A stretch of 64,000 nucleotides of DNA from Candidatus Aenigmatarchaeota archaeon (GTDB lineage: Archaea; Aenigmatarchaeota; Aenigmatarchaeia; CG10238-14; SCSR01): NCBI GenBank assembly GCA_018304615.1, contig JAGVVV010000009.1:45160-109159 (forward strand), in the 5' to 3' direction. The notes under the pieces were generated by a model. The model had not been told where the DNA came from and did no database searches. It was given only the letters and a program-made list of their open reading frames with translations. The position numbers were made by a program, and so were the translations under genes. Shown here in pieces: positions 1 through 64,000 of the stretch (positions within the stretch are counted from its first letter, which is position 1; each line of letters opens with the position of its first letter).

Positions 1-572
1 AGTTTTCTCTGCATCTGGACTCCGAGCAGTCCTGCAGACAGCATCTTCTGGATCCTGCTCACAGGGATTCTGTAATTGTACAGAGCAATCACTGAATTCT
101 TAGCATGAATGTCGACGTCAGAGACAAGATAATCAACTCTCTTCTCAACAGACGGATTTTCAGTCAGCCTCGCTTTGGCTATCGGAGCTGGATTTGCAAT
201 AGGGGAAGTGTGTAGATCGAACCTCATCCTGAAAGTAGGACTCTTCATCAGCTCTACCTCCACATCCACTGGCTTTTTAGTCATCGCGACTTCCTGTGTG
301 GTCTCCATTAATTTTCCTTTGAAATTATTAACATCGGACTTGAATCGAGAATAAATTAGTTGTCCTCTTGTCTGCAAAATATCTTGAATCGAAGCATTCT
401 GCTTATACCAAAGTTCAGGAGAGTCGAGTTGCTGAGCGTTCTCCTGATGCTGAGGAGGGGATAAAATTCCAACGAAAACTTTCGGATAGAATGCCCTTCC
501 GACAAAAACAGAAGGAGGGGAGGTTCCAGTGAAATCTTTCGCAGCTTCGATAGTCTTCTTCCAGTAGCTCAT
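1..572 (-). CDS. Nre-family (NreA-like) DNA-repair-associated protein, N-terminal part; gene runs off the left edge of the window
   Basis: Not in the ORF track (open at window edge). Manual translation of minus strand from ATG at 572-570: MSYWKKTIEAAKDFTGTSPPSVFVGRAFYPKVFVGILSPPQHQ...; frame stays open to position 1. PPSVFVGR..YPxVxVG signature as I recall it from archaeal Nre (DUF650/651) proteins. Confidence 0.45.
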   Translation of the reverse strand, partial: MSYWKKTIEAAKDFTGTSPPSVFVGRAFYPKVFVGILSPPQHQENAQQLDSPELWYKQNASIQDILQTRGQLIYSRFKSDVNNFKGKLMETTQEVAMTKKPVDVEVELMKSPTFRMRFDLHTSPIANPAPIAKARLTENPSVEKRVDYLVSDVDIHAKNSVIALYNYRIPVSRIQKMLSAGLLGVQMQRK

Positions 573-637
573 CCTTTCAAGAATGCTTCTGACTTCAGGC
601 CTCAAAAGACCACCAATCTAGATTAGTCAATCACTTA

Positions 638-871
638 TTAAGCCGCTGAAGATTTTTTATCTATTTTCACGCCTTCTTCGAAGGCAGATTTGTCCACATG
701 ACCATATTTTTCAATCGCTTCAGACAGTTGCATGTCACCCATCTTCTCCGAGCAGTCCTTACAAATGGTCACAGTTTTCCCAGTCTCCTCGTCACCTGCA
801 GAAAAAACTAATCCATCTTTCCCACATATGTCACACTTACCTTCGAAGGTAGCAGAAAGTTTAATCTTCAT
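638..871 (-). CDS. small zinc-ribbon protein (hypothetical)
   Basis: 77 aa ORF; two CxxC pairs (CDICG ... CKDCS). Confidence 0.5.
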   Translation of the reverse strand: MKIKLSATFEGKCDICGKDGLVFSAGDEETGKTVTICKDCSEKMGDMQLSEAIEKYGHVDKSAFEEGVKIDKKSSAA

Positions 872-908
872 CTACATTATTTGTCTTGGAAGAAATATAA
901 GCAAAGGA

Positions 909-1940
909 TTAAATCTCTGATAAATCTATTTTCATACCTCTAAAAGTTGGAGAAATCAAAAATTTCTTCCCTTCATCAGTCAACTCCCAAAATATTTTTC
1001 CAGCTAAAATATTTTTCTTTATAAATCCTTTTTTCAATAGATGACTGCTTTTGGAATAAAGATAGCTGTTTATTTGTTGCTCCTTACGTTTCGTAAGTAC
1101 ATATAATTCCTGACGGCTTAACGGTCCCTGAGATAGTAGTTTCAAAATTTTTATCGAAGTTTTTTGTTGATTTCTAGGAATCATTTTGTATGAATTTAAT
1201 CCTAATTTAAGTTTGTTTTCTTTTTCTTTGGATAAATTGGCTAAACCAAACCTATGGAATTTTTTAAAATTATCATATCTTGTAATAATCACACAAAAAT
1301 AGTTACTACTTCTGTCTTTTGCGACAATTCTACAATCAATATCAAATTTTTTGATGTAGTTTTCAATCACAGTTAAAATTTTTTTGTTAGTACTGGGAAG
1401 TTGAATTGAGTGGGGAATTTTAGGATTATTCTTTTCTGGAAGAACTGTTCCTTCTGCTGCGAAAAAACCTGATATATAACCACGAATAAAATTTTTATCG
1501 TTAATCATTCTCCCTAGGAATTCTGTGCTTAAAAAGTTCCGAAGAATTTTAGTAATGTACTTGTTTGTAGTTACTACTTTCATATTTCCTAAAACCAGTC
1601 TACCTTTCTTGTTAAAGTGATATTTTATATCAGAAGTTTCAACTTTTGTTTCCCAAAATTCCAAAGTTTCTTTAATTTTCTTTTCGTCGTTTTTTAGAGC
1701 TTCTGGTAAAGAAAGATAGAAATGAAGTGGGTAGGATTTTCCAAAAAAATTATTGAAACATTTTATATAAAAAGTTATCAAATCGGGATTTGAATTTGCA
1801 AAATCTAAAGTTCTATTTACTACAGAACCGTCACCTTCAATCAAACCCAAAAAAGCACCAAATTTTTTGGATAAATATGGGGGTAATTCATCAGCTACCT
1901 CCGCAATCATCAAATCATGCTGGAACGATCTATTCATCAT
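909..1940 (-). CDS. free-standing double-motif LAGLIDADG homing-endonuclease-like protein with C-terminal winged-helix-like domain
   Basis: 343 aa; LAGLIDADG-type motifs FLGLIEGDGS (res 30-39) and ISGFFAAEGT (res 156-165) about 125 aa apart as in monomeric double-motif enzymes; C-terminal KILKLLSQGPLSRQELYVLT... resembles wHTH; spot GC counts 28-32 percent. Confidence 0.65.
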   Translation of the reverse strand: MMNRSFQHDLMIAEVADELPPYLSKKFGAFLGLIEGDGSVVNRTLDFANSNPDLITFYIKCFNNFFGKSYPLHFYLSLPEALKNDEKKIKETLEFWETKVETSDIKYHFNKKGRLVLGNMKVVTTNKYITKILRNFLSTEFLGRMINDKNFIRGYISGFFAAEGTVLPEKNNPKIPHSIQLPSTNKKILTVIENYIKKFDIDCRIVAKDRSSNYFCVIITRYDNFKKFHRFGLANLSKEKENKLKLGLNSYKMIPRNQQKTSIKILKLLSQGPLSRQELYVLTKRKEQQINSYLYSKSSHLLKKGFIKKNILAGKIFWELTDEGKKFLISPTFRGMKIDLSEI

Positions 1941-2042
1941 TACCCTCGAAGAACTTCGTTATTGCAATATTTAAATCGGACGGTGTAATCATTAGAAGAA
2001 CTTCTAATTCCGAATTAAATGTGGACGGAGGTAGCTAGTGAA

Positions 2043-2056
2043 CCACCTTCAATTTT
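2043..2056. repeat. 14-bp direct repeat CCACCTTCAATTTT, left copy
   Basis: Identical 14-mer recurs at 2889-2902; the pair brackets ORF 2095-2769 plus the twin hairpins. Confidence 0.6.
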
Positions 2057-2094
2057 GATATTACTATTTAAAGTTTATTTTTTATGATGATGGT

Positions 2095-2769
2095 ATGGAA
2101 AAATCCATTTTGTTGACGGAGATTAGAAGAAGAGTCAATCAGGCCGAAAAGAGAATAACCAACATAAAATATCTCCAACCTGTAAGAACTTTAGAAGATA
2201 CCAATCAAATTGTGTCAAAGGTTGATGAAATTATTGATAGTTTCATGAAAGCTATAGAACCGTGGAAAGATTTGGAATCACCATGGAAAAGTGCTCAAGA
2301 GGATGCACGAGGATATTCCTATATTGCTGCAGACAAGACTGGGATAAGCAAAGAGTGGGAGGAAGCATTTGAGCGGCTTAGAAAAATTGGACTGGATAAT
2401 GAAGTAATACAATCATGGAATACCGTTGGCTATTATGCTGCTTGGGAAGTCGTAAGGAACTTACCTAATTTAGAAGTAAATCCTGGGGAATTTTTATTAC
2501 AATTATACGAATTGGGTTTATATCCACATTCATTCGCTGATGTAAATGGACAAGAAAAATATATTGTCGATTTTCCAATAAAACATTCCAGAAAAACCGT
2601 TTTTGGTTGTTATGCTCACAGGGATGGGCGCATATTATGGACTCATGAATTAACAGAAAATTGTTCAAATCTTAAATCAATTTTACCTTCCAATCGATCC
2701 CGCACTGTTAACTATTTTTTTAACAATGCTGGATTTATGGCCTACAAGGCGGCAATTCTTTCTAAATAA
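2095..2769 (+). CDS. hypothetical protein (orphan, no recognisable motif)
   Basis: 224 aa ORF, ATG start, no family recognised by eye. Confidence 0.5.
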   Translation: MEKSILLTEIRRRVNQAEKRITNIKYLQPVRTLEDTNQIVSKVDEIIDSFMKAIEPWKDLESPWKSAQEDARGYSYIAADKTGISKEWEEAFERLRKIGLDNEVIQSWNTVGYYAAWEVVRNLPNLEVNPGEFLLQLYELGLYPHSFADVNGQEKYIVDFPIKHSRKTVFGCYAHRDGRILWTHELTENCSNLKSILPSNRSRTVNYFFNNAGFMAYKAAILSK

Positions 2770-2802
2770 TTTTGAATTATTCTGAAGCCATCATGACATC
2801 CT

Positions 2803-2879
2803 CCCCGGACTAAAGTCCGGGGTTTCCTTTGATATTATGTGACTTTCGACAGCATTCATCCGCGGACTAAAGTCCACGG
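2803..2879. repeat. two tandem copies of a conserved hairpin (GGAC-TAAA-GTCC core)
   Basis: 2803-2822 CCCCGGAC TAAA GTCCGGGG (perfect 8-bp stem) and 2860-2879 CCGCGGAC TAAA GTCCACGG (7 of 8 pairs); flanks also similar (CATCCTCC.. / CATTCATCC.., ..GGTTTCC / ..GGATTTC). Confidence 0.6.
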
Positions 2880-2888
2880 ATTTCTGCT

Positions 2889-2902
2889 CCACCTTCAATT
2901 TT
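2889..2902. repeat. 14-bp direct repeat CCACCTTCAATTTT, right copy
   Basis: Identical to 2043-2056. Confidence 0.6.
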
Positions 2903-2966
2903 ACGAAAAAATATTTATTCTAAGAAAACAAATTATGATTATAATGTTCTTTGCTTTACACTTTTT

Positions 2967-3431
2967 TTATATTTTGTCCAAAACCAGATGAAGGCTATAG
3001 CTGAAAAATATTATCAGAAACCACATTAGAAAATTTTGGAAATCCAAATTGAACATGAAATAAAAAATTATAGATAGAATCAACGAGAAGAGAAATGAAA
3101 ACTTGAACGTGTGTGTAATTCCGCGATGTTTTGTCGGGATGTTTTTGAAGAATAAATAAAGGACAACGAAGTAGACAATTGAAAGATACCATTCAGCTGA
3201 TTTTAAAAAAAGAAAAACAAAAGAGATTGTTGCGGCTGAAATCACTGAAACAAAATCTCTTATTTTCGACTTTCTCAAATCAATGTCAGGAAGCAGACTT
3301 GTGAACATGGTTACAATTACAAGAGAGATCAAAACTTCAACAGAAATTTCAAACTGGAAAAAGTAAAAGAAACTTATTATCCCAGTTGTTAAAAGGAGTC
3401 CGAATATCAAATGTAGTTTCCAGTCGAGCAT
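2967..3431 (-). CDS. membrane-bound metal-dependent hydrolase, YdjM/DUF457-like
   Basis: 154 aa, 4-5 TM; LPDIDLRKSKIR, HRGITHT and HLVLD motifs typical of the family. Confidence 0.6.
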   Translation of the reverse strand: MLDWKLHLIFGLLLTTGIISFFYFFQFEISVEVLISLVIVTMFTSLLPDIDLRKSKIRDFVSVISAATISFVFLFLKSAEWYLSIVYFVVLYLFFKNIPTKHRGITHTFKFSFLFSLILSIIFYFMFNLDFQNFLMWFLIIFFSYSLHLVLDKI

Positions 3432-3438
3432 GATTTAT

Positions 3439-4125
3439 TCACTCGAAAATTATTCTTGAATCGACTGCGATTGCTCCGTGCTCCCAGACAATGACAGGGT
3501 TGATGTCAAGTTCGACTACCTGAGGATTTTTTTCCAAGAATTCTGAAGTCTTGAGCAACATTTCAATAAGAGAACCGATAGAATATTTTTTCCCCCTGTA
3601 TCCTTTCAATATTTTATATCCTTTCGTTTCAGCTATCATCTCTTCTGCATCTTTCTTCTCAATCGGAACTACTCTGAATGAAACATCGTCAAATACTTCT
3701 ACAAAAATACCTCCTGTTCCAAACATCACAACCTGGCCGAACTGCTTATCTTTTTTTCCACCGACTACTACTTCCCGACCACTCTCAATCATCTTCTGAA
3801 TCAGGAACCCTTTTATCTTGGCATTCGGAACTCTTTTCTTAAGATTTGGTAGCATCTTGAAATAAGATTTCTCAAGATGTTCTGGATCGTCTATGTCAAG
3901 AATCACCCCACCAACATCTGTCTTATGAAGTATGTCTGGAGAAATCACTTTCAGTACGACAGGAAAACCGATTTCTTTTGCAGCAGCGATTGCCTGATTA
4001 AGATTTTTTACTGCTTTCGATTTGACAACAGGGATATGATTGTCGAGTAGAACTTGCTTAGCTTCGTCCTCTGTCAGGCTCCATCTCTTTTCCGATCGCG
4101 CCTTTTCGAAAATAGGATGAGTCAT
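3439..4125 (-). CDS. acdB: ADP-forming acetyl-CoA synthetase, beta subunit (ATP-grasp)
   Basis: 228 aa; EAKQVLLDNHIPVV...GFPVVLKVISPDILHKTDVGGV...ELDINPV pattern of ACD beta/ATP-grasp_5. Confidence 0.8.
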   Translation of the reverse strand: MTHPIFEKARSEKRWSLTEDEAKQVLLDNHIPVVKSKAVKNLNQAIAAAKEIGFPVVLKVISPDILHKTDVGGVILDIDDPEHLEKSYFKMLPNLKKRVPNAKIKGFLIQKMIESGREVVVGGKKDKQFGQVVMFGTGGIFVEVFDDVSFRVVPIEKKDAEEMIAETKGYKILKGYRGKKYSIGSLIEMLLKTSEFLEKNPQVVELDINPVIVWEHGAIAVDSRIIFE

Positions 4126-4170
4126 AAGATAATATTTTATCCTTAGGACATTAAGTTTGAGTATACAATT

Positions 4171-4815
4171 TTATTTTTCCCTTTTGCTCCTTTTCCAGAG
4201 CAATTCTCCAATAACGGGAATGATTGAAACGATTATTATCGCATAAATGGCCATCGAAAGATTCTCTTTGACAAAGCCAAGGCTACCGAAATAATATCCG
4301 GCAAGAAGAAAGAGGCCCACCCAGGCAACTCCTCCAACCACATTGTAAATTAGGAATTTTCTATAATTCATCTTCCCAATCCCAGCAACAAAAGGGGCAA
4401 AAGTCCTGATTAACGGAATGAATCTCGCCAAGATGATTGTCTTTCCTCCGTGCTTGGTGTAGAATTCCGAAGCCATGACTAAATATTCTTTTTTGAAAAA
4501 TCTTGCATTCTGCTTATTGAAAAGTTTGCGTCCTGCGAAATGGCCAATCCAGTAATTGACAGTGTCTCCAATTATCGCGGCCGCCGAAAGAAGAATGAAA
4601 AGCAGCTCGATGCTTAGAAAGCCGTTACTCGCAAAAGCCCCAGAAATGAAAATAAGTGAATCCCCAGGGAAAAAAGGGGTGGCGACTAATCCAGTTTCAA
4701 GAAAAATCACAAGGAAGAGAATTACATAAGTCCAGATTCCGAAAGTCTGTATCAGCCAACTCAAAGTCTGATCCACATTCAAAATGAAATTAATCAGAGT
4801 CTCAACAAGTCCCAT
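4171..4815 (-). CDS. DedA family membrane protein
   Basis: 214 aa; FLETGLVATPFFPGDSLIFISGAFA signature, multiple TM. Confidence 0.75.
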   Translation of the reverse strand: MGLVETLINFILNVDQTLSWLIQTFGIWTYVILFLVIFLETGLVATPFFPGDSLIFISGAFASNGFLSIELLFILLSAAAIIGDTVNYWIGHFAGRKLFNKQNARFFKKEYLVMASEFYTKHGGKTIILARFIPLIRTFAPFVAGIGKMNYRKFLIYNVVGGVAWVGLFLLAGYYFGSLGFVKENLSMAIYAIIIVSIIPVIGELLWKRSKREK

Positions 4816-4848
4816 TCTTTCAATTTACATTCTTTATGTAAAAAGAAA

Positions 4849-4977
4849 TAGCCCCGCGCGGAATTTCGCTTTTTCAGTTTCGAACCGCGGTCTCCAGGTG
4901 TCTTTCTTCATCTGTAAATCCGCGCTTCAGACATGAAGTCCAAAGCCTGACATCCTTGGCCACTAGACGACGGGGCT
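4849..4977 (-). tRNA. tRNA-Gln(UUG) with two introns (about 40 nt at 37/38; 16 nt in the T-loop near 59/60)
   Basis: Hand fold of minus strand: AGCCCCG-TC-GTCT..GGAT-G-TCAGG-CTTTGG[40 nt]A-CCTGG-AGAC-CGCGG-TTCGAA[ACTGAAAAAGCGAAAT]T-CCGCG-CGGGGCT-A; 129 nt minus 56 gives 73 nt. Confidence 0.8.
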
Positions 4978-4984
4978 GTGTAAC

Positions 4985-5266
4985 TCATTCTTGATATATG
5001 ATTTTGAAATCTTTAAATTCGCCTGTGAAATTCTCATTTTTCACAACCACGTCTCCGACTTTTGATCCAATCGGACCTTTCCTGCAGAAGGAGATAATGC
5101 TCTCAACTTCCTTCTCCTCCCCTTCAAAGACAGCCTCGACGTTCCCGTCAGGAAGGTTCTTCACCCAACCTGAGATGTGGATTTGTTTGGCTAGTTCCTG
5201 AACATTCATCCTGAAGAAGACTCCTTGGACCGAACCTTTAATCAGAACATGACTGCGGACTTGCAT
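4985..5266 (-). CDS. acyP: acylphosphatase
   Basis: 93 aa; VQGVFFR...GWVKNLPDGNVEAVFEG... canonical acylphosphatase pattern. Confidence 0.85.
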   Translation of the reverse strand: MQVRSHVLIKGSVQGVFFRMNVQELAKQIHISGWVKNLPDGNVEAVFEGEEKEVESIISFCRKGPIGSKVGDVVVKNENFTGEFKDFKIIYQE

Positions 5267-5301
5267 AGATTAAATCAGAAGTGAAAAAGGAAATAGATGA
5301 T

Positions 5302-5478
5302 TCAGAGGGAAGGCAGCATGTCGATTACCGGGATGGCCTTGCAGACTACTTTTCCAGCCACGTCTTGACAGACGTTCAGGTAGGAGAAAGAAAGGTCTGC
5401 CAAAAAGTAAACGAATATCATGAAAGTCATTACGGCTAATATCCTGAATATAGCCGTTTCACCTTTTTCAGTTATCAT
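5302..5478 (-). CDS. small hypothetical membrane protein (58 aa)
   Basis: Below ORF-track cutoff; manual translation MITEKGETAIFRILAVMTFMIFVYFLADLSFSYLNVCQDVAGKVVCKAIPVIDMLPSL; its ATG overlaps the upstream stop as ATGA (5475-5478). Confidence 0.4.
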   Translation of the reverse strand: MITEKGETAIFRILAVMTFMIFVYFLADLSFSYLNVCQDVAGKVVCKAIPVIDMLPSL

Positions 5479-5723
5479 TTTCCTACTTCTCTCATGCCCT
5501 TCTGGGTTATGGCATAGCAGCCTTGGCCCAAAGGCGACACATATGTGATTAACCCTTGGTCACTTAAAGCTTTGGTCACGGACTGTACATAAGAGGAGGG
5601 ATTTTCGACCTTATCTCCCAAAAAGGAGACCAGTTCTTCCTTCTTCATGACCATCCTCTTGGCTATCTCCTCGAGTATCTGCCTCTGAAATCCGTTGGTT
5701 TCCAATCCTATCACTAACCCCAA
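5475..5723 (-). CDS. small winged-helix (wHTH) protein, hypothetical regulator
   Basis: 82 aa; EEIAKRMVMKKEELVSFLG...VTKALSDQGLITYVSP...YAITQKG resembles MarR/ArsR-like wHTH. Confidence 0.45.
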   Translation of the reverse strand: MGLVIGLETNGFQRQILEEIAKRMVMKKEELVSFLGDKVENPSSYVQSVTKALSDQGLITYVSPLGQGCYAITQKGMREVGK

Positions 5724-5796
5724 TTTTACTCCTATACAGCCTTTTTCTCTTTTGCTTTGATAGAAAAGTCGATCGACATACCCTTTATATTATAAT

Positions 5797-6279
5797 TTGG
5801 GTTTCCCGAAACTAATAATTAAGCTTGTGAGGACAAAATATATAGTAGGTGTGGTTTTGCCGATAATCGGATATCATATTTCTTCAATAACTGCTGAAAG
5901 AAGGGAAATTTCTACAGAAAAGATAGACATAAACTCAGCACCAAAGATAAATTCAGTCGAGCAGAGAGACATGACATACCCGATCAAGCAGGCTGCACTG
6001 GCAATTTCCTTCGAATTCGAGACCACTTACACTCCGAACATTGGTGAGATAAGGATTGCTGGTGAAATTCTGTATTCGAACAAGAATCTGAAGAAAATTT
6101 CAGAATTTTGGGATAAGCAGAACAAGCTGCCAGAGGATATTGACATAGAGGTCAGGAATTTCCTGTTCAGGAAGTGCCTGTCTCTTGGTGTGAACCTGTC
6201 AGAGAACCTCCAACTGCCTCCTCCTGTGCTGTTTCCGCTGATTTCTGACTCGCAGAAGGATAACACTTACATAGGTTGA
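5797..6279 (+). CDS. hypothetical protein (weak SecB-like pattern); start uncertain (TTG at 5797; GTG candidates downstream)
   Basis: 160 aa ORF; no ATG near 5' end; C-terminal VRNFLFRKCLSLGVNLSENLQLPPPVLFP reminiscent of the SecB C-terminal region. Confidence 0.4.
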   Translation: MGFPKLIIKLVRTKYIVGVVLPIIGYHISSITAERREISTEKIDINSAPKINSVEQRDMTYPIKQAALAISFEFETTYTPNIGEIRIAGEILYSNKNLKKISEFWDKQNKLPEDIDIEVRNFLFRKCLSLGVNLSENLQLPPPVLFPLISDSQKDNTYIG

Positions 6280-6283
6280 TCGC

Positions 6284-6625
6284 GTGTTGAAGCAAGTCAT
6301 AGTTGTGAGGAAGGATATCGAATGGGGAAAAGGTAAGCTGGCTGCGCATGTGGCCCATGCAGCTGTAGATTCGTTGATGAAAGCTGATCCTGAGGACGTA
6401 GAGAAGTGGAGAAAGGAAGGTGGGATGAAAATAGTCCTGAAAATCCCCACATTGAAGGAGTTGAATGCTGTTTCGAAGAAGGTTAAGGAGAGCAAACTGC
6501 CCTTTGCACTTATAAGAGATGCTGGAAAGACCCAGCTGAAAAGCGGAACCGTCACTTGCCTGGGAGTCGGACCTTCAGACCAGAAGAAGATCGACAAAAT
6601 CACAGGAAAGCTCAAACTTCTCTAG
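6284..6625 (+). CDS. pth2: peptidyl-tRNA hydrolase, archaeal type (Pth2)
   Basis: 113 aa; KQVIVVRKD...GKGKLAAHVAHAAV...KIVLK...LIRDAGKTQL..GTVTCLGVGP. Confidence 0.85.
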   Translation: MLKQVIVVRKDIEWGKGKLAAHVAHAAVDSLMKADPEDVEKWRKEGGMKIVLKIPTLKELNAVSKKVKESKLPFALIRDAGKTQLKSGTVTCLGVGPSDQKKIDKITGKLKLL

Positions 6626-6663
6626 GAAAATCTTTATATATTGTCACTTAATAGTAGTTACAT

Positions 6664-8013
6664 ATGAAGAGAATATATTGGTTGCTAGCGCTGGAAGTGG
6701 TACTGGCCTATTCGATTTCTGTCTTCTTTTCACTCGGATTCCAAGACCTTGTCTGGGATGACAGCCATTACCTGAAAACAGCCGAATACTGGTATGATGG
6801 AAACGAGGCTTTCAAGGATTTTTACCTGCAACCTTCACCTCACTTCAGATTACAGAACCTCTCGCCTTTGCTAAGCGTGATTGAATATCTGTCTTATCTG
6901 GTTTTCAACATAAATTTGGTTCCGATCAAGCTGATTTCTGCGGCGTTCCTTCCGCTTTTAGTTTTTGGCTCGTTCAAACTCGGTTCAATGATCGAAGATG
7001 AGAAATTCGGAGTGATAGTTTCTGCTCTAATGATTCTAAATCAGACGATATTTTTTTGGTCGACCAGACTTTACAATGATATTCCCGGAATTTCTTTATT
7101 CATTTTAGCAGCTTATTTCCTAATCAAGGGAACGAAAGAAGATTATAGAAAGAATTATTTCATATCAGGGATAATTTTCGGTCTGGCACTTTTGATGAGA
7201 AGCCCCCTGGCACCATTGATCGGGCTTTTCGGATTGTCATATCTTTTTTTGAACAAGAAATTAAATTGGAAGGTATTTTACCTGGCGAGCGTGTTGATTC
7301 CTCTTCTTCCATGGCTGATTTATTCCCAAATCCAATTCGGTGATTTCCTAGATGGTTTCAAGGGGTATGCAACGCCTCTTGTCTTTCAGCCAATGAATCC
7401 CATAATGAACATTCCAGTTTTCTTCAAGTCAGTAGACATAGTCTGGTTGTTCCTTTTTGCAATTGGAATTTTGTTTACAAGAAAGATATCAGATCCCAAG
7501 TTACTTTTGGCGATAATCAGCCTCGGAATATTTTTGATTACCCCATTCGGAGATATCAGATACACAATACCTGCGATTGCATTGGGATCTTTCTTGGTAG
7601 CGAAGAGTCTGGGCGAGTTCTCTAAGCTGAAAGTCGGAAATCACATCATCATTATCTCGATAGTATTCATAGTCTTCTTGAATCTGCCATCATTCATACA
7701 AACACAGAAAGAGAATTTCTACTGCGCCCAGAATTCTGCAGTCATCAAGGTCTCTGAATTCCTGAAAGACAACTCCAAACCAGATTCCATAATTTTCGCT
7801 GAAAGCTTCTGGCCGCAGATTGAGTTTTATTCTAAAAGGGACACTTACGGCCTTGTAGGAGAGACTCCATATCTTGATTATTTGATGAATCTAGACAGAG
7901 TCAGATACATAATCAGTATAAACCCCCAAAACCACATAAAATATTTGGAAGGTTTCAAGCCATTAGCTGAATTCAAAGATGGCTGCAGGACTCTATACTT
8001 ATACGGTAGATGA
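6664..8013 (+). CDS. GT-C fold membrane glycosyltransferase (ArnT/PMT, GT39/GT83-like)
   Basis: 449 aa, more than 10 TM; acidic first-loop motif VWDDSHY; overlaps next gene by 4 nt. Confidence 0.6.
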   Translation: MKRIYWLLALEVVLAYSISVFFSLGFQDLVWDDSHYLKTAEYWYDGNEAFKDFYLQPSPHFRLQNLSPLLSVIEYLSYLVFNINLVPIKLISAAFLPLLVFGSFKLGSMIEDEKFGVIVSALMILNQTIFFWSTRLYNDIPGISLFILAAYFLIKGTKEDYRKNYFISGIIFGLALLMRSPLAPLIGLFGLSYLFLNKKLNWKVFYLASVLIPLLPWLIYSQIQFGDFLDGFKGYATPLVFQPMNPIMNIPVFFKSVDIVWLFLFAIGILFTRKISDPKLLLAIISLGIFLITPFGDIRYTIPAIALGSFLVAKSLGEFSKLKVGNHIIIISIVFIVFLNLPSFIQTQKENFYCAQNSAVIKVSEFLKDNSKPDSIIFAESFWPQIEFYSKRDTYGLVGETPYLDYLMNLDRVRYIISINPQNHIKYLEGFKPLAEFKDGCRTLYLYGR

Positions 8014-9245
8014 ACATGGAACTGTTGGATTTCGCATACTTTGCCAGCTATTCAATCATGATTTACTCTTCAGTACTTTGGTTCTCAGTTTTTCTTGCAA
8101 ACAGGAAGAGGATGTGGGAGAATCCTTCTGTGAAATACACTCCGTCAGTCACTTTCCTTGTCCCTGCACACAACGAGGAAAATCTTATCGACAGATGTTT
8201 GGAGTCGATTGAGAATCTAGATTATCCGAAAGATAAGATCAAAGTGATTGTCATAGATGACGGATCCACAGACTCCACAGGTTCTGTTGCAAGTAGGTTC
8301 GGTGTCAAGCTAATCGAACAAAAACACAAGGGGAAGGCAGCTGCTGTGAACAATGCATTGAAGCATGTGAAGACAGAACTGGTCGCATGCCTGGACGCTG
8401 ACTCGGTACTAGACAAAACGTATTTGAAAAAAATAGTAACCCACATGAAGAATAAAAATGTTGCTGCTGCAACACCAAGCTTGAAGGTCTCACATAAGAA
8501 CTCCTTGATGAGAGACATCCAGTACATGGAATATCTGTACATGATATTTTTGAGAAGACTTTTCAACTTCTTCGACTGCCAGTATGTGATTCCTGGACCT
8601 GGCGGAATATACAAGACTGAATATTTGAAAAAAGTAGGCGGTCTTGACGAGAAAAATCTTACAGAGGACATGGAAGTTGCGTTCAGACTAATAGACAACG
8701 GATACAAAATCGAAAACAGCATTGATGCTTATGTCCATACTGAAGCTCCAAAAACTCTCAAAGGTCTGTTCAGGCAAAGAATAAGATGGTACAGGGGATA
8801 TCTGCAGAATGTTTTCAAGTATTCGCACATGATTTCAAATGGAAAGTTCGGAAATCTAGGGATTTTCTTGCTTCCGATAAATTTCGTTTGGATGATTATA
8901 ATTGGATTCATGTTCTTTGCTTTGCTTTTCACTAACGGTGCAAACCTTCTGTCATCATTCGTGGATTGGAGCTATATCCATTACTCAATCTTCACTCCAA
9001 ATAATTTAGTGGATGTAATGTCGGTAGGGCTTTACTCATACTTTACAATAGTTTTTGCGATTCTGGGATTTCTAAACATTAATCTCAGCCTAAAATATAG
9101 TGGGGAAAAATGGAGAGTGAAAGAAAATTTGAAAATGTACTTTGGATACCTGTTCATATATCCGCTACTTATCGCCGCCTTCTGGATAGTCTCAATCTTC
9201 CAAGAAATTTTCAAGGTTGAAAGAAAATGGTTGCACGAAAATTAA
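8010..9245 (+). CDS. processive family-2 glycosyltransferase (cellulose/chitin/hyaluronan-synthase-like)
   Basis: 411 aa; VPAHNEE, VIDDGSTD, LDADS, TEDME and FRQRIRWYRG (QxxRW) motifs plus C-terminal TM bundle. Confidence 0.75.
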   Translation: MNMELLDFAYFASYSIMIYSSVLWFSVFLANRKRMWENPSVKYTPSVTFLVPAHNEENLIDRCLESIENLDYPKDKIKVIVIDDGSTDSTGSVASRFGVKLIEQKHKGKAAAVNNALKHVKTELVACLDADSVLDKTYLKKIVTHMKNKNVAAATPSLKVSHKNSLMRDIQYMEYLYMIFLRRLFNFFDCQYVIPGPGGIYKTEYLKKVGGLDEKNLTEDMEVAFRLIDNGYKIENSIDAYVHTEAPKTLKGLFRQRIRWYRGYLQNVFKYSHMISNGKFGNLGIFLLPINFVWMIIIGFMFFALLFTNGANLLSSFVDWSYIHYSIFTPNNLVDVMSVGLYSYFTIVFAILGFLNINLSLKYSGEKWRVKENLKMYFGYLFIYPLLIAAFWIVSIFQEIFKVERKWLHEN

Positions 9246-9898
9246 AATTCGAAATATATTTGATCTCTGGAGCAATCACAGCAGGAATACTTTTTTTAGG
9301 AATTTTTTTCGGCGTGACAGTGAGCAAGAGCAAGGTAGACAACTTGCAATCTGAACTTGACAAGCTGAAGATGAGTCAAGAAGATCTGAATTTAGAATTT
9401 GTCTTGATTGCAACAAGCAGGAATCAAACATGCAATCTTATTTCTTATGAGCTTGACAAGGTAATCGACAATGCAGCACAACTCGGAGAGAGGGTGAGCC
9501 TGTACGAGACCAGTGAAAAAATAAAAGATGACAGATTCAGTTTCTTGAAAGATGATTACACGATAACACTGATAAGATATTGGTTTTTCTTGGACAGGAT
9601 GAAGACAGAATGCAATAGGACAAATTTCGTGACTGTCTTATACTTTTATTCAAACGACAAATGTGATGACTGCAACAAGCAGGGTTTGGTCTTGAATGTA
9701 ATTAAGCAGACATACCAACAGGATGTAATGATTTTTGCCATTGATTCTGACAGCAGGCTGAATGTCGTCGACTTGTTGAAGAAAACATATCAGGTTGAAA
9801 CTGTGCCATCACTGGTTGTCGATGGAAAGAAGTATGACGGTTTGGTGAGTGTAGAAGAACTCAAAAGTGTTTTGTGTGAAAAATTGAAAAAATGCTAG
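9227..9898 (+). CDS. membrane-anchored thioredoxin-fold protein with CxxC (CDDC) motif
   Basis: 223 aa; N-terminal TM (IYLISGAITAGILFLGIFFGV), coiled segment, then VTVLYFYSNDKCDDCNKQ ... ETVPSLVVDGKKY (cis-Pro-like VP) typical of Trx/DsbA/glutaredoxin folds. Confidence 0.55.
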   Translation: MVARKLKFEIYLISGAITAGILFLGIFFGVTVSKSKVDNLQSELDKLKMSQEDLNLEFVLIATSRNQTCNLISYELDKVIDNAAQLGERVSLYETSEKIKDDRFSFLKDDYTITLIRYWFFLDRMKTECNRTNFVTVLYFYSNDKCDDCNKQGLVLNVIKQTYQQDVMIFAIDSDSRLNVVDLLKKTYQVETVPSLVVDGKKYDGLVSVEELKSVLCEKLKKC

Positions 9899-10503
9899 GT
9901 CTGTGCCTGAATATTTAGTGCCGCCATCAAGAATCTTATAGTTGCCAAGTCGAAATCCTTGTGTGTTTTTCCCTGGATGTAGACCACATGCTCTCTGGCA
10001 TCAAACCTGACAGAAGTTTCATTTGCGTAAGCCGGATGGATCAAAGCGATGATAGGATTCTGTATTTTTCCTGGAAGGTTGTCATAAGATGAGACTTCCT
10101 TAGCGGTGAAGTTCAGATTAACCGGAGGTCGAACGTTCGAGTAGGCAAGCTTGAGTTTTCCTACAATCTCAGCGCCTTCCAGAGTGTAATATGGATTCTC
10201 AGTAAGGTTTACGTTCTTGAAAACAATCGTGATATTCGTGACAAGAGGATGGATAATTCCAATTCTCAGATACGCATCTGGATTAGTTGAATTAGCGTCA
10301 GTGTACAGGGGAACTTTGGCTGCTTCCCTGATGTCTTGTCTGAATCCTATGACAACTCCGTTATAATTCAAAACAGTAACAGGTTTCCAGTGAGTGTTGT
10401 AGTAATACAAGAAATACAAGGAAGCTGCAGCCAGAACCAAAACTGAAATAGTGAGAATGATTCTTTTCTTTGTCAGTTTCATCTTGAATGAATTCTCTGC
10501 CAT
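9895..10503 (-). CDS. hypothetical membrane-anchored extracellular protein, downstream of the S-layer gene
   Basis: ORF track extends to 10587; I prefer the ATG giving MAENSFKMKLTKKRIILTISVLVLAAASLYFLYYY (signal anchor). Confidence 0.45.
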   Translation of the reverse strand: MAENSFKMKLTKKRIILTISVLVLAAASLYFLYYYNTHWKPVTVLNYNGVVIGFRQDIREAAKVPLYTDANSTNPDAYLRIGIIHPLVTNITIVFKNVNLTENPYYTLEGAEIVGKLKLAYSNVRPPVNLNFTAKEVSSYDNLPGKIQNPIIALIHPAYANETSVRFDAREHVVYIQGKTHKDFDLATIRFLMAALNIQAQT

Positions 10504-10610
10504 CAGAATTAGTTGGTTTTGAAATAATAAAAGAATATAGATTCGTCTTGAAAGTTTGAAGAAAAGAAAAAAAGGGAAAGAAGTCAATTTTCCCTTTGTG
10601 GTATAACGCC

Positions 10611-12953
10611 CTACATTGGGGTTACACCGGCTGCGCTTATGGCTGTTACCTTAACGGCTGTGGCTGTTGATCCTGCTAACAGTGTTGCATATTGTTGCAA
10701 TACCTGAGCTGCCATTCTTGTGTTGTCTGCTTCCCATCCAGCGACTACCAAGACATTTTTACCTGTGGTAAACTTGTCTGGAATCACTTTTACGAGTGCT
10801 GCGTTTTCAGGAACACCTGAAGCTGCACCGCATGTTGGGAATGTCAGATTCATAGCAGCGGCAGTTATGCTGTTCTTGCATGATCCACCCACTACGACCA
10901 AATTGTGCGCCTTTTCGGCTGCACCCACTTCGGTATCAAGCCTTGCTACGGAAGACGTTATTGGAACGACTTGCATAACAGCTCCTCCTGCCGTGGTTGT
11001 TACACCACCAGGAACACCGACGAATGCATGCACAGTAAGGTCCTTAGATGGGAACCAGAATTGTACCTGGTCGGATCCACTGCTTGAGTCTGGACTAATC
11101 CAAATCAATCCACCATCGTCAACTACATCTTGAGATGACTTGCCAATACCGTAGTTTGTAGCTTCGGTAGTAGTGTTCAGCTCATTTTGTTCAGATGCTG
11201 CCCCAGTGTCACCTAATCTTGAATCAGGCGCCTGAGATGTAGACCATAGTGTCTTGTTTTGGAATGATGCGTTGGCCCAGTTTGTTGCTCCTGTACTTGT
11301 ACCGAATGTCACACTTCTCCAAACATTTACATTAGAGTTTGGTGAGACAGTGACGTTGAGGTACCAGCTCTTTTCACCTGCTCCAGAGTAACTCAACTTG
11401 AATGGATAGGTCACATTGTTTGCTGCGGTTACTGAATAGTAGGCAAACTCGTCTGGGATTACCCCATTGAAGGTTGTACTATTCACTATCACACCAGATG
11501 CTAGGATTTTACCCTTGGCATTGTTGTAGAACCCAACCAACACTTGATATGTGGATGAGTTCTGTTGTGGTGCGAGTAACACATAAGCCTTGTCATATGT
11601 GTTTCCATTCTGAGCTAATATGGAACCTGTGACGTCTGTCGATATCTCGAGTCCGTACAGGCTACCTAACAACAGGGATGTGTCTGTAGTGTTGTTGTAT
11701 GCAGACAAACCACTTACAGGCTTTACTGTTATTTTTGCGAACTTGCTCGTTCCATATCCTACGAAGCCTAAGACTCCATAGTTGTTTGGAAGCGATACTT
11801 GCTCGCCAGCCTTGTAATATGCTGTTGTATCAGGTTTGTAAACGACTTGGATCTTACCACCCTGTGGGATTAAACCTGGACCACCAGAACCCCATGATGC
11901 GACTTGGATTCCCCATTTGGTTTCACCTGGGAATCTGTCACTTGAAGTTCCTGTGGAACTTACATCAGCGCTTGTATCGAACTCGTGCTCAACAGTACCG
12001 GTTGGACCGATTACTAGGTCGGCTCCTACACATGTACCATCTTGCAAAGCTCTAGCAGCGGTGACTTTTATGGTCAATCCGGCAGAAGTGATGTCCTTGC
12101 TATCGTTCTTGTTGATTATCTGGGTATCAACTGTATTTCCAGACTTGTCTTTAACTACTACCTTGGCCCATGAGTTGTCAGAACCTTGTGTACAGTACGC
12201 GGAGTAATCTCCGTACGTAACTGGAGTTGTGGCATCAGCTGTTCCGATAGATCCTGTCAAGGCCTTAACTGAAGTTGCACCAACACCAACTATGGTGAAC
12301 GGCTTACCCAATAACCATAAGTTAACTGGGTTAGTGTACTCTGGATTCGAAATTGTTCCAGTAGTTGTTCCCAAAATGCTGGTGATGTTCAACGAGTTGT
12401 CGAAGACATACTCGTAGAAAACGTCACCTGACTGCACTTCCATTTTCTCGGTTCCGTTTATTAAACTGGTTCCGAAGTCGTGTCTCATGTTTACACCTGA
12501 GACATCAACCTGTTCATGGTAAGAGTAGTCATTAGACTTGTACGAGAATGTGGCCGACTTTAGGCCTGAGAAGTGGGCGTTCTTGACTACTGCACCAGAC
12601 GGGAATGCGTTACTGTACGACACTCCACCTGTTGCAAGAGAACTTCCACCAGAGGCTCTACCTATGCTGATTCCGTCTCTATCAAGGCCTGAAACTGATA
12701 TTGTTCCTGAAGTAGTTACAGACTTTGCAGATACACTTGCAGCTGTCGCGGCTACGTCAATAGCTGCGGCTACGTCCTTTGGATCGGCTGTTGAACCGAC
12801 TACGAAGTAAGCATCCAAAGATGTTACTCCTGCGGCGGTCACTCCCAAGAATCCTGGGAAGCCTCCAAGGTTTACTGCTGCAAATGCTGGAATTGCGAAT
12901 GTTGCCATCGCCATTACTGCAGCCATGAAGGATGCAATAATCTTATTTTTCAT
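10611..12953 (-). CDS. putative S-layer / major surface protein
   Basis: 780 aa; Sec signal MKNKIIASFMAAVMAMATFAIPAFA; T/S/G/V/N-rich beta-type composition; C-terminal HNLVVVGGSCKN...NVLVVAGWEADNT resembles methanogen S-layer termini; TATA box and GAGG SD upstream. Confidence 0.6.
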   Translation of the reverse strand: MKNKIIASFMAAVMAMATFAIPAFAAVNLGGFPGFLGVTAAGVTSLDAYFVVGSTADPKDVAAAIDVAATAASVSAKSVTTSGTISVSGLDRDGISIGRASGGSSLATGGVSYSNAFPSGAVVKNAHFSGLKSATFSYKSNDYSYHEQVDVSGVNMRHDFGTSLINGTEKMEVQSGDVFYEYVFDNSLNITSILGTTTGTISNPEYTNPVNLWLLGKPFTIVGVGATSVKALTGSIGTADATTPVTYGDYSAYCTQGSDNSWAKVVVKDKSGNTVDTQIINKNDSKDITSAGLTIKVTAARALQDGTCVGADLVIGPTGTVEHEFDTSADVSSTGTSSDRFPGETKWGIQVASWGSGGPGLIPQGGKIQVVYKPDTTAYYKAGEQVSLPNNYGVLGFVGYGTSKFAKITVKPVSGLSAYNNTTDTSLLLGSLYGLEISTDVTGSILAQNGNTYDKAYVLLAPQQNSSTYQVLVGFYNNAKGKILASGVIVNSTTFNGVIPDEFAYYSVTAANNVTYPFKLSYSGAGEKSWYLNVTVSPNSNVNVWRSVTFGTSTGATNWANASFQNKTLWSTSQAPDSRLGDTGAASEQNELNTTTEATNYGIGKSSQDVVDDGGLIWISPDSSSGSDQVQFWFPSKDLTVHAFVGVPGGVTTTAGGAVMQVVPITSSVARLDTEVGAAEKAHNLVVVGGSCKNSITAAAMNLTFPTCGAASGVPENAALVKVIPDKFTTGKNVLVVAGWEADNTRMAAQVLQQYATLLAGSTATAVKVTAISAAGVTPM

Positions 12954-13036
12954 TTTTATTCCTCTTTTGCTCTTTCTCTACCCTTTTCAGAGTAGATACT
13001 CGGGTCTTTTCTAAAGAGAAGTATAGATTTCTATGC

Positions 13037-13046
13037 TATATAAAAA
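13037..13046 (-). promoter_or_regulatory. TATA-box-like element (TTTTTATATA on minus strand) upstream of the S-layer gene
   Basis: Consensus-like archaeal TATA about 85-90 nt upstream of the ATG at 12953; implies a roughly 60-nt leader ending in AAAGAGGAATAAAAATG. Confidence 0.4.
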
Positions 13047-13293
13047 TGACTTGAAACGATTGATGAAAGGCTGCAACTGTTTCAGAAATGTCTATCAATT
13101 AGCGTTCTAAGATATTATTATCTTCCTAATTGTTTCTAAGAGTAATCTAAGTCTTTTTTATAGATTTTAAGCCAGATTTTAACTTAAAAAACTGTTGGAA
13201 TCGAAAAAATACGAATTCGATTGTTTCAGATGGTTTTTGTGATTCTGAGCAAGGTTTATCTGGATTGGAAATCAATTCTAATCATGGATATAA

Positions 13294-13680
13294 ATGAAAC
13301 GAGGTAAGAAGATGGTATTAGACGTCATAACTCTTGTCTTGATATCGATGACCTTAGGTAGTTTTGGTCAAATATACCTAAAAATGGGTCTTAGGAGCAC
13401 AGGGAACTTCGAGCTGAAAGACATTATAACCGAAAGGTTGATTTCTCTGATATCGAACAAGAACATACTGTTTGGGATAGCACTTTATGGAATTGCCACC
13501 CTCCTATGGTTTGTAGTCCTGTCAAAGGCCGAACTAAGTTATGCCTATCCTCTTATCGGACTGAGCTATGCGGTTACAGCCATTTTGGCGAAATTCTACT
13601 TTAATGAGACAATTTCTGTGGTCAGATGGGCTGGTATATTAATTATCATATTAGGCGCGTTTTTGATTACAAGGAGCTAG
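13294..13680 (+). CDS. small 4-TM EamA/SMR-like transporter (ArnE/ArnF-flippase-like)
   Basis: 128 aa (alternative ATG at 13312); four TM segments, GQIYLKMG and YAYPL motifs. Confidence 0.5.
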   Translation: MKRGKKMVLDVITLVLISMTLGSFGQIYLKMGLRSTGNFELKDIITERLISLISNKNILFGIALYGIATLLWFVVLSKAELSYAYPLIGLSYAVTAILAKFYFNETISVVRWAGILIIILGAFLITRS

Positions 13681-14612
13681 AGTTTGAACTTCTTTTTAAC
13701 GATTTTGATCTTGTTTGACCTTCCATGCCTTTCTACTTCCACAAGACCTCTCTCTGAAAGGCTTTTTATGACCCTGCTCACCTTTGCCTTTGAAAGGTTG
13801 GTGTCTTGGACGATTTTCCGTTGATCTGTCGTCCCGCCATTTGTTACCAAAACATCCATTATCTTCCTCTCAAACTGATCTAGGACAGACAAGACCAGTT
13901 TTTGCGGTTCTCCTCTGAAGTATCTGAACCAGACGAATCCAAGCCCGGCTGCCGCAGCAGCTACTATAACTGCCACATACCTGAATCTTATGAGGAGAGG
14001 GAATACTTCACCAATATTCTCATATAGTAACTGGAACCTCAATTGGATTTCGGGTTCTGTGCCCTTCAGGTTCCAAATAACTATAATTCTCCTGCCGTCG
14101 CTCAGGATGGTCGCGTTGGCGGGAAACGAAAGTTTTGCAACACTGGAAGTGTCATTAACAAGGCCCATTCCCTCAGGCAACCTCACTGAAACATAGACTT
14201 GCGAAATCTTGGTATTGATAGAGAAGTCTGTACTGTAGAAAAACCTTTTGTCCAAAGGCTTGACTATGTCATTAGTGTCAAATGAAAGTTCAATGCTTCT
14301 TTTTTCCTCTGTCAAATCAAGGTTGCAAAGGATTGTGCTTAGGCCTGTTGATTCTACCGTGCAATTAATTGAGTTGCCAAGGCTGCTGTATCTTAGATTT
14401 TCGATTTTCCCGAGAAGAGTGAAATTGAACGTAGGCTCTGGTTTGACAAAAGTAATTGTCATGCTAACCATGGCTCGGCCATTGTCATCTATTGTCGTGT
14501 CCACTCCGTAGTATTGGACCTGAGCAGCAGCCAGAGAATTCACAAGAACGAACGATAATAAAAATGAAATTATGAATATTATTCTCACAATCAATATTGC
14601 GGACCGAGCCAA
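13677..14612 (-). CDS. membrane protein with extracellular domain and cytoplasmic C-terminal wHTH
   Basis: 311 aa; signal/TM, about 190 aa ectodomain, TM (YVAVIVAAAAAGLGFVWF), then ERKIMDVLVTNGGTTDQRKIVQDTNLSKAKVSRVIKSLSERGLVEVERHGRSN (MarR/TrmB-like wHTH). Confidence 0.55.
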   Translation of the reverse strand: MARSAILIVRIIFIISFLLSFVLVNSLAAAQVQYYGVDTTIDDNGRAMVSMTITFVKPEPTFNFTLLGKIENLRYSSLGNSINCTVESTGLSTILCNLDLTEEKRSIELSFDTNDIVKPLDKRFFYSTDFSINTKISQVYVSVRLPEGMGLVNDTSSVAKLSFPANATILSDGRRIIVIWNLKGTEPEIQLRFQLLYENIGEVFPLLIRFRYVAVIVAAAAAGLGFVWFRYFRGEPQKLVLSVLDQFERKIMDVLVTNGGTTDQRKIVQDTNLSKAKVSRVIKSLSERGLVEVERHGRSNKIKIVKKKFKL

Positions 14613-14624
14613 TTTATTCTTTTA

Positions 14625-15629
14625 CTATTTGTCGACGATGAAGTTTATTTTCAGGCCGCAGTTGGGGCATCTGTCCTTTGAAAGCTGGCTCTTTTTCAGA
14701 GCTCCGTTGCTCCTTTGAATGAGAGGTTCTCTGCAATTGTAGCAGTAGGTGTTGTTGGCTTCATGTTCGGCCACATTACCTATGTAAACGTATCTGATGC
14801 CGGCTTTTTTAACTTCGTCCATGCACTTTTCCAATGTAGCTATCGGTGTTGCAGGGAACTCGGTTGTCTTTGAACCTGGCTGGAACTGGACGACATGGAA
14901 AGGAATTTCTGATTCTAAATCAGTGGTTATTCTTTCAGCAAATTTCCTGCATTGTTCGACATTATCTCCAATTTGGGGGATGATTGTATTGGAAATCTCG
15001 ACGAAAATTCTTTGCTTCTTCAGTTGGCGAAGATTCTGAAAAATTATTTCAGTGTTGTCAACAGTCATGAACTTCTTGTAGAATTCCGGATCAAGAGAGG
15101 CCTTGATTTCGACGACCGAGGCGTCGAGGTATTTGAAAATTTTCTTTATCATTTCCTCGGTCATGTAGCAGTTAGTCACCATGACGTTTGCTATGTTGCT
15201 TCTGTGAGCGAGTTTGGCGACCTTGTACATGAATTCGAAGTAGATTGTCGGTTCTGAATAAGTGTAGCTGATCGACCGGACGTTGCTCTCTTCGGCAAGT
15301 TTGACTATCTGCTCTGGAGTGTATTCTTTCCCTTCGACCTTGTCATGAGAGATCTCGTCTGGGCAGCAGAAGTTCGATTGCATGTTGCACCCGTTGGCTG
15401 TCATGGAAAGGGTTGAAGAGCCTGGATAAAAGTGGAAGAGGGGTTTTCTTTCTATCTTGTCGATGTAGACAGAATTAAGTTTCCCATAGTTCAGAGTTAA
15501 TAATTTGTTGTCCTTGTTTACCCTGACCTGACAGAAGCCTTTCTTATCCTTGGTTATGAAACAATTTCTGGCGCACAAGTCGCACCTTATGCCGTTTCTT
15601 TCCTTGTGCCAAAAAGTCGCTTCTTGCAT
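14625..15629 (-). CDS. AmmeMemoRadiSam-type radical SAM protein with degenerate cluster motif
   Basis: 334 aa; N-terminal CDLCARNC...GFCQVR zinc/cluster region and overall PFL-activase-like layout; expected GCNxxCxFCQN is GCNMQSNFCCPD. Confidence 0.6.
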   Translation of the reverse strand: MQEATFWHKERNGIRCDLCARNCFITKDKKGFCQVRVNKDNKLLTLNYGKLNSVYIDKIERKPLFHFYPGSSTLSMTANGCNMQSNFCCPDEISHDKVEGKEYTPEQIVKLAEESNVRSISYTYSEPTIYFEFMYKVAKLAHRSNIANVMVTNCYMTEEMIKKIFKYLDASVVEIKASLDPEFYKKFMTVDNTEIIFQNLRQLKKQRIFVEISNTIIPQIGDNVEQCRKFAERITTDLESEIPFHVVQFQPGSKTTEFPATPIATLEKCMDEVKKAGIRYVYIGNVAEHEANNTYCYNCREPLIQRSNGALKKSQLSKDRCPNCGLKINFIVDK

Positions 15630-15699
15630 CCTACCACTAAACCTACCACTAAAAAGTCGTATATTATTATTGGTTGTGTTAAGTAATATAATTTGAAGC

Positions 15700-15785
15700 G
15701 CCTCGGTAGCTCAACTGGCAGAGCAAAGATATCGCTCATCTGCTTCGTAAGCAGTAGGTTGAGGGTTCAAGTCCCTCTCGAGGCT
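15700..15785 (+). tRNA. tRNA-Thr(CGU) with about 13-nt non-canonical intron at the D-arm/anticodon-stem junction (about 26-28)
   Basis: GCCTCGG-TA-GCTC-AACTGGCA-GAGC-A-A[AGATATCGCTCAT]CTGC-TTCGTAA-GCAGT-AGGTT-GAGGG-TTCAAGT-CCCTC-TCGAGGC-T; 86 nt. Confidence 0.75.
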
Positions 15786-15832
15786 TAAGAATAAATAGCC
15801 TTGAAACTGATATTACAAAAACTGGTGAAGAA

Positions 15833-16126
15833 ATGCAATTGCTTTTAAACATTCAATCAAAGGACTTTGGGAAACTGAAAGATGTTTTTCTCAAAGATGA
15901 TACTGTAGGAAGGGCTAGCCTGACTTTTAAGGATGCGAAGATGTACGGAGGGAAGGAAGGATATTACATTTATGTCTCTGGACTCGACGAAGCTTGCAAG
16001 AAGGCTTTAGAACTTTGCAAAGATTTGGCGAAGAAAGTCACTGGAAAAGAGAAGGAAGGATTCTTGAAGAAATTGAAAGAAGAAGAGGACAGGGCAGCTG
16101 AAGGAATGGGTGGAATTTTCGGTTAA
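15833..16126 (+). CDS. hypothetical protein with ribosomal-stalk-like C-terminal tail
   Basis: 97 aa; C-terminus KKLKEEEDRAAEGMGGIFG; stop codon abuts tRNA-Gly with 0-nt spacer. Confidence 0.5.
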   Translation: MQLLLNIQSKDFGKLKDVFLKDDTVGRASLTFKDAKMYGGKEGYYIYVSGLDEACKKALELCKDLAKKVTGKEKEGFLKKLKEEEDRAAEGMGGIFG

Positions 16127-16219
16127 GCGGTTGTAGTCCAGCCTGGTAAGACACGAATTCCAAAAATGTAGTGGAACCCTGCCACGGTCGGGACCCGGGT
16201 TCAAATCCCGGCGGCCGCA
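16127..16219 (+). tRNA. tRNA-Gly(GCC) with 20-nt non-canonical intron inside the anticodon stem (about 28-30)
   Basis: GCGGTTG-TA-GTCC-AGCCTGGTA-AGAC-A-CG[AATTCCAAAAATGTAGTGGA]ACC-CTGCCAC-GGTCG-GGAC-CCGGG-TTCAAAT-CCCGG-CGGCCGC-A; anticodon stem pairs perfectly only after excision. Confidence 0.7.
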
Positions 16220-16289
16220 TCCGAATTTGAGAAAGATAACAAAGGCTTATATTAAGTGTAAAAGAATTATAATTTAGTCAGGTGAATCG

Positions 16290-16847
16290 ATGCCTTTGTT
16301 CGGAAAAAAGAAGGAAGAACCAGTAAATGTTTCTCAGATGAAACCAGTCGAACAAAAGGAGCCTGAAGAAAAACCTTCCGAAGCTGTCGAATTGCTTAAG
16401 ATGAATCTGCAAAGATCACAGATGCCTCAACAAAAGCAAGAACTTCCAATGCCGCAGATGACTGTGAAGATTCCTGAACCTGTTGAAGAAGAGCCTGAAG
16501 AAAAAAAAGAGCCTGCCCAGTCCGCACCACTTTTCATAAAGCTTGACAGGTACAAGAGCATCCTCCATCAGATGTCAGAGATTAAGATGACAATGCTGAC
16601 TGTGAAGAACACTTTGTCTGTCATCAATGAGATGGATAAACTGAAAGCTGACAGCATGAAGATGATTCAAGACGCAGTTGCAAGAGTCGAGAAAAAACTT
16701 GTAGCGTTGGACACGGAATTCCTAAAACCCTCGGGATTTCATGAGATGATACCGCAACAGATGGCGAGAGGAGACATTCACAATGAATTGGATGCTCTGA
16801 AAGGACAAATCGAAGCTCTGAGATATGAGATGGAAGAAACTGCCTAA
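16290..16847 (+). CDS. hypothetical protein: acidic/Pro-rich disordered N-half, coiled-coil C-half
   Basis: 185 aa; PEEKPSE...EEEPEEKKEP then PLFIKLDRYKSILHQMSEIK... heptad-like region. Confidence 0.45.
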   Translation: MPLFGKKKEEPVNVSQMKPVEQKEPEEKPSEAVELLKMNLQRSQMPQQKQELPMPQMTVKIPEPVEEEPEEKKEPAQSAPLFIKLDRYKSILHQMSEIKMTMLTVKNTLSVINEMDKLKADSMKMIQDAVARVEKKLVALDTEFLKPSGFHEMIPQQMARGDIHNELDALKGQIEALRYEMEETA

Positions 16848-16881
16848 CTTTTAAATAATAACTGATTCTTAGATAGTTTAT

Positions 16882-17003
16882 GCAGGGGTAGCCAAGGCTG
16901 GTTAAAGGCACAGCGCTCAAGATTTTCTTGAGCTTTGATTCCAAGATGAAAAAAGAAACGCTGTCGGTTAGTCCGTTCGTGAGTTCGAATCTCACCCCCT
17001 GCA
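16882..17003 (+). tRNA. tRNA-Leu(CAA), class II, with about 36-nt canonical intron (37/38)
   Basis: GCAGGGG-TA-GCCAAGGCTGGTTAAAGGC-A-CAGCG-CTCAAG[36 nt]A-CGCTG-TCGGTTAGTCCGTTC (long variable arm)-GTGAG-TTCGAAT-CTCAC-CCCCTGC-A; followed by a T-run. Confidence 0.85.
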
Positions 17004-17135
17004 TTTTTTTATTTTAAAAATAATTTTAGAGAAATCAAAAACTTTTTGAAAAGATTGTGGATTTATATTAGGATGTTGTGAAGGAGATTTCTGCCAGTAA
17101 AAAGAAAAGTAAGAAATCAAAAAATTATATCAAAT

Positions 17136-17420
17136 TTACTTTTCAAGCAAGGCTTCGTATGCTATGAATATAGTTCCAATCAGCGCAAACAGGAAGCCGA
17201 TTATTTCGAACACTTGTCCGAGAGGAGCAACTACTGAAAGAACTCCACCTGTGGATAGAGATGGAACTCCCATAAACACTGCTGAGAACAGGAAGAACGC
17301 TCCTGCGACAGCAAACCAATTGAATCCTTTCTCGGCTTTGTGTCTGAGTTTAGCCCATTCGGCAAACACTGGCGCTAAAAGGAACGCCAAACCAAGCCAA
17401 AGGACTTGTTCGAATACCAT
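17136..17420 (-). CDS. small membrane protein (3 TM), hypothetical
   Basis: 94 aa, three hydrophobic helices. Confidence 0.45.
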   Translation of the reverse strand: MVFEQVLWLGLAFLLAPVFAEWAKLRHKAEKGFNWFAVAGAFFLFSAVFMGVPSLSTGGVLSVVAPLGQVFEIIGFLFALIGTIFIAYEALLEK

Positions 17421-17518
17421 TTGTTCACCTTAATTACTATTTGTTAAGATACTCCATATAAAGGCTTCTACCACGTAGAAAGAGTCTTGTTATAAACTTG
17501 GAAAATAAAATTAGTTTT

Positions 17519-17716
17519 ATGGAGATTTTGGAGATAAAATGTCCTAGATGTGATTCTCAATCAAAAGAATTGATTGAATGCGAGTCGTGTAAAAAAATCG
17601 GATGCGTGAAATGCATAACTCAGAGAAGCAAGCAGTGGTTGTGTGGAGATTGCAGATTAGGAAACACTTATCAACCGACTAATGATCCGTCTCCACTGTC
17701 AGCGATATTCGGTTAG
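17519..17716 (+). CDS. zinc-ribbon protein with ribosomal-stalk-like C-terminal tail
   Basis: ATG at 17519 preferred over the TTG at 17498; MEILEIKCPRCDS...CESCKK.GCVKC...CGDC (8 Cys); C-terminus NDPSPLSAIFG. Confidence 0.5.
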   Translation: MEILEIKCPRCDSQSKELIECESCKKIGCVKCITQRSKQWLCGDCRLGNTYQPTNDPSPLSAIFG

Positions 17717-17946
17717 AAAATATTTTTGGGATAAGAAGAAAAAATAAAATTAGAAAATGGTGAGAACAAACTACCAGTCTTCTTCAGACTCCTCTTCTCC
17801 CCAGTCGTCGCCGGTTTCTTCCTCGCCCAACTCATCTTCCAACATATTTTTCATTCATTCTTCACCTATATGTCACTAAAGCGTCGCAAAAGTATATAAA
17901 GTTAATCTGGAGAGAAGAATTAAATTACTAAATGATAGTAAAAAAA

Positions 17947-19317
17947 TCACTTTTTCATCTGAGAATATTTTAACAGAGCGGAAAAACATTTCACAGCGAC
18001 TTCTGGTGTAGAATAAACTGGTATGCCGTGTTTCTCTAATTTTCTGATGAGATTCCTAGTGAATTGGCTTCCGACTGCGCAGCAAATGATTGGCTTCTTG
18101 TATTTTTTCATCGAGCTAATGACCTCAGTGATCTCTTGCTCTAAGGTTGGGACTTGGAACAGAGTAATTACTACGGCGCCTGAATATTCTGAGCTGGATA
18201 AGACAGAATCCAAAGTTTTTTGGTATCTTTCGTCATTCGCATCACCTATTAGATCGATAGGATTATGAAGAATGACGTAAGAAGGAAAATGTTTTTTCAA
18301 TTCAGAAATTATTTTTTGACTTGGCTCTGGGAGAATTAATTTTTGTTTCTCCGCTTCATCGGTTGCAAGTACTCCAAATCCTCCACCATCTGTTATGATT
18401 GCTAGTTTATTTGAAGATGGGAGAGGTTGTGTTGAAAAAGCTTTTGCGAAGTCAAAAAGTTCTTCCCAGTTCTCTGCTTCGATTGCTCCTGATTGTTTGA
18501 AAACTGCGGAATATATTTTTGCTGAACCGGCGAGAGAGCCAGTATGACTTGCTACTGCGCGAGTCCCTCGTTCAGTTTTTCCTGCTTTCAAAATTATGAC
18601 AGGTTTTTTCTTAGAAACTTCCTTCAATTTTTTGAGAAAATATTTCCCATCAGATTTTATTCCTTCGAGATAAACTGAGATTACTTTTGTCTGTTTGTCT
18701 TTTGAAAGAAAATCCAAAAGATCAAGCTCATTGACGTCGATTGCATTGCCATAAGAGATGAACTTTGAAATTCCGATTGATTCTTCTGAAAGCCAGTCGA
18801 GAATAGTAGAACCGACTGCTCCAGATTGAGAGATAAAAGCTATATTTCCTTCTGTGGGTCTGCCAAGACGGTCTTGTGAAAGGAAGAGTGTGTCAGTTTT
18901 TGAAGAAGTGTCCAAAACTCCAATGCAGTTCGGTCCGATTATTCTTGTTTTTGAATTTTTCAAATGATGTTTGATTTCGTCTTCGAGAAGTTTTCCCTGC
19001 TGACCGATTTCTGAGAATCCGCCAGAGATTATTATCAATGATGGAATTTTTTTATGCACGCATTCTTTAACAATTTTTGGAACGTAGGTTGATGGAATGG
19101 CAATGATTCCTAAATCTACATTATCTGAAATTTCCAAAATGGATTTGTAAACTCGGAGACCTAGAATCGGAGATGTGTCTGGATTGACAGGATAAATTTT
19201 CCCTTTGAATTTTCCCCTGACAAAATTTTCGACGATTGCATATCCTACCTTTCCAGGAGTATGACTTGCACCTATTATGGCAACTGATTCTGGATTAAAA
19301 AAAGTTGAAAGGCTCAT
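17947..19317 (-). CDS. acdA: ADP-forming acetyl-CoA synthetase, alpha subunit (CoA-binding/succinyl-CoA-synthetase-like)
   Basis: Start at MSLSTFFNPESVAIIGASHTPGKVGY (ORF track extends 22 codons further); SQSGAVGS and ASHTGSLAG (phosphohistidine loop). Confidence 0.8.
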   Translation of the reverse strand: MSLSTFFNPESVAIIGASHTPGKVGYAIVENFVRGKFKGKIYPVNPDTSPILGLRVYKSILEISDNVDLGIIAIPSTYVPKIVKECVHKKIPSLIIISGGFSEIGQQGKLLEDEIKHHLKNSKTRIIGPNCIGVLDTSSKTDTLFLSQDRLGRPTEGNIAFISQSGAVGSTILDWLSEESIGISKFISYGNAIDVNELDLLDFLSKDKQTKVISVYLEGIKSDGKYFLKKLKEVSKKKPVIILKAGKTERGTRAVASHTGSLAGSAKIYSAVFKQSGAIEAENWEELFDFAKAFSTQPLPSSNKLAIITDGGGFGVLATDEAEKQKLILPEPSQKIISELKKHFPSYVILHNPIDLIGDANDERYQKTLDSVLSSSEYSGAVVITLFQVPTLEQEITEVISSMKKYKKPIICCAVGSQFTRNLIRKLEKHGIPVYSTPEVAVKCFSALLKYSQMKK

Positions 19318-19393
19318 AAGAAGTTTTTGTTTGTGTAGACTATAAGTTTCCAGATTCGAAAAGATTTTAGGCTCACAAATCAATTTTTAGATA

Positions 19394-20569
19394 ATGAAAG
19401 AACGGAGCGGAGTAAGGAGAGTCATTGCTGAGAGGGAAGAAGAGCTTCCGACTTCCGAGTTTGTTAAGATTGTAAAGATTGCTGAAGAAAGACACGATGT
19501 GATTTCTTTAGGGCCTGGAGAACCGGATTTCGACACGCCAAAAAATATTATCAAAGTTGCGAAAAAGAAATTGGACCAAGGATTCACTCATTATACTCCT
19601 ATTGGTGGAAGAAGTGATACAAAGAAAGCTATCGCAAAAAAACTAAAAAAAGAAAATAAAATTGATGTCAATCCTGAAAGTCAAGTGATCGTGACTGTCG
19701 GAGCCAAGGAGGCCATTCTATTGTCTCTGATGTCACTAGTTGATCCTGGTGAAGCTGTCTTGATTCCAGATCCTGGGTATTTGCCATACAGATCTATGGC
19801 AGATACAATAACAGTCGAACCTCTCTCTGTCAGACTGAAGATGGAGGATGGTTTTGAATATGATATTGATGAAGTGAAAAAAGTAATTGAACCGAAAAGA
19901 ACCAAAGCTATGATTTTGAACTCCCCATCAAATCCAACAGGAACTGTATTCACCAAGAAAAAACTTGAGGAGATTGCTGATTTCGCAATCGATAATTCTC
20001 TTGTTGTCATATCAGATGAGGCGTACGAGAAGTTTGTTTATGATGGATCAAAACACATAAGCATAGGAAGTTTGAATGGTATGCACAACCATGTGGTTTC
20101 GATTTTTAGTTTTTCAAAATCTTATGCCATGCCTGGATTCAGGATTGGATATGCATGCGGACCGAGAGATATTATCCAGGCCATGACAAGATTGAAGATG
20201 GGAACTACTCTTTCAACTCCTACTATTTCACAGTTGGCTGCTATAGAAGCTTTGAAAGGTCCTCAAGAATCAGTGAAAAGGATGGTCAAAGAATACGATA
20301 GGAGAAGGAGGTTCATGTGGAGGAGTTTGAACGAAATGGGAATGGAATGCTTGAAACCGAAAGGGGCTTTCTATATGTTCCCAAAGATTCCAAGAGGAAG
20401 ACATAATTCTACAACATTCGCACATTCACTTCTTCATAAGACTAAGGTTTTGGTCGTTCCTGGAACTGAATTCGGAAAATATGGTGAAGGATTTGTAAGG
20501 ATGAGTTATGCTACTTCTTATCAAAAGATTGTAAAGGCTATGGGAAGAATAGAGAAAGTTTTGAAATAA
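19394..20569 (+). CDS. class I/II PLP-dependent aminotransferase (aspartate aminotransferase-like)
   Basis: 391 aa; NPSNPTG, SFSKSYAMPGFRIGY (PLP-Lys), VPGTEFG motifs. Confidence 0.8.
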   Translation: MKERSGVRRVIAEREEELPTSEFVKIVKIAEERHDVISLGPGEPDFDTPKNIIKVAKKKLDQGFTHYTPIGGRSDTKKAIAKKLKKENKIDVNPESQVIVTVGAKEAILLSLMSLVDPGEAVLIPDPGYLPYRSMADTITVEPLSVRLKMEDGFEYDIDEVKKVIEPKRTKAMILNSPSNPTGTVFTKKKLEEIADFAIDNSLVVISDEAYEKFVYDGSKHISIGSLNGMHNHVVSIFSFSKSYAMPGFRIGYACGPRDIIQAMTRLKMGTTLSTPTISQLAAIEALKGPQESVKRMVKEYDRRRRFMWRSLNEMGMECLKPKGAFYMFPKIPRGRHNSTTFAHSLLHKTKVLVVPGTEFGKYGEGFVRMSYATSYQKIVKAMGRIEKVLK

Positions 20570-20578
20570 CAAGAAGAA

Positions 20579-20601
20579 TTCTTCAAGGAAATATACATAA
20601 C
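20579..20601. repeat. 23-bp perfect direct repeat TTCTTCAAGGAAATATACATAAC, copy 1
   Basis: Identical 23-mer at 22874-22896; degenerate third copy (TTCAAGGAAATATATAT) near 22393-22409. Confidence 0.8.
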
Positions 20602-20633
20602 TCATAATTATTTCTCAAATCAGAAATCTAATT

Positions 20634-22295
20634 CTATGTGAGTTTTGACACTTTTATCATACCAGCTCCTGAATTGATGTACATATTATCTGAGCTGTCT
20701 ATGTCAAGAACTAATGGGTCTACTGGGAGGCTTCTTACAACCGGAATGATTTGTCCATTCTCTATTTTTACCAGTCTAAAAAGATCTTCTAGGCCACCCA
20801 TAAGAAGAGCATATACTTCTCCTTTAGAATTTACAGCGATATCATCTTCAACAGCGCCCCGATCAACATCAAAATTGAAAACTGTTTGCTCTCCATTTTT
20901 AACAATTATTAAATCCCTTGAAATTGGACCTACATTAAAGTTAGTAGCATAATCCACTAACATATACAGTGTTCCTTCTTTGTCTACAACCATATTAGCG
21001 GTAAAACCAAAGTCTCTAAATTGAATGTTATCTTGCGTATACACTGTACCATCCTGTTTGATTCTCATAAGTTCGTTGGAACCTCCCAAAAACAAAAGAA
21101 TTTCATTGGTGGTTTTGTCATAACCCAAGCTTGCTGGACCGCTGAGAGCACTGTAGCTCTCTTTTTTACGAATCATAGCTAAAAGAGTCCTTGAACCATC
21201 GCCAGAGACCCGCCAGATATTATTATTCTCCTCATCGGATTTGTTAAGACTAAGCACATAAAAATATGTATCATCTGTGACAATATCCTGTATTTTGTAA
21301 AATCCTTCAGCTATTGTCTTCCTATCGCTCATTCGCAAGATTCTTCCATTTTCCGGAGGATAAACGTTATCGTCTGAAATATAAATTTCATCATTTAGTA
21401 TAGCCATGCCGCGTGAGCTAAAACCGTAGATTAGCATGGTTATTTTTCTGTCAGTAGTTATTTTAAATAAACCACCTTTAGCTGATGACGCAATATAAAT
21501 TGTACCATCTTCGTCAATAATTAAATCAGAAGGCGCCTCGACAACTGATCCCGCAGAATACAAACTAGTAACGTTTCCGTTGTTTACCTTTGCTATGCCA
21601 TAAACATTATCTGTTGAATACATCTGGTCATTTTTATCAAAAGCAATACTGAAGGGGTCATTGATAATAAACCCCTCAGCAACCACAGCTTTCTCATTGC
21701 CGACTATTTTGTAAATCTTTCCAACACCAGAGTCAGTTGTATAAAGGTTTCCCTGAGAATCAAACTCGATATCACTCAGAGAAACAAATCCATCCATAAA
21801 TACTGTAGTTACGCCTTGAGGCGTTGTTTTCTGGATTTTACCTGAGAGATACGCAGTGGAATAGACATTGCCATCTTCATCCATAGCTATTCTAAAAGCA
21901 GGCACTTGAACCCATTCCTCCACCTTCTTGTCCTTTGTTATTTTGTAAATTTTATCATTAACAGTCCCTGCCAAAAGCCCGCCTTCTGGTGTAAGCAAAA
22001 CAGCCTGTGGGTTTGCAGGCAGTGTTACATATTCTTCATAGTTGCCATCTGGAGCTACTTTAACTATTGAATTACGATCAGTCTGAGCAATGTAAAGGTT
22101 TCCCTCAGAATCACGCACTATATCGCTTGGATTTGCCAAGTTTGATTTAAAAATAAGTTCAGTTTTGTAACCGGATGCCACGTTCAAACCAAGGCCACTA
22201 ACATCCTTCCCCTCTTGGGCACCTGTTATCCAAAAAACTCCCACACCTATAGCAATCAAAATCAACAAAGGGATTATAAAAAATAATTTTCTCAT
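20634..22295 (-). CDS. secreted/anchored NHL-type beta-propeller repeat protein
   Basis: 553 aa; N-terminal TM/signal; about 10 repeats of the ..D..GN(L/I)Y(V/I)(A/T)D.. type. Confidence 0.6.
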   Translation of the reverse strand: MRKLFFIIPLLILIAIGVGVFWITGAQEGKDVSGLGLNVASGYKTELIFKSNLANPSDIVRDSEGNLYIAQTDRNSIVKVAPDGNYEEYVTLPANPQAVLLTPEGGLLAGTVNDKIYKITKDKKVEEWVQVPAFRIAMDEDGNVYSTAYLSGKIQKTTPQGVTTVFMDGFVSLSDIEFDSQGNLYTTDSGVGKIYKIVGNEKAVVAEGFIINDPFSIAFDKNDQMYSTDNVYGIAKVNNGNVTSLYSAGSVVEAPSDLIIDEDGTIYIASSAKGGLFKITTDRKITMLIYGFSSRGMAILNDEIYISDDNVYPPENGRILRMSDRKTIAEGFYKIQDIVTDDTYFYVLSLNKSDEENNNIWRVSGDGSRTLLAMIRKKESYSALSGPASLGYDKTTNEILLFLGGSNELMRIKQDGTVYTQDNIQFRDFGFTANMVVDKEGTLYMLVDYATNFNVGPISRDLIIVKNGEQTVFNFDVDRGAVEDDIAVNSKGEVYALLMGGLEDLFRLVKIENGQIIPVVRSLPVDPLVLDIDSSDNMYINSGAGMIKVSKLT

Positions 22296-22502
22296 AATAA
22301 ATTATATAGTATTATTAAACTAAATTCTGAAAGCATTGGTAACTAGAAAAAATCTAGGTATGTATCTTCAGGTATTTTGAGGTATCTACATTTTTCAAGG
22401 AAATATATATTATCAGGAAAGATAAAATTTAAATCGTGCCAAGTATCACTTATCGGTGTATCTTGTTCCTTGTAACTTGTTCAAGAAGATTTGGATATCT
22501 GC

Positions 22503-22793
22503 TCAACCACGCTCATGATGAAGATCCAAAACAGTCGGTTTTTCATGTCTTTTAATCCATTTAGCAATTTTTTGAGCAAGTGTTTTATGATACCTACCAA
22601 CAACCTCAATTTGTAGTTTTAAACCGTGATAACTAGTCATAAGCACTGTTGAGTATCCTATATGGTAAACATCATCATAACCAAGCGAGTCATTGTGAAA
22701 TCCAGCAACATTCCTACCTATAGTATCAAGATACTTTTCCAAGTTGGTAGTTGATTTTATATCAGTTTCAATACGTGTAGCTCCAATCGGCAT
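22503..22793 (-). CDS. hypothetical protein
   Basis: 96 aa ORF, no recognisable motif; flanked by copies of the intergenic repeat. Confidence 0.4.
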   Translation of the reverse strand: MPIGATRIETDIKSTTNLEKYLDTIGRNVAGFHNDSLGYDDVYHIGYSTVLMTSYHGLKLQIEVVGRYHKTLAQKIAKWIKRHEKPTVLDLHHERG

Positions 22794-22873
22794 AAGGTTT
22801 AGTTATTCATTAAAGATTTAAGCCTTTCTATCAACACTACAAACTTCAGTATTTCAATTTTTCTAGATGTATC

Positions 22874-22896
22874 TTCTTCAAGGAAATATACATAAC
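22874..22896. repeat. 23-bp perfect direct repeat TTCTTCAAGGAAATATACATAAC, copy 2
   Basis: Identical to 20579-20601; upstream TCTAGATGTATCTTC also resembles TCTAGGTATGTATCTTC at about 22363. Confidence 0.8.
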
Positions 22897-22928
22897 CTTT
22901 AAATCCTACTCTATATCTTATTTCTTTT

Positions 22929-23205
22929 GCAGAAGGATAGGTCTGGGCGGTTAGGCCTCGCCTACATCGGCAAACGGTCTTTATGGCCGAACTGAACGCT
23001 GCCAGGAGGTTTGGTTTCGTTCGCTGACTCCAAATTTCCGACTGAGAAGTCTTGCCCCATGGGGCTGATTATTTAGCGAACCTCCCTAGGACCGGAAGGT
23101 AGCAAGGATAAACTAGATTGTTGGTGCTTGTGGGATACAGGATGGAGAAGGTATTTGGGATAAGTTAGTGAATGGCTCTAAATCAACTGACAGAGCTCCT
23201 TCTGC
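22929..23205 (+). ncRNA. ffs: signal recognition particle RNA (archaeal 7S RNA)
   Basis: Terminal helix GCAGAAGGA (22929-22937) pairs with TCCTTCTGC (23197-23205); helix-8 signature CCCUAGGACC-GGAA-GGUAGCAAGG (compare E. coli GGUCAGGUCC-GGAA-GGAAGCAGCC); about 277 nt; T-run follows. Ends +/-15 nt. Confidence 0.8.
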
Positions 23206-23259
23206 ACTATTTTTCATTTGGTATAAAGAATCCAGATTCATAAATTATAAATCCTATCT

Positions 23260-24063
23260 GTGACGTTAATGTTTGATATGGAAAGGCTACTCGAGGTTTT
23301 AGTATCGGTATTGATCATCGTAGTGTTGGCTGTAGCCATTTTCCCAAACTCGTTCAAAATTCAGGATTTAATTCTTCCTAAAGAGAAACTCCCTCAGTTC
23401 TTATCTGTAACGACCACGACGATAATCAAGGAAACCCCTTCGACTCCTGAGATTGGTTCACGCGAGGTTTTGATGTATGTACCAGCAGTTGATGATAATG
23501 GGAACGGAACAGCTTTGGAAATCTCAGTTCAGGCAAGACCCGGAGAGGGGAGGGTTCTCACTGACATAAACAACCTCTTCTTTTGGGTAGACACGCAGAA
23601 TTCGATTAGGGTTGCAGAAAGGGTCGCTCAGAATATAACAAAAGCCGACATTTCCAAGATAGATTTGATATACAATGTCAAAACAAACGCGAGTGCAATA
23701 GAAGGACCGTCTGCAGGTGCAGCACTGACGATTGCAACAATAGCTGCACTTGAAGATAAGGATGTCAATCATGATGTGATGATTACTGGGACAATTAACC
23801 CTGACGGGACTATAGGGCCTGTCGGAGGAATAGATGCAAAGGCACAAGCTGCAAAAGACATTGGAGTTAAGACTTTCTTGGTTCCAGCTGGGCAGAGCAT
23901 ACAAAGAACTTACAAACCAACCCAGGTATGTGAGACAAACGGATTCATCCAATACTGCACTACTGAATATACAGCCAAAGTTGTCAACATCACAAAAGTT
24001 TCTGGAATCGAGGTAAAAGAAGTGACTAACATCCAAGAAGCATTAAAATACTTTTTAAAGTAA
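23260..24063 (+). CDS. membrane-anchored Lon-type (S16) serine protease domain protein
   Basis: 267 aa; N-terminal TM; IEGPSAGAALTIATIAAL (catalytic Ser) and PVGGIDAKAQAAKDIGVKTFLVPAG (catalytic Lys); no AAA+ module. Confidence 0.75.
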   Translation: MTLMFDMERLLEVLVSVLIIVVLAVAIFPNSFKIQDLILPKEKLPQFLSVTTTTIIKETPSTPEIGSREVLMYVPAVDDNGNGTALEISVQARPGEGRVLTDINNLFFWVDTQNSIRVAERVAQNITKADISKIDLIYNVKTNASAIEGPSAGAALTIATIAALEDKDVNHDVMITGTINPDGTIGPVGGIDAKAQAAKDIGVKTFLVPAGQSIQRTYKPTQVCETNGFIQYCTTEYTAKVVNITKVSGIEVKEVTNIQEALKYFLK

Positions 24064-24072
24064 TCATTAGTT

Positions 24073-24645
24073 ATGGAATTGAGCAAGGCTTTTACGACTA
24101 CTGAAATAAGAGATATGGCCATATCTGTAATAGCTGTTGCTCTGATTTTTTCTTATCCGAGACTGATAGAATTTCCGATATTTCTTGTCGCAGTGATAAT
24201 CGCGTTCTTGTTCCATGAGCTTGCACATAAGTTCGTTGCGCAGAGGTTTGGTGCTGTAGCTCATTACAAGATGTGGCCTCATCTTTTGGTTTTAGGGTTA
24301 GTGACTATGTTCACACCTTTCAAGTTCGTTGCTCCAGGAGCTGTCGTGATTCAGCCATACAGGTTCGGTAGATGGGGGTATAGGATCAAGCATCTCACAC
24401 CCAACGAGTTGGGGTTGATTTCTGTTTCCGGAATTTTAGTTAACCTGTTCTTCGCTTTGACTTTCAGACTAATAGACATTCCTATTTTCCAGTCCATTGC
24501 ACTTTTGAACGCATGGCTTGCTCTTTTCAATCTGCTACCATTTGGTCCGCTTGACGGAAGAAAAGTCTTGAGATGGAACATCATGTTTTGGTTCATTCTT
24601 ATCTTGATTTCTTTCTTGCTAGTTGCATCGGCTTTACTCTTGTAG
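24073..24645 (+). CDS. site-2 protease family (M50) zinc metalloprotease
   Basis: 190 aa; FHELAHKFVAQRFG (HExxH) and NLLPFGPLDGRKV (NxxPxxxLDG) in TM helices. Confidence 0.8.
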   Translation: MELSKAFTTTEIRDMAISVIAVALIFSYPRLIEFPIFLVAVIIAFLFHELAHKFVAQRFGAVAHYKMWPHLLVLGLVTMFTPFKFVAPGAVVIQPYRFGRWGYRIKHLTPNELGLISVSGILVNLFFALTFRLIDIPIFQSIALLNAWLALFNLLPFGPLDGRKVLRWNIMFWFILILISFLLVASALLL

Positions 24646-25905
24646 GTGATTTTAATCCAGATAATTGCTGATTTCCAGTTGCACTCAAAGTACTCCAGAG
24701 CTACGAGCAAGAATCTCAGTGTAGAAGTTCTGTCTTCTGGAGCGAAAAGGAAAGGGCTTCAGATATTAGGAACTGGAGATTTTACTCATCCAATTTGGCT
24801 GAAAGAATTGAAGGCAAAATTGAAGGAAGAAGGCGAAGGAATTTTTTCTTACGACAATACTCATTTCATGCTGACAGGGGAAGTTTCCACTATTTTCCAG
24901 GTAGAAGGCCTGACAAAAAAAATCCATCACATGATTCATGCGCCTTCATTTGAAGTGGTTGAACAAATCAATGAGAAGATTCAAAAATTTGGGGATTTGA
25001 AATCAGATGGAAGACCAATCCTCATGGCGACGGCTGCAGAAGTAGTTGAAGAGATAATGAGTGTGGACAAGAATATTTTTGTCTATCCTGCCCATGCATG
25101 GACGCCATGGTTCGGTGTCTTCGGTTCTAAATCAGGATTTGATTCTCTCAAGGAATGTTACGGGAATCAACTGAAAAATATTCATGCGGTAGAGACTGGG
25201 TTATCCAGCGATCCTGGAATGAACTGGAGGTTGTCTGCACTTGACGATTTCGCGTTCCTTTCGTCTTCAGATGCACATTCGGCAAACCCATGGAGATTGG
25301 GGAGAGAAGCTAATGTCTTTGATTTGGAAAAAATTTCTTTCAAAGAAATTCATGATGCGATTTTGAAAAAAAATTCCAAAAGATTCTTGTTCACTATTGA
25401 GACCAATCCGAATTATGGAAAATATCATTACGACGGCCACAGGAACTGCAATGTCTCATTATCTCCAAAAGATTCAAAAAAATACAATGGTTTTTGCCCT
25501 GTTTGCAAGAGGAGATTGACAATAGGAGTTTTGAATAGAATAGAGAGACTGGCTGACAGGGAAGAAGGATTCGTTCCTAAGAATGCCATTCCTTTCAAAA
25601 CTCTGCTTCCTTTGTACGAGATAATTTCATTCGTACTTGGAGTAAACGTACTTTATTCAAAGAAAGTATTGGAAATCCACGACAAATTGATTGACAGATT
25701 TGAGAATGAGCTCAATGCTTTGATGAACGTGAACGAAGAGGATTTGAAGAAGGTCGTAGAGCCGAAAATCGCAGATGCAATTATCAAAGTTAGAGATGGA
25801 AATGTGAAATACGAACCTGGATACGATGGCGTTTACGGAAAACCGATTTTCAATGGAAATCCAGAAAAGAGATTCATCAGCCAGAAAAGCTTGTCTGAGT
25901 TCTAG
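24646..25905 (+). CDS. endoQ: endonuclease Q (PHP-domain DNA repair endonuclease)
   Basis: 419 aa, GTG start abutting the upstream stop; ADFQLHSKYSRA, GTGDFTHP, AHAWTPW, SSDAHS, GKYHYDGHRNC and zinc finger CPVCKRRLTIGVLNRIERLAD match the Pyrococcus EndoQ layout as I recall it. Confidence 0.75.
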   Translation: MILIQIIADFQLHSKYSRATSKNLSVEVLSSGAKRKGLQILGTGDFTHPIWLKELKAKLKEEGEGIFSYDNTHFMLTGEVSTIFQVEGLTKKIHHMIHAPSFEVVEQINEKIQKFGDLKSDGRPILMATAAEVVEEIMSVDKNIFVYPAHAWTPWFGVFGSKSGFDSLKECYGNQLKNIHAVETGLSSDPGMNWRLSALDDFAFLSSSDAHSANPWRLGREANVFDLEKISFKEIHDAILKKNSKRFLFTIETNPNYGKYHYDGHRNCNVSLSPKDSKKYNGFCPVCKRRLTIGVLNRIERLADREEGFVPKNAIPFKTLLPLYEIISFVLGVNVLYSKKVLEIHDKLIDRFENELNALMNVNEEDLKKVVEPKIADAIIKVRDGNVKYEPGYDGVYGKPIFNGNPEKRFISQKSLSEF

Positions 25906-25978
25906 TGGGCCCAGAGGGATTCGAACTCTCGATCTTCGCGATGTGAACGCGACGTCTTAACCGCTGGACCATGGGCCC
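25906..25978 (-). tRNA. tRNA-Val(CAC), intron-less
   Basis: GGGCCCA-TG-GTCC-AGCGGTTAA-GAC-G-TCGCG-TTCACAT-CGCGA-AGATC-GAGAG-TTCGAAT-CCCTC-TGGGCCC-A (one A-C mismatch in the T stem); 73 nt. Confidence 0.8.
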
Positions 25979-26018
25979 TTTAGATTCTACTTATAGAATA
26001 AAATTACTTAAATTAAAA

Positions 26019-26852
26019 CTAGACTGGAGGTCGTGGAAGGACGTTTATAGAAGTCGTGGCATCAGTGTAGTAGTTGTAAGACGTTGTTACAGAGATTGGA
26101 ACTATTTTGAAAGTGTTAGTCCCGCCTGCTGAAATAGTGCAGTAAATTGTAGCACTTTCACCTTTAATCAGCCTCACATCGCTTGTTGGGCAAAAAGCTC
26201 CGCTGACAGAAATTCCAAGCCTGTCGAGTGAATTTACATCAGGAGATCCCCCAGAATAAACCCTCCCTCTTCCTGTGTTTCTGATTTCGAAGATGATTGG
26301 TATCTGCCCGCCAGAAATTGCAACAGAAGTTGCCTTTGCGGTTATCGAAAGGGGTCCACCGGTTGTCTTTTGCTGGACTATACCGCTCTTTGTCTTGGTC
26401 TGCTGGTAGTAATCAGCACTGACTGCTTTCATCTGAGCGTCCAAAGTAGATGTGTACGAATATGAAACTCTGACAGTTGCCTCATATGACAATTGTACAT
26501 CTTTTGCTGGACCGGTCAATGTCCATGTGATAGGCCTTTCCTCGCCCTGGTTATTTCCTCGTGCAGGATCGGCACCAAACATGGAACCGATAGTCTGATA
26601 TCTTCCAGGAGAAATTCCCCACTCGTCTGTCAATCCCAGAAGTTGGGCGGTCACTCCGTTAGCTCTTTGAGATCCTGTGTTTGCAACTATGAGTTGTAAA
26701 AGTATAGGTGCGTTTGGTTCGGCTGTAGAATCAGACGGTGAGAAACTTTTAACTATCACTCCTGCTCCTCCACCTCCACCGATGTTAATTCCAGAAATAC
26801 AACCTGAGAGGAAAACTGTGAATACCAAGAAGAGAAGTTTGCTTTTCTTCAT
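26019..26852 (-). CDS. putative lipoprotein with CARDB/Ig-like beta-sandwich repeats
   Basis: 277 aa; MKKSKLLFLVFTVFLSGC lipobox-like signal; LQLIVANTGSQRANGVTAQL CARDB-like strand pattern. Confidence 0.5.
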   Translation of the reverse strand: MKKSKLLFLVFTVFLSGCISGINIGGGGGAGVIVKSFSPSDSTAEPNAPILLQLIVANTGSQRANGVTAQLLGLTDEWGISPGRYQTIGSMFGADPARGNNQGEERPITWTLTGPAKDVQLSYEATVRVSYSYTSTLDAQMKAVSADYYQQTKTKSGIVQQKTTGGPLSITAKATSVAISGGQIPIIFEIRNTGRGRVYSGGSPDVNSLDRLGISVSGAFCPTSDVRLIKGESATIYCTISAGGTNTFKIVPISVTTSYNYYTDATTSINVLPRPPV

Positions 26853-26897
26853 TTTTTGTCGACCTTATTATAATTTGAAAAAGGTTCAATTTAAGCC

Positions 26898-27821
26898 TTA
26901 CCCAACAGGCACGACGGTTATTTTTTCAGTCCTGATGAACTCGTATGTATACTGATAACTTACTGATATGGTAGCTATCCTCTCAGCCTCTGGGAAATTG
27001 GCAGAGTTGAAGTTGCAGACGAAGGTTCTAGAACTTGTTTTTGGTATGTCGACGTCTATGTTCGCAGTGGCTTGCCCGTTTCCTCCGTCAAAATTGCAGT
27101 AAAGTTCTTTCGCAATCTCCACGTTAGAATATTCCAAGTGCACGTTCTCTTTCGAGATGTTTACTGGAATTATATCGCCGATTGAAGAATCCCCCTGATA
27201 AGAGAACTTCATCTTGATTTGGAACATGCTACCTCTCACGGCCCAGTGTTCCTGGACTATAGATTTTCCTTTTTTCGTTTCTCTTCCAATTGGAGCCTCG
27301 AAATCCACCTTCACGGGTCCATGTGACGGACTGCTCTCCTTGTAAGTCGATTTGGGCTCGTGAAGAGTTACGTCATCTATAATCGGAATATCTATCTCTC
27401 TGTAACCAGTCTGATCATATTTCACTAGAAAACTCAATGGAAAATCAGTTGGAGCTTTTATCAAATCAGATGACGGGGATTGAAGAGTGATGGCGAATCT
27501 CTTGAAATCAAGCGCATCTATCTTGTCGTAAAAGCATGTGTGGTCGTCTTTCCTCTGTCCACTGCTGCAATCGAGTTTCAATATCTTGAATCCAGGCAAG
27601 TCAAAAAAACTCACTTCAACATTTCTTGTAGGCTTGTCGATGGAGTTTTGAACATCGAATTGGACGGTCGTGGCACTGCCAGCATAGGGTTTGACTGTGG
27701 TGACAGAATAAGATTCCAAAGTTATTCCGTCGTTCTTGAATTGAGTAGCAGCTGGACCGATGCTTATGCAGCCTGAGAAAAACACTCCTAATATCACAAG
27801 CAAAATAATTTTTCTCATCAA
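26898..27821 (-). CDS. putative lipoprotein, beta-sandwich repeats
   Basis: 307 aa; MMRKIILLVILGVFFSGC lipobox-like signal; same SGCIS junction as the neighbour. Confidence 0.5.
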   Translation of the reverse strand: MMRKIILLVILGVFFSGCISIGPAATQFKNDGITLESYSVTTVKPYAGSATTVQFDVQNSIDKPTRNVEVSFFDLPGFKILKLDCSSGQRKDDHTCFYDKIDALDFKRFAITLQSPSSDLIKAPTDFPLSFLVKYDQTGYREIDIPIIDDVTLHEPKSTYKESSPSHGPVKVDFEAPIGRETKKGKSIVQEHWAVRGSMFQIKMKFSYQGDSSIGDIIPVNISKENVHLEYSNVEIAKELYCNFDGGNGQATANIDVDIPKTSSRTFVCNFNSANFPEAERIATISVSYQYTYEFIRTEKITVVPVG

Positions 27822-27857
27822 TTAGTTTTTGAACTTGAACGGATATTAATGTAATTA

Positions 27858-28628
27858 ATGGTTGACATAACAGACTCGTTGAAATGGTTCTTTTCTGCAA
27901 AAGAGACAGGATACACGTTCGAGAACACTTTTCTTTATTCGATAATTCTGATCATAGCTGCCTACCTGGTGTTCGAGGTTTTGAAAAGACTGAAAGTGAA
28001 GATTGACAAGAGACTTGCATTGTCTGCAGCGCCTTTTGTGATCTGGGGAGGCGCACTGAGATCTCTTCAGGACGCAGGAACACTGAACTCTTATTGGTTT
28101 TTCACACCGGGAATATATTTTTTTGTCTTCTTCGTGATTTTCTCCACTCTGTTAATTTCGCTGATTTTGCAAAAGAAGTTCAAGATTCCATATTACAAGC
28201 CTGTGATTGCGATAGGAAGTTTTCTTTCAGTTATCACCATAGCTGAGATAGGTTTCAAAAACTGGTACGGATTACTATTGGTATCAGTCTTCATGGCACC
28301 ATTCGTGATCGGATTCTTGTTATTCAGGAGATGGAAATTGGAAAACCGATTAGTCTCGATAACCCAGATGTTCGATGCGGTGACTACTTTTGTAGCTTTG
28401 CAATTTTTCGGATATGCAGAACAGCATGTTCTCCCGAATATTTTCATTGGAACTTTCGGCCCTGCTTCGTTCATTCCGCTGAAATTGGTTGGCGTGGTTC
28501 TCATTCTTTATATGATTGACAGATACTCTAACGAAAAAGAATTCAACAATTATATCAAGCTAGTGATTGCGATACTCGGTGGTGCAACAGGAAGCAGGGA
28601 TCTTTTCAGTATGCTCTCTCTTGTTTAA
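27858..28628 (+). CDS. polytopic membrane protein (DUF63-like)
   Basis: 256 aa, 7-8 TM; general resemblance to archaeal DUF63 proteins (weak recall). Confidence 0.4.
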   Translation: MVDITDSLKWFFSAKETGYTFENTFLYSIILIIAAYLVFEVLKRLKVKIDKRLALSAAPFVIWGGALRSLQDAGTLNSYWFFTPGIYFFVFFVIFSTLLISLILQKKFKIPYYKPVIAIGSFLSVITIAEIGFKNWYGLLLVSVFMAPFVIGFLLFRRWKLENRLVSITQMFDAVTTFVALQFFGYAEQHVLPNIFIGTFGPASFIPLKLVGVVLILYMIDRYSNEKEFNNYIKLVIAILGGATGSRDLFSMLSLV

Positions 28629-29476
28629 CGGCTTCTGACTATTGTCAAAGTGACATCAGCCAACTCGTAGGATGAGGCTTTGTCTAGAGAGAATGTAATG
28701 TTGTTCACATTCGGATTGAGAGGAATCTCTGGACCGAAATCTCGGATGAATGCTGAAGGAGAGATGTCTCTGAAGAATCTCTGATTGTTGATTGTGATGA
28801 GCATGGAGCTTGGGGTGGTTGAAGTGACGACTCTGAATGATAATCTGCCGAACCTGAACTTGGAGACGTCATCTGATGTTAATGAAAACTGGAAAGTTTT
28901 GAAAGAAGTTCCTTGAAAGTTTATGCCGAACTTTGCAGAGCTGATCTTGTAGACTGAAGTCTGCCAGAACTTCCAGCCGGGTCCTCCAGATGAAATGGTG
29001 ACCACATTCGAATCTTTTATCTGGTCTTTGGTCAGTTGGATGTAAACTCTTCCTGGTCCGACTTTCTGGTTGAAGACTTCCTGGCCGTTAAAAGTGACGA
29101 TTAAATTTCCGGCATCACTAGTGTCGTCAACTATTATTTCGATATAGCCGGAATTGGTGATTGCAAGCTTGTCTCCTTCCACGACACCGACCAAGTTCAC
29201 CCTCGAGGTTCCTCCCCATCCGTTACTAACCTCAATATTTTTCTTCTGTGCAACTACGTCCGAACCCAGAGAATAGCTGACAGTAAAATCACCGAGATTT
29301 ATAAATCTGGGAATGTCGTTGGCTGAGAAATTGGTTTCTGTTGAAGTAGTGTTGTTTGTTTCGTTTCCTGTCTGGGGAGTGTTAAAAGCAACAATCATGA
29401 CTATGATTAGTATGAGGCCTGCTAGGAGAACGAATGCGAACTCGTCTATCTTACCTTGTCCTTTAGTCAAGAGCAC
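28625..29476 (-). CDS. type IV pilin-like (class III signal peptide) extracellular protein
   Basis: 283 aa; MLLTKGQGKIDEFAFVLLAGLILIIVMIVAF leader/helix, N/T-rich linker, beta-rich ectodomain. Confidence 0.45.
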   Translation of the reverse strand: MLLTKGQGKIDEFAFVLLAGLILIIVMIVAFNTPQTGNETNNTTSTETNFSANDIPRFINLGDFTVSYSLGSDVVAQKKNIEVSNGWGGTSRVNLVGVVEGDKLAITNSGYIEIIVDDTSDAGNLIVTFNGQEVFNQKVGPGRVYIQLTKDQIKDSNVVTISSGGPGWKFWQTSVYKISSAKFGINFQGTSFKTFQFSLTSDDVSKFRFGRLSFRVVTSTTPSSMLITINNQRFFRDISPSAFIRDFGPEIPLNPNVNNITFSLDKASSYELADVTLTIVRSR

Positions 29477-29522
29477 ACCTAAAAATTAGTTGTAGTTTAT
29501 ATAATAAATCTGTAGTGAATGT

Positions 29523-30194
29523 ATGAGAATTCTCAGTTTTGATAAAGAAGACGGAGTTGCGAAACTTAAGGTCGAGACAGAATTAGATTTATGGCAGCTC
29601 CAACAGCTAATCAAAAAAGACGATTTTGTAAAATCGAAGACGATCAGGCAGCTTTTTGTTCAACGGGAGAGTGGAAGGGAAAAAGGAAAGAGAGAACTTG
29701 TTCTACTTGCAGTTAAAACCGAAAAGACTGATTTTGACAATAACAAGCATGAACTGAGGGTTCATGGGAAAATAGTAGAAGCGCCGAATGAAATTCAACG
29801 TGGAGTTTATCACACCATTGAAATTAAAACTGGTACTGTACTAGAAATAACAAAGAAGTGGACGCAAGAAGAATTGGAAAGATTGAAACGCAGCCAAATT
29901 AAAATGCAGGTTTTGAAGGATGAAAAAATTCTAGAAGATTTCTTCATGCATTTGAACAAGAACGACAGGCTTGTAACTTACGGATTCGACCAAGTAAAAA
30001 TAGCGGGGAATCACGGAGCGGTGAAAGTTCTTTTGGTTTCTGAAGAAAAAATCAGAGAAAAGGAATTTGAAGATTTGGTGAAACTTGTTGAGAGCAAAAG
30101 TGGGGAAGTGAAATTGGTAGCGAAGGGTAATCTTTCCCAGAAGTTCAAATCAACTTATCAAATCGGAGCAATCCTCAGATATCCTATTGAGTGA
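29523..30194 (+). CDS. Pelota/Dom34-like protein lacking the central domain
   Basis: 223 aa; N-domain MRILSFDKEDGVAKLKVETELDLWQLQQLIKKDDFV...; C-domain YGFDQVKIAGNHGAVKVLLVSEE...IGAILRYPI; typical Pelota is about 340-350 aa. Confidence 0.65.
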   Translation: MRILSFDKEDGVAKLKVETELDLWQLQQLIKKDDFVKSKTIRQLFVQRESGREKGKRELVLLAVKTEKTDFDNNKHELRVHGKIVEAPNEIQRGVYHTIEIKTGTVLEITKKWTQEELERLKRSQIKMQVLKDEKILEDFFMHLNKNDRLVTYGFDQVKIAGNHGAVKVLLVSEEKIREKEFEDLVKLVESKSGEVKLVAKGNLSQKFKSTYQIGAILRYPIE

Positions 30195-30375
30195 CTTTGC
30201 TGTATTGAGATGTTACGTGTCCGGCGATGCCGTTTCTGATTTTCTTGGAGTCCACGTTGACGTAATTCAACATGGTTTCCTTGTTCCTTTCAAAATCGTC
30301 AGGGAATTTGTCAGGATGTTTTGCCATCAAATCCTTTGCTATGTTCTTAATAAAAGAAGTCTTAATTCTGCCCAT
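30184..30375 (-). CDS. rps17e: 30S ribosomal protein S17e
   Basis: 63 aa; MGRIKTSFIKNIAKDLMAKHPDKFPDDFERNK...KKIRNGIAGHVT. Confidence 0.85.
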   Translation of the reverse strand: MGRIKTSFIKNIAKDLMAKHPDKFPDDFERNKETMLNYVNVDSKKIRNGIAGHVTSQYSKVTQ

Positions 30376-30379
30376 TCGA

Positions 30380-30952
30380 TCACGGTGTGACTCTTGTCAG
30401 TTCATAATAGGTGACGTCTGATTCCTTGTCGACTACACCCCACAGGAGTGTGGCACGGATGTTGTGGGCGAGTCTGACAGCTCTGGACATTTCTGGAAGC
30501 GAGAAGGCCGATTCTTCTGCTACTGTATGGACAACCCATTTGGTATGTTCGTGGGGGGATTTTGGACCTCTTATCAGTTTGACGCCTCTTTCGTAAACTC
30601 TGAAATGAGCACCAAACTTAAATCCAGTCTTAACGACATAACCTCTCTCTCTTAGGTCTCGGTAAACGATGAATTGAGGATGGAATTCATTCACATTCTC
30701 TGCTCCAAGCTGCATCAAATCCTTGAAATTAAATTTCTTCTTGGTTTTCCCTTTTTTCACGACTTTGAGCTTTCCCTTTTCGACAAGATAGGCAGCTTCT
30801 ATCAATTCTAGTTCAACTCTGTTCGGAGATTCTTCTGGGAGTGGTTTTCCATATCCATTCTCATCATAAAGCTGGACTGCATCCTTGCTCCAAATCATAA
30901 CTCTCTTCTCTAAGAGCTCTCCTTCCCAGACTTTTTCTTCCATTTTCATCAC
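30380..30952 (-). CDS. endA: tRNA-splicing endonuclease (tRNA-intron lyase), single alpha-type unit
   Basis: 190 aa; VYRDLRERGYVVKTGFKFGAHFRVYERG ... HTKWVVH ... AHNIRATLLWGVVD catalytic-domain pattern. Confidence 0.8.
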   Translation of the reverse strand: MMKMEEKVWEGELLEKRVMIWSKDAVQLYDENGYGKPLPEESPNRVELELIEAAYLVEKGKLKVVKKGKTKKKFNFKDLMQLGAENVNEFHPQFIVYRDLRERGYVVKTGFKFGAHFRVYERGVKLIRGPKSPHEHTKWVVHTVAEESAFSLPEMSRAVRLAHNIRATLLWGVVDKESDVTYYELTRVTP

Positions 30953-31011
30953 TTGATAAGATATTATTGCCAGATGAGGATAAAAGTTAAATAATTTTTG
31001 AAAATCAAAAA

Positions 31012-31129
31012 TGGGACAGGCGAGATTTGAACTCGCAACACCACGCTCTTCAGGCGTGTTCGAGCCAATTCATCATTGGTTGCTCTCCTTAACCTCATTA
31101 GAGCGACGATCGGGTTGAGCTACTGTCCC
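31012..31129 (-). tRNA. tRNA-Phe(GAA) with about 45 extra nt in the D-arm region (probably two non-canonical introns)
   Basis: GGGACAG-TA-GCTC...[62 nt where 17 are expected]...-CACGC-CTGAAGA-GCGTG-GTGTT-GCGAG-TTCAAAT-CTCGC-CTGTCCC-A; 118 nt; exact splice sites not resolved by hand. Confidence 0.7.
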
Positions 31130-31175
31130 ATGAAATCTAGTACTAGTTTTGGTTTTTATATATTCATACGAAAAT

Positions 31176-31859
31176 TTAATTCTCAAGACTAAATCTATAC
31201 TTCAATCCCTCTTTGATTATGTAAAAGAAATTTCCGACGAGCATCCTAGCCAATCTCCTAATTTCTCGTTTGCCGTGATAAACTATTGTAACAGGAACAT
31301 GTTTTATTTTGAGTTTGTGTTTTACTACTGCCGCACGAAGTCCATTGTCTATGATATACCCTCCTCCGACATTGTTTTTTATCAATTTGATAGTTTTTAT
31401 ATCCATTCCGATAAAACCACTGTTTGTATCTTTTATGTCAGTTCCGAATAGCAGATTAAAAGTAAAGACCCAGATATGATTACCAATTCTATTTGCAAAT
31501 GGAATTTTTGAGAAATTTCTATAGCCGATTACAAAGTTAGAACCTTTTTTCAACGCTTTTAGGATTTTAGCTGATTCTTCAGGTAAAAATTGAAGATCGC
31601 TGTCTACGATTACAACATATTTCGCATCTTTTTTCTTTAGAATGTATTCAAAACCAGTCCTGATTGCCTCTCCCTTTCCTTTGTTTCTTTTATGCCTAAG
31701 AACTATTGCTCCGTTTTTTCTTGCCAATTCAGCTGTTTTGTCTTTGGAACCGTCATCGATCACCAAAGGAATTAGGTGGTTTACTTTCTTCAGCCTTCTG
31801 AGAACTTCAAGTATATTCTTCTCCTCATTATAGGCTGGGATTAAAGCAAATTCTGTCAT
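31176..31859 (-). CDS. family-2 glycosyltransferase (dolichyl-phosphate sugar synthase-like)
   Basis: 227 aa; IPAYNEEKNI, VIDDGSKDKT, VIVDSDLQ motifs. Confidence 0.75.
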   Translation of the reverse strand: MTEFALIPAYNEEKNILEVLRRLKKVNHLIPLVIDDGSKDKTAELARKNGAIVLRHKRNKGKGEAIRTGFEYILKKKDAKYVVIVDSDLQFLPEESAKILKALKKGSNFVIGYRNFSKIPFANRIGNHIWVFTFNLLFGTDIKDTNSGFIGMDIKTIKLIKNNVGGGYIIDNGLRAAVVKHKLKIKHVPVTIVYHGKREIRRLARMLVGNFFYIIKEGLKYRFSLEN

Positions 31860-31927
31860 AAAACACTTCTTAAGAATTAAGTTATATAAACCTAAAGATA
31901 TTTGTATTAGTTAAGCCCTCGAAACCT

Positions 31928-32029
31928 GCCCTCGTAGTTTATAGCGAGGAAAGCTCAGCGGTAGAGCAGCTGGCTGTTACTCACTGAGTAGAAACCAGAA
32001 GGTCGAGCGTTCAAGTCGCTCCGAGGGCG
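31928..32029 (+). tRNA. tRNA-Asn(GUU) with two introns (16 nt between acceptor and D stem, about 8-10; 14 nt at 37/38)
   Basis: GCCCTCG-T[AGTTTATAGCGAGGAA]A-GCTC-AGCGGTA-GAGC-A-GCTGG-CTGTTA[CTCACTGAGTAGAA]A-CCAGA-AGGTC-GAGCG-TTCAAGT-CGCTC-CGAGGGC-G; 102 nt minus 30 gives 72. Confidence 0.75.
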
Positions 32030-32064
32030 CTCCTTTCTATTGTGTTTTTAAGTTTTAATGTCAT

Positions 32065-32322
32065 ATGAAATTTATGGGTAATGAAAGCGTTGAAAGATAT
32101 AGAATAGGAAATCTAAAAGTCATTCCTATGAATGGATCAGTACTCATTTACAATGCTAGTACTGGATATGGAAAATTCTACGACTGGGGTGATTTCAGCA
32201 CTAAAGAAGGTAGTAGAAAAATATTCATGGTCTATGAGACTCAATCTGAAACAGATTTTAATGCTTTTAATGATTTAGTTTGTCAAGAAATCAATGAGAG
32301 AAAAAGGAAAGCTAGTCAATAA
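32065..32322 (+). CDS. hypothetical protein
   Basis: 85 aa ORF, no motif recognised. Confidence 0.35.
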   Translation: MKFMGNESVERYRIGNLKVIPMNGSVLIYNASTGYGKFYDWGDFSTKEGSRKIFMVYETQSETDFNAFNDLVCQEINERKRKASQ

Positions 32323-33406
32323 AGTCTCTGTTCTTGATTTTCTCAGGAAGATATTTTTCGGAAATGAATGTGATCCCTTTTGAAGAAAGTGCAGCCAACT
32401 CTGCCTTTGATCTCATATTTTTCATCAGCTTGAACTGCCTCTGCCAGTCCTTGCTGTTCTTGAACCAATCGTAGTTTGCAATCTGATCGAGTCTTTTGAA
32501 GTCGACTTCCTCGAATTTTATCAGATGTTTTTTCAAGTCGTATTTTTCGATGTCATCGGCTGTTAGTCCTAAGAACTTTGCTTCTGGAATTGCAAGTCTT
32601 TCTGAGATGTGTGCAAGGCTGATTGAACCGAATTTCAAAACTGAATAAATATACCATCCATAAGGATCGAAGTCTGTCAAGACGTAAATCGGTAGTTTGT
32701 GTTCTATGTGCAATCTCTGTAGAATTCTTCTTATCCCTCTTGTGGCTTGACCTTGCGAAGAAACTATCACGCAGTTCAACTTCTCCCAAACTTTATCTTC
32801 GTGCAGCCTCTCCCATTCTGCAGCTTTCTCCATGTAGATGATGAATTTTGCATTGACTTTTTTGAATTCTATCTCTTCTACATTGCTTGGTATCGACCAA
32901 CCGCCGCTTCCAAGTTTGCTCCAGTCCACTCTGTCCCCTTTATCTTCAACCACAACCTTGCCAGCTACCGATCCCATCTTGTTGGCATTTATGTGGAGAA
33001 GTTCTCTGGAAGCATTCGAGATCAATTCCAAATCTTCAATCGCTTGGTTCGATTCAACCTGCTCGTCGACAAGGTTGATATTCGAGTCGGGGAGGGTTCT
33101 TTTCATTCGATAAAATGCTTCTCTCAAGCTCAGATGCTTGTCTACATCCAAAAGTTCTTTCGCAACTGCTGCTGCTTCGACGGTCTGAACGAATTTTCTC
33201 ACGTGCGCGACATTGAAGAAATACCTCATGGCTGTCGCCTTCCCCATCGTGAGCATCTTGGACTTTTCATCAAACTTCACATTGCTCAAAGCTCTGATGG
33301 GAACTTCGAGAGATGGATTATTACCAGTTTCAATGTCTTTGAGTACCTTCTCTCCTACTTTTTTAAGACTCTTTTTTGTCTCTGTCTTGTTTTCCAGTTG
33401 AAACAC
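32312..33406 (-). CDS. top6A: DNA topoisomerase VI subunit A (Spo11-like)
   Basis: 364 aa; MRYFFNVAHVRKF, LSLREAFY (catalytic Tyr region), Toprim LTDFDPYGWYIY. Confidence 0.9.
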   Translation of the reverse strand: MFQLENKTETKKSLKKVGEKVLKDIETGNNPSLEVPIRALSNVKFDEKSKMLTMGKATAMRYFFNVAHVRKFVQTVEAAAVAKELLDVDKHLSLREAFYRMKRTLPDSNINLVDEQVESNQAIEDLELISNASRELLHINANKMGSVAGKVVVEDKGDRVDWSKLGSGGWSIPSNVEEIEFKKVNAKFIIYMEKAAEWERLHEDKVWEKLNCVIVSSQGQATRGIRRILQRLHIEHKLPIYVLTDFDPYGWYIYSVLKFGSISLAHISERLAIPEAKFLGLTADDIEKYDLKKHLIKFEEVDFKRLDQIANYDWFKNSKDWQRQFKLMKNMRSKAELAALSSKGITFISEKYLPEKIKNRDFID

Positions 33407-35183
33407 CTTTCTTAATTATTTTTTCCAATTCAGAAATTATTTTCTGTTTATTCTCGTCGGTTAGTTTCTCTAAAGATTCTGCAAGTTCGGGAATATATTT
33501 TTCAAAGATTTCCTTCCTCAACTGCCCCTCTCTGAGATGAGTTTGTTCATGGATGTAGTGAGAAAGTTTTCTCCCGGCATCCTGAATCGCAAGTTTGATT
33601 TCTTTTATTATTTCTGGATAATCGGCGATTGCCTGCTTGCCTTCGGAAGTATAAGGAACCCAGACAGAAGCGAAATGAATCAAAATCAGTATCGGCCCTT
33701 GGGGTAAAGAACCAGAAGACTGGGTGATGCCATATCTTTTCCAATCGACATCGGAAGCGGCCTCGAAGGTTGCACAGTCAGACTGATGATAAAGAAGTGG
33801 AACTTTGTTAGCAAACCTTATTAGCTGCGCCGTCTGATCTCGAGGAAGTTTCCCTCCATATGCAAGGCCGACTTCTACTTGAAATGGATTTCCGCGATAG
33901 ACTGTCGGCGGTCTAGACACTGCGACAAAATTGTCTGCTTCAATCTCTTTCTTAAGGCCTTCGACAAGAAAATTCTCGCCCATTGGCGAAAGGACGTCTG
34001 TCGGCGGAGAAGGGATCTTCACTGTTTGCATGGCGCGATAAAGTTTTTCTATGTCCTCATGCTTCAGTGAATTTGGTTTTGTCCTCGAATCTATCTTAGA
34101 AACTTTTATTATTTCATGCGCAGAAGACTTTCCTATTTTTGAAAAATCATTAGTGAGAAAATGCAGTAGATTCTTTGAAGAAGTTGTAAGGAGCAGTCTT
34201 GTCAAAATTCCGACCTCTACTCCATATGGATGTGGTTTGATTTCCTTAGGTTGTTTAGGTAGATCGTTCGTAGCCCTTTCGAAAACAATTTTTCCTCCAG
34301 GCCCATCATAAGTTATTTTTGCGTGGGGGTTTGCTATTGCAGTTTGCTTCAAAAATTCTAAGACCGACTGGCCTCTCTCTATGTACCTTGCTTCCGCCTC
34401 CATCTCGACAACTAGACCTGTCTTCCCTTCTTTGTTTTTTGTTATATCCTGTGATAGAACCTGAGCTAGGTTCTTGCTGACATCAATTCTCATCTCTACA
34501 TCAGTTATTTCTTTTTCAGTTTTTGAAACTATTTTTGCTGGCTTCCCTGTAGTCAACTGAGAATAAAGAATTGCACCAGAGATTCCAATCCCTTGCGTCC
34601 CTCTGCTCTGTCTTAGTCTGTGAAACTTGCTGCCGTAAAGAAGTTTTCCAAAAGCGAGTGTTACGTTTTTAGAAATAATTCCTGGACCGTTGTCTTCGCC
34701 TATAATTCTAAATCTCCCGAGCGGAACTTTCATCAGTTTTAGTTCTTGGCCATTAGAAGAAATCTTGTAAACTTTTTCATCCTCGACTTTCGTTTCAGTG
34801 ACAGTATAATTTTTTCCACCAGCAGAGTAAAAATATTCAATCTTATCGTCAGTTTTTTTTGTTTCCTCGAGTTTTGCGAAGCGATCTTTTATTTTTAGGA
34901 TTGGTTTTCTTTCCTGGATTATTACTTCACCTAAATCATCTCCAACATTGTACATCACTTTTGTTTCGAGTTCCTTTATTGTGATTTTCATATTGGGAAG
35001 AATCCCTGCTTCGTCGCATGCATCTAGGGAATTGTCGACGATCTCCTTTAGGATTGTGACTAGTGCTTTGGTAGGATTCTCGTAACCGAGCAAGTGTCTG
35101 TTCTTCTCAAAGAATTCGGCGACGGAAACTTCACGCATCGCCTTTCCCATTTCTTCAGCAGAGAGAGTTTTTTGGTTAGCCAT
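33363..35183 (-). CDS. top6B: DNA topoisomerase VI subunit B (GHKL ATPase)
   Basis: 606 aa; EIVDNSLDA, EDNGPGI, SRGTQGIGISG Bergerat-fold motifs; overlaps top6A by 44 nt. Confidence 0.9.
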   Translation of the reverse strand: MANQKTLSAEEMGKAMREVSVAEFFEKNRHLLGYENPTKALVTILKEIVDNSLDACDEAGILPNMKITIKELETKVMYNVGDDLGEVIIQERKPILKIKDRFAKLEETKKTDDKIEYFYSAGGKNYTVTETKVEDEKVYKISSNGQELKLMKVPLGRFRIIGEDNGPGIISKNVTLAFGKLLYGSKFHRLRQSRGTQGIGISGAILYSQLTTGKPAKIVSKTEKEITDVEMRIDVSKNLAQVLSQDITKNKEGKTGLVVEMEAEARYIERGQSVLEFLKQTAIANPHAKITYDGPGGKIVFERATNDLPKQPKEIKPHPYGVEVGILTRLLLTTSSKNLLHFLTNDFSKIGKSSAHEIIKVSKIDSRTKPNSLKHEDIEKLYRAMQTVKIPSPPTDVLSPMGENFLVEGLKKEIEADNFVAVSRPPTVYRGNPFQVEVGLAYGGKLPRDQTAQLIRFANKVPLLYHQSDCATFEAASDVDWKRYGITQSSGSLPQGPILILIHFASVWVPYTSEGKQAIADYPEIIKEIKLAIQDAGRKLSHYIHEQTHLREGQLRKEIFEKYIPELAESLEKLTDENKQKIISELEKIIKKGVSTGKQDRDKKES

Positions 35184-35379
35184 TCTTCTTCTCCTTCAAA
35201 TCTCTTCTAACTCTGATAGCCTTTGAGCCGCATTTCACACAAACTTTAACAAATTCGTCGCCCTGTGCAAATATATTTTTAAGATTTGCAGCGAGTTGTG
35301 CCTCAGTATCACCCTCAATCTCCTCGCTCATCATGCCACAAGTAGGACAATAATACTCTAGTTTTTCCTTTGGCAACAT
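35176..35379 (-). CDS. small zinc-ribbon protein (hypothetical), overlapping the top6B start
   Basis: 67 aa; CPTCG ... CVKCG; 8-nt overlap with top6B. Confidence 0.45.
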   Translation of the reverse strand: MLPKEKLEYYCPTCGMMSEEIEGDTEAQLAANLKNIFAQGDEFVKVCVKCGSKAIRVRRDLKEKKNG

Positions 35380-35380
35380 C

Positions 35381-35875
35381 TCACCTCGTTTGGCTCTCTA
35401 GAAATCTGTATACGCTCCCATGGAGTCTTCCGCTCAAAAGCATCTCGACTGCTTCTCTTGCTATCCTCACTCGATCCCATTTCCCTATAATACTTATCGT
35501 TTTACCATATATTGCTAATTTAACTTCGGCGTATTTTTCGATTAAATTTTTTGATTTTCCTTCTTTTCCGATAACTCTTCCCTTTAATTCTATTTGCCTG
35601 TTTCTGGATTTACCTGAGAATTCTGGAACCTCTATTATCTCTAGAGAATAACTTTCGTCGAGAAGATTCAGGCAGTCATCAATCTCGAATCCACGGCCGA
35701 ATGCCTTTAGGACTTCTTTAATTCTAAGAGTTCTTAGTGGGTCGTCGCAATCAATCTCAACTACGTCAGAAAAATGGAACTTGCATGAGCACAAATCCTC
35801 AAGCTCTTCGCAGATTTTCTTATTGGATTTCAATATTTTTAGTTTTTCCTCTGGAATGAGAACATAATCGAACAT
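35381..35875 (-). CDS. KH-domain RNA-binding protein (archaeal Dim2/Pno1-like)
   Basis: 164 aa; two KH-like units, GRVIGKEGKSKNLIEKY and AREAVEMLLSG. Confidence 0.65.
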   Translation of the reverse strand: MFDYVLIPEEKLKILKSNKKICEELEDLCSCKFHFSDVVEIDCDDPLRTLRIKEVLKAFGRGFEIDDCLNLLDESYSLEIIEVPEFSGKSRNRQIELKGRVIGKEGKSKNLIEKYAEVKLAIYGKTISIIGKWDRVRIAREAVEMLLSGRLHGSVYRFLESQTR

Positions 35876-35895
35876 AAGATTCTATCCTAATAGAA

Positions 35896-36297
35896 TTATA
35901 TTTTGAAATAACTTGAAATTGCCTTTTTCAGGCTTTGATGTGGGACTTTCAACTCATCCATGAGAAATTCGCGCGGCGTAACCCACTTTGCCTCTATGTC
36001 TTCATTGCTCAACTTGAATTTTCCACCAATTTCTTTGCAGATAAAGTTTGTAAGAACTCTTTCTTCATCTCCATCAAATGATCTGAAATTCCAAGTGCCT
36101 GCAACTTCACCAACAATAATTTCTAATCCTGTTTCTTCAAACACTTCTCTTGTCAAAGAATCCTCAGGAGATTCGGATATTTCCAATCTTCCGCCTGGTA
36201 AAGTCCATAAATTGTATCTACGATCTTTCAAAATCAAAAATTTGTTCCCCCTCATTATTATTGCTTTAACAGCTGGTCTTACTACTGTCATACTCAT
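35896..36297 (-). CDS. NUDIX hydrolase
   Basis: 133 aa; Nudix box GGRLEISESPEDSLTREVFEETG. Confidence 0.85.
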   Translation of the reverse strand: MSMTVVRPAVKAIIMRGNKFLILKDRRYNLWTLPGGRLEISESPEDSLTREVFEETGLEIIVGEVAGTWNFRSFDGDEERVLTNFICKEIGGKFKLSNEDIEAKWVTPREFLMDELKVPHQSLKKAISSYFKI

Positions 36298-36620
36298 ACC
36301 GAGGAATTTGTTTTCATGAAACCTTTTCTCTTAAGCCAGTTGGCTTGAGTGTGAGTGTAGATGAAAATGAGGTCCGCTCTCACATTCGTCTGGACAACCC
36401 AAGGCTGGACAAGCACCAAATCATTCGGTCTAACCCATACTCTTTTTCTCAATCGCCCTGGGATTCTCGAGATCCTGACATTTCCATCCTCGCATTTCAC
36501 TCTGAGTTTGTCTGCGCCTAGCATCATCTCTACAATTCCTAAGACTTCGCCTTGCCTGGGAATCCTTATTCTAGAAACCTCGAGCTCTTCGGGAGAAATT
36601 TCGAACTTTTTCTTTCCCAT
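36294..36620 (-). CDS. eif1a: translation initiation factor aIF-1A
   Basis: 108 aa; GEVLGIVEMMLGADKLRVKCEDGNVRISRIPGRLRKRVWVRPNDLVLVQPW (S1/OB fold pattern). Confidence 0.85.
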   Translation of the reverse strand: MGKKKFEISPEELEVSRIRIPRQGEVLGIVEMMLGADKLRVKCEDGNVRISRIPGRLRKRVWVRPNDLVLVQPWVVQTNVRADLIFIYTHTQANWLKRKGFMKTNSSV

Positions 36621-37298
36621 TCAATCGCCTAATGAAATTAGTATGGTATCTCTATAAACCCTTTTACCTTTTAATTCCCCAACTAGTTTGCTTGTCCTCT
36701 TTACTGTCGCCTTGTATTTGAGTTTGATGTTTCTCGATATCTCGACTGCTGCTTGTTTGCTCCCGATGTAGAAGTTCTTCCCATTTTTTTCTTCTTCGGT
36801 TTTCGAGATGAAAGCGAGTGGGTCGTTTCTGTTCATGATTTTGAGTTCTTCCTCGACTTCATCGGAAATTATTTTTAAAAGTGGATCTTTTGCTCTCAGC
36901 TGGATGACTGACTGAAAGTAACCTATGTTTTTCTTTGAACACGATTCACAGATTATGGATTTGGAGACGATGGATATGCTCTTGCTCTCTTCCTTTTCCA
37001 GATCTTCCAACCCCATCTTCAGGGTTACATGAGCGACGTTATCTTTGATTTTATAAGTGGCGCTGCTTATTTCTGGAAGACTGATAATTTTAGTCAGTGA
37101 ATAATCGATTGCAGATTCCAAAGAGAAGAAAGTCTTGTCTTCGTAGTAGATTTTGCCGCAGATTTTGCATGTTTTTATCAGGATTTTCGATGGAAGTTTG
37201 TTTATCACAGAGAGTTTTTCAAGGAAGCAGTATTTGCAGACTCTTCCGTAGAATTTGTCAGCTTCCCTCCCACACCTCGGACAGAACTTCTTTCTCAT
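36621..37298 (-). CDS. NMD3-family protein (60S-export adaptor homologue)
   Basis: Start at MRKKFCPRCGREADKFYGRVCKYCF (internal Met of the 270-aa track ORF; the upstream 45 codons are low-complexity); CxxC x4 N-terminal zinc region. Confidence 0.65.
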   Translation of the reverse strand: MRKKFCPRCGREADKFYGRVCKYCFLEKLSVINKLPSKILIKTCKICGKIYYEDKTFFSLESAIDYSLTKIISLPEISSATYKIKDNVAHVTLKMGLEDLEKEESKSISIVSKSIICESCSKKNIGYFQSVIQLRAKDPLLKIISDEVEEELKIMNRNDPLAFISKTEEEKNGKNFYIGSKQAAVEISRNIKLKYKATVKRTSKLVGELKGKRVYRDTILISLGD

Positions 37299-37357
37299 AG
37301 ATGAACATGAAACTTCTAATGTTAAATTTTTATATGTAGGTCTGTTTTTATTATAAG

Positions 37358-37672
37358 ATGAACATGGAAGAATTTGTTGAAGTTGCAAAGACAAAAGACA
37401 TGAAACCTGGAGACTCCAAGGTTGTTTTCGCAAACGGAAAGGAATACGCCCTGTTTAATGTTGGAGGGAAGTTCTATGCAACTCAGGAAACGTGCACGCA
37501 CGAAGAAGGTCCTTTGGGTGAAGGTTTTTTGGATGACAAAGTGATTACTTGTCCGTTGCATGGAGCCATGTTTGATGTGACGACTGGTAAAGTTCTAGGT
37601 CCTCCAGCTACGAAAGATATCAGGACATATGAGACGAAGGTTGATGGGGAAAAGATTTTCATAAAAGTTTGA
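37358..37672 (+). CDS. Rieske-type [2Fe-2S] ferredoxin
   Basis: 104 aa; CTHEEGPL and CPLHGAMF (CxH ... CxxH). Confidence 0.85.
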   Translation: MNMEEFVEVAKTKDMKPGDSKVVFANGKEYALFNVGGKFYATQETCTHEEGPLGEGFLDDKVITCPLHGAMFDVTTGKVLGPPATKDIRTYETKVDGEKIFIKV

Positions 37673-37783
37673 GATGTTTTACAATAAAATTTGTCCTGTC
37701 AACTCAATTTCGAAGTCTGAATTTGACAGAGGAAAGCTTAAAAGAGAAATATTCTTAAAGGCATTTAATCATGTAACAGATAT

Positions 37784-37868
37784 GCCACGATAGCTCAAAG
37801 GCAGAGCAAAAATAGAGCTTAACTGCCCTGTAAGCAGTAGGTTGAGGGTTCAATTCCCTCTCGTGGCT
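37784..37868 (+). tRNA. tRNA-Thr(UGU) with about 13-nt non-canonical intron at the same site as tRNA-Thr(CGU); apparent C33
   Basis: GCCACGA-TA-GCTC-AAAGGCA-GAGC-A-A[AAATAGAGCTTAA]CTGC-CCTGTAA-GCAGT-AGGTT-GAGGG-TTCAATT-CCCTC-TCGTGGC-T. Confidence 0.7.
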
Positions 37869-38485
37869 CATATTGTCCCACATAATTCGTTCAGGGTTAT
37901 GTAGTCAATCTCAGAAGAGACATTCGTGTTGTTAGAATTCAATTTCACCAAAACAGAATCTATATTTTGAATAAGTTGAGTTAGATTCTCGTAAGTTGCT
38001 GGATATTTTGTTTGCAGTTGATGTGCCTGAGTTTTCCACTGGCCATAATAATCGTTTATTCGAGAAAGACCTTCCTGAACTTTATCTGTTTCATTGAATT
38101 GAATATATCCGCCTATGTGTTCTATCTCGTGAGGAATGCAAACTTCGTAATTGCCTATCTGAATGTACCTGTACAAATCGTTTAATGAATGAGAGGCATG
38201 CTGAGAGATTCCATGCTGAACAAACCATAGAGAATCATTTGCCAAATCTTCGGCTATAGGATCTCCTTTGACCATGCTCAGGAGCTGTGAATAGTCTTGT
38301 ATGTTCAGTTGTAGTCGATAATTCAATGTTTCCAACCTAACAATTTCCGAAAGAATGTGTTGGTTGCCGATTATTCCAGTTGGACTAGAAGGATTCCTCG
38401 AAAAAAAGTATATTCCTAGTATTGCAATGATCGCGACAGGAATAATAAAATAAATGTAATTGATTGACTTTTTCTTTGTCGGCAT
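37868..38485 (-). CDS. hypothetical membrane-anchored protein
   Basis: 205 aa; N-terminal TM (INYIYFIIPVAIIAILGIYFF); His-rich ectodomain, no family recognised. Confidence 0.45.
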   Translation of the reverse strand: MPTKKKSINYIYFIIPVAIIAILGIYFFSRNPSSPTGIIGNQHILSEIVRLETLNYRLQLNIQDYSQLLSMVKGDPIAEDLANDSLWFVQHGISQHASHSLNDLYRYIQIGNYEVCIPHEIEHIGGYIQFNETDKVQEGLSRINDYYGQWKTQAHQLQTKYPATYENLTQLIQNIDSVLVKLNSNNTNVSSEIDYITLNELCGTI

Positions 38486-38535
38486 TAAAGGAAAATCAGT
38501 TTAAAAGTATTTAAGCCTTACACACTTTGTAATAC

Positions 38536-39603
38536 TTAATCTTTGCCAATCAAATCCACATCTACTAGTGATGCAAACCTTGAAAGTCCGAACTTGTTGA
38601 GCATTGAGAAAACTAGGGAATTGTCCTGGAATTTGGATATGACACTCTTCAGCCTCATACCGTTCTTTATCGGTCTAGACAACTGTGACTTCCACACTTT
38701 GTCGTAATTCTCGTAGAGAAAAGTTTCAGAAAAGTCATTGGCTTCCAAAGATTTGACGCATGCCTCGCCTGCTATTCTTGCTCCGAGCTGGCCGTAAACG
38801 AGACCGCCTGCGGAAAATGGTTTGACTTGGGTTGCAGCATCTCCGACGAGGAGAACTCTGTCAGCAACGGATTTCTCGATAATCCCGAACCTGATAGAAT
38901 CGCCGATTCTATTGAAAACTTCTGTTTCTCCTATCCTTTCTTTAAGGAATTTTTCCAGAAATGGTATCGGATTCTTATCTGTCATTAGTCCGACTCTCGC
39001 GTATTCGTCATTTTCTGGAACTACCCATGCGAAAGATCCAGGAGCTATGTCAGAACCAAACCACAGTTCGACAACCGAAGGATCGAATGTCGATTTCACA
39101 TTCACTTGCATTAGCAGGAGTTTGTTCTCAGGAATTTTGAGATTTTTGGATTTCGCGACAGTTGAGTTAGGACCGTCAGCTCCAACAAGAATTCTTGTCT
39201 TGTGTGTTGTGATGTTTGTAAGGACATTATCTCCCTCGAATTGCTGATATCTGGTAGAAAATCTGAACTGGACGCCTGCTGCGAGTGCTTCACCGAAAAC
39301 GAACTTATCAAAACCCAGTCTGTCCATGAGTATCATAGGTTTCTTCGCCTTGACTTCAAAAGATGATTTACCAGAACAGAATCTTGCTCTGGCTATTTTA
39401 TTTACTATAATATCATCTGGAATTTTTCCAATCTTCTCACTCACAAAACCTGTACACTGAGTCGGTTTTCCTGCTTCAGGATGCTCCTCGATGACAATTA
39501 CTTCATACCCTTGCTTTGCAACTATCTCTGCTGTTCTGCAACCCGCTGGACCTGAACCTATTACTACAACATCTGCCATGTTACTTGCCAAAGTTCCTTT
39601 CAA
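38536..39603 (-). CDS. geranylgeranyl reductase family flavoprotein (archaeal lipid saturation)
   Basis: 355 aa; FAD dinucleotide fold DVVVIGSGPAGCRTAEIVAKQGYEVIVIEE; LVGDAA motif. Confidence 0.8.
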   Translation of the reverse strand: MKGTLASNMADVVVIGSGPAGCRTAEIVAKQGYEVIVIEEHPEAGKPTQCTGFVSEKIGKIPDDIIVNKIARARFCSGKSSFEVKAKKPMILMDRLGFDKFVFGEALAAGVQFRFSTRYQQFEGDNVLTNITTHKTRILVGADGPNSTVAKSKNLKIPENKLLLMQVNVKSTFDPSVVELWFGSDIAPGSFAWVVPENDEYARVGLMTDKNPIPFLEKFLKERIGETEVFNRIGDSIRFGIIEKSVADRVLLVGDAATQVKPFSAGGLVYGQLGARIAGEACVKSLEANDFSETFLYENYDKVWKSQLSRPIKNGMRLKSVISKFQDNSLVFSMLNKFGLSRFASLVDVDLIGKD

Positions 39604-40279
39604 TTGAGTTATACCATTTGATTGCTTTTACAAGTTCTTTCTTGGAGAAGTCCGGCCATAGTGTTTTGGTCACATAGATCTCCGAGAATGCTGCCTGCCA
39701 AAGAGCAAAATCAGAAAGACGATTCTTTCCACCAGTTCTGATCACCAAATCTATTGGGACTGGAAGCAAAAGATTTTTTTCAATCTCTTTTGAAGTGATT
39801 TCTATTCTTCCTGCTTTAATCATTTTCTGCGCGACCTTCTTCATCGCCTGAGTCAAATCGAACTTACCACCGTAATTGATAAGGATATTCAGAACCTTTT
39901 TCTGGTATTTTGCAGTTTTAATCATGACTTTTCCCATGAGCCTGACAAGTTTCGGTGGCAATCTTTCAAGGTCTCCGACAAACCTTACCTTCACCTGATA
40001 CTTGTCAAGAAAATCAGATTTCTTCTTCAAAAGCTTCTCAAGATAATTTTCAAAAATTCTCATCAATTCGCTAATCTCTTGCGGTGACCTCTCTTCAAAA
40101 TTTTCAGTTGACATGACCCACGCCGAAACTTGAGGAACATCTAATTCGTAACACCAGTTGAAAAATTGATCAAGCGTGTCTGCACCTTTTTTATGGCCTT
40201 CCCAAGGAAGCATGTCTCTTGCAGTTGCCCATCTCCTGTTTCCATCGATTATCACTGCGATATGGTTGGGGACTTGCAT
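39581..40279 (-). CDS. uppS: cis-prenyltransferase (undecaprenyl/dolichyl diphosphate synthase)
   Basis: 232 aa; HIAVIIDGNRRWA, LSDFALWQAAFSE motifs. Confidence 0.85.
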   Translation of the reverse strand: MQVPNHIAVIIDGNRRWATARDMLPWEGHKKGADTLDQFFNWCYELDVPQVSAWVMSTENFEERSPQEISELMRIFENYLEKLLKKKSDFLDKYQVKVRFVGDLERLPPKLVRLMGKVMIKTAKYQKKVLNILINYGGKFDLTQAMKKVAQKMIKAGRIEITSKEIEKNLLLPVPIDLVIRTGGKNRLSDFALWQAAFSEIYVTKTLWPDFSKKELVKAIKWYNSIERNFGK

Positions 40280-40325
40280 AAAACCTATTTGTTTAATTAA
40301 TAGAATAAAACATTAAAATCTTACT

Positions 40326-40874
40326 ATGAAGGACATCAGGAAGCTGGCCTATCTGTTCTTTTTCCTGTCTCTGCTTTTCGGGATTATGTGGTATACGCTC
40401 GGGTCGATTGACAAATCTATTTTCTGGCAGATTCTTACTGTTCTCTCACTGGGGTGGTTTGTTTTTGAAGCTGAAAGAAATTGGAAAGACAAGAAAAGGA
40501 TAAAAAAATCTCTGATGATTGGGTTGCTTCTCTTCATCGGAACGTTCTTCTTGGATTATTCTGGGTTATTGAATCAAGGTTATACCATAAACAGAGATTA
40601 CAGTTTATTTGCTGTAGGAGCTGATCCTATAGAACTGCTGCTGATAGTATTCTTCGGGGGAAGCGCGTGGTTCATGCAGCTACCGAAGAAATTTTCTTTG
40701 GGATATTCGATCGCTGATGTTTTTTTGCTTGCATTCTTCGGGACGATTACAGAAATTATGCTGAACAGATATGGGATTATGGCATATCTCACTGTCGATT
40801 CGTTCAATGCCTTTGTCACATATTCCATGGTATGGGGTATACTGCACCTTTTGAATTACAAAGTCTTTAAATAA
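40326..40874 (+). CDS. hypothetical polytopic membrane protein
   Basis: 182 aa, 5-6 TM. Confidence 0.45.
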   Translation: MKDIRKLAYLFFFLSLLFGIMWYTLGSIDKSIFWQILTVLSLGWFVFEAERNWKDKKRIKKSLMIGLLLFIGTFFLDYSGLLNQGYTINRDYSLFAVGADPIELLLIVFFGGSAWFMQLPKKFSLGYSIADVFLLAFFGTITEIMLNRYGIMAYLTVDSFNAFVTYSMVWGILHLLNYKVFK

Positions 40875-40909
40875 GAGTTTAATGATATAGTTTACAAATT
40901 TAGTTAGTC

Positions 40910-41055
40910 GGGGTCGTAGTCTAGCCTGGTTCAAAAAGCAGGAAAGGACGGGTGGCTCCAGATTCATCGAATCATGGAGAATTGAAGAAAAGATGAAAGC
41001 GAAACCACTTAGCGCGCGTTCAAAAGGCATATGCCTGAAATTCGCGCCGACCCCA
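40910..41055 (+). tRNA. tRNA-Trp(CCA) with three introns (D-loop about 12-15 nt; 42 nt at 37/38; 17 nt in T-loop)
   Basis: GGGGTCG-TA-GTCT-[23-nt D-loop region AGCCTGGTTCAAAAAGCAGGAAA]-GGAC-G-GGTGG-CTCCAG[42 nt]A-CCACT-TAGC-GCGCG-TTCAAA[AGGCATATGCCTGAAAT]T-CGCGC-CGACCCC-A; 146 nt. Confidence 0.75.
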
Positions 41056-41057
41056 TT

Positions 41058-41507
41058 CTATTTTAATTTTTCCCCAATTGTTTTACCAAAATGGCTGTAG
41101 GCATCTAACACATATTCAGCACGTTTTAATTCTCTTTTAAATTCGTCCCACTGTGTTGGTGGAATTGACGCATCAAGCAGTGTATATTGACCATTTTGAG
41201 TTTTCCTTTCAGTGAGTACATAACCATGAAACCTGTGGACAAGAGCGCTGGCTCTATCACCTAGCCCATATGGAACCTTGAGTTCTGCTTGAGGGATGTA
41301 ATGCATTTTTTCATCTCCCAATTTTAATAATTCGCGCTGAAATAAGGAAATATGTTCTGGTGAATCAGCAGGTTTGTTAATTGCGCCAACTTGCTGAGTA
41401 GTAAACCTAAAACCAAACAGTCTAGCTAATAAAACTACTGTTCCTATTGCTAGAATACCAGAACCGCTGACAGTAAGGAAGAAGTATCCTGTGGGAATAT
41501 CGACCAT
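41058..41507 (-). CDS. hypothetical membrane-anchored protein
   Basis: 149 aa; N-terminal TM, no motif recognised. Confidence 0.4.
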   Translation of the reverse strand: MVDIPTGYFFLTVSGSGILAIGTVVLLARLFGFRFTTQQVGAINKPADSPEHISLFQRELLKLGDEKMHYIPQAELKVPYGLGDRASALVHRFHGYVLTERKTQNGQYTLLDASIPPTQWDEFKRELKRAEYVLDAYSHFGKTIGEKLK

Positions 41508-41537
41508 GATAATTCTTTGGTTTGATTATTTAAGAGT

Positions 41538-42197
41538 TTATTCCTTAAATCCAAATTCTCCAATTAAATTAACGAACAAAACTCCGCCAAGATTTTTCTT
41601 AATTAATTTACCATCTTTCTTTTCAAAATAGTAGAGATCTTGATATCCCCCTTCAGGACCTATAGGTGTGACGATAATTCCACCAATTTTGATTTGGTCT
41701 ATCCATGGTTTAGGAATATTTTCAGGGCTGCTTGCAGAAGAAATTATTTTATCAAATGGAGAGAATTCTGACAATCCTTTAGAACCATCGGCAAGAAATA
41801 ATTTAACATTATCATATCCGGCTTCCTTAAGATTGTTTTTCGCGAACTCATAAGTTTCTGGAATTATTTCAGTACCGAACACTTGGCCTTTCTCCCCGAC
41901 GACTTCTTTCATGTATGCAAGAAGAATACCTGAACCTGCTCCGATTTCTAGAACCTTATCACCATCTTTCAATTTCAGTGCAGACATGAAAATTGCATGC
42001 ATGTGAGGGGCGGAAATACTGACATGACCGGGGATTGGCAATGGATAATCGGCATACGCATCAGAGTACCTATCCTCGGTTACGAACATCTCCCTTTTCA
42101 CTTTCAGCATGGCTCTGCTGATAGCTTCGGTTTTAACGTAACCCAATTTTTCCAGTCTTTCCACCAACTTCACTCGTTGCTGATCAAAATCCATCAA
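41538..42197 (-). CDS. pcm: protein-L-isoaspartate O-methyltransferase
   Basis: 219 aa; ISAPHMHA, VLEIGAGSGILLAYM (SAM motif I). Confidence 0.85.
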   Translation of the reverse strand: MMDFDQQRVKLVERLEKLGYVKTEAISRAMLKVKREMFVTEDRYSDAYADYPLPIPGHVSISAPHMHAIFMSALKLKDGDKVLEIGAGSGILLAYMKEVVGEKGQVFGTEIIPETYEFAKNNLKEAGYDNVKLFLADGSKGLSEFSPFDKIISSASSPENIPKPWIDQIKIGGIIVTPIGPEGGYQDLYYFEKKDGKLIKKNLGGVLFVNLIGEFGFKE

Positions 42198-42228
42198 TCT
42201 TTAATTGAACATAAGTGAATTTCAATTT

Positions 42229-43053
42229 ATGGATGTTGTAGAAAAAACTGTCCGTGACATTAAATCGATAAAAGTTCAAGGAGCTTATCACATTGCAATT
42301 GCAGCCGTCAAGGCGTACATGAAGGCTAAAGACAAGAAAAAGGCTGTGAAAAAACTCGTAGCTTCACGGCCGACTGAACCGATGCTAAGAAATTCACTGA
42401 TGTATGTGGAGAAAATGGGTGGTGGTAAAGAACTCCTAATGAAACTCGAAGAAGATTTAAAAAAAATTATTGAATACGGCTCTGAAAAAATAAAAGACGG
42501 GATGATTGTTTATACACACTGTCATTCTTCGATTGTAAATGACATTTTAATTCATGCAAAAAAATCTGGAAAGAAGTTTGAAGTTCATGTTACTGAGACA
42601 AGACCTTTTTTTCAAGGAAGATTAACTGCGAAACAATTGTCAGCTGCAAGAATTCCTGTAACTCTTTTTGTTGATTCTGCTGCAAGATTGGCCTTGAAGA
42701 AAGCAGATCTGATGATGATTGGCGCTGATGCGATAACAGCAGAAGGTTATGTCATAAACAAAATAGGAAGTGAGTTGGTTGCAGATGTTGCAAACAATTA
42801 TCAAATTCCAGTTTTCGTGTGCACTCATTCGTGGAAGTTTGATCCTAAGACAATTTTCGGTTTTGATGAGGAGATTGAAAGGAGGGAAGCAAAAGAAATT
42901 TGGAAGAATCCTCCGCGTGGAGTAAAGATTAGTAATTACGTTTTCGAGAAAGTTAATCCTGAAAAATTGACTGCGATAATTTCAGAGTTGGGAATTTTCA
43001 AGCCTGCTACATTTATAGTAGAAGTGAGAAAAAGTTACGGTTGGATGAATTAG
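42229..43053 (+). CDS. e2b2: ribose-1,5-bisphosphate isomerase (eIF-2B alpha/beta/delta family)
   Basis: ATG at 42229 preferred over the TTG at 42205; HCHSS, VTETRPFFQG, GADAITAEGYVINKIGS motifs; RuBisCO and AMP phosphorylase lie in the same window. Confidence 0.7.
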   Translation: MDVVEKTVRDIKSIKVQGAYHIAIAAVKAYMKAKDKKKAVKKLVASRPTEPMLRNSLMYVEKMGGGKELLMKLEEDLKKIIEYGSEKIKDGMIVYTHCHSSIVNDILIHAKKSGKKFEVHVTETRPFFQGRLTAKQLSAARIPVTLFVDSAARLALKKADLMMIGADAITAEGYVINKIGSELVADVANNYQIPVFVCTHSWKFDPKTIFGFDEEIERREAKEIWKNPPRGVKISNYVFEKVNPEKLTAIISELGIFKPATFIVEVRKSYGWMN

Positions 43054-45503
43054 CTTGGATTCACGTAGTAGGTGTTGACGAGTACATTGAAGTCTGGATT
43101 CCATACGAAAGTGATGACTCTTACTGACCCCCCTATATTCACGTCATAATTTGTGTAAGGTGAATTGCTCACCACCAACGACTGGCTTAGAATGTTTGCA
43201 TTTCCTAGTGGAACTATAAAGGTGAGAGACTGGTCTGCCGCTACACTGTATTGATAGGATGCCAGGGAAAACTGTTGGTTACCTGTGCTGGGACTGCATG
43301 AACCTAACCAAGGATCACAGTTCCAATTTGGTGGGCAGCCGCATTTGTTACAATAGTCAGTGAAAATTGAATGCCCGACATTAACACAATATTTAGGTGG
43401 TTTTCCAGATAAGCAAGATCCTACTTCAGCAACATCACTACCAGATTGGCATTTCGGAAGTTGGATTGGGGGCAGGGTCTGCTGGTTGATACTACAACAC
43501 ATTTTTCCCCCGGCAATTCCACTTTGTGGGCATAATCCTTGCAACGGGGATTCACCATTTAGGCAAACGGTTTTGCATACTGCATCTTTCAAACTGGAGC
43601 ACGGTGACAAACTAGGAGGCGTCGTAGTTGGTGTCGTGCCTGCGGGAACACAACAAGTTTTTCCTCCAGTTATCCCGCCTTGAGAACAACCGAGAGCACC
43701 CAAGTCCTGTTCGCCGTTCAAACAAACTGTCTTGCAATTTCCTCCTTTCGATGAACAGGTAGGTTGCGGAGGAGGTTTGGGCTTGCAAGTATTTGTTGTA
43801 GAATCACAACCGCCATCGCAATAAGTAGTTGACATAAAGCTAATATAACCGCACTGACCTTTTGGGCAATTGTCTCCGGCATTACCAAATACTTGGCATC
43901 CTTTGCCATAACTGTTAAGGAAATCTCCATCACATTTTTTGATGGTGGATGTATCTGCAAGACAATTCTCGTACCCGTTTAGTCGAGGGGAGCATTGCCC
44001 TTTAATCGGGTTACAGTACATATCAGATGGACAACTGCAAGTATTACAATCGTCTCTCAAATAAGGAGAGCCATATGGGTTTGAATAGCATCTTGCTGGT
44101 TTTGTTTTGGAACAAGTGCCGACTGAAGTTCCGTCAGAACAAGTTTGTTTTGATGGGGAAGTTGAAGTAGATGTTGTGGTTGTAGTAGTTGCTCCACATG
44201 CACTGAAACATGTGTTTTGATTCGTGTAACAATTACCCGTTAAAGCACAAAAGTAAGAACCGGAACTGCATTTGACACCACCGATTGCATTGCAGCCTTG
44301 TGGTGGAGCAACTGTTCTGCAGAAATTATCACAAAGAGTTGATTGAGGAATGCAGCAAGTTCTTTGACCTTCCTGAGGTTGAGTACAATCTACACCGCCT
44401 ACATCTGTTTCACCACTGGAGCAAACTGTTCTACAATTGCCACCTCGAGACGCACACTGTGCACCTTGGCCTGATGTAGTTGTTGTAGTGGTTGTAGGAA
44501 CGCAACAATTCTTTCCATCCGTAGGATTGCAATCATAACTTGATACGGGAGTAAATCCAGATGGGCATGTTGTCGTTCCCACACATTGTGCAGTTGGTCC
44601 CCCACCTCGACCGCATGATGGAAGACATTGTCCGTTTTTTACATTCCAGTCTGGATAGGGTTTATCAGATGGACATGTACCGGGTGTTGTAGTAGTCCCA
44701 CTACATCTGAAACAATTAGTTGAAACATATTGGCATGTACGACTATTTGCTTGACACTCTACATCACAATTCCTCCGATCTGTGAATTCACATTGGGGCT
44801 GGGTTGTAGTAGTCGTTGCATAACAGGGAAGATTGCCTGTATAAACACATTTTTCACCACAGCACCTGTAAGTTCCAGTACAAGTTGGTCCAGCACCTCC
44901 GACTTGTGTGTTGTCAGGACGACCTTTGCAAACATCAGCTGAAGGAGTTGAAGTGGTTGTAGGACTCACAAAACACTGTGAATTTGAAGAACAAGAACTT
45001 CCAGCTTTACCACCTGTACAAGCGTTCGTGCATCTTCCACTCTGGCATATACAAGTAGTCGAACTTATTCCACAAGCTGAAAGGCAAGTTGATGCACTAC
45101 CATAACATTGGTTAGTAGCAGCACAATAGTATTGACCGAAACCGCATGAAGCTCCGCCAGAACCTTTGCAATTTCCTGTGTAACCACAGTTAGGATTGCA
45201 TGTAGGAGCACTAGGAGGAACTGTAGTGCTAATACCACAATCACTCTTGCACCACGCCTGACTTCCTCCAGAATAACATCCGTTTGTTTTTCCACAATAA
45301 TAATAACCCCAACTGCAAATGACTCCACCACTTCCAGAACAACCTTGTGATTGTGCTGTGGTTGTACATGTCGGATCGCATGCAGGTCTTCCTCCTGTTC
45401 CTGTAGCAAATGTTTGTGGAGCAAAAATATTCTGGAACCATTGGAACAGATTAGCCTGACCCGTAGCTGGTTGAGTTTGCGAGGGGAATAAAACATTTTG
45501 CAA
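43050..45503 (-). CDS. 817-aa extracellular cysteine-rich mosaic protein (13 disulfide modules plus Cys-free C-terminal domain)
   Basis: Track start is a TTG; 92 Cys by my count, in modules of 6 or 8 separated by poly-Thr/Pro linkers; the frame stays open upstream to 45644 and encodes a signal-peptide-like segment without a canonical start. Confidence 0.7.
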   Translation of the reverse strand: MQNVLFPSQTQPATGQANLFQWFQNIFAPQTFATGTGGRPACDPTCTTTAQSQGCSGSGGVICSWGYYYCGKTNGCYSGGSQAWCKSDCGISTTVPPSAPTCNPNCGYTGNCKGSGGASCGFGQYYCAATNQCYGSASTCLSACGISSTTCICQSGRCTNACTGGKAGSSCSSNSQCFVSPTTTSTPSADVCKGRPDNTQVGGAGPTCTGTYRCCGEKCVYTGNLPCYATTTTTQPQCEFTDRRNCDVECQANSRTCQYVSTNCFRCSGTTTTPGTCPSDKPYPDWNVKNGQCLPSCGRGGGPTAQCVGTTTCPSGFTPVSSYDCNPTDGKNCCVPTTTTTTTSGQGAQCASRGGNCRTVCSSGETDVGGVDCTQPQEGQRTCCIPQSTLCDNFCRTVAPPQGCNAIGGVKCSSGSYFCALTGNCYTNQNTCFSACGATTTTTTSTSTSPSKQTCSDGTSVGTCSKTKPARCYSNPYGSPYLRDDCNTCSCPSDMYCNPIKGQCSPRLNGYENCLADTSTIKKCDGDFLNSYGKGCQVFGNAGDNCPKGQCGYISFMSTTYCDGGCDSTTNTCKPKPPPQPTCSSKGGNCKTVCLNGEQDLGALGCSQGGITGGKTCCVPAGTTPTTTPPSLSPCSSLKDAVCKTVCLNGESPLQGLCPQSGIAGGKMCCSINQQTLPPIQLPKCQSGSDVAEVGSCLSGKPPKYCVNVGHSIFTDYCNKCGCPPNWNCDPWLGSCSPSTGNQQFSLASYQYSVAADQSLTFIVPLGNANILSQSLVVSNSPYTNYDVNIGGSVRVITFVWNPDFNVLVNTYYVNPS

Positions 45504-45695
45504 TGCTCTAGATAAATCGTCAAGGGTATATCCAAAAACAGAAGCACTAAGAGCTAAGAGAGAAAAGGAAATAGCAAATAGGAGGATAAAAGTTCGGTTG
45601 GAGAATTTACTTTTACAATTCTTACTACCTGATCTAACAGACGTTCAAAATCCCCTAGAATAATATTCACTTTTTAAATATAATACTTCTTTCAC

Positions 45696-46511
45696 TTATA
45701 CCTGAACAGAATTTGAAGCTCTGATACTTGCGTCAGGCAAATCGCAGATGAGGCCTATGTAATATGTAGTTCCAGGGCTCAATCCTGTGAACGCGCATGT
45801 TCCTGAATAATCGGTGCTAGAGCAACTTTTCGCACCTGGAGAAGTTGCTACAACTCTGGATTGTCCGCTTGTCAGAGCGTTCGGGCATGACCAATTACAT
45901 GATATGCTGGTTCCATCGCTGCCCTTGTTGCATGAAACAGATGCAGAACCTCCACCGGTGCCTCCTGAACTACCTCCCGTACCTGTAGTCCCGCTGCATG
46001 GAGAATTGGAATTGAATCCATAGTATGTGAACCAATTCTCATCAGTCTTCAAGTTGCAGGTTCCCTGATCAGGGAATATCTGTTTTACTTTCTGATTAGC
46101 TTTAGTCACATCCTGATAACTTTGGTAGTATGCCGAGCACAATGTCTGCACGCAATCTTGTGGTATGAGTTTTCCGTTGTCAGTTACACATGGAAACATG
46201 TTCATGCAATAAATGGCATTCTCACACGCCTTGAAGCCTAGCAAACCTTCTGAATCGATAGAATCAATTCTACCATTCCTGTTCAGATCTGTATCACCTG
46301 TCAATTTTGTTGAACACCATTTGACGATGTTCCCTTCTTTGCAGAGCTGATCACAACCCTGCTTGAATTCCCCGTACTGGAGAGATTTTCTTACATCACT
46401 CAGACCTCCGAGTCCGCTTGTCTGATTCAAAAATAATCTGATGACGACGAAAGCTACTACAAGTAGTATCAAAAGCCCGATTATCATTTCAAGACTCATT
46501 TGTCCTTTCAT
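45696..46511 (-). CDS. type IV pilin-like protein with EF-hand-like Ca loop and FN3/Ig-like C-terminal domain
   Basis: 271 aa; MKG-QMSLEMIIGLLILLVVAFVV leader; DLNRNGRIDSID loop; G/S/T linker; FTGLSPGTTYYIGL. Confidence 0.6.
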   Translation of the reverse strand: MKGQMSLEMIIGLLILLVVAFVVIRLFLNQTSGLGGLSDVRKSLQYGEFKQGCDQLCKEGNIVKWCSTKLTGDTDLNRNGRIDSIDSEGLLGFKACENAIYCMNMFPCVTDNGKLIPQDCVQTLCSAYYQSYQDVTKANQKVKQIFPDQGTCNLKTDENWFTYYGFNSNSPCSGTTGTGGSSGGTGGGSASVSCNKGSDGTSISCNWSCPNALTSGQSRVVATSPGAKSCSSTDYSGTCAFTGLSPGTTYYIGLICDLPDASIRASNSVQV

Positions 46512-46518
46512 ATTCTCA

Positions 46519-47592
46519 CTAATCGATTGGTCTGCATTCTTGCCTTGTCACATCAAAGCTATCCCAGAAACTCCAAACAAGTGGCTGCAAGCCTTTTGAT
46601 GAAGGTATGTTAAACTTGTTATCGGTGAGTTTGAAGTTGACCAAGACTCCGCCTAGACTGCTTCCTGTTTGTGCGGAGACGATTTTTCCACCCAGCGAAT
46701 CAAAAACATTTGTCTTCAAACCAGAAGCTGAAGTTTTTTCATAGCAGAGATTGTCAGCAAATGTAGATTTCTGGCATGGAGTATTCAAACATGCAACAGG
46801 ATTTGCAGTGTCAAGACATTTTATTTCATAAGAGCATTTCACATACTGGGGATCCTCTTTGAATAATTCTTCATAGTGTTTGCATACATTCTGGATTGCA
46901 ACTTCAATCTTCTGCGGCATTGATGTAGGACTGGTGCATTGATCTCTTATGGAAGAGAATATCACTCTGACTGGAAGATTATTTTTTGTATCGTCATAAA
47001 GTCTGTAATATATCCACCAGAACCTGTTATTTGTGTTGTCAACCGCCAAATCACCTGAATAGGTTACAGAAGCAGGACTTGTAACTGTAATCACTCCACC
47101 TTGAGTCGCAGTTGATTTGAACGACTCGCATCCTTGAGAACTTCTCTGGTTGCACGCATCCTTGCCATAATCGTAGATTCCATTACATTGATATGGAGAG
47201 GCGGTAACACCGAGCTGCGCAATCTGGCTGTCTTTCAAACCTTTAAAGTATGTCTGCAAGTAGACATTGGATGTGTTACTCATGGAAAAATGAACTTCAT
47301 TTGATTCTGGAGGAACTGGCTCGTTGTTGCAATACCAAAATGTTCTAGATGCCTGACTTCCACCATTTGCTGCTACCTCAAGTGATGCGCTTTGAGTAGA
47401 GTAAGACAAATCCTGACTCAAGAATCTCTTCGCAGTTTCGAGTCTGGTAATTGCAATGTCTTTTGGTCCGACATTTGAAATTGTGCCGGCGAACTGAGTA
47501 CCGGATGAAAGATTGTTATAAGACCATACAGAGACCATCAAGACTCCAATCAGTGCAATGATTACGATTGTGGCATATGCGATGCCTTTCAT
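46519..47592 (-). CDS. type IV pilin-like protein, large ectodomain (hypothetical)
   Basis: 357 aa; MKG-IAYATIVIIALIGVLMVSVW leader; multiple Cys pairs. Confidence 0.55.
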   Translation of the reverse strand: MKGIAYATIVIIALIGVLMVSVWSYNNLSSGTQFAGTISNVGPKDIAITRLETAKRFLSQDLSYSTQSASLEVAANGGSQASRTFWYCNNEPVPPESNEVHFSMSNTSNVYLQTYFKGLKDSQIAQLGVTASPYQCNGIYDYGKDACNQRSSQGCESFKSTATQGGVITVTSPASVTYSGDLAVDNTNNRFWWIYYRLYDDTKNNLPVRVIFSSIRDQCTSPTSMPQKIEVAIQNVCKHYEELFKEDPQYVKCSYEIKCLDTANPVACLNTPCQKSTFADNLCYEKTSASGLKTNVFDSLGGKIVSAQTGSSLGGVLVNFKLTDNKFNIPSSKGLQPLVWSFWDSFDVTRQECRPID

Positions 47593-47629
47593 AAAATAAG
47601 TATGGTTCGAGGGGGGTATAAAAGTTTAC

Positions 47630-48910
47630 TTAGGCCCATTCATAGATATTTGCTGTGGTGTATACTCCTGCAACTGCGACTGGTACAGGAAAGTTGACAG
47701 CCCTGATGTTTTTTGTTCTCTGTGCAATTTCATATCCTGCTCTGTTCCCTGCTTCAAGAGCTCCAGTTCTTTCTGGAGTCACTTTCTCGATTACATCCTT
47801 AAGGGCGCTAGCCAGGTCGGATCCTTTGCTCAGATCGTACATCTGCCCTCCGGTTGCAGTCGCCATTTCTGTCATATATTGCGTGACAAGTCCGCTGCAC
47901 TGGCATTGTAATTGCGTAAAGTCATGATATGTTTGACCTTGCCAGATTACGCAGATGTTACATTTAGCGTCGCAGTTTGAACACGATGGGCAGCATCCAC
48001 TCCCTGGATCGGCCTTTATCGGAAATGCAAAAACTCCGTTCTTTTTAGCGACTTCGATTCCTCTGAGAAGGCTGTTGTGCTGTTCGACGTAGCTGCTCGG
48101 AGTGCTCGCACAACATCTTGGATTGCCTGTGTCAAGTCCGCATTCACTGCCTTCAGGAACTTCATCAGAAATTGGGATGACCACTCTCACGCTGAATTTC
48201 TGCCAGCCTTCAATAGGACCTGCTTCAATTGCGCATGCAGTTCCATGTCCCCAATCTTCGGAAGGATCTCCTCGCCTCTTGTCTTCGCATTGAAGTCCTC
48301 CAATGTTAGAACATCTCAGATACTGAGATTGAGGGAACTTGTCGCAAGAGATGACATAAGGTTGGCTGGGATTAGAACCTATTCCGCAACAAGGACTGCC
48401 GCCTTCGAGCAAATAAATCGTTGCAGTCACTCTTTTGCCTGCAGCTCTAAGGTCACTTATCAAACCGGGCAAAACTTTTCTGAGATTCTCAACGTCATCA
48501 CACAAACTTGAGGAAGTGTCTTGAATGAAAATAATTTGGATTGCAGCTTCAATCTTCGGATAGGGAACTCTCATATACCAGTGGTCTTTCCCATAAAGAG
48601 CATCAAGTCTCCAAGTGATTTCCTGAGGAACATCCACGTAACTGATTGAAGGTCCGAAATCTATCGTGTCATTTCCGATGTATGCAGCGATCCCTACCAA
48701 CTCTTGTAGAGATTTTCCACTCTTTGATTCTGTCATTGAAAAAAGTGCGTTAGCGCCAGCACTCACTCCTTCCCTCTCGTGTCTTTCAGCTAGGGTGAGA
48801 ATGGTTTTTCCAAAACTTCCTATGCTTGTAGTCCTCAAAAGAATAATCACTGCGATTATTGCTATAGCAAGCATGACAAAACCCATGACCTCAAATATTT
48901 GCCCTTTCAT
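47630..48910 (-). CDS. type IV pilin-like protein with von Willebrand factor A domain
   Basis: 426 aa; MKG-QIFEVMGFVMLAIAIIAVIILL leader; MIDAS IIFIQDTSSSL (DxSxS) and VVIPISDEVPEG; Cys-rich insertions. Confidence 0.6.
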   Translation of the reverse strand: MKGQIFEVMGFVMLAIAIIAVIILLRTTSIGSFGKTILTLAERHEREGVSAGANALFSMTESKSGKSLQELVGIAAYIGNDTIDFGPSISYVDVPQEITWRLDALYGKDHWYMRVPYPKIEAAIQIIFIQDTSSSLCDDVENLRKVLPGLISDLRAAGKRVTATIYLLEGGSPCCGIGSNPSQPYVISCDKFPQSQYLRCSNIGGLQCEDKRRGDPSEDWGHGTACAIEAGPIEGWQKFSVRVVIPISDEVPEGSECGLDTGNPRCCASTPSSYVEQHNSLLRGIEVAKKNGVFAFPIKADPGSGCCPSCSNCDAKCNICVIWQGQTYHDFTQLQCQCSGLVTQYMTEMATATGGQMYDLSKGSDLASALKDVIEKVTPERTGALEAGNRAGYEIAQRTKNIRAVNFPVPVAVAGVYTTANIYEWA

Positions 48911-49659
48911 TTTACCACAAGACTCCCCTGCAAATAACTTATCGTCCAGACATAATCACCTGGTGCTTTGATGTCCTTGATAGCAAGAGGGCAAGACATG
49001 ACTCTGCACGATTTTTGTTTAGTTCCGCTGCAGAGCTCGTTTGTAGATTTGTAATAGCTGAGTGGGAAACTTGTGTGTATGCCAAATGATGTGGCATTCA
49101 GTCTCCCGTTTCTAAACAAGTCGCACGACCAGTCAAGAGCGCCTGCTATGTTCTCCAACTCTCCGTTGACAAGATAAATGTAAATGTTGCCTGGAATGAC
49201 ATCCTTGTCAGAATATCTGATTGCAATTGGCATAGAGGTGTTGATATCATTCTTGAAAGCAGGACCTGTTGAAAAATTCTTGGCACCGAAAGACCAAATC
49301 TTAGATGGAGTCTGTGGATCCTGATTAATCTCGACGACAGTCGCCCTCCATCCGAAATTATAATTTCTCGCACAAGGAGGTTCGATATTTTTGAAATCGG
49401 AGGCCATCTGTTTCAATTTTGTCACGTCGACGATGTTGGCATAGAGTCCATCAGTCGCAGGAGATCTGTAAGCAAGGCAATCTTCCGAATTTGCAAGAAT
49501 GAGAAGGATGTTCGTGGAAGTGCTGATCAGGTTCAGAGTTTTTGAAGCCTGCCTCTCCTTTGCGATGGATTCAGAAATCGAGCTATACAAAAACAAGAGC
49601 AATGCTATTGTCATCACCAAAGAAATCGGTTTCAAAATGTAAGACATCTGGCCTTTCAT
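48907..49659 (-). CDS. type IV pilin-like protein (hypothetical)
   Basis: 250 aa; MKG-QMSYILKPISLVMTIALLLFLY leader; ATGA overlap with the downstream gene. Confidence 0.55.
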   Translation of the reverse strand: MKGQMSYILKPISLVMTIALLLFLYSSISESIAKERQASKTLNLISTSTNILLILANSEDCLAYRSPATDGLYANIVDVTKLKQMASDFKNIEPPCARNYNFGWRATVVEINQDPQTPSKIWSFGAKNFSTGPAFKNDINTSMPIAIRYSDKDVIPGNIYIYLVNGELENIAGALDWSCDLFRNGRLNATSFGIHTSFPLSYYKSTNELCSGTKQKSCRVMSCPLAIKDIKAPGDYVWTISYLQGSLVVK

Positions 49660-51648
49660 TCAAGCACCTGGTATGATACATTTGAAACCTTGAGGCACGC
49701 CTGCCAATGCGCACAGTTCGTCAATATGGCAATCTACATTCGTCTGCTTGCATCTAGAGTTTGAAGGATTCCAATTTCCGCCGCACCTCACACCTGGTGG
49801 AACTGCGTAACCACTTTTTCCGTCAGAACTTATTCCATCGTTTAGAGCGTACAATCCCTTGTCATTCCACCAAATGCACATGACATCACAGTCTGTTTGA
49901 TCTAGGAAAGTCACAAATTGGCCTGTTGCATCAAGTCTCAACCATCTGTTGGCGTTTCCATTGCATTCATTCGGCCACAATCCGGGTTGGTTTTGCAAAT
50001 CGGGATCACATTTCATTACTACGAATGCATGCCTTCTACAATCTCCGGCAATGTCAAAAGTTGTGTAAGCGTCCTTTGCAGGAACACCGAGAGTCCTTAG
50101 GACTGACAACACTGCAGAGGCATGGTCTGCACAGTAACCAACTCCGCAGCATTCGCTTCCGATATAAGTTGCTCTGTCGTCAGGACATTCTGACAAACAG
50201 CAACAAGTGTAATCCTCTCTTTTGTAGTTCTCGTTTGCGGATATCGTGAAACCAGCAGGCTGAAGTCTTTGGCAGGCTCTGATGTATCTACTCGCATCGA
50301 AAGCCCAGCCTTCAGGTGTGCGAGCCCTTATTGTTTTTATTACTTCGTTGATATCCCAATTTCTTCTGTCCAAGAATTTCTTAACTTCTGAGTCGCAGAT
50401 GGAGATTGTTCCAGGCTGCCAGCTTGGCTTGTCTCCTGTTCTGGTACCTCCTTGGAAAACATCTTCATAGCAAGCGGATGAAGTGAAAGGTCCGCCTGTC
50501 TGGCATGATGGTTGTGTTGCTTGACCGCAATCCTGAGGACAAGTGTAATTTGTCTCCCATTTTGTCTTGTATCCTTCAGGCCACCCGTATTGTGTGCCGG
50601 GTCTCCACTCGCACCTCCCATTACCACAGCAGTCTTTCCTGCAAATATTATCGCCAGGGCATGCCACAAGTCCAGCACAGCAAGGGTCTGATCCTGTTTG
50701 ATTTTCTTTTGTACAAACATTCTGGCATGCACGTGAATCTGGACAGTCAGGGTCGCAGATGTTTTTTGAATCTTTACAATCCAAGTCGCAGATACCGTCT
50801 TTTAATAAAGTTATTTTAGAAGGAGTGGAAATTGTAGGAGTTGAGGCTGTTGTGTTTATACAACCTGTGTAACATTTTCCGTCTTGTACTTTGTATTTGA
50901 CTCCATCTTTATCTATTATTTTACTCTTGGCAGGGCAGTCTGGATCGCAGTAACCTGTTTTGCTATTGGGATATTGGTCGTAACAATCTAAATCACAAAC
51001 TCCTTTTTTCAATCCTTCGCAATCAGGACTGCAAATGCCATCTCTTTCATTTTCTTTAATGCAATTCTTCTCGCACACACCTGTCTGGTATCCTCTATAG
51101 CAATTTTTGTCACAGATGCCTGGATTTTCTTTTGCGCAGAATGGGTTGCATACGCCAGTGGAGTTGTCATTCACACATTTTGTATCACACTTATTTTCCA
51201 CATTGCATTCGGGATCGCAAATGTTATCATTGGTATTGCAGGAACATGTCTTGTTGCTGATATAGACGCTGTTGTCATTGACGGTCTTGACTATGCAGAG
51301 CGACTTGGGATTTTCAAATGAATAGGGACCGGATTTAATGAGGCTTGAAAAGAATGTTCTGACTGAATTCTTGTCGCCGTATTTTATTATGAGTGCTTTC
51401 TGATCGATGTCTAATCTGAATCTGAGACCTTTTGGAATGTCTATTTGCATTTGAATATTTCCTGCTGTTGCTGCAGCCCTATCTATAGAAGTTGAAACGT
51501 CTCTACCGAGAGCCTCGAAAACAGATTCGTAAGTTCGCTGGTTCTGTTGAGAGAAGACAAGTTGAACTACAAGGACGATGAGAATGAAAGAGATGAGAAT
51601 GGCTGTAGTCTCCAACATTGTCTCGGACAGTATTACAGACCCTTTCAC
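49660..51648 (-). CDS. type IV pilin-like leader fused to G-(I/V)-C-D-x-x-C repeat array and transglutaminase-like cysteine protease core
   Basis: 662 aa; GTG start with GAGGT 6 nt upstream; MKG-SVILSETMLETTAILISFILIVLVV; about 12 repeats (GVCNPFC, GICDKNC, GVCEKNC, GICSPDC, GVCDLDC, GYCDPDC, GICDLDC, NICDPDC...); C-terminal GYCADHASAVLSVLRTLGVPA ... RRHAFVVM ... WLRLDATG (Cys-His-Asp). Confidence 0.65.
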   Translation of the reverse strand: MKGSVILSETMLETTAILISFILIVLVVQLVFSQQNQRTYESVFEALGRDVSTSIDRAAATAGNIQMQIDIPKGLRFRLDIDQKALIIKYGDKNSVRTFFSSLIKSGPYSFENPKSLCIVKTVNDNSVYISNKTCSCNTNDNICDPECNVENKCDTKCVNDNSTGVCNPFCAKENPGICDKNCYRGYQTGVCEKNCIKENERDGICSPDCEGLKKGVCDLDCYDQYPNSKTGYCDPDCPAKSKIIDKDGVKYKVQDGKCYTGCINTTASTPTISTPSKITLLKDGICDLDCKDSKNICDPDCPDSRACQNVCTKENQTGSDPCCAGLVACPGDNICRKDCCGNGRCEWRPGTQYGWPEGYKTKWETNYTCPQDCGQATQPSCQTGGPFTSSACYEDVFQGGTRTGDKPSWQPGTISICDSEVKKFLDRRNWDINEVIKTIRARTPEGWAFDASRYIRACQRLQPAGFTISANENYKREDYTCCCLSECPDDRATYIGSECCGVGYCADHASAVLSVLRTLGVPAKDAYTTFDIAGDCRRHAFVVMKCDPDLQNQPGLWPNECNGNANRWLRLDATGQFVTFLDQTDCDVMCIWWNDKGLYALNDGISSDGKSGYAVPPGVRCGGNWNPSNSRCKQTNVDCHIDELCALAGVPQGFKCIIPGA

Positions 51649-51695
51649 AGCACGACCTCTTAGATAATTTTGATTGTGGTATATAATATTGGTGC

Positions 51696-52256
51696 CTATT
51701 GAGAAGTTGTAGTAGTCGTTATCTTTTCTCCGATAGAACGTTTTGCAGTTATGTCAACGAAACTGAAATCTGTCTTGTTTATAAGAACTTCATATTTGAA
51801 GACTGGCGAACCTTCTGATAGTCTCGCAATAAGTGAGGCAAGATCGGATTTTTGAGATGGGGTTCCGAAGTAAGTCATATTCACACTGCAAGAGAGAGGT
51901 TCACATCGAGGTATGTTTTCCTCAGCGAATTTAATGCAAAAGAATTTTCCAATGGCCATTGAACCAGAAGAGATGAGCACAGAAACTTTTGCTGGCGGTG
52001 GTTCGTCGCTTACATTCGAAATGTAAATAGCTGTCACTGATTCTGGCAGTGCGATCTTGTATCTGTAGATTTCTCCGACTCCTCCTTTGAAGCAGACGTT
52101 TTTGACTTTGAAATAAATGTCGGCGAAGTTCTCAATAGCTATTTCTTTCTGAGTAGAGCTGAGCTGGTCTAGAACAAGTTTGGATCCAAAAACTATTACA
52201 ATAATGGCAAGTACGACACTCATCACGATCCAAATCCATGCAGCTACACCCTTCAT
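51696..52256 (-). CDS. type IV pilin-like protein (candidate structural pilin; paralogue of the N-half of 56315-57466)
   Basis: 186 aa; MKG-VAAWIWIVMSVVLAIIVIVFG leader; KVKNVCFKGGVG...ALPESVTAIY...GKFFCIKF parallels TVNALCEGRPG...VFPDSVSIVY...GKFACLKF. Confidence 0.55.
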   Translation of the reverse strand: MKGVAAWIWIVMSVVLAIIVIVFGSKLVLDQLSSTQKEIAIENFADIYFKVKNVCFKGGVGEIYRYKIALPESVTAIYISNVSDEPPPAKVSVLISSGSMAIGKFFCIKFAEENIPRCEPLSCSVNMTYFGTPSQKSDLASLIARLSEGSPVFKYEVLINKTDFSFVDITAKRSIGEKITTTTTSQ

Positions 52257-52294
52257 ATGTATAATTTTGTTGCAGATTGTTATAACTTTAGAAT

Positions 52295-52756
52295 CTAAGG
52301 TTCAGGCGTGCCGACGAAAATGGCCCTTTCATACCCATCATAAGAAATCGTGAAGTTCTTATCACTAGTAATATACCACTTGACTTTGTCCTGATTTGGA
52401 TACCTCTTCGAAACACAGGAACTACAATCTCCAGATGTGCAATTGTTATTAGGAATGTTCTCGCAGTTTAGAGATTTGGTGACGTCAAATTCTGTAATCG
52501 TTGAATTAGAAATTATGTTAATGTTCTTGCAAACAGAAGATTTGGGGCTGAGACCATTTCTGTTTTGATCCCAACATGTCACTATGTAATTAGCAATAGT
52601 AGACGCGATTTTCTGTTTGTCTCCAGAAAGATTCACCTCAGAAGAATTTTTGAATCCACCGGTGAGTTGGAAGACTAGGAGTAAGAGAATCAATGCGACT
52701 GCTATTCCGGCAATAATCTGAAAAAATTCGGGGATTGTTTCGAGTATGCCTTTCAT
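52295..52756 (-). CDS. small type IV pilin-like protein, CW-motif family
   Basis: 153 aa; MKG-ILETIPEFFQIIAGIAVALILLLLVF; IANYIVTCWDQ; C-terminal ISYDGYERAIFVG. Confidence 0.55.
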   Translation of the reverse strand: MKGILETIPEFFQIIAGIAVALILLLLVFQLTGGFKNSSEVNLSGDKQKIASTIANYIVTCWDQNRNGLSPKSSVCKNINIISNSTITEFDVTKSLNCENIPNNNCTSGDCSSCVSKRYPNQDKVKWYITSDKNFTISYDGYERAIFVGTPEP

Positions 52757-52757
52757 C

Positions 52758-53309
52758 TCAAGACCATTTCTGTTTTAGATTTTCATATTGATGGGAATTT
52801 TTGCGCCTCAGCAAAAGAAAGACCAAAAGAATAACTGCGACAATCAAAATAGCTAGATAAATGTAGATTGAATAAGATGATGATGTCTGAATAGGTTTTG
52901 ATACGCCAGGTAAATCTTTTGAGAAAATTATTTTTGACTCGTGTAATAACTGCAATTTTGTCGCGCCTTCAGGTGCCGGAAGTCTGAAAACCAAATTCTT
53001 GCTGGTATCATTAAATTCAACGGGTTTTCCTGAAGTGGATATCCCATGACCACTGAAACCTATTAGAAATTCTTTCTCGAATAATACTGAATTGGAGTCT
53101 GATACCAGTCTTATCTTATATCCAGTTCCTAACAAGTTCTCTACGTTCGGAGTTCCTTGGGCTTCTCTAAGTTCATTCAGTTGAACTGAATCGTTCTTGT
53201 AAACGACGATGTCTAGAAGGAATATTTTCCCATAATCTTGGGCTGAGATAATCTGAAAAGAAATGAGAATGAAGATTATGAAAACACTTAATTTTTTCAT
53301 TGTCCACAA
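52758..53309 (-). CDS. type I membrane protein (Sec signal plus C-terminal TM), hypothetical
   Basis: 183 aa; MKKLSVFIIFILISFQIISAQD signal; C-terminal IYIYLAILIVAVILLVFLLLRRKN anchor. Confidence 0.5.
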   Translation of the reverse strand: MWTMKKLSVFIIFILISFQIISAQDYGKIFLLDIVVYKNDSVQLNELREAQGTPNVENLLGTGYKIRLVSDSNSVLFEKEFLIGFSGHGISTSGKPVEFNDTSKNLVFRLPAPEGATKLQLLHESKIIFSKDLPGVSKPIQTSSSYSIYIYLAILIVAVILLVFLLLRRKNSHQYENLKQKWS

Positions 53310-55261
53310 CCATCCATATAATCTTTTAGTTCATGCTCTTTTAACCATTTGTAGCTTCCGGCAGAATATTTTGTTTGTGCACCATAGCACATCATCCAGC
53401 CATCCTGATAACTTCCTGTGCATGCCCCTACGTTTGGATTCGGACAGTAACTGTCTTGCCCCACTCCCCTACATGCACATCCAATCATTGCGCAATAGTT
53501 TGGATTAGAAAGTGGAGAAGGATCACATTCATGACACAAGTTCTGAGAATGACCGATCTCGTGCAAAACAGTATTTGTATAGCTCGCCCAAGTGACGCTC
53601 TGGTCTGAAGGGATGTCTCTGGCTGCACCTATACACATACCACCGCTGCCGTCACATGATATCGGACCACGCTGGAAAAGACCGACGACCTTATTGTAAA
53701 CAGTTGCATATTTGCTTTTTTTGGCACAAGCTAAGACATTGTCATTGCAAAGGGGCCAAAGATAAGGACACGAAACACTACATTCGCCTGGTTCGACGAA
53801 CACTGCTTCTACTCTGCTCTGCGGATTTCGACATTCACTCAACGGACTGAGTTTAATAAATAAGTCGACGACTTTTTGAGCACTGGCTTTGAAGGATGCT
53901 GCCTGACCAGAGCTGTAATCTATAGGAACAAATAGTAATTTGTAAGTTTTTCTAAAGAAGCAATCCGTCCCGTTCCAGATTTTTCCTTCGGGACAACAAT
54001 GGCCTGAAGTGTCGCATTGAAGATTCGTCGCACATTGGCTGTTGCAGTTACATTTGCTCTTCTCTTTCAAATCTTTATTGACAGTACATCCGAGTGAGTC
54101 AGCTTTTCCATCACTTGGGCAGCAGACAAAATTGAAATCGCTGCAAGTTGTTCCTGCTCCAAGGCAATCTTTACTGCAAGACTGGCAGTTTTCACTGGCA
54201 GTTGTATTGCAGATTCCATTCCCACAACATTCAGTTCTTGGACCCTGAGCTCCTGATGGGCAATCTGGATCATTGTCGAATACGGTACAGGAAGGCGAAC
54301 ACCAGCTGTTGCAAGTCTTATCACAAACGAAACATTTCGAATCGGTGGTTCCGTTGGGATTTCCAGGATAAACAATTCCGTTGCAGTCAGGATCGCAGAT
54401 ATTTTTATCTTTTATACAATCCTGATCGCAAATTCCGTCTTTCACGCCGTTTGAATTTGGGTCACAAATACCTCCATACTTCTGCCTGAAAGTCTGGTCA
54501 GTCAACTTCAACCATTCGCAACCGGGGTCATAGGCTTTCAAAGGATTCAATCTATCTGAATAACAATCTGGATTGCATTTTCCATCAGAAATTCTTTTAT
54601 TGGAATCATCTATGTCAACCACTCCATTGTTGTTCGAATCTATGCAAGCAAGATTGCAAGGAATTCCATGGCGCTGGCCATCGTCACACACAGGATCGCA
54701 TACTCTCTTCAAAATGCAACTTGCATCACAGATGTTGTCTGTCGGATCGCAACCCTTGATGGCTCTGGCTATGAAAGTGTCTGGAGAAGGAGATCCCTGC
54801 TGCCACATGTCTACGAAATCAAAAGTTTTTAGGGGATAGTCACCTTGGTTTCCTATAATGATCAGTGCTCCCACACCGAGAGGCTTGGTCAGATTGTAAA
54901 AAATTAAATTTCCTCCGCCTGCGATACCTGAGAGTTTACTTATCCTGATTATGTCTTCTTGGGTCAACGAGAATGTGAGAGAAACATTTGCGTGAACGTC
55001 TCCGCACTGACCTTGATAGACAGCCTGAAGAAGTGTCTGGAAGTCTTGTATTGAAATTTCCTTACCAGCATATGCCTCGCAAATGTTGTAAGGGGATGTT
55101 TGAATGACAGTACTTACAAATTTCTTGAACACATTTCCAAGTTGAGTTGGAATCTGTGAGCCCAGAGTTAATCCTTGAGATTGTATGATGAGAATTGAAA
55201 CGATGATGATTACAAGAAACAGGGCTATAATTCCAATCAAGTTAATTGTATCAGCATCCAC
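53297..55261 (-). CDS. signal-anchored cysteine-rich protein with G-I-C-D-x-x-C repeats, EF-hand-like loop and metzincin-spaced zinc protease motif
   Basis: 654 aa; GTG start overlapping the upstream TAG by 1 nt; MDADTINLIGIIALFLVIIIVSILII; DSNNNGVVDIDD; GICDPNS/GICDQDC/NICDPDC; VLHEIGHSQNLCH (HExxHxxxxxH). Confidence 0.6.
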   Translation of the reverse strand: MDADTINLIGIIALFLVIIIVSILIIQSQGLTLGSQIPTQLGNVFKKFVSTVIQTSPYNICEAYAGKEISIQDFQTLLQAVYQGQCGDVHANVSLTFSLTQEDIIRISKLSGIAGGGNLIFYNLTKPLGVGALIIIGNQGDYPLKTFDFVDMWQQGSPSPDTFIARAIKGCDPTDNICDASCILKRVCDPVCDDGQRHGIPCNLACIDSNNNGVVDIDDSNKRISDGKCNPDCYSDRLNPLKAYDPGCEWLKLTDQTFRQKYGGICDPNSNGVKDGICDQDCIKDKNICDPDCNGIVYPGNPNGTTDSKCFVCDKTCNSWCSPSCTVFDNDPDCPSGAQGPRTECCGNGICNTTASENCQSCSKDCLGAGTTCSDFNFVCCPSDGKADSLGCTVNKDLKEKSKCNCNSQCATNLQCDTSGHCCPEGKIWNGTDCFFRKTYKLLFVPIDYSSGQAASFKASAQKVVDLFIKLSPLSECRNPQSRVEAVFVEPGECSVSCPYLWPLCNDNVLACAKKSKYATVYNKVVGLFQRGPISCDGSGGMCIGAARDIPSDQSVTWASYTNTVLHEIGHSQNLCHECDPSPLSNPNYCAMIGCACRGVGQDSYCPNPNVGACTGSYQDGWMMCYGAQTKYSAGSYKWLKEHELKDYMDGCGQ

Positions 55262-55821
55262 TAGACGGCCACCTCGATTCTATGAAAGAAAGAATTGTAA
55301 TTTATGAAAACCGAAGTATCGTTTAAATTCACTCTTCCACCTGTCCAATAGATTTTATTTTGTTTTCCGCAATCATAGGCTTGATTCTCCAAATCAAGCA
55401 AGTTGTTCTCAAGGAATGAGCAGTAACCTTTTGATTTGAGGACATCCGTTATTTCTTTCTCTCCGAACTCAGAAGGAACATTTTTAATCAGAATCTCGTA
55501 GCACTGAAAAGATATTCCTACTTTCCCACTGTTGGTTTTTTCCTTCCAGCACGTCCACACATAATCCGCAATCTTAACTCTCAAGTCTGAGCTTGAAGTA
55601 GGCCTTAAGATGACATTTTCTTTTGTAGGAGTGATGTTGCATTGAGATACAGAAGGTTTCAAAGATTGGGGTAGAGGGATTACAAGAATTATTTGATAGA
55701 GTTTGCAGATGGCTGGACCTGTGTAGTTGGGAAGAAACATGTTCATCGCGGTTAAGATTATCCAAACTCCCACTAGTGCAATCAAAACATCTGCGACGAG
55801 CTTGAATGACATTCCTTTCAT
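55261..55821 (-). CDS. small type IV pilin-like protein, CW-motif family
   Basis: 186 aa; MKG-MSFKLVADVLIALVGVWIILTA; IADYVWTCWKE; C-terminal INYNSFFHRIEVAV. Confidence 0.55.
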   Translation of the reverse strand: MKGMSFKLVADVLIALVGVWIILTAMNMFLPNYTGPAICKLYQIILVIPLPQSLKPSVSQCNITPTKENVILRPTSSSDLRVKIADYVWTCWKEKTNSGKVGISFQCYEILIKNVPSEFGEKEITDVLKSKGYCSFLENNLLDLENQAYDCGKQNKIYWTGGRVNLNDTSVFINYNSFFHRIEVAV

Positions 55822-56276
55822 GGAGAGCTCACTATTATTTGGGGACCTAACTCTTTGAATTCTATCTTGACTATTTGGCTGTTGAAGTTTGCGGTTATCG
55901 AAGTTCTTTTCTTCACATCAGAAGGTAGGCTGCTCAGTATTGTGTTAGCATCTGCACTGAAGTATGGAGGTTTTCTGGCTAGCAACAAGTAACAAACCGT
56001 ATCCTTCTGATCTGGAACTGGAAGATTTGAGTTGCAGCTGTCACAGCTTTGAATATACGCGGAGATTTCAGAAGATATGAATGAATCCTTCTCAATCGGT
56101 TTCTTATCTGGACAATTGGCCTCACTTGGGCAATTGAAGAACTTGCAAAGGAATTTGTTTATCGAAGTCTGGATGTCCCTGGAGAAATTCAAAATCAAAC
56201 CTATAATGACTGCAACGGTTACAAGTAGAATGATTATTCTGAAAACAAACTCCAGCGCGAGAGCTGCTCCCTTCAT
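55818..56276 (-). CDS. small type IV pilin-like protein (related to the CW-motif family)
   Basis: 152 aa; MKG-AALALEFVFRIIILLVTVAVIIGLIL; ISAYIQSCDSC; C-terminal VKIEFKELGPQIIVSS. Confidence 0.55.
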   Translation of the reverse strand: MKGAALALEFVFRIIILLVTVAVIIGLILNFSRDIQTSINKFLCKFFNCPSEANCPDKKPIEKDSFISSEISAYIQSCDSCNSNLPVPDQKDTVCYLLLARKPPYFSADANTILSSLPSDVKKRTSITANFNSQIVKIEFKELGPQIIVSSP

Positions 56277-56314
56277 AATTTAACTAAGGATTTCTTATAA
56301 TAAATTAGAATAAC

Positions 56315-57466
56315 ATGAAAGGTATCGCTGTCTGGATATGGCTCATAGGCGGGATAATTGTCGGAATGATCATGTTTGTTCTTTTTTTCCAGTTGATGAG
56401 CTACCTGACACTTAGCAGGGCAAGGGAGGATGCAAGACAGAGTTTTGATGATTTAACCAGCACTGTCAATGCTCTGTGCGAGGGTAGACCTGGTATTCAG
56501 TCCTCGAAGAAGTTTGTCTTTCCAGATTCTGTATCAATAGTTTATTCAACTTCAGATCCGAAGACGTATGTAGAGAAAAATAATCGTACTTATGGAAAGT
56601 TTGCTTGCCTTAAATTCCAAAAGGAGCAATTTTGCGAAGGAGTGAGTTGTGATTTAGAGTTTCACCCAATAAAGGCGGAGGAAAACCTTTTAGGAGTAGT
56701 AGACACCTTGTTAGGAAGATCAAGCTACCAAGAATATCTGGTGAAGTTGACCAAGACAGAATGTGGGGTGTCTGCTTTGAACGTTGGAGAAAACCCATCT
56801 TCAACATGTGGGCTATGTAAAACTGTATCTTTAATCAGATGCCAGACGTCAGTTATCTTGGGGCTTGTAAGTAGAGACGTCCTTGTCATAACAGACATGT
56901 CAAGACTGAAAGAATGTTGCACTATAGATAACAGTATAATCAAGTTACTCAATAATGCGGCAGGTTATCTTGGTGGAAAAAAGATTTTGATAGTTTGGGA
57001 ACTTAACCAGTATGATCCTTCCTCTCAATCTAAATTGCCTATAATAAATTCATTGAGCAGTTCTGGATTCATGGTCGGTTTCCTGAGGCACACAACTCAA
57101 TTGACCGATGACATTTTGAAAAATTACGATCAGCTCTGGCTTTTCCGACCAGGCTGGTGCCTCCCTCAAATAGTTGAATGTGGTGGGTCAGTAACTTGGA
57201 GCAATTCAGAAATAAATGCAATTGGAAACTTTCAAAATCGTGGAGGAAAGATTTTCTTGTTTACTGACACTTCTGCTGGAAATGTCCAAGACCAAGACAT
57301 GGTGAACAAGATACTAAAACAGCTGAACACGACTGCGACTGTCGATGGAACAACTGTGTGCGGACGCGGAGATCAAACCGTCATGACAACAGATATTACA
57401 AAGAACTCTGTAACTAAGGGTTTGGACAACTTTAACGTCACTGCTGCGACGAGAATAATTTGTTAG
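56315..57466 (+). CDS. type IV pilin-like protein with extra C-terminal alpha/beta domain; only plus-strand gene in the locus
   Basis: 383 aa; MKG-IAVWIWLIGGIIVGMIMFVLFF; N-half paralogous to 51696-52256; C-half KKILIVWELNQYD...YDQLWLFRPGW...GGKIFLFTDT (weak ThuA/GATase1-like impression). Confidence 0.55.
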   Translation: MKGIAVWIWLIGGIIVGMIMFVLFFQLMSYLTLSRAREDARQSFDDLTSTVNALCEGRPGIQSSKKFVFPDSVSIVYSTSDPKTYVEKNNRTYGKFACLKFQKEQFCEGVSCDLEFHPIKAEENLLGVVDTLLGRSSYQEYLVKLTKTECGVSALNVGENPSSTCGLCKTVSLIRCQTSVILGLVSRDVLVITDMSRLKECCTIDNSIIKLLNNAAGYLGGKKILIVWELNQYDPSSQSKLPIINSLSSSGFMVGFLRHTTQLTDDILKNYDQLWLFRPGWCLPQIVECGGSVTWSNSEINAIGNFQNRGGKIFLFTDTSAGNVQDQDMVNKILKQLNTTATVDGTTVCGRGDQTVMTTDITKNSVTKGLDNFNVTAATRIIC

Positions 57467-58044
57467 GCAATTATCACAATCTTGTTTTGTACAGTATCGT
57501 ACTTAATCAAAATCAGCCGCTGATCGTTTATTACATTTCCTGAAACTTGCCAGACTATGTTGTCACTCCCTCCGCAGTTCCCAGAATAGTCGGAGAGTTG
57601 TCCAGTTGCATTGATAATCTTGGAATTTTCAAGGACGTCGCAGCCATTTTCTCTTTCAATGATCTGTGTCATGTATGACTCTGTAACAGGTCCGAATGAA
57701 TCCTCTACAAACAGGTTGTAGCAGACAGTAGAATTAGTAACCTTAATTCTTTGGCCCTGCCAACATGAAATTGCAAAAGCAGCAATCAATCTTGCAAACT
57801 CTTCTTTGTTCTCTGCTGATTTGTCGCATCCCTGTCTGCAGATGGAAATTGATGTAACAGGCTTGTTAAGTCCTTTACATAAATCTGAAGTTTGCTTCAA
57901 TGTGTTCTCATAAAAGTAGCAGAAAGTCTTTTTCATTGTATCTGAGAACGGACCGACTAAGAACATTAGTAAGACGATGATTCCGACAATACCTACAGTG
58001 AGGTATCCGATTGTGTTTAATTCCAGACCTTTATGTCCCAACAT
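57463..58044 (-). CDS. small type IV pilin-like protein, CW-motif family
   Basis: 193 aa; MLGHKG-LELNTIGYLTVGIVGIIVLLMFLV; IAAFAISCWQG; C-terminal IKYDTVQNKIVIIA; overlaps the platform gene by 14 nt. Confidence 0.55.
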   Translation of the reverse strand: MLGHKGLELNTIGYLTVGIVGIIVLLMFLVGPFSDTMKKTFCYFYENTLKQTSDLCKGLNKPVTSISICRQGCDKSAENKEEFARLIAAFAISCWQGQRIKVTNSTVCYNLFVEDSFGPVTESYMTQIIERENGCDVLENSKIINATGQLSDYSGNCGGSDNIVWQVSGNVINDQRLILIKYDTVQNKIVIIA

Positions 58045-60193
58045 TTGAAATTCCTCCTAGGGTATCTGTGTCGAAAAAGCTTCCAGAGATTACTATCCCG
58101 ACAACAAGGACAATCGAATAGAAGATTAAGGCCATCATCACGCCCTTTCCTATCAACACATTTCTTGTAGTCTTGTCGAAACCATTCTTGATTCCGTTCA
58201 AGAAGTATGATAGGATGACAACTATTTCGAGCATGTAGATGCCGACAACCAATTGGAAGACCGTGGCAGGAATGACTTTTTCTATGCTAGCAAAACTTAG
58301 AATCTGGCCGAACTGGACGGTGCCGCCATGGATGAAAGAGCCTGACAAATTGAACGTTTCTTCGATGCTCTTCATGAATTCAGATAATTTTCCCAAAAGT
58401 CTGATTATGAAGGTAGCCATACCAGCTACGATACCTGTTATGAATGGGGCGATGAAACTTGACTGCAGTTGGATTGCAGCTGAAACTTCATCGAGCAGTT
58501 CTTTCAGAAGATTCTCAACATTCTTTGTTTTCATCAGGAAGGAAGAGATTGTTTTCGATGCAGTGGAGAGGATGATGGAAGACTTTTCAGCGGCAGAGAC
58601 GATTATCGACATGACATCTTTTATCAGGAACGATGGATACCTTCTCATCACTCCATATTGCTCGTCAAAGATTGCCCTTTTTAGTGTCATGCCGAGTTCG
58701 CGAATGTTCTTCTGGATGTTAAGGAAAAATATGAACATGGGCGAGTCTTGAAGCTTGTACTGCCTGTATTTGTCGAGGGTTTCTTCAAGAGCCGTTTCTA
58801 TAGGAACGCCAGACGAGAGAACGTCTCCCAAACGGAAAAGTCCTATCTGGAATTCGTCCTCTATGAGCTTGATGTCGTTTCTTATCTTCAGCCTCTGATA
58901 GCTGGAACCGTAAAAGTAAATCACCAATGCGAGACCCATCCCCCAGATACCGCTAAGACTGTAGAATGTGAATGAAAGAGCGTTGTCATACTCAGCTTTC
59001 ATTTCAAATCTCCATCTGTCAGCGAAATCAGGAAGGTCTTTAACAGCAAAAAATTTTGATGTCAGGACGTATAGATAGGTGAAAGTTGGGATGAGCAAAA
59101 AGAACATGATTATGAGTGAGATCGGCAATATAGGAACTAGATATTTTTTTCCTGAGATTTTCAAAATCAATTTTCCTTGAGGAGGGAGATCAGGATGATG
59201 AGAAATGTCTGGATATGCAAAGGCTCCAGGACGTTTTGCAATTGTCCTTCTAAGATAAAAATAATTCAGAAGGGGAAGGACGACAATATATCCGAAAATA
59301 AGGAATCCCGGGTTTAGGTCTTCGCTCAAGAATATAGCAATCATCGGGAACATGACCAAACCCATGATCGGAAATGTAATTCCCATTGTGTGAATAAGCA
59401 TTATCGGAGTTCTCAGTTCTCTGGAGTAGTCTTTCATTTTTTCATAAGTAGAATCAAGTACGAAATTAAGAGTCTTGTCAAGAGTCTTCTCCCTTGCCTG
59501 CTCGTTGGTCTCGAGAGCGAGGGCTTGGATGAGGTTCATGGCTTCGACGAATTCCTTGTCCCACAGCAGCCATTTTTCAATCTTAGAGCCGATTGCCTGA
59601 TTAATCGTATAGTATTTCCTTATTTCTACGTCCCAGATTATTTTTTTCAGATCTTTTCCTATCGGTCCTGAGGCATGTGCGGCTGCGAATCTTATCGCTC
59701 CTTCAACTTGGGGATTGAGTCTGAGATAGATTACCATGTATAGAATTACCTTAACTGTCTCGTCATTCGCTTTGATTTTTGTTACTGCAGACAAGTAGGC
59801 AGGATAGGTGTAGAACAGATAAGCGAAGATGAAAGGGAAGAAAGGTAAGAAATATCCCAAGAACGGAAATACTAAACTCAGAGGGATGGAAATTCCTAAA
59901 CCGATAATTATTGTGAATACTGTGAAAGAGAGGACCTCGCTAGGCGTCACATCGATGTCTGTGGTGAGCAAATGTTTCGACAAAGAGTTCGAAATGCTCT
60001 GTGGGGCTTGCATTTTCAGAGTTTTGCCCGCAAATTTGCATCCACTTACGAAGAAGCCTGTGAATCCGCCTTCGTCTTCAGGATGCTCCTCTTGAATGAA
60101 CGTCTTATAATCTTGAGAAATCCACTGCTTTGCCTCGCTTTCTACTTGCTCTTCAGAAGGTATTTTCTTGAAGAAACGGTCCAAGAAACTCAT
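58031..60193 (-). CDS. polytopic membrane platform protein, FlaJ/TadC/PilC-like (two T2SSF-type repeats)
   Basis: 720 aa; at least 9 TM; two cytoplasmic helical segments (AIRFAAAHASGPIGKDLKKIIWDVEIRKYYTINQAI... and RLGDVLSSGVPIETALEETLDKYRQ...), each followed by TM clusters, as in type IV filament platform proteins. Confidence 0.55.
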   Translation of the reverse strand: MSFLDRFFKKIPSEEQVESEAKQWISQDYKTFIQEEHPEDEGGFTGFFVSGCKFAGKTLKMQAPQSISNSLSKHLLTTDIDVTPSEVLSFTVFTIIIGLGISIPLSLVFPFLGYFLPFFPFIFAYLFYTYPAYLSAVTKIKANDETVKVILYMVIYLRLNPQVEGAIRFAAAHASGPIGKDLKKIIWDVEIRKYYTINQAIGSKIEKWLLWDKEFVEAMNLIQALALETNEQAREKTLDKTLNFVLDSTYEKMKDYSRELRTPIMLIHTMGITFPIMGLVMFPMIAIFLSEDLNPGFLIFGYIVVLPLLNYFYLRRTIAKRPGAFAYPDISHHPDLPPQGKLILKISGKKYLVPILPISLIIMFFLLIPTFTYLYVLTSKFFAVKDLPDFADRWRFEMKAEYDNALSFTFYSLSGIWGMGLALVIYFYGSSYQRLKIRNDIKLIEDEFQIGLFRLGDVLSSGVPIETALEETLDKYRQYKLQDSPMFIFFLNIQKNIRELGMTLKRAIFDEQYGVMRRYPSFLIKDVMSIIVSAAEKSSIILSTASKTISSFLMKTKNVENLLKELLDEVSAAIQLQSSFIAPFITGIVAGMATFIIRLLGKLSEFMKSIEETFNLSGSFIHGGTVQFGQILSFASIEKVIPATVFQLVVGIYMLEIVVILSYFLNGIKNGFDKTTRNVLIGKGVMMALIFYSIVLVVGIVISGSFFDTDTLGGISNVGT

Positions 60194-60247
60194 TAAATTG
60201 TATTTCGGTTTCCTAAACTTTAAAGGTTCTTAAATTAAAATTATTTC

Positions 60248-61537
60248 ATGGGTTATGATTGGTACCTTGATTTTGTTGATTTAAATTACAAGCCTTCCAA
60301 GACTGATGTTGTGTGTGAATTCAGAGTCGAGCCGGCCAAAGGGTTTTCAATGAAGGAGGCGGCAGGAAGGGTTGCAAGCGAATCTTCTGCTGGAACATGG
60401 ACAACGCTTTTCAATCTGCCAAAACGTGTGAGGAAGATAATGGCCATAGCATTTGACATAAGAGGCAATTTTGTCAAGGTGGCTTATCCAATTGAGCTTT
60501 GGGAACCTGGAAATGCTCCTCAGTTGCTAAGCGGTATAGCAGGAAATATTTTTGGGATGAAAGCATTAAAAGGTCTGAGGCTGATGGATGTCTCGCTCCC
60601 AAAGGAATATTTGAAACATTTCAAAGGTCCTAGTCATGGAGTGAAAGGAATAAGGAAAATGATGAAAATCAAAAAGAGGCCCATAACAGGAGCTGTGCCA
60701 AAGCCAAAGATTGGATACAGTGCCGCAGAGCATACAAAGATCGGTTACGAGACGTGGATGGGCGGTTTTGACATTGTCAAAGATGATGAGAACTTGACAT
60801 CCACTTCTTTCAACAAGTTTGAAGACAGAGCGAAGATGATGGCCAAAGCGAGGGAGAGGGCAGAGAAGCTCACTGGAGAAAGAAAATCAGCTTTCTTGAA
60901 TATCACAGGAGAAACTAAGGAGATGATCAGAAAAGCCACACTTCTTCATGATTTGGGATGGGAATTTGCGATGATTGATGTTGTTACATGTGGGACGGCT
61001 GCTGTTCATACACTGAGGGATGTGTGTGCAGATCTTAATTTGGCAATTCATGCTCACCGGGCGATGCATGCTGCTTTTGACAGGACACCAAATCATGGGA
61101 TGACTATGTATTTCCTTGGAAAAATAATGAGAATGATTGGTGTCGATGAAATACACGTAGGAACTGCTGTTGGAAAATTGGTGGGAACAAGATACGAAGT
61201 AAAGTATGTTGCAGATATGTTAAGAGAATCGCATGTAGGAAAAGATAAAAAAATTTTGGAACAGAAATGGTACCATATAAAACCGACGTTGCCTGTTTCA
61301 TCTGGCGGACTCCACCCAGGACTGATCCCTGAAGTCATGAAAATATTAGGAACAGAATGCGCTTTATTGGTAAGTGGGGGGATACATGGCCATTCCAAAG
61401 GGACTCGCCAGGGAGCCAAGGCTGCAATGCAAGCAATAGATGCGACCATGCGTGGGATATCGTTAAAAGATTATGCGAAGAAACATGTAGAACTCAAGCT
61501 TGCATTGGAAAAATGGGGAACTGCTACACCGATTTAG
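60248..61537 (+). CDS. rbcL: ribulose-1,5-bisphosphate carboxylase, form III large subunit
   Basis: 429 aa; GAVPKPKIGYS, GGFDIVKDDENL (carbamylated Lys), HAHRAMHAA, SSGGLHPG motifs. Confidence 0.9.
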   Translation: MGYDWYLDFVDLNYKPSKTDVVCEFRVEPAKGFSMKEAAGRVASESSAGTWTTLFNLPKRVRKIMAIAFDIRGNFVKVAYPIELWEPGNAPQLLSGIAGNIFGMKALKGLRLMDVSLPKEYLKHFKGPSHGVKGIRKMMKIKKRPITGAVPKPKIGYSAAEHTKIGYETWMGGFDIVKDDENLTSTSFNKFEDRAKMMAKARERAEKLTGERKSAFLNITGETKEMIRKATLLHDLGWEFAMIDVVTCGTAAVHTLRDVCADLNLAIHAHRAMHAAFDRTPNHGMTMYFLGKIMRMIGVDEIHVGTAVGKLVGTRYEVKYVADMLRESHVGKDKKILEQKWYHIKPTLPVSSGGLHPGLIPEVMKILGTECALLVSGGIHGHSKGTRQGAKAAMQAIDATMRGISLKDYAKKHVELKLALEKWGTATPI

Positions 61538-61544
61538 TGGTTTG

Positions 61545-61856
61545 ATGCGAACTGGAATCTATGTTGTCATCATTCTTCTGTTTTCTATCGCTGCAGGTGT
61601 ATTTTTGGTAGACTTTTTGAAACAAAAAAATCCTATTATAGAAATTCCTGCTGAAAATTCCTGCTCATCTGATGGCGAGTGTGATTGGGGGATTACTAAC
61701 TGCTGTCCAGAAAATGCAGGTGCCAAATGGAATTGTTTGAATGCAGACAATCGACAAGCAAGAACTTGCCCGTCATCGGTGATATGTCCGCAAGTTATTT
61801 CTCCAAAACCAAATAAAACATGTGTATGTATCAAAGGAATGTGCGAAACTAAATGA
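61545..61856 (+). CDS. small membrane-anchored cysteine-rich protein (10 Cys)
   Basis: ATG at 61545 (MRTGIYVVIILLFSIAAGVFLV) preferred over the track start at 61500, which overlaps rbcL; ectodomain CSSDGECDWGITNCCPEN...CLN...TCPSSVICP...TCVCIKGMC; stop overlaps the deoA ATG (ATGA). Confidence 0.5.
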   Translation: MRTGIYVVIILLFSIAAGVFLVDFLKQKNPIIEIPAENSCSSDGECDWGITNCCPENAGAKWNCLNADNRQARTCPSSVICPQVISPKPNKTCVCIKGMCETK

Positions 61857-63394
61857 AATTGAAAATAAAATTCCTCGATCTTGAGGCTGGAGGAAAACCA
61901 GTAATCATCTTGAGTAAAGATGACGCTGAGGAATTAGGAATAAGAAGTCTGGGTAGAGCAAAACTCCATTCTGGAAAAAAAGAAATGAATGCCATAGTGA
62001 ACGTCACGAAACATGGGATGAAAGGATATGTAGGATTCTATGAGGAAGTAAAAAATTATTTTGGTCTGAGGGAACATACGGAGATAGAAGTAGAGACGGC
62101 GAAGTTCCCTGTATCTTTGCATCATATAATAAACAGGCTCAAAGGAAGGAAGTTGGCTGCTGAAGAGATCAGTGAAATTGTAAAAGATGTAGTAGAAGGA
62201 AATCTCAGTGAAATCGAGATTGCAGCTTTCGTGACCACGCTGAATAATTTTGGATTGGATTTGGACGAAGCAGCAAATCTTTCAATGGCCATGATAGAGA
62301 CTGGGGACAGGCTAAAGCTCAATAGAAAAATTATTTTGGATAAACATTCTGTAGGAGGAGTTCCAGGAGATAAGACGACGATACTGGTTGTTCCAATAGT
62401 TGCTGCCAATGGGTTTACTATTCCGAAAACTTCCTCTAGGGCGATAACTTCAGCTGCCGGCACTGCTGACCGGGTAGAGACACTCATGCCAGTTGAATTG
62501 AGCGTGGACGAGATGAAAAAAGTTGTTGAGAAGACAAACGGATGCATGGTATGGGGAGGCGCCCTCAGACTCGCTCCTGCCGATGACATATTCATACAAG
62601 TCGAATTTCCACTTTCGATAGATCCGATGTTGCTGCCTTCGATTATGGGAAAAAAGAAAGCTGTGGGAGCAACACACCTTGTGATTGACATTCCGACTGG
62701 AAGAGGGACGAAGATGAAGACGATTGGTGATTCGGATCTTCTGGCAAAAGATTTCATAGCTTTGGGAAGAAAATTGGGGATAAAAACTCAGTGCGCTTTG
62801 ACCTTCGGTGAACAGCCTGTTGGCCATGCAATTGGTCCGGCTCTTGAGGCTCGCGAGGCCATGGAAATTCTAACTAGAGAAAAATATGTTCCAGATGTTA
62901 TTGACAAGGCTGTTCACATAGCTGGTATGCTTCTAGAGATGGCAGGAAAGAAAGACGGGGAGGCTTTGGCAAGGGAGACGATAAAATCTGGAAAAGCCGA
63001 GAAGAAACTAAGAGAGATAATTGCAGCACAGGGAGGGGACGACAAGATAAAACCGGAAGAAATGAAGATTGGTGATTATTCTTTGGATATACACGCAGAA
63101 AATTCAGGGGTAGTGTTGTGGATAAACAATGCTGACATAGTCGAAGTTGCAAGAACAGCTGGAACTCCAAAAGATCATGGCGCTGGTATTTACATGTATA
63201 AAAAACTGGGAGACCGTGTGAACAAAGGTGATAAACTGTTTACTATTTTTGCAGAGAAAAATAGCAAATTGATTTCTGCGAACAAATTGTTGGAAGAACA
63301 TGAGATAATGGGGATTGGAGACAAGATGGAGATGCTGATACATAAAGTGACAGAACTTCATGTACACAAGAAGACTTTCATTTTGGAAAGATAA
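61853..63394 (+). CDS. deoA: AMP phosphorylase (thymidine-phosphorylase family)
   Basis: 513 aa; N-terminal extension MKLKIKFLDLEAGGKPVIIL typical of archaeal AMPpase; DKHSVGGVPGDKTT; TSSRAITSAAGTAD. Confidence 0.85.
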   Translation: MKLKIKFLDLEAGGKPVIILSKDDAEELGIRSLGRAKLHSGKKEMNAIVNVTKHGMKGYVGFYEEVKNYFGLREHTEIEVETAKFPVSLHHIINRLKGRKLAAEEISEIVKDVVEGNLSEIEIAAFVTTLNNFGLDLDEAANLSMAMIETGDRLKLNRKIILDKHSVGGVPGDKTTILVVPIVAANGFTIPKTSSRAITSAAGTADRVETLMPVELSVDEMKKVVEKTNGCMVWGGALRLAPADDIFIQVEFPLSIDPMLLPSIMGKKKAVGATHLVIDIPTGRGTKMKTIGDSDLLAKDFIALGRKLGIKTQCALTFGEQPVGHAIGPALEAREAMEILTREKYVPDVIDKAVHIAGMLLEMAGKKDGEALARETIKSGKAEKKLREIIAAQGGDDKIKPEEMKIGDYSLDIHAENSGVVLWINNADIVEVARTAGTPKDHGAGIYMYKKLGDRVNKGDKLFTIFAEKNSKLISANKLLEEHEIMGIGDKMEMLIHKVTELHVHKKTFILER

Positions 63395-63399
63395 AATAT

Positions 63400-63687
63400 T
63401 CACTTCCCAAGTACGATTTCTATTGTCGAAACATTTATTTTTGTCTTGTCCTCTAGTTCTCTTTCTTCTGTACTAATCTGAATGTCTTTTATTTGAACGT
63501 CGGTGATGAACCTTCTTCTTACGATTTCTGCTACGTCTACTGCTCTTGAAATAGATTTTCCTCTTGCCTTTATGTGAACTTCTGGTTGGCCACCGCTGAA
63601 TTGAGTCATTACTCCAAGAACATATGCCATGGAAGGTTTCTTTCCGACGAATATCACGTTGTCTGCTGCTCTCTCTGACATCACCAC
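63400..63687 (-). CDS. albA: DNA/RNA-binding protein Alba
   Basis: 95 aa; [24 protein letters not shown]...[24 protein letters not shown]. Confidence 0.9.
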
Positions 63688-63750
63688 ACCTCCTGTGAAC
63701 GCTACTGTTGACCGATGATATTAAACTTGAAATGCAAACTTATTATAGTT

Positions 63751-64000
63751 TTATCTGGACCATTTCTTGTAAAGATCTTCGTAAGAAGCTTTGGATGAGG
63801 ATTTTGATTTTCTTTTCCTGGTCAACAGGAAGATTGCAAGCACGACTATTATTATTACGATTATGATTCCGAGCCAAAGACCAAGATTGGAACCGCTACT
63901 AGGAGGAGGGGTGGTTGTTGTTTCTGTGTCTGTTGTAGTTTCAGTTGTAGTTTCTGTGCTAGTCTCTGTGGAGGTAGATGTAGAAGTTGTATCGGTTTGA
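63751..64000 (-). CDS. C-terminal end of a surface protein (Thr-rich stalk, TM anchor, basic tail); gene continues beyond the right edge
   Basis: Manual translation of minus strand: ...QTDTTSTSTSTETSTETTTETTTDTETTTTPPPSSGSNLGLWLGIIIVIIIVVLAIFLLTRKRKSKSSSKASYEDLYKKWSR-stop (TAA at 63753-63751); the plus-strand track ORF 63791-64000 is its mirror image. Confidence 0.6.
   Translation of the reverse strand, partial: QTDTTSTSTSTETSTETTTETTTDTETTTTPPPSSGSNLGLWLGIIIVIIIVVLAIFLLTRKRKSKSSSKASYEDLYKKWSR

Follow-up and report, generated by a model that had tools for sequence, protein, structure and literature searches.

DPANN archaea depend on attachment to other cells in their way of life, but little is known about the molecules involved in this contact. 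In an archaeon of this group (Candidatus Aenigmarchaeota), an open reading frame at 43050..45503 on the reverse strand of the 64,000-nucleotide stretch of DNA analyzed here (the window) translates to 817 aa, of which 92 are Cys. This amounts to 11.3% of all residues (T 12.4%, G 11.9%, S 10.8%), compared with 0-1% Cys in the cytoplasmic ORFs of the same window. The question raised by this locus is what kind of protein is encoded and what it might do at the cell surface. With 13 disulfide-type modules, three of them predicted to be defensin-like, and zero N-glycosylation sites, the product resembles no ordinary repeat protein and seems to represent a novel type of attachment protein linked to a pilus.

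The sequence-only reading placed the 5' limit of the ORF at 45503, which proves to be an artefact of the ORF caller. The gene is most likely 43050..45644, because reading on in frame through the 141 nt upstream (45504..45644) yields a signal peptide followed by a mature N-terminus conserved in orthologues. This region consists of a tripartite Sec-type signal, a V-F-G/A-x-A-like cleavage site and a hydrophilic conserved segment. When the N-terminus is aligned with those of P0002, P0003 and P0004, the ATG with which the orthologues start is paired with an ACG. An in-frame TGA lies ahead of this ACG, and no ATG, GTG or TTG follows it until the TTG at 45503. Recoding of TGA as the cause of the upstream stop is ruled out, since TGA terminates 14 ordinary ORFs in the window, and a sequencing error is ruled out by three independent assemblies from different samples, which have the same start-region sequence with ACG. 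An SD-like AGGGGA can be read 7 nt upstream of the ACG, and the spacer ahead of the gene holds an AT-rich TATA-like box, so the gene may be transcribed on its own. Non-AUG initiation at the ACG is possible; as a canonical start is missing, this strain might also produce little of the protein or none. The position is a testable case of either non-canonical initiation or strain-specific silencing in an uncultured archaeon.

The features of the locus are listed in Table 1. The initial count of 92 Cys in modules of six or eight is correct, with successive blocks of 8, 8, 6, 6, 6, 8, 6, 8, 8, 8, 6, 6 and 8 Cys in modules of 27-60 aa, and the T/S/P linkers proposed between modules are found at aa 180-189, 229-237, 268-276, 336-349, 437-451 and 620-631. 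The recurring families A (three copies), B (three) and C (two) are real and alike beyond their Cys framework. Smith-Waterman scores set against shuffles with Cys held in place yield z-scores of 9.6 (B2/B3), 8.4 (B1/B2), 3.9 (B1/B3), 6.9 (A1/A3), 6.9 (A1/A2), 5.1 (A2/A3) and 6.4 (C1/C2). Together with the signal peptide, these families bear out the idea of a secreted protein assembled as a mosaic from disulfide-type modules that recur. The C-terminal domain is Cys-free as described, but comprises 81 aa (aa 737-817) instead of about 100. No membrane anchor is found at the C-terminus; Foldseek returns just weak Ig-like or usher-domain matches for the C-terminal domain, and an AlphaFold model of the C-terminal 372 aa (mean pLDDT 62.8) has no Foldseek match below E 0.19. 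The mature N-terminal segment, in which two amphipathic stretches are discerned by eye, is a candidate docking or oligomerisation element.

Table 1. Features of the locus, in window coordinates
Feature	Coordinates	Strand	Remarks
Probable true 5' end	45531..45644	-	ACG at the orthologues' ATG position (45644..45642), then Sec-type signal peptide SVRSGSKNCKSKFSNRTFILLFAISFSLLALSASVFG; in-frame translation and alignment
Conserved Cys-free mature N-terminal segment YTLDDLSRALQNVLFPSQTQPATGQANLFQWFQNIFAPQ	45381..45530	-	Conserved in P0002, P0003, P0004
Module A1	45234..45380	-	aa 42-90; 8 Cys, spacing 3-8-7-6-5-8-3; aromatic-rich
Module A2	45069..45200	-	aa 102-145; 8 Cys
M3 (aa 151-177), M4 (aa 192-227), M5 (aa 238-267)	44703..45053	-	Unique 6-Cys modules, Thr-rich linkers between
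Module M6	44496..44675	-	aa 277-336; 8 Cys
Module B1	44346..44456	-	aa 350-386; 6 Cys, spacing 6-3-11-9-0; beta-defensin-like
Module A3	44193..44333	-	aa 391-437; 8 Cys
Module C1	43986..44141	-	aa 455-506; 8 Cys; AlphaFold pLDDT 80-85
Module M10	43785..43964	-	aa 514-573; 8 Cys; kept in all orthologues
Module B2	43644..43757	-	aa 583-620; beta-defensin-like; the B module modelled
Module B3	43488..43601	-	aa 635-672; beta-defensin-like; kept in all orthologues
Module C2	43290..43451	-	aa 685-738; 8 Cys; AlphaFold pLDDT 76-79
Cys-free all-beta C-terminal domain	43053..43289	-	aa 739-817; conserved in P0003, P0004, P0006; AlphaFold 4-5 strands, pLDDT 65-78
Upstream cluster, ~13 genes	45696..58044	-	Most start MKG + hydrophobic segment (class III/prepilin-like signal), 2-9% Cys
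One gene of upstream cluster	56315..57466	+	
720-aa polytopic protein, T2SS-F/TadC-like pilus platform	58031..60193	-	Weak Pfam T2SSF match; NCBI name 'type II secretion system F family protein'
S-layer protein	10611..12953		The window's separate S-layer gene

The spacing originally given for module B is exact (6-3-11-9-0, 6-3-11-10-0 and 7-3-10-10-0), and its resemblance to beta-defensins, offered at the level of a pattern, goes further than that. Against Pfam PF13841 (Defensin_beta_2), the scores are 18.4 bits (E 0.003) for B1 and 19.1 bits (E 0.0017) for B2, both short of the gathering threshold of 22.2 bits and hence of beta-defensin membership by score, and B3 has no match to the Pfam beta-defensin profiles. 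Such matches are found at E<=1 for 6 of 11 family members (best 3.8e-4); the match spans only two thirds of the profile and is lost in Cys-fixed shuffles (0 of 10). A beta-defensin is the sole match of the B module among PDB sequences, and hhalign of B against beta-defensin gives a mere P=0.024. The AlphaFold model of B2 (pLDDT 80.7) contains one helix and three strands (H3-6, E9-11, E18-20, E36-40), and trans-defensins account for 16 of its 18 best Foldseek matches in the PDB (TM 0.38-0.61, all E>0.5), although this fold is a prediction alone and the Cys pattern may bias AlphaFold. For the three B modules, a fold like that of animal beta-defensins is predicted, and a shared Cys pairing is suggested by the alignment of all six Cys in register.

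The likeness to beta-defensins (PF00711, PF13841; hBD-2 1FD3, crocodile CpoBD13 7T9Q, gallin 2MJK) is limited to module B. Common to both are the Cys order C..C..C..C..CC, G-x-C before Cys2, hydrophobic-G-x-C before Cys4 and G/K before CC, as well as the N-terminal helical turn and three-stranded sheet predicted for B, whose model finds its best PDB matches among the beta-, alpha- and big defensins, at TM 0.5-0.61 and with an rmsd of 1.6-3.3 A across 30-40 columns. The beta-defensin framework is C-x6-C-x4-C-x9-C-x6-CC, whereas that of B is 6/7-3-10/11-9/10-0, with longer last two loops (10-11 and 9-10 residues, versus 9 and 6); a B variant in P0004 is read from the alignment as 6-4-10-5-0. Beta-defensins are small, processed, cationic peptides, whereas the B modules are near-neutral (net charge -1, +1 and +1) and recur as internal domains of an 817/864-aa archaeal surface protein. 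The likeness cannot be shown to reflect homology, and convergence is no less likely an explanation. Trans-defensins have been described from animals only (PMC11561630). If the fold of B is confirmed, the trans-defensin architecture is not confined to animals and is either far older than thought or reinvented, both of which bear on the long-standing question of defensin origin.

The full protein has no match in Pfam or NCBIfam at E<=0.1, including any enzyme domain, and none among PDB sequences at E<=10. A word-indexed homologue search with the full protein retrieves itself and one fragment alone, the same search with module alignments A5 and A8 retrieves nothing, and family relatives are not found in the GTDB species genomes. 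Only 19 relatives are present among 1.84 billion representative proteins. By its sequence features, the archaeal protein is a member of a new family with an inferred function, comprising P0001/MBS3055352.1 (the protein of this locus), P0002/P0020, P0003, P0004, P0005 and P0006. The family is marked by a signal peptide, a conserved [YLA]T[LVI][DE]D[LI] segment at the N-terminus, a middle of variable Cys modules and a conserved C1-M10-B-C2-beta-domain C-terminus, and by a gene located between a pilin-like cluster and a convergent IF-2B-family gene. The termini are conserved while middle modules are gained, lost or swapped among orthologues, a pattern that suggests adhesin-like evolution; M3 and M4 also occur in P0002/P0020.

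The claim that the protein is glycosylated is contradicted for N-glycans. Neither it nor its relatives carry any N-X-S/T sequon, with about 42 expected in the family, and the reverse motif occurs 30 times. The organism's S-layer protein and the pilin-like neighbours show no such depletion. The family actively avoids N-glycosylation; the Thr linkers may carry O-glycans alone. For secreted proteins so rich in Ser, Thr and Asn, this total and directional absence is a clean signal of selection, of a kind that to our knowledge has not been described before, and sequon absence could serve to find other proteins that must remain glycan-free. Eukaryote-style mosaics (EGF, granulin or knottin arrays) likewise string together several types of small disulfide domain, which are shuffled between proteins and connected through mucin-like, Thr/Pro-rich linkers, but they typically have N-glycosylation sequons, unlike the archaeal protein.

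The genomic setting agrees with the placement of the gene at the 3' end of a pilin cluster. On their strand, it comes last after the genes with class III (pilin-like) signals, which include a 662-aa transglutaminase-like and a 654-aa reprolysin-like protein, and this position is conserved in related genomes. Orthologues P0003 and P0004 are also the last in a class-III-signal gene cluster, and gene order with the upstream cluster is the same in L002 and L003; at L001 and L005 just the downstream IF-2B/PCMT side is conserved or visible. A pilus ATPase is absent from the window. P0001 lacks the [KR]G-type prepilin motif with adjoining hydrophobic helix, whereas its neighbours do have MKG, and with a Sec-type instead of a class III signal it cannot be incorporated into the filament as a pilin. 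Module sharing adds to the pilus link: a B module forms the C-terminus of pilin-like P0022, whose gene lies directly downstream of a T2SS-E ATPase gene and a 649-aa gene (possibly the platform), and tandem C arrays occur on proteins with pilin-type N-termini, P0017 (Ca. Parcubacteria) and P0012.

Archaeal type IV pilus loci often encode a large signal-peptide protein with many conserved cysteines that is seen as an adhesin or minor pilin (PMC4858521; bioRxiv 10.64898/2026.04.22.720090). Like the present locus, these TFF loci (Makarova, Koonin and Albers 2016, PMC4858521; 2026 TFF census preprint) combine a large secreted protein with many class-III-signal genes and a platform, and have Cys-rich products and a transglutaminase-like protein. 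Their adhesins and minor pilins are mostly Ig-fold-rich, PilY-like or S-layer-like, whereas P0001 is a string of disulfide modules without a Pfam or arCOG-type match. With the PilY1/PilC-type tip adhesins of bacterial type IV pili the analogy is functional alone: these too are large Sec-exported non-pilins encoded at the end of a minor-pilin cluster, but P0001 shares no sequence or domain similarity with them, and no PilY1, beta-propeller or vWA domain is detected in the Pfam, NCBIfam and PDB sequence searches.

The reading preferred here, which has about an even chance of being correct, is that P0001 is a Sec-secreted, non-pilin modular surface protein that acts as the adhesin or host-recognition part of the type-IV-like pilus encoded upstream. 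Secretion is supported by the signal peptide and mature N-terminus that align with ATG-start orthologues, and the proposed link to the pilus by the position after ~13 class-III-signal genes and a T2SS-F-like gene. Once the signal peptide is cleaved off, the 13 small modules would fold separately, each held by three or four disulfides, and the short Thr/Pro-rich linkers would string them into an extended beads-on-a-string stalk. The conserved ends (the Cys-free N-terminal segment and the C1-M10-B-C2-beta domain block) would bind the pilus, the cell envelope or each other, and the reshuffled middle modules (B, aromatic-rich A, C and M6, of which C and M6 also occur on pilin-like or other surface proteins elsewhere) would provide lineage-specific binding surfaces. 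Sequons would have been removed, presumably to keep tightly packed modules glycan-free. The product, a disulfide-bead protein that is conserved yet rapidly reshuffled and goes with a pilus cluster, is a concrete candidate for DPANN contact. A bolder and more tentative proposal, with the chances somewhat against it, is that B is a genuine trans-defensin-type domain (C1-C5/C2-C4/C3-C6), the first outside animals and in Archaea, serving as a neutral, glycan-free binding bead on the pilus-associated host-attachment fibre of a DPANN symbiont, with family-wide sequon removal as a functional requirement of that fibre.

Several other explanations have to be weighed. The number of Cys is even in all 13 modules, totals are even in all four long relatives (92, 124, 112 and 82), and Cys change in pairs (C4 with C7 of module C in P0011; an extra pair in 8-Cys versus 6-Cys M6-like repeats), which argues for disulfides over free thiols, under the assumption that disulfides form extracellularly in a probably anoxic habitat. 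An extracellular metal-binding or redox protein with Cys thiolates in place of disulfides would suit the very high Cys content and the supposed anoxia, but is highly improbable in view of these even and paired counts, a single His among 817 residues, and Pfam and NCBIfam searches that recognise no CxxC/CxxCH-type cofactor motifs. The toxin-like character proposed earlier also fares poorly. In a defensin-like antimicrobial or toxin array, the modules, mainly B, would be membrane-active or channel-blocking and would be shown or released against the host or competitors, as the sub-threshold beta-defensin profile matches and predicted trans-defensin fold of B might suggest; DPANN archaea need access to host cells. 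This is very unlikely given the net charge of B (-1 to +1, where beta-defensins are strongly cationic), Thr/Pro/Ser-rich linkers without dibasic or other recurring processing sites, the lack of toxin similarity in A, C, M6 and M10, and the fusion of B to a pilin-like protein, which suggests display over release.

Conservation and Cys-freeness are confined to both termini, and the weak Ig-like or usher-domain matches fall in the small C-terminal beta structure. These features could reflect a pilus-independent self-assembling fibre or envelope part, in which the N-terminal segment binds the C-terminal beta domain of the next subunit (donor-strand or coiled-coil), or an S-layer-associated stalk. 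A precedent exists in Sec-secreted archaeal 'threads', which PMC9715654 describes as polymerising through donor-strand complementation. This explanation is nonetheless unlikely: neither thread subunits nor S-layer proteins emerge as homologues from the Pfam, NCBIfam and PDB sequence searches, the N-terminal segment appears by eye amphipathic-helical and not strand-like, the window has its own S-layer protein, and the conserved place in the pilin cluster is left unexplained. It is quite unlikely, too, that the gene is decaying or silent in this strain. The change from the orthologues' ATG to ACG, the preceding in-frame TGA and a next canonical start (TTG 45503) without signal peptide, and so without export, would fit such a loss, but the 2.6-kb frame is uninterrupted, retains all 92 Cys and still encodes the signal peptide, the sequence is the same across assemblies, and the SD-like element precedes the ACG.

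Across all modules, no EGF, granulin or knottin family matches at E<=0.1 (one module C relative reaches EGF_2 at E 0.33). Searched against PDB profiles and Pfam, modules A, C and M6 give chance-level matches alone (enterovirus 2A protease, antibody CDR, WDR5), and a hevein-like reading of module A is unsupported there. A single superfamily of B and M6-like repeats is ruled out by hhalign (3.8% probability over just 13 columns). The module C family, CSDGT...KP..C...C..CxCP...C...GxC, also occurs in pilin-like and LamG proteins, and the M6 repeat family, CDPxxQPxPxWGxKNGQCLxSCGxxGG...YDxxxCC, occurs as tandem copies in bacterial-type proteins, among them P0010 from a Deltaproteobacteria MAG.

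Translation of the called ORF (P0001, MBS3055352.1) gives an 817-aa protein that contains 92 Cys (11.3%), together with 12.4% Thr, 11.9% Gly and 10.8% Ser. The cysteines form 13 blocks, each with 6 or 8 Cys, and Thr/Ser/Pro linkers lie between them, as the sequence-only reading had counted. Cys content is 0-1% in the window's cytoplasmic ORFs and 2-11% in most ORFs of the cluster spanning 43050..58044, one of which (52758..53309) has none. Module-pair similarity was scored against shuffles with the cysteines held fixed, and similarity within the three proposed recurring families A (three copies), B (three) and C (two) exceeds that of the Cys framework (z = 3.9-9.6), which bears out these families. 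Within the window, the modules are confined to this ORF. The Cys-free C-terminal beta domain measures 81 aa rather than the ~100 aa first estimated.

The gene itself appears to be longer than the called ORF and to extend over the upstream in-frame region. The 141 nt that precede the TTG at 45503 continue its reading frame and encode ...SVRSGSKNCKSKFSNRTFILLFAISFSLLALSASVFG|YTLDDLSRA..., in which SVRSGSKNCKSKFSNRTFILLFAISFSLLALSASVFG is a Sec-type signal peptide and YTLDDLSRA... is the beginning of the conserved mature N-terminus. The relatives P0002, P0003 and P0004 align across exactly this region with Met first, and their genes start with ATG. At that position the window carries ACG (45644..45642, minus strand), immediately preceded by an in-frame TGA (45642..45647 for both codons); TGA is a normal stop in the window, where it terminates 14 ORFs. 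ORF callers, including NCBI's, therefore begin at the TTG and cut off the signal peptide, and the NCBI annotation is the same shortened product, labeled a hypothetical protein. The gene and 600 nt upstream are identical in three assemblies from different samples (L006, L007 and L008), which rules out a read error and identifies the ACG as the real genotype. The samples in which this genotype occurs are SRR3989342, SRR2090155 and ERZ27254767.

Searches of the Cys-rich protein against Pfam, NCBIfam and PDB sequences return no match, HMMER run in full against 1.84 billion representative proteins yields only 19 hits, and no relatives are present in 185,579 GTDB species genomes. In proteins of the same family, three elements are shared: signal peptide, N-terminal segment and a C1-M10-B-C2-beta domain block at the C-terminus. 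Their middle is reshuffled, with modules gained, lost or replaced. Individual modules also occur elsewhere. Repeats resembling module M6 (aa 277-336) stand in tandem in bacterial-type proteins such as P0010, from a Deltaproteobacteria MAG, which has a sub-threshold GH43 match. C modules are found in tandem on P0017 (Ca. Parcubacteria) and P0012, whose N-termini are of pilin type, on the membrane-anchored P0009, and beside a LamG domain in the bacterial P0019. The pilin-like P0022 ends in a single B module, and its gene lies just 3' of genes for a T2SS-E ATPase and a 649-aa protein with no assigned function. Because C (aa 455-506) and M6, both absent from Pfam, are common to the archaeal protein and to bacterial proteins including those of CPR, these sequences suggest that small disulfide adhesion modules have been exchanged between the two domains of life.

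The gene's placement at the 3' end of a pilin gene cluster, proposed earlier, recurs in other genomes. The loci of orthologues P0003 (L002) and P0004 (L003) have the same order of pilin-like genes, Cys-rich gene and convergent IF-2B gene, followed by genes for PCMT, a membrane protein, UPP synthase and geranylgeranyl reductase, and this shared order indicates that the end-of-cluster location is conserved. In loci L001 and L005 the downstream side includes at least the genes for IF-2B and PCMT. At L005 (1..2344), the orthologue P0005 is only 418 aa long, with two short ORFs of 72 and 78 aa before it; the copy could be broken up or decaying, or its repetitive 5' half could have been misassembled.

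Features of the window that bear on the Cys-rich gene and its surroundings
Feature	Position	Strand	Remark
PMT_2-family (GT-C) glycosyltransferase	6664..8013	+	35 kb from Cys-rich gene
GT2 gene	8010..9245	+	adjoins S-layer gene region
780-aa S-layer protein (S_layer_C)	10611..12953	-	13 sequons
Long tRNA match	15700..15785
Long tRNA match	16127..16219
Long tRNA match	31012..31129
Long tRNA match	37784..37868
IF-2B-family (ribose-1,5-bisphosphate isomerase-like) gene	42205..43053	+	convergent with Cys-rich gene; 3' ends overlap 4 nt
Cys-rich gene, called ORF	43050..45503	-	817 aa
~13 upstream genes	45696..58044	- (one +)	mostly MKG + hydrophobic helix (class III / prepilin-like)
Large protein, hydrophobic pilin-like N-terminus	49660..51648	-	57 Cys
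Large protein, hydrophobic pilin-like N-terminus	53297..55261	-	56 Cys
Prepilin-like gene	56315..57466	+	opposite strand to rest of cluster
720-aa T2SS-F-like platform protein			beyond prepilin-like genes
Form III RuBisCO gene	60248..61537	+
AMP phosphorylase gene	61853..63394	+

At least 11 ORFs of the upstream group start with MKG (or VKG / MLGHKG) and continue into a hydrophobic helix, an unusually large prepilin-like set for a single cluster. Neither a pilus ATPase nor a prepilin peptidase was identified within the window. One of the two large proteins is a 662-aa transglutaminase-like protein with a sub-threshold transglutaminase-core match (E 4e-4), and the other is a 654-aa Cys-rich protein with a reprolysin-like metallopeptidase match (E 7e-4); the two may be enzymes that the pilus carries or that are presented alongside it. 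The Cys-rich regions in both show no relation to module types A, B and C. The IF-2B-family isomerase, form III RuBisCO and AMP phosphorylase genes, which are the three of the archaeal AMP/nucleotide-salvage RuBisCO pathway, lie to either side of the pilus cluster.

The protein had also been proposed to be glycosylated, which does not hold for N-glycans. The Cys-rich protein contains no N-X-S/T sequon versus 11.2 expected from shuffles, and P0003, P0004 and P0020 likewise contain none (13.5, 10.5 and 7.1 expected), so that the four proteins together, with the window's product taken from 43050..45644, have 0 versus ~42. Ser or Thr occurs at +2 from Asn 5 times versus 45 expected, with Pro at +1 in all five; Pro at this position of a sequon prevents glycosylation. 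In the opposite order, as [ST]-x-N, the motif is present 30 times in the four proteins, and the depletion is directional. Since sequons are not depleted in the pilin-like neighbours or in the S-layer protein (13 versus 9.1 expected), N-glycosylation appears to be avoided specifically in the Cys-rich family. O-glycosylation of the Thr linkers is possible, as is a protein-glycosylation neighbourhood at 6664..12953.

A likeness of module B to beta-defensins was evaluated at several levels. Scanned alone, B1 and B2 match Pfam Defensin_beta_2 over profile positions 1-23 of 30 (E 0.003, 18.4 bits and E 0.0017, 19.1 bits), below the cut-off of 22.2 bits. Six of 11 B-family sequences match this profile at E<=1 (best 3.8e-4) versus none of 10 Cys-fixed shuffles, and in the Pfam scan no other module type matches beta-defensin families. 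A B-family profile searched against 177,635 PDB sequences gives a single, non-significant match, crocodile beta-defensin CpoBD13 (E 3.9), and hhalign places all six Cys in register with an uncurated beta-defensin alignment (33 columns, P only 0.024), which makes this comparison a lead only. AlphaFold2 applied to B2 with an 11-sequence alignment predicts a short helix and three strands (pLDDT 80.7, pTM 0.55), a pattern that an independent 372-aa run repeats at lower confidence. Among the 23 PDB matches that Foldseek finds for this model, 16 of the first 18 are trans-defensins, comprising CpoBD13, hBD-2, gallin, hBD-4, mBD-7/8, alpha-defensins and big defensins (TM 0.38-0.61, rmsd 1.6-3.5 A), with every E > 0.5, a consequence of the domain's short length. 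A beta-defensin-like fold is thus the best current prediction for B; the results do not establish B as a member of the beta-defensin family, and convergence is no less likely an origin than common descent. In the literature searched, trans-defensins are placed in animals only, with bacteria having only cis-defensins (PMC11561630), and no paper was found that connects trans-defensins with archaea.

The favoured reading is that the Cys-rich protein would be a Sec-secreted, disulfide-stabilised, modular adhesin working with a type-IV-like pilus; docking would fall to its conserved ends and binding to its variable middle modules. This agrees with the 'large signal-peptide adhesin or minor pilin' proteins described from archaeal T4P loci (PMC4858521; 2026 preprint bioRxiv 10.64898/2026.04.22.720090), and non-pilin tip adhesins offer a functional analogy. 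A self-polymerising fibre would be a less favoured alternative. A defensin-like toxin array would draw on the predicted fold of B; compared with beta-defensins, the B modules are near neutral, have longer last two loops and are internal domains, not processed peptides.

Metal binding is a further rival for so Cys-rich a protein. Cys totals in the family are even (92, 124, 112 and 82), and changes are paired, C4 being altered with C7 in module C of P0011 and an extra pair appearing in 8-Cys M6-like repeats; such loss or gain in pairs supports the cysteines being joined as disulfides. The ACG may itself serve to initiate translation, or the gene might instead be silenced in this strain. An SD-like AGGGGA lies 7 nt 5' of this codon and an AT-rich TATA-like box ~25-35 nt upstream, both read from the sequence.

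No published description of the Cys-rich protein was found in the literature searched, and its annotation is hypothetical only. It represents a new, very rare family among known pilus-locus adhesin-like proteins. Three features are unusual: it is an archaeal protein with modules predicted to take a trans-defensin fold, it avoids sequons completely, and the codon where it should start is non-canonical.

The window also contains an archaeal SRP RNA, and exact-sequence matches assign it to a Candidatus Aenigmarchaeota MAG. ARAGORN recovers 3 of the 6 tRNAs found there with Rfam, and the long tRNA matches (85-118 nt, all >75 nt) are consistent with archaeal tRNA introns.

Follow-up and report, generated by a model that had tools for sequence, protein, structure and literature searches.

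Gene organization of the locus

The gene analyzed here lies in a stretch of 64,000 nucleotides, hereafter the window, from a Candidatus Aenigmarchaeota MAG. It belongs to an array of short-leader genes headed by a gene for a polytopic membrane protein. The gene, its start signal and the neighbors that bear on its interpretation are the following:

49660..51648, minus strand: target ORF, 662 aa, GTG start, TGA stop
51655..51659, minus strand: GAGGT, Shine-Dalgarno-like, followed by the 6-nt spacer CGTGCT and the GTG start
45696..58044, mixed strands: array of 12 ORFs starting with M-K-G (one with MLGHKG) and continuing with a hydrophobic stretch
48907..49659, minus strand: 250-aa gene with an MKGQ leader, its ATG abutting the target stop; it follows the target in distant loci as well
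47630..48910, minus strand: 426-aa gene with an MKGQ leader and a DTSSS MIDAS-like motif, overlapping the 250-aa gene by 4 nt
53297..55261, minus strand: 654-aa protein of paralogous architecture, with an N-terminal transmembrane helix, a CxxxC stalk and a metzincin-like HEIGHSQNLCH head
58031..60193, minus strand: TadC/PilC/FlaJ-like polytopic membrane protein of 720 aa, heading the array

A preliminary description of this DNA had proposed a GTG start with GAGGT six nucleotides upstream, naming no strand; both elements were found, on the minus strand. The 662-aa translation begins with MKGSVILSETMLETTAILISFILIVLVVQLVF and shows the MKG and hydrophobic helix that had also been proposed. Two database gene calls place the start at Met11. 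This alternative was rejected in view of the protein conservation upstream of it and of the Shine-Dalgarno motif: GTG is preferred because the sequence MKG-x3-(I/L)SE, upstream of Met11, is kept at the protein level in about 40 homologues.

Eleven ORFs of the array share the minus strand and overlap or are spaced by 0-47 nt; the twelfth, 56315-57466, is on the plus strand. The block formed by the target, 250-aa and 426-aa genes is kept in three other loci (L002, L003 and L008) at 35-41% identity, and the target is syntenic and tightly coupled with four other MKG-leader proteins and the TadC-like gene. The product of the latter matched Pfam T2SSF below the cut-off (E=0.0066), is named by NCBI as a "type II secretion system F family protein" and has a 46% identical orthologue in the distant locus L003. 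The 426-aa protein could be vWA-like judging by its conserved DxSxS motif, the one feature on which this reading is founded. Compared with PDB sequences, neither the TadC-like nor the vWA-like protein gave a match, and ten locus proteins searched against NCBIfam gave no usable one. A cysteine-rich protein of 817 aa is also among the products of the locus, and small MKG proteins of 106-190 aa are encoded past the window (L009).

Leader and N-terminal domain

51640..51648, minus strand: leader M-K-G, three residues, Lys and Gly occupying positions -2 and -1 of the site where a prepilin peptidase is predicted to cut
51247..51648, minus strand: pilin-like N-domain, aa 1-134, supported by AlphaFold2, conservation and stand-alone 144-aa versions

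Archaeal class III signal peptides carry a charged residue at -2 and Gly at -1, followed by a hydrophobic domain (PMC4371748, PMC3387779), and leaders as short as 3-4 aa are cleaved by PibD (PMC4187195). At the extreme N-terminus of the target, M-K-G is followed by SVILSETMLETTAILISFILIVLVVQLVF, which fits this rule (charged -2, G/A/S at -1, hydrophobic domain of about 20 residues). The pilin-type leader of the preliminary description is therefore upheld by its agreement with the class III rule, by its conservation in the family, where [KR]G and a hydrophobic helix with an invariant Glu are kept across homologues, and by its presence in 11 neighboring genes beside the T2SS-F/TadC-like gene. 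Two details count against a pilin-like reading. The Glu of the helix is located at +6 from the KG site (+4 in a distant clade), not at +5, and the +1 residue is Ser, which is absent from the experimentally characterized sites given in PMC4371748.

In the AlphaFold2 model the N-domain consists of an N-terminal helix (aa 9-60), hydrophobic in its first half, and a seven-stranded beta domain; the two models that cover it have pLDDT values of 89.3 and 87.6. Residues Ser8-Glu9 are conserved among homologues. A Foldseek search of the model against the PDB retrieved no solved pilin, the best matches (E=0.1) being chance-level ones to sliding clamps and Ig domains, and the N-domain profile found nothing meaningful among PDB sequences. 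The pilin model PF04021 did not match the target and gave a weak match (E=0.03) to the neighbor at 45696-46511, while two homologues are labelled "pseudopilin PulG" by the JGI pipeline.

Headless N-domains of 144 aa with a common natural C-terminus exist, and one of them sits at the target's locus position in another genome, upstream of 426-like and 357-like genes. The N-domain of about 130 aa is thus a separate structural unit, and its probable role is that of an autonomous, pilin-sized carrier module. The search with an N-domain alignment profile returned five short proteins only and missed known full-length members, so that the heads described below are not a full map of those found on this domain.

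Cysteine-rich stalk

50611..51246, minus strand: Cys-rich stalk, aa 135-346, with 13 CxxxC units and 33 Cys, ending in CCGNGRC
50467..50610, minus strand: conserved linker, aa 347-394, with invariant W356, W364, E365, D373, C374 and C382

The preliminary description counted at least 12 short repeats after the helix. There are 13 CxxxC units between aa 144 and 340, most of them of the form (G/N)xC(D/N/E/S)xxC, every heptad quoted there is present, and the CCGNGRCEW said to follow them was found at aa 340-348. The whole protein has 57 Cys (8.6%) and 16 CxxxC motifs, against 4.8 +/- 2.0 (maximum 15) in 5000 composition-preserving shuffles; the stricter pattern [GN]xC[DNES]xxC occurs 10 times, against 0.19 expected and a maximum of 4 in same-composition shuffles of the target. 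The stalk Cys are invariant among homologues.

The target stalk matches that of the neighboring ORF 53297-55261 (BLASTP 4e-9), and the stalk is common to proteins with M64, C1, C25 and S8 heads. Two isolated stalks searched against Pfam gave nothing at E<=10 and, because of this empty result, the stalk could not be assigned to the TSP3, EGF, furin-like or Myxococcus Cys-repeat families. The stalk is about 210 aa long and would act as a disulfide-stapled spacer that keeps the head off the cell or filament.

The total number of Cys is odd in 47 of 50 homologues, though it ranges from 49 to 83, and the Cys count of the head is odd in 45 of the 50. As far as residue counts can tell, this parity fits with one free catalytic thiol, all other Cys presumably being paired.

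Transglutaminase-like head

49663..50466, minus strand: C-terminal head, aa 395-662, with a conserved FLDRRNWDI subdomain and a transglutaminase-like core
49930..50187, minus strand: transglutaminase-like (papain-like) core, aa 488-573, supported by Pfam PF01841, the triad, the LapG/TgpA alignments and Foldseek
50131-50133, 50029-50031 and 49930-49932, minus strand: predicted triad, Cys506, His540 and Asp573, respectively

The core motifs quoted in the preliminary description, CCGVGYCADHASAVLSVLRTLGVPA...CRRHAFVVMKC...RWLRLDATG, were located at aa 500-576, and the papain-like Cys-His-Asp core read from them is supported. Cys506 (in GVGYCADHA), His540 (in RRHAF) and Asp573 (in RWLRLDAT) are invariant in 50 of 50 homologues, some of which are just 35-40% identical, so the retention of the triad in orthologues that had been put forward as a check was confirmed. 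G504, D508, W569 and T575 are invariant in the same set. A search for PF01841 (Transglut_core), also suggested there, gave a match at E=4e-4, but the score of 21.1 bits is just below the curated gathering cut-off of 23. Of the 50 homologues, 32 match this model with E<=0.01, the lowest value being 8.2e-8; several homologues have precomputed PF01841 matches, and a protein in the target's 90% cluster is named by NCBI as a "transglutaminase domain-containing protein". Two outcomes said beforehand to count against the reading, the lack of a significant transglutaminase-core match and a triad lost in homologues, did not come about; nor did the third, a leader not recognized by pilin predictors, as far as the class III rule can tell.

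The head is modeled with pLDDT > 90. Its best Foldseek match is LapG (E 0.035, probability 1.0, target TM 0.39-0.48); phage COG3672-type transglutaminase-like proteinases are also among the structural matches, and the pseudomurein endoisopeptidase PeiP appears lower (E=0.8). A head profile searched against the PDB pointed to LapG (E=0.024) and to the TgpA transglutaminase (E=0.49), both alignments spanning the GxCxD..A and His motifs. All of these transglutaminase-like structure and PDB matches are weak, with E-values mainly in the range 0.02-0.5. An exhaustive single-sequence search with the head gave 16 representatives, all of its own narrow family, and canonical transglutaminases were therefore reached solely via profiles and structure. 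Membership in the LapG family itself was considered and rejected, as neither the target nor its 50 homologues gave a PF06035 match at E<=0.01. The head would most probably act as a cysteine peptidase on extracellular protein substrates.

Exchange of heads on related carriers

The target N-domain aligns end to end with the N-domains of two M64-headed proteins (P0120 and P0054), and the target stalk matches that of a protein with a papain C1 head (P0121). The carrier of the neighboring paralogue bears metzincin, C25 or S8 (subtilase) heads in relatives, and the 186-aa pilin-like neighbor has gained a GH43-like head in one locus (L001) and a zincin head in another (L010). A zincin-type paralogue family that starts with ME... 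or MD... and is devoid of the K/R-G motif has the same stalk-plus-head design. The peptidase heads on the related carriers favor a peptidase over a cross-linking enzyme for the target as well. Both marks of a modular pilin are present here, as the N-domain also occurs stand-alone and the grafted head varies among homologues. In the Aenigmarchaeota lineage, carriers of this kind as a rule bear enzyme heads. Since transglutaminase-like, metzincin, M64, C25, subtilase, papain and GH43-like heads are swapped, the locus resembles a kit of displayed hydrolases, and the swapping suggests that these enzymes are exchangeable and exposed either at the surface of the cell or by way of a pilus.

Comparison with known systems

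The statement in the preliminary description that enzymes with pilin N-termini are unusual proved too strong. In the survey by Raynaud et al. 2021 (PMC8179133), bacterial modular type IV pilins comprise 264 architectures, some with predicted peptidase modules (S74, M26). Archaeal class III leaders are also found on non-pilins, the Sulfolobus bindosome proteins (PMC4371748). Like the target, bacterial modular pilins such as PilB and PilC of Streptococcus sanguinis join a small N-terminal pilin module to a grafted functional module; a vWA-bearing partner is known there and a vWA-like one occurs here, and tip exposure is proposed for the bacterial proteins (PMC8179133). The target, in contrast, is archaeal, has a [KR]G class III leader of only 3 residues, carries a long CxxxC stalk between its modules and a transglutaminase-like head, and no solved pilin was retrieved with its N-domain. 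The examined part of the survey supplement (PMC8179133) contains no transglutaminase module.

Among archaea, Makarova, Koonin and Albers 2016 (PMC4858521) tied the transglutaminase-family surface peptidases arCOG02164, arCOG09555 and arCOG03450 to type IV pilus loci. As in our locus, a predicted transglutaminase-like peptidase is genomically linked to a pilus-like gene cluster; compared by description, however, those are separate surface peptidases of methanogens whereas the target, a DPANN protein, carries the domain on a stalk that follows a pilin-like N-terminus. The sugar-binding proteins of the Sulfolobus bindosome are large non-pilins with class III signal peptides that need a dedicated T4P-like ATPase/TadC pair for surface localization (PMC4371748, PMC4858521). 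Unlike the target, they bind substrates, are not enzymes and have neither a stalk nor a separate pilin-sized N-domain.

With respect to the head, LapG/BTLCP proteins (COG3672; PDB 4fgo, 4fgq, 4u65) are the best structural and profile neighbors. Their GxCxD..A and His motifs align with those of the target, they have a Cys-His-Asp triad and they act on surface proteins outside the cytoplasm. Yet LapG is a small enzyme, soluble in the periplasm, that has a Ca2+ site and is specific for its substrate LapA, while the target head is 268 aa long, rich in putative disulfide Cys and tethered. The pseudomurein endoisopeptidases PeiW and PeiP (PDB 8z4f), which attack an archaeal cell wall, likewise have the fold of transglutaminase-like cysteine proteases, but they are soluble lysins encoded by phages and their match to the target head is weak. 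Our literature search found no paper joining DPANN, pilin and transglutaminase.

Proposed function and alternatives

We favor the interpretation that the target is a modular pilin-like surface enzyme, an ectopeptidase, of this Candidatus Aenigmarchaeota archaeon, and give it a probability of roughly 55%. According to the sequence rules and the gene context, the MKG leader and hydrophobic helix would be a class III signal peptide, and the protein would be inserted in the membrane and become a client of a type IV pilus-like apparatus to which the TadC-like protein encoded at the head of the locus may belong. The N-domain would serve as carrier and the stapled stalk would keep the head clear of the cell or filament, where the predicted Cys506-His540-Asp573 triad would cleave extracellular proteins, most probably as a cysteine peptidase. 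The conserved gene order suggests that the target acts jointly with the 250-aa and 426-aa (vWA-like) pilin-like proteins, perhaps in the manner of minor-pilin tip complexes, on which this part of the proposal is modeled by analogy. Hydrolases displayed in this way could plausibly feed on, or attack, the envelope of a host or neighbor.

Alternatively, the protein may be a stalked, membrane-anchored ectopeptidase that never polymerizes. Its helix would then anchor the protein, either as a simple signal anchor or as a class III anchor of the bindosome type, the stalk would raise the protease through the S-layer, and any pilus of the locus would be built from other subunits. We regard this as a real possibility, if short of a likely one. 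It agrees with the lack of a fold match between the N-domain and solved pilins, with the bulk of a 662-aa subunit for a filament body, with the zincin-type paralogues that keep the design while lacking the K/R-G motif, and with the class III leaders of sugar-binding non-pilins in Sulfolobus (PMC4371748). In addition, Pfam detected neither a T2SS-E-type ATPase nor an A24 prepilin peptidase in the 40 window ORFs scanned, and the gene table records no Pfam match to a pilus ATPase or prepilin peptidase in the 10 kb past the window end. On the other hand, [KR]G and the invariant Ser-Glu are conserved more than a plain anchor requires, the target is coupled and syntenic with four MKG-leader proteins and the TadC-like gene, and in another genome the place of the target is taken by a pilin-sized N-domain of 144 aa without a head. 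These features argue against this alternative.

A housekeeping role, in which the protease would mature or release products of its own locus such as the pilins, the Cys-rich 817-aa protein or S-layer proteins, is unlikely. The operon position of the gene is conserved and LapG, the best structural and profile neighbor of the head, releases LapA. Surface transglutaminase-family peptidases linked to archaeal T4P loci have likewise been suggested to process or degrade pilins (PMC4858521). However, a long stalk is unexpected on a dedicated processing enzyme, as is the exchange with M64, C1, C25, S8 and GH43-like heads on related carriers, and the LapG family model PF06035 is absent from all 50 homologues.

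It is more improbable still that the head is a true transglutaminase forming isopeptide cross-links, by which a filament or cell would, for example, be stapled to a partner surface or the cell's own envelope hardened. The chemistry would be that of the same Cys-His-Asp triad, the head profile weakly matches the transglutaminase domain of P. aeruginosa TgpA, and the Pfam family PF01841 carries the name. Nevertheless, the nearest folds (LapG, PeiP, COG3672) are proteases and the heads on homologous carriers are all hydrolases. Makarova, Aravind and Koonin are said to have concluded in 1999 that most microbial members of the transglutaminase-like superfamily are proteases, as they are generally regarded. 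A catalytically inert adhesin, using the fold for binding only, is very improbable: pseudo-enzymes with a transglutaminase-like fold exist and the neighboring vWA-like protein hints at an adhesion context, but Cys, His and Asp are invariant in the 50 homologues, even at 35-40% identity, and the Cys parity would imply that one thiol is kept unpaired.

Significance for DPANN archaea

DPANN archaea are abundant, mostly uncultured and thought to live attached to hosts. To our knowledge, the way in which they attach to and exploit these hosts is largely unexplained, and their pilus-like loci consist mostly of "hypothetical" genes. The locus described here offers a concrete and testable picture, in which exchangeable hydrolase heads sit on pilin-sized carriers by way of a new stalk of cysteine repeats. 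Transglutaminase-family peptidases and archaeal type IV pili, long connected through genome context, are thereby joined physically in a single pilin-like protein that lends itself to expression and assay. Should filaments prove to display the heads, the idea of modular pilins would reach the archaea and would come to cover, besides binding modules, a range of enzymes. The stalk, which has no Pfam family, could also be of use as a rigid spacer stapled by disulfides.

A wider and rather doubtful proposal is that Aenigmarchaeota and at least some Woesearchaeota have a type IV pilus-like filament whose minor or tip subunits are exchangeable hydrolases on disulfide-stapled stalks, an "enzymatic harpoon" with which these archaea, ultra-small and dependent on a host, would open or graze the host envelope. 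If true, it would be a mechanism of DPANN-host contact without described counterpart. The arsenal listed for such a harpoon includes transglutaminase-like, metzincin, M64, gingipain-like C25, subtilase and papain peptidases and a GH43-like glycosidase.

The fusion protein and its cysteine stalk

The preliminary description had placed an ORF with a GTG start, preceded by GAGGT at a 6-nt spacing, at 49660-51648. It lies on the minus strand and encodes 662 aa:

49660-51648 (-), 662 aa: MKG leader, pilin-like N-domain, CxxxC stalk and transglutaminase-like head

Both the ORF and the GAGGT are present in the sequence. The protein begins with MKGSVILSETMLETTAILISFILIVLVVQLVF and contains 57 cysteines (8.6%), with thirteen CxxxC units between residues 144 and 340. 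Over its whole length there are 16 CxxxC motifs against 4.8 +/- 2.0 in shuffled sequences, and 10 matches to [GN]xC[DNES]xxC against an expected 0.19. The previously quoted CCGNGRCEW was found at residues 340-348, and CCGVGYCADHA...RRHAF...RWLRLDATG at residues 500-576.

The transglutaminase-like head

Pfam Transglut_core matched residues 488-573 (E=4e-4), its 21.1 bits being slightly under the curated cut-off of 23, and was also found in 32 of 50 homologues (best E=8e-8). In an alignment of 50 sequences G504, C506, D508, H540, W569, D573 and T575 were invariant, so that the proposed Cys-His-Asp core held in 50/50 homologues. The AlphaFold2 model had a mean pLDDT of 89.3, exceeding 90 in the head (residues 395-662), and its best structural neighbour in the PDB was LapG, a transglutaminase-like cysteine protease (E 0.035, probability 1.0), with the PeiP pseudomurein endoisopeptidase lower among the neighbours (E=0.8). 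A viral structure library returned COG3672-type proteinases and a phage 'transglutaminase'. A search of the PDB with a profile of the head picked up LapG (E=0.024) as well as the TgpA transglutaminase (E=0.49), aligned in both cases over the catalytic Cys and His motifs. Each of these matches is weak, yet all point the same way, and we consider the head to be an enzyme domain of the transglutaminase-like type whose triad is intact (probability about 0.9). Total cysteine number ranges from 49 to 83 among the homologues but is odd in 47 of the 50, as is that of the head in 45; this parity would be expected of a single unpaired thiol with the remaining cysteines in disulfides, and may be read as an independent hint. 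The domain call itself is not new, being already in GenBank: NCBI names a protein in the same 90% cluster 'transglutaminase domain-containing protein'.

The N-terminal module

Archaeal class III signal peptides carry a charged residue at -2 and G, A or S at -1, followed by a hydrophobic domain, and KGQI and KGIS are among the characterised sites (PMC4371748, PMC3387779). Leaders of as few as 3-4 residues are cleaved by PibD (PMC4187195), and class III leaders also occur on non-pilin proteins, as in the Sulfolobus bindosome (PMC4371748). The MKG and hydrophobic helix, noted earlier as a pilin-type leader, fit this rule; the pattern [KR]G-x(1-3)-(I/L)SE is kept throughout the family with the Glu invariant, and the N-terminus is probably a class III-type signal. 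In both predicted models the N-terminus forms a helix of 52 residues, after which comes a domain with seven strands, and two homologues bear the JGI label 'pseudopilin PulG'. No solved pilin appeared among the Foldseek matches of the N-domain, PF04021 did not match the protein, the conserved Glu lies at +6 or +4 rather than +5, and residue +1 is Ser; we therefore call the module pilin-like and not a proven pilin. Leader cleavage is presumed, and incorporation into a filament, as opposed to simple anchoring, is a tentative reading that we hold somewhat less likely than not.

The pilus-like locus

The gene belongs to a compact minus-strand array running from 60193 down to 45696, in which a TadC-like gene is followed by eleven ORFs that begin with MKG (one with MLGHKG) and a hydrophobic stretch; the plus strand holds one more ORF of this kind. 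The members discussed here are:

58031-60193 (-), 720 aa: TadC-like protein
56315-57466 (+), 383 aa: MKG-leader protein
53297-55261 (-), 654 aa: metzincin-like head on a CxxxC stalk
51696-52256 (-), 186 aa: pilin-like protein
48907-49659 (-), 250 aa: gene downstream of the fusion
47630-48910 (-), 426 aa: MKGQ-leader protein

The TadC-like protein matched Pfam T2SSF (E=0.0066) and is named 'type II secretion system F family protein' by NCBI. The TGA stop of the fusion gene directly abuts the ATG of the 250-aa gene (0-nt spacing), which overlaps the 426-aa gene by 4 nt, and this three-gene block recurs in distant loci at 35-41% identity together with 357-aa, 271-aa and TadC-like genes. The 426-aa protein carries DTSSS, a DxSxS (MIDAS-like) motif kept in its orthologues at two related loci (L008 and L010), which brings to mind the vWA-bearing partners found in minor-pilin complexes of bacteria; judged from this motif it is probably a vWA-type module, but Pfam, NCBIfam and PDB sequence searches gave no match in support. 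Searches of the window and of the stretch immediately past its end gave neither a pilus ATPase nor a prepilin peptidase.

The N-terminal part of the plus-strand 383-aa protein is paralogous to the 186-aa protein, both being matched by the same proteins of two related loci (L002 and L003). On the same contig past the window end (L009, 17008-21484), four more small MKG-leader proteins (106, 148, 190 and 147 aa) form another cluster, next to a 731-aa protein. The four small ones have the usual size of pilins, and the major subunit could be among them. In a distant Aenigmarchaeota locus (L003, 21146-22361) the neighbour of the TadC-like gene is a Peptidase_C25 protein with a length of 794 aa or more, a further protease in this gene neighbourhood.

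Head swapping on related carriers

The most informative result is that related carriers bear different heads. At its N-terminus the 654-aa protein carries a transmembrane helix (MDADTINLIG...). Its stalk is of the same kind as that of the fusion (BLASTP 4e-9) and closes with CCGNGIC; it also has EGF-like Cys modules and a head with the metzincin-like sequence HEIGHSQNLCH, which gave weak matches to Reprolysin_5 and MMP-8. Its homologues are 51-58% identical over the N-domain and stalk but finish in a Peptidase_C25 or an S8 subtilase domain, and in more distant proteins the terminal domain is M64 or papain C1. The N-domain of the fusion itself can be aligned over its full length with the N-domains of M64-headed proteins starting M-x-KKG, one of them from a Woesearchaeota MAG. 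Stand-alone versions of 144 aa also exist, one occupying the exact place of the fusion upstream of 426-like and 357-like genes. Likewise, the 186-aa protein terminates at a poly-Thr linker, whereas its orthologues add a GH43/GH32-like beta-propeller (L001, 8512-9975, 487 aa) or a zincin-like head (L010, 2918-4174, 418 aa); beside them, the copy in the window resembles a carrier without a head.

From these varied heads we conclude that the loci mount exchangeable hydrolases on carriers of pilin size. This speaks for the transglutaminase-like head acting in hydrolysis, as a peptidase; protease or cross-linker chemistry, like the substrate, is a matter of inference. Surface transglutaminase-family peptidases have been linked, unexplained, to archaeal T4P loci (Makarova et al., PMC4858521), and modular pilins are common in bacteria, some with predicted peptidase modules (Raynaud et al., PMC8179133). 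Our literature search found no published account of this fusion, the CxxxC stalk or head swapping in DPANN.

Relatives and taxonomic spread

A word-indexed search recovered 54 relatives (29-81% identity), all those with a taxon name being Aenigmatarchaeota, and an exhaustive head-only HMMER search returned just 16 representative clusters, every one from the same family. In a scan of GTDB species genomes, relatives were found in three Aenigmatarchaeota, one other archaeon and one contig binned as Methanosarcinales. That contig, L008 (JAIWAJ010000047.1; 8.9 kb, binned 'Methanosarcinales archaeon'), has a head/252/441/367 gene block as at the present locus, and we would not trust its bin. Either the contig was wrongly binned or the block was transferred into a lineage that could be a host. 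The window itself is archaeal, as shown by its archaeal SRP RNA and intron-bearing tRNAs, and its proteins are on record under a Candidatus Aenigmarchaeota MAG. Four tRNA matches span 85-118 nt, a length that suggests genes with introns:

15700-15785 (+), long tRNA match
16127-16219 (+), long tRNA match
31012-31129 (-), long tRNA match
37784-37868 (+), long tRNA match

Other genes in the window

Further genes were observed around the locus:

909-1940 (-), LAGLIDADG homing-endonuclease-like ORF
10611-12953 (-), 780-aa protein with an S_layer_C domain (E=8e-14)
42205-43053 (+), IF-2B-family (ribose-1,5-bisphosphate isomerase-like) gene
43050-45503 (-), extending to about 45610, 817-aa protein with 11.3% Cys and poly-Thr linkers
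60248-61537 (+), form III RuBisCO gene
61853-63394 (+), AMP-phosphorylase-like gene

The RuBisCO, AMP-phosphorylase-like and IF-2B genes, jointly the archaeal AMP salvage pathway, lie on both flanks of the pilus-like locus, and L001 is flanked alike (IF-2B, PCMT). Upstream of the first ATG/GTG/TTG of the 817-aa protein the frame continues without a stop, and the translation there, FILLFAISFSLLALSA, is hydrophobic, resembles a signal sequence and is homologous to the N-terminus of the L001 orthologue. The protein therefore probably starts at a non-canonical codon, or its start has been set wrongly. The 780-aa protein is a candidate for an S-layer protein in this organism. Several LAGLIDADG homing-endonuclease-like ORFs also occur in the related locus L002 (18469-21185).

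Follow-up and report, generated by a model that had tools for sequence, protein, structure and literature searches.

The minus-strand ORF at 53297..55261 of the 64-kb window (the whole stretch of DNA analyzed) encodes a protein of 654 aa, deposited as NCBI MBS3055361.1, 'hypothetical protein J4452_02640', from a Ca. Aenigmarchaeota MAG. Its start codon is GTG (55261-55259), which overlaps by 1 base the TAG stop of the upstream ORF, and a Shine-Dalgarno-like GAGGTG, read directly from the sequence, lies 8 nt 5' of it (55270..55275, minus strand). No 'MKG' leader can be encoded upstream, because an in-frame stop is present 7 codons 5' of the GTG and no alternative start codon lies between. At the 3' end, the ATG of the downstream gene (52758..53300, minus strand) overlaps the TGA stop (ATGA), an arrangement that suggests that the two genes may be translationally coupled. 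The downstream gene encodes a small protein with a Sec-type signal peptide, ~120 aa and a C-terminal TM anchor.

The 654-aa protein contains 56 Cys residues, 38 of them within aa 171-434, and every string quoted in the first-pass annotation was found in it, including GICDPNS, GICDQDC, NICDPDC, KCNPDC and VCDPVC. No Pfam or NCBIfam model matched it at the curated threshold, and its NCBI annotation is hypothetical. Searches of Pfam, NCBIfam and the PDB with the whole protein as a single sequence returned only sub-threshold matches, located around an HExxH motif. Family profiles were therefore built, since single-sequence searches alone were insufficient.

The N-terminus consists of a hydrophobic helix (aa 6-26; 55184..55246, minus strand) preceded by an acidic stretch of 5 residues, MDADT, with neither a [KR]G leader nor the short basic leader ending in Gly/Ala of a class III signal peptide. 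As in pilin-like proteins, ~20 hydrophobic residues open a long N-terminal helix; in the AlphaFold model, helices span aa 4-33 and 39-52. The N-terminus corresponds in alignment to what remains after cleavage in relatives with a KG leader, and the helix resembles the mature N-terminus of the MKG pilin-like proteins of the locus. A KG/RG leader is kept in the distant scaffold homologues P0025, P0043 and P0044, and [KR]G-leader pilin-like N-termini occur in at least 29 of 145 proteins that share the C-terminal head described below. The helix is followed by a conserved alpha/beta N-domain (aa 57-170; 54752..55093, minus strand), modelled with pLDDT >90, which has no Pfam match and no fold match in the PDB. 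A Foldseek search of the PDB with the model of aa 1-436 detected no pilin or other fold (best E 1.8), and the pilin models of Pfam and NCBIfam did not match the protein, an absence that is weak evidence given that pilin heads are very divergent. A profile of the N-domain matched only hydrophobic helices among the ORFs of the locus, and so gave no evidence of paralogy with the small MKG proteins.

Residues 171-342 (54236..54751, minus strand) form a Cys-repeat stalk of CDxxC / GICDPxxNG repeats with invariant Cys and Asp; 39 positions are invariant across 44 homologues, most of them Cys and Asp of the repeats. The stalk contains a single EF-hand/dockerin-like loop of 12 residues, DSNNNGVVDIDD (aa 208-219; 54605..54640, minus strand), which follows the pattern DxDxDGxIxxxD/E, enters a helix and is kept in homologues: D/N occupies positions 1, 3, 5, 9 and 12 in 37-42 of the 44 sequences, and position 8 is I/V in all 44. 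In the AlphaFold model, the loop is flanked by a short helix (204-207) and by a helix starting at loop position 10. The loop occurs once only, without the partner of an EF-hand pair or the duplicated segment of a dockerin, and no EF-hand or dockerin family of Pfam matched at E<=1. The stalk leads into a Cys-rich junction module (aa 343-434; 53960..54235, minus strand) of the form CCGNGxC...ENCxxCxxDC...CxCxxQC...HCCPEGKxWNGTxC, in which CCGNGICN...ENCQSCSKDC begins at aa 345, and which is the final conserved block ahead of a variable head. A few knottin-like Foldseek matches to the junction module, with probability of at most ~0.35, were set aside.

The C-terminal ~220 residues (aa 436-654; 53300..53956, minus strand) constitute a previously unannotated metzincin-type zinc peptidase domain, as judged from sequence and model. 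The zinc-binding motif HEIGHSQNLCHE (aa 567-578; 53528..53563, minus strand) reads H567-E568-I-G-H571-S-Q-N574-L-C-H577-E578, and its first 11 residues, HEIGHSQNLCH (aa 567-577), agree with the metzincin motif HExxHxxG/NxxH/D. The first-pass annotation had pointed out that Asn replaces the usual Gly; this is correct, and Asn is an accepted metzincin variant at this position (PMC12237041). Gly occupies position +7 in 150 of 168 family sequences and Asn in 5, including the 654-aa protein.

Conservation of HExxH had been set as a test of the peptidase assignment. In 19 full-length homologues H567, E568, G570 and H571 do not vary, and the corresponding columns are conserved throughout the family (H 165, E 164, G 164 and H 165 among 168 sequences). 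The column of the third ligand is mixed, with D in 89 and H in 67 of the 168, and HExxHx5[HD] is present in 132 of 145 representatives, with Gly at +7 in 118. The Met-turn that had been expected downstream of the third His was found as the candidate W622-M-M624-C-Y626 (53384..53398, minus strand), followed in the model by a C-terminal helix (aa 634-644); in the column of M624, 102 of 136 aligned sequences have Met, and I/V/L stands just before it in 116. Motif, conservation and predicted fold lead us to propose H567, H571 and H577 as zinc ligands, E568 as general base and M624 as the Met-turn residue under the metal, and thus a head that would bind zinc and be active.

A zincin fold around HExxH is predicted, with the metzincin features of a five-stranded sheet, a backing helix, an active-site helix and a smaller lower subdomain. 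The AF2 model of the head (pLDDT 82.3, pTM 0.83) has the topology strand-helix-strand-helix-3 strands-active-site helix ... C-terminal helix, although aa 581-604, between the third ligand and the Met-turn, have pLDDT <50. A Foldseek search of the PDB gave 74 matches at E<=1e-3, of which the best 50 are all metzincins (TM ~0.4-0.6); the best are ADAMTS-4/5, ADAM33, fragilysin, archaemetzincin and BF3526 (E 5e-6 to 3e-4), with TM-scores of only ~0.5. Pfam Reprolysin_5 matched below threshold (E 7e-4 for the whole protein and 9.5e-5 for the domain; 20.3-23.1 bits, cutoff 27), and metzincin families were the only Pfam matches across 16 family members. Against PDB sequences, the family profile retrieved adamalysins, archaemetzincin, TACE, snapalysin, serralysins, MMPs, ulilysin and the M64-like 3p1v, and hhalign related it to the M64-annotated head of P0043 (probability 95.5%, E 1.5e-8). 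A second homologue search, seeded by the head alignment, yielded just a single protein and nothing further. The family, with 465 representatives at E<=1e-3, is one of unannotated metzincins that mostly form the C-terminal part of DPANN-type surface proteins, and its closest, though remote, likeness is to M64 (igalysin)-like and adamalysin-like domains. The reading of this gene as a second hydrolase, a Zn endopeptidase, is thus supported by HExxH conservation, predicted metzincin fold and candidate Met-turn.

The gene belongs to a type IV-filament-like locus. Eleven ORFs with class-III-like leaders of the KG type form a run over 45696..58044; ten begin with MKG, nine of these with a hydrophobic stretch directly after it by script, and one begins with MLGHKG. 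No KG-leader ORFs occur elsewhere in the window. At 58031..60193 (minus strand) lies a gene for a 720-aa polytopic membrane protein, a T2SS-F / TadC-like platform (NCBI 'type II secretion system F family protein'). Neither a secretion ATPase nor a prepilin peptidase (A24) was found among the large ORFs of the 64-kb window, and the small MKG ORFs of the locus matched no pilin model of NCBIfam or Pfam. One relative, P0111, has a sub-threshold match to ComGD (E 6.5e-5).

Related loci were identified with the scaffold alignment. In 8 loci synteny is kept and the gene is fixed between MKG ORFs beside the T2SS-F gene, while the head in its slot varies. Homologues have only aa 1 to ~434 in common, and their heads are of the C25, S8, Transglut_core, M64 or C1 type. 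The same syntenic slot holds His-type metzincin, Asp-type metzincin, C25 or S8 heads in other Aenigmarchaeota, and more distant scaffold homologues have transglutaminase-like, M64 or papain heads. In one locus (L002), the adjoining protein, a different one with an MKG pilin-like N-terminus, also bears the junction module, there followed by a C25 head.

Individual sequences are mosaic. P0003, P0004 and P0005 are 72-78% identical to the 654-aa protein in the N-domain and 27-30% in the head, and P0002 is 50% identical in the N-domain and 60% in the head. The last 233 aa of P0025, from 'GKTWNGTSC' onward, are 100% identical to P0003 and sit on a P0009-like stalk. The shared head segment (loci L005 and L006) spans 1169 bp at 97.9% identity, in loci from different samples that are elsewhere 64-71% identical or unalignable. 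The breakpoint of this 1.17-kb cassette falls exactly at the conserved junction motif, and the cassette takes in ~440 bp (the 5' part) of the downstream gene. The head is thus a replaceable cassette, and heads have apparently been exchanged between orthologues on one stalk.

The first-pass annotation had placed the protein on the same scaffold as the paralogous Cys-repeat protein at 49660..51648 (minus strand), which has a transglutaminase-like head, and had suggested swapping of catalytic heads within the locus. The two proteins are 29% identical over 235 aa (E 3e-9) in the Cys-repeat region only. They share the CDxxC repeat type of stalk, whereas their N-terminal domains do not align. Head swapping holds among orthologues in one slot, and not between the two paralogues of the window: the transglutaminase-like slot is stable, with this family present in the window and in 6 of 7 other loci, mostly near or below threshold.

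Given the observed motifs, conservation, fold, mosaicism and synteny, we consider it likely that the 654-aa protein is a membrane-anchored, multi-domain surface protein of a tiny, symbiotic DPANN archaeon, composed of a pilin-like helix, an alpha/beta domain, a stalk, a junction and an exchangeable metzincin head, and probably linked to a filament. The anchor would be an uncleaved, pilin-like N-terminal helix, followed by the conserved alpha/beta domain and a disulfide-rich stalk with one Ca2+-type loop. The small Cys-rich junction module would precede a C-terminal zinc endopeptidase of the metzincin clan, so that proteolysis would be held away from the cell. Its likely targets would be found on a host or neighbour, as surface proteins or the S-layer, or among proteins of the environment. 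We infer an extracellular location with presentation by the filament, and the protein would probably act with the adjacent type IV-filament-like apparatus. Through recombination at the junction motif ...CCPxGKxWNGTxC, orthologous stalks have probably come to bear different heads (His-type metzincin, Asp-type metzincin, C25 and S8).

A possible, though less than probable, alternative is that the protein is an ordinary membrane-anchored ecto-protease, whose helix is a Sec signal-anchor and which scavenges peptides for a DPANN cell auxotrophic for amino acids, the pilin-rich locus being incidental or reflecting mere co-regulation of surface proteins. For Aenigmarchaeota, a lack of amino-acid biosynthesis and a large number of encoded extracellular peptidases have been reported (PMC8407114). 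The missing [KR]G cleavage site, with none encodable upstream, the undetected pilin fold in aa 1-436, and the lack of an ATPase or prepilin peptidase in the 64-kb window also fit such a protein. However, N-in signal anchors do not usually have an acidic N-terminus, and here it aligns with sequence that follows the cleavage site in KG-leader relatives. The fixed position between MKG ORFs by the T2SS-F gene in 8 loci, and the genuine MKG neighbour with junction module and C25 head in L002, also tell against this alternative, and proteins engaged in conflict or interaction show fast head replacement more typically than those of housekeeping nutrition.

That pattern of replacement brings in a reading that we regard as unlikely, a contact-dependent effector resembling polymorphic toxins, with a delivery stalk, C-terminal warheads swapped at a pre-toxin-like junction and the coupled downstream membrane protein as inhibitor or immunity factor. 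As in CdiA and Rhs, a conserved N-terminal part is joined to a variable C-terminal head with a sharp breakpoint at a conserved motif and junction recombination, and a small gene follows, here joined by the ATGA overlap and partly carried along (~440 bp) in the recent cassette. In all 3 of the C25-headed genes examined, the small-protein family that follows is other than the one after metzincin heads. Strict covariation of the downstream gene with head type was nevertheless rejected, since the family after metzincin heads also follows S8 and M64 heads (with weak similarity), so that covariation is only partial. No inhibitor domain is recognisable in the partner proteins, nor any Pfam domain, no orphan cassettes of other head types were found in the window, the heads are secreted, extracellular-type hydrolases and not the typical nucleases or deaminases, and the delivery apparatus, if any, would be type IV-filament-like. 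Far less probable still is a catalytically dead metzincin-like domain with a binding role, as an adhesin, disabled by the Gly-to-Asn change and Cys-rich insertions. The rarity of Asn at +7 in the family and the poorly modelled aa 581-604 would fit this, but H567, E568, H571, H577 and M624 are all intact, the lower pappalysins are active metzincins with Asn at this position (PMC12237041), and P0002, the closest relative of the head, has Gly with the rest of the motif the same.

A wider and more speculative picture, which we hold doubtful as a whole, would be that Aenigmarchaeota and some other DPANN have a dedicated type IV-filament-associated 'hydrolase-on-a-stalk' system. Leaderless pilin-like anchors and rigid, disulfide/Ca2+-stabilised stalks would carry interchangeable warheads (metzincin, gingipain-like C25, subtilase, papain, transglutaminase-like) that cut host or competitor surface layers and are traded between lineages as head-plus-partner cassettes at the junction motif. 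Such a system would amount to an extracellular counterpart, in archaea, of polymorphic toxin systems, driven by host-symbiont arms races.

This locus offers concrete, testable candidates for the molecular basis on which DPANN archaea attach to their hosts and draw resources from them. A surface stalk whose tip is replaced between close relatives is a signature of interaction-driven selection, and the stalk gene lies next to the one type IV-filament component that could be recognised in the region. The analysis gives a likely function to a 'hypothetical protein' and to its relatives, and defines a metzincin family, hitherto unannotated, that counts at least 465 cluster representatives, mixes His and Asp as third ligand and should be useful for peptidase classification. 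The sharp junction motif and the recent 1.17-kb transfer provide a natural system for the study of domain shuffling in archaeal surface proteins.

Comparison of the head with known metzincin families shows partial likeness to several. The igalysins (MEROPS M64; T. ramosa IgAse; PDB 3P1V, 4DF9/9QDI) belong to the metzincin clan, as does the head family. Their 'LADEY' is near the usual Asp third ligand of the family, followed by Glu and often Tyr (..GLCDE.Y), and Asp-type relatives of the head have a Met-turn, C-I-M-x, like the CIMR of IgAse. The family profile aligns with 3p1v over ~130 positions, and BF3526 and 3p1v are among the lowest-rmsd Foldseek matches. However, igalysins are defined by HExxHxxxGxxD, with one extra residue before the Gly (PMC12237041), whereas the head family has the canonical spacing HExxHxxGxx(H/D); their third ligand is Asp, against His in the 654-aa protein, and they measure 269-313 aa against ~220 aa. 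With this spacing and third ligand, and no match to Peptidase_M64 of Pfam, membership of M64 was rejected, remote homology being supported.

The adamalysins/reprolysins (M12B; ADAM, ADAMTS and snake-venom metalloproteinases) provide the best Pfam match (Reprolysin_5), the best PDB-sequence match of the profile (4j4m, E 4.5e-4) and the best Foldseek matches (ADAMTS-4/5 and ADAM33), and have in common with the head family a disulfide-rich catalytic domain and HExxHxxGxxH. They differ in having Asp after the third His, where the 654-aa protein has Glu, the TM-scores are ~0.5, and the 654-aa protein shows no recognisable pro-domain bearing a cysteine switch. Membership of M12B was rejected on this Glu after H577 and on Pfam scores that all lie below the gathering score. 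The archaemetzincins (M54) are archaeal metzincins with, like the head, a Cys-rich lower subdomain, and matched the profile (2x7m, E 0.0019) and the model (Foldseek E 7e-5). They are cytosolic, with Cys right after the third His and a Cys4 zinc finger, whereas the head has Glu there and is part of a membrane-anchored surface protein; these differences, with the N-terminal anchor and the lack of an M54 Pfam match, led to rejection of M54. Astacins (M12A) are marked by HExxHxxGxxHE and an SxMHY Met-turn. The head is astacin-like in the Glu after its third His and in the Tyr two residues past the Met (MMCY), and membership of M12A was rejected in the absence of a match to the Astacin model at E<=1.

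For the whole protein, the comparable systems are the modular type IV pilins (S. sanguinis PilB/PilC and predicted bacterial pilin-peptidase fusions; PMC8179133). These are bacterial, whereas the 654-aa protein is archaeal and has no leader or cleavage site; it also differs in its long Cys-repeat stalk between anchor and module and in that no pilin fold was detected. No report of systematic module replacement in one syntenic slot was found in the literature searched. As in the modular pilins, a functional module is carried on an N-terminal pilin-like helix, here encoded within a locus that is type IV-filament-like; the [KR]G leader is also present in many proteins sharing the metzincin head, and the C25 head on the neighbouring MKG protein in L002 is a comparable case.

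The target ORF (53297-55261, minus strand) is real and encodes 654 aa, and the product is identical to an NCBI entry from a Candidatus Aenigmarchaeota MAG (MBS3055361.1, 'hypothetical protein J4452_02640'). Its GTG start at 55261 shares one base with the TAG stop of the preceding ORF, and a GAGGTG site lies 8 nt 5' of it. No alternative start is present between this GTG and an in-frame stop seven codons upstream, and the N-terminus (MDADTINLIG...) therefore cannot bear the 'MKG' leader of the neighboring proteins. The protein contains 56 Cys residues, 38 of them within aa 171-434. The CDxxC-type repeats and CCGNGICN...ENCQSCSKDC quoted in the first-pass annotation were all found in the sequence, as were the EF-hand-like loop DSNNNGVVDIDD (aa 208-219) and the zinc motif HEIGHSQNLCHE (aa 567-578).

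The zinc motif had led to the proposal that the C-terminal domain (the head, aa 436-654) is a Zn endopeptidase. Single-sequence searches with the target gave sub-threshold signals, namely Reprolysin_5 in Pfam (E 7e-4, 20.3 bits, cutoff 27) and MMP-8/-12 among PDB sequences (E ~0.05, match around HExxH). Homologs were therefore collected, and the full-length ones (n = 19) were aligned. H567, E568, G570 and H571 were invariant, positions 574 and 578 were Gly and Glu, respectively, in at least 90%, and the third ligand (position 577) was His in 4/19 and Asp in 15/19. A profile of the head, searched against 1.84 billion proteins, retrieved 465 cluster representatives, 159 of them at E<=1e-10. The family usually forms the C-terminal domain of proteins of ~200-1400 aa, and shorter matches look like fragments. 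HExxHx5[H/D] was found in 132 of 145 representatives, with Gly at +7 in 118. A model-based alignment of 168 family sequences showed the HExxH to be near-invariant beyond the 19 homologs (motif columns H 165, E 164, G 164, H 165, G 150, L 159), and the third-ligand column contained D 89, H 67 and E 5. A Met-turn, which was to be looked for after the third His, is present as W622-M-M624-C-Y626, and the M624 column holds Met in 102 of 136 aligned family sequences, preceded by I/V/L. The Asn at the usual Gly position of the target is an accepted variant, as the metzincin consensus is HExxHxxG/NxxH/D and Asn occurs in lower pappalysins (PMC12237041). Against PDB sequences, the head profile matched adamalysins, archaemetzincin, TACE, snapalysin, serralysins, MMPs, ulilysin and the M64-like 3p1v. 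In Pfam, family members matched only metzincin families, none convincingly above its cutoff.

An AlphaFold2 model of the head, with a 16-sequence alignment as input (pLDDT 82.3, pTM 0.83), begins with a strand, a backing helix, a strand, a helix and three strands, followed by the active-site helix bearing HExxH and a lower subdomain of irregular structure; the C-terminal helix comes directly past the Met-turn. In this model, the order of elements agrees with that of a canonical metzincin. A Foldseek search of the PDB returned 74 matches at E<=1e-3. The best 50 of the 74 were all metzincins (among those listed ADAMTS-4/5, ADAM33, fragilysin, archaemetzincin, BF3526/3p1v and snake-venom enzymes), and the zincin fold anticipated around HExxH is thus predicted. 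The TM-scores of ~0.5 and the poorly modeled insert at aa 581-604 indicate that the domain is divergent.

Assignment of the head to several known families was rejected: reprolysin, because its models scored below threshold and the residue past the third ligand is Glu, not Asp; archaemetzincin, which is cytosolic and has a Cys4 site and a Cys past the third ligand, where the head family has Glu; and astacin, for which no model match was obtained. Igalysins (M64) appear to be the nearest relatives. In the Asp-type majority of the head family, the sequence is HEMGHTFGLCDE.Y and the Met-turn is C-I-M-C, close to the M64 stretch 'HEFGHSFGGLADEY' at the third ligand and to the IgAse Met-turn 'CIMR' (PMC12237041). 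The head-family profile also matched the M64-annotated head of a Woesearchaeota stalk homolog (P0043) with a probability of 95.5%. The definition of igalysins, however, includes an extra residue ahead of the Gly (HExxHxxxGxxD; PMC12237041), which the head family lacks, and we therefore treated the latter as a separate, unannotated metzincin family. Sequence and model together identify the head as a putative new, divergent metzincin family in which the third ligand is mixed (His or Asp). The first-pass observation is thus confirmed and its interpretation supported, with corrections, on an entirely computational basis.

The scaffold that carries the head was examined in an alignment of 44 sequences. 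It contains 39 invariant positions, nearly all of them repeat Cys or Asp residues, and its last conserved block ends at C434 (...HCCPEGKxWNGTxC). An AlphaFold model of aa 1-436 (pLDDT 82.8) consists of a long N-terminal helix (4-33, resuming at 39-52), an alpha/beta domain modeled with confidence (aa 57-170, pLDDT >90), and a mostly irregular Cys-rich region, and has no significant match in the PDB. The EF-hand-like loop carries D/N at positions 1, 3, 5, 9 and 12 in 37-42 of the 44 homologs and I/V at position 8 in all 44, and a helix begins at its position 10 in the model. These features fit a putative single Ca2+ site; the loop is unpaired, and it matched no EF-hand or dockerin model. The scaffold had been described as the same as that of the window paralog 49660-51648 (minus strand), which has a transglutaminase-like head and carries that annotation at NCBI. 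This holds for the repeat region (29% identity over 235 aa, E 3e-9), but there is no similarity elsewhere.

About half of the 44 homologs align over only the first ~62-68% of the target and carry different heads (Peptidase_C25, S8, Transglut_core, M64 or C1). Eight loci from different samples, including the window, share a gene order: a T2SS-F protein, small ORFs, the target slot, three small ORFs, a large transglutaminase-like protein, and further ORFs. Wherever this edge was captured (window, L001, L002/L003, L005, L007), the T2SS-F gene has a RuBisCO III gene as its neighbor. The target slot holds a His-type metzincin in the window and L008, an Asp-type metzincin in L001, L005 and L006, C25 in L002/L003 and L009, and S8 in L007. 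The second large slot has a transglutaminase-like match in the window and 6/7 other loci, most of these matches scoring close to the Pfam cutoff or beneath it. The suggested swapping of catalytic heads is therefore upheld for the target slot, but not for the transglutaminase-like slot, which is stable.

Identities between homologs are mosaic. The proteins with the closest stalks (P0003/4/5) are 72-78% identical to the target in the N-domain and 63-69% in the stalk, but only 27-30% in the head; P0002 is 50-57% identical in the stalk and 60% in the head. The clearest example is P0025, whose stalk is P0009-like (mostly 75-100% identity in 40-column windows) and whose last 233 aa are 100% identical to P0003, with the switch exactly at 'GKTWNGTSC'. 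At the DNA level, L005 and L006 share 1169 bp at 97.9% identity (L005 7261-8429, L006 7216-8384), a segment that covers the head and runs ~440 bp into the downstream gene, but are 64-71% identical or unalignable outside it. As the two loci are otherwise divergent and come from different JGI samples, the segment is not a trivial assembly chimera. An MKG-leader ORF on the strand opposite to the target (56315-57466, plus strand, 383 aa) has a counterpart of 611 aa in L002 (7117-8952, minus strand) with a near-identical N-terminal helix (MKGLSVWIWIIGG...). The latter is a genuine MKG-leader protein with a target-type Cys-rich junction module and a Peptidase_C25 head, and head gain or loss thus touches a bona fide KG-leader protein of the locus too.

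The surface-protein locus spans 17 kb (43.0-60.2 kb of the window) and is bordered by plus-strand genes for an IF-2B-family protein (42205-43053) on one side, and for type III RuBisCO (60248-61537) and AMP phosphorylase (61853-63394) on the other. These three are components of the archaeal AMP-salvage pathway; from its family, we take the 42205-43053 product to be a candidate ribose-1,5-bisphosphate isomerase. The locus encodes a 720-aa T2SS-F/TadC-like membrane protein and eleven ORFs with KG-type leaders (ten MKG, one MLGHKG); the rest of the window has no such ORFs. A hydrophobic stretch follows directly in nine of the ten MKG ORFs, as scored by script. Judged by sequence, the leaders conform to the class III (prepilin-like) signal peptides of archaea. 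In DPANN archaea, type IV pilus loci that consist largely of unrecognizable 'dark-matter' pilins have been described (PMC6393860).

Several further genes were noted. At the locus edge, an ORF of 817 aa (43050-45503, minus strand), rich in Cys and Thr, starts with TTG, has no Pfam or NCBIfam match, and contains repeated Cys modules (e.g. KGGNC[RK]TVC..GE.D.G...C) with poly-Thr linkers between them; it is probably another surface protein. The 426-aa MKG-leader protein at 47630-48910 (minus strand), whose sole NCBIfam match is VWA-like and insignificant (E 0.077), could be a modular pilin or adhesin of the vWA type. In related loci, this gene run includes glycoside-hydrolase-like genes (L001 13055-14518, GH43/GH32; L002 14632-15687, faint GH88/GH127), and the locus may collect hydrolases beyond proteases.

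The leaderless N-terminus of the target aligns with the post-cleavage part of relatives with KG/RG leaders, such as P0043 (MQKKG/ATMTNFVLLIG), P0044 (MNKRG/GTITNFALIIG) and P0025 ((M)RG/AEKLEFDILAML), and at least 29 of 145 proteins with the target-type head begin with MKG or x[KR]G and a hydrophobic helix. From this alignment, we read the target as a derivative of a modular pilin-like protein that would have lost its leader. Bacteria are known to have modular pilins, some of them with a predicted peptidase module (PMC8179133). The target may enter a filament or may just remain anchored in the membrane. Neither a pilin fold nor a match to a pilin profile was detected, and the 64-kb window contains no secretion ATPase or prepilin peptidase. 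The anchor and the abundance of cysteines suggest that the target is extracellular. Aenigmarchaeota reportedly cannot synthesize amino acids and are probably symbionts (PMC8407114), which makes both host-surface attack and peptide scavenging plausible. The main alternative, a plain anchored nutritional ecto-protease, seems to us less likely. An adhesin derived from a dead enzyme is unlikely, since every catalytic residue of the head is intact.

The downstream gene (52758-53300, minus strand), which overlaps the target stop by ATGA, encodes a signal peptide, ~120 aa and a C-terminal TM anchor. The co-transfer of the head with part of this gene in L005/L006 suggests a two-gene cassette, possibly a protease plus its cognate inhibitor or immunity factor. 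It gives some support to a polymorphic-toxin-like target, with the presumably translationally coupled membrane protein as cognate inhibitor, as does the finding of another small protein family after 3/3 examined C25-headed genes (L002 6557-7126, minus strand; L002 12456-12974, plus strand; L009 7458-8000, plus strand). These three proteins, 46-72% identical among themselves, combine an N-terminal TM with Cys-rich motifs of the CGNGxC type and a C-terminal alpha/beta domain. However, one downstream family, of the signal peptide/C-terminal TM type, follows metzincin, S8 and M64 heads alike, the downstream protein has no recognizable domain (Pfam domains were found in neither type), and orphan cassettes are absent from the window.

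The window is archaeal: elsewhere, it contains an archaeal SRP RNA, and several unusually long tRNA genes of up to 118 nt (16127-16219, 31012-31129), probably with introns. The tRNA count differs between ARAGORN (3) and Rfam (6). It also encodes a LAGLIDADG-domain ORF (909-1940, minus strand, E 2e-12) and a 780-aa protein with an S_layer_C domain (10611-12953, minus strand, E 8e-14), a candidate S-layer protein of the source archaeon.

Among GTDB species representatives, the stalk family occurs in 12 loci on 11 contigs, labeled Ca. Aenigmatarchaeota (six), Nanohalarchaeota (one), Woesearchaeota (one) or only 'uncultured archaeon' (four). Sampled head-family members, one of them from Altiarchaeota, go by the names 'hypothetical protein' or 'PKD repeat protein'. 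In the literature searched, we found the head family described nowhere, nor any account of heads being replaced in a pilus-like locus of archaea. The system, known here from computation alone, is a new variation on metzincins, modular pilins, and surface proteins with swapped cassettes, all of them known themes, and it is of clear interest for DPANN-host biology.
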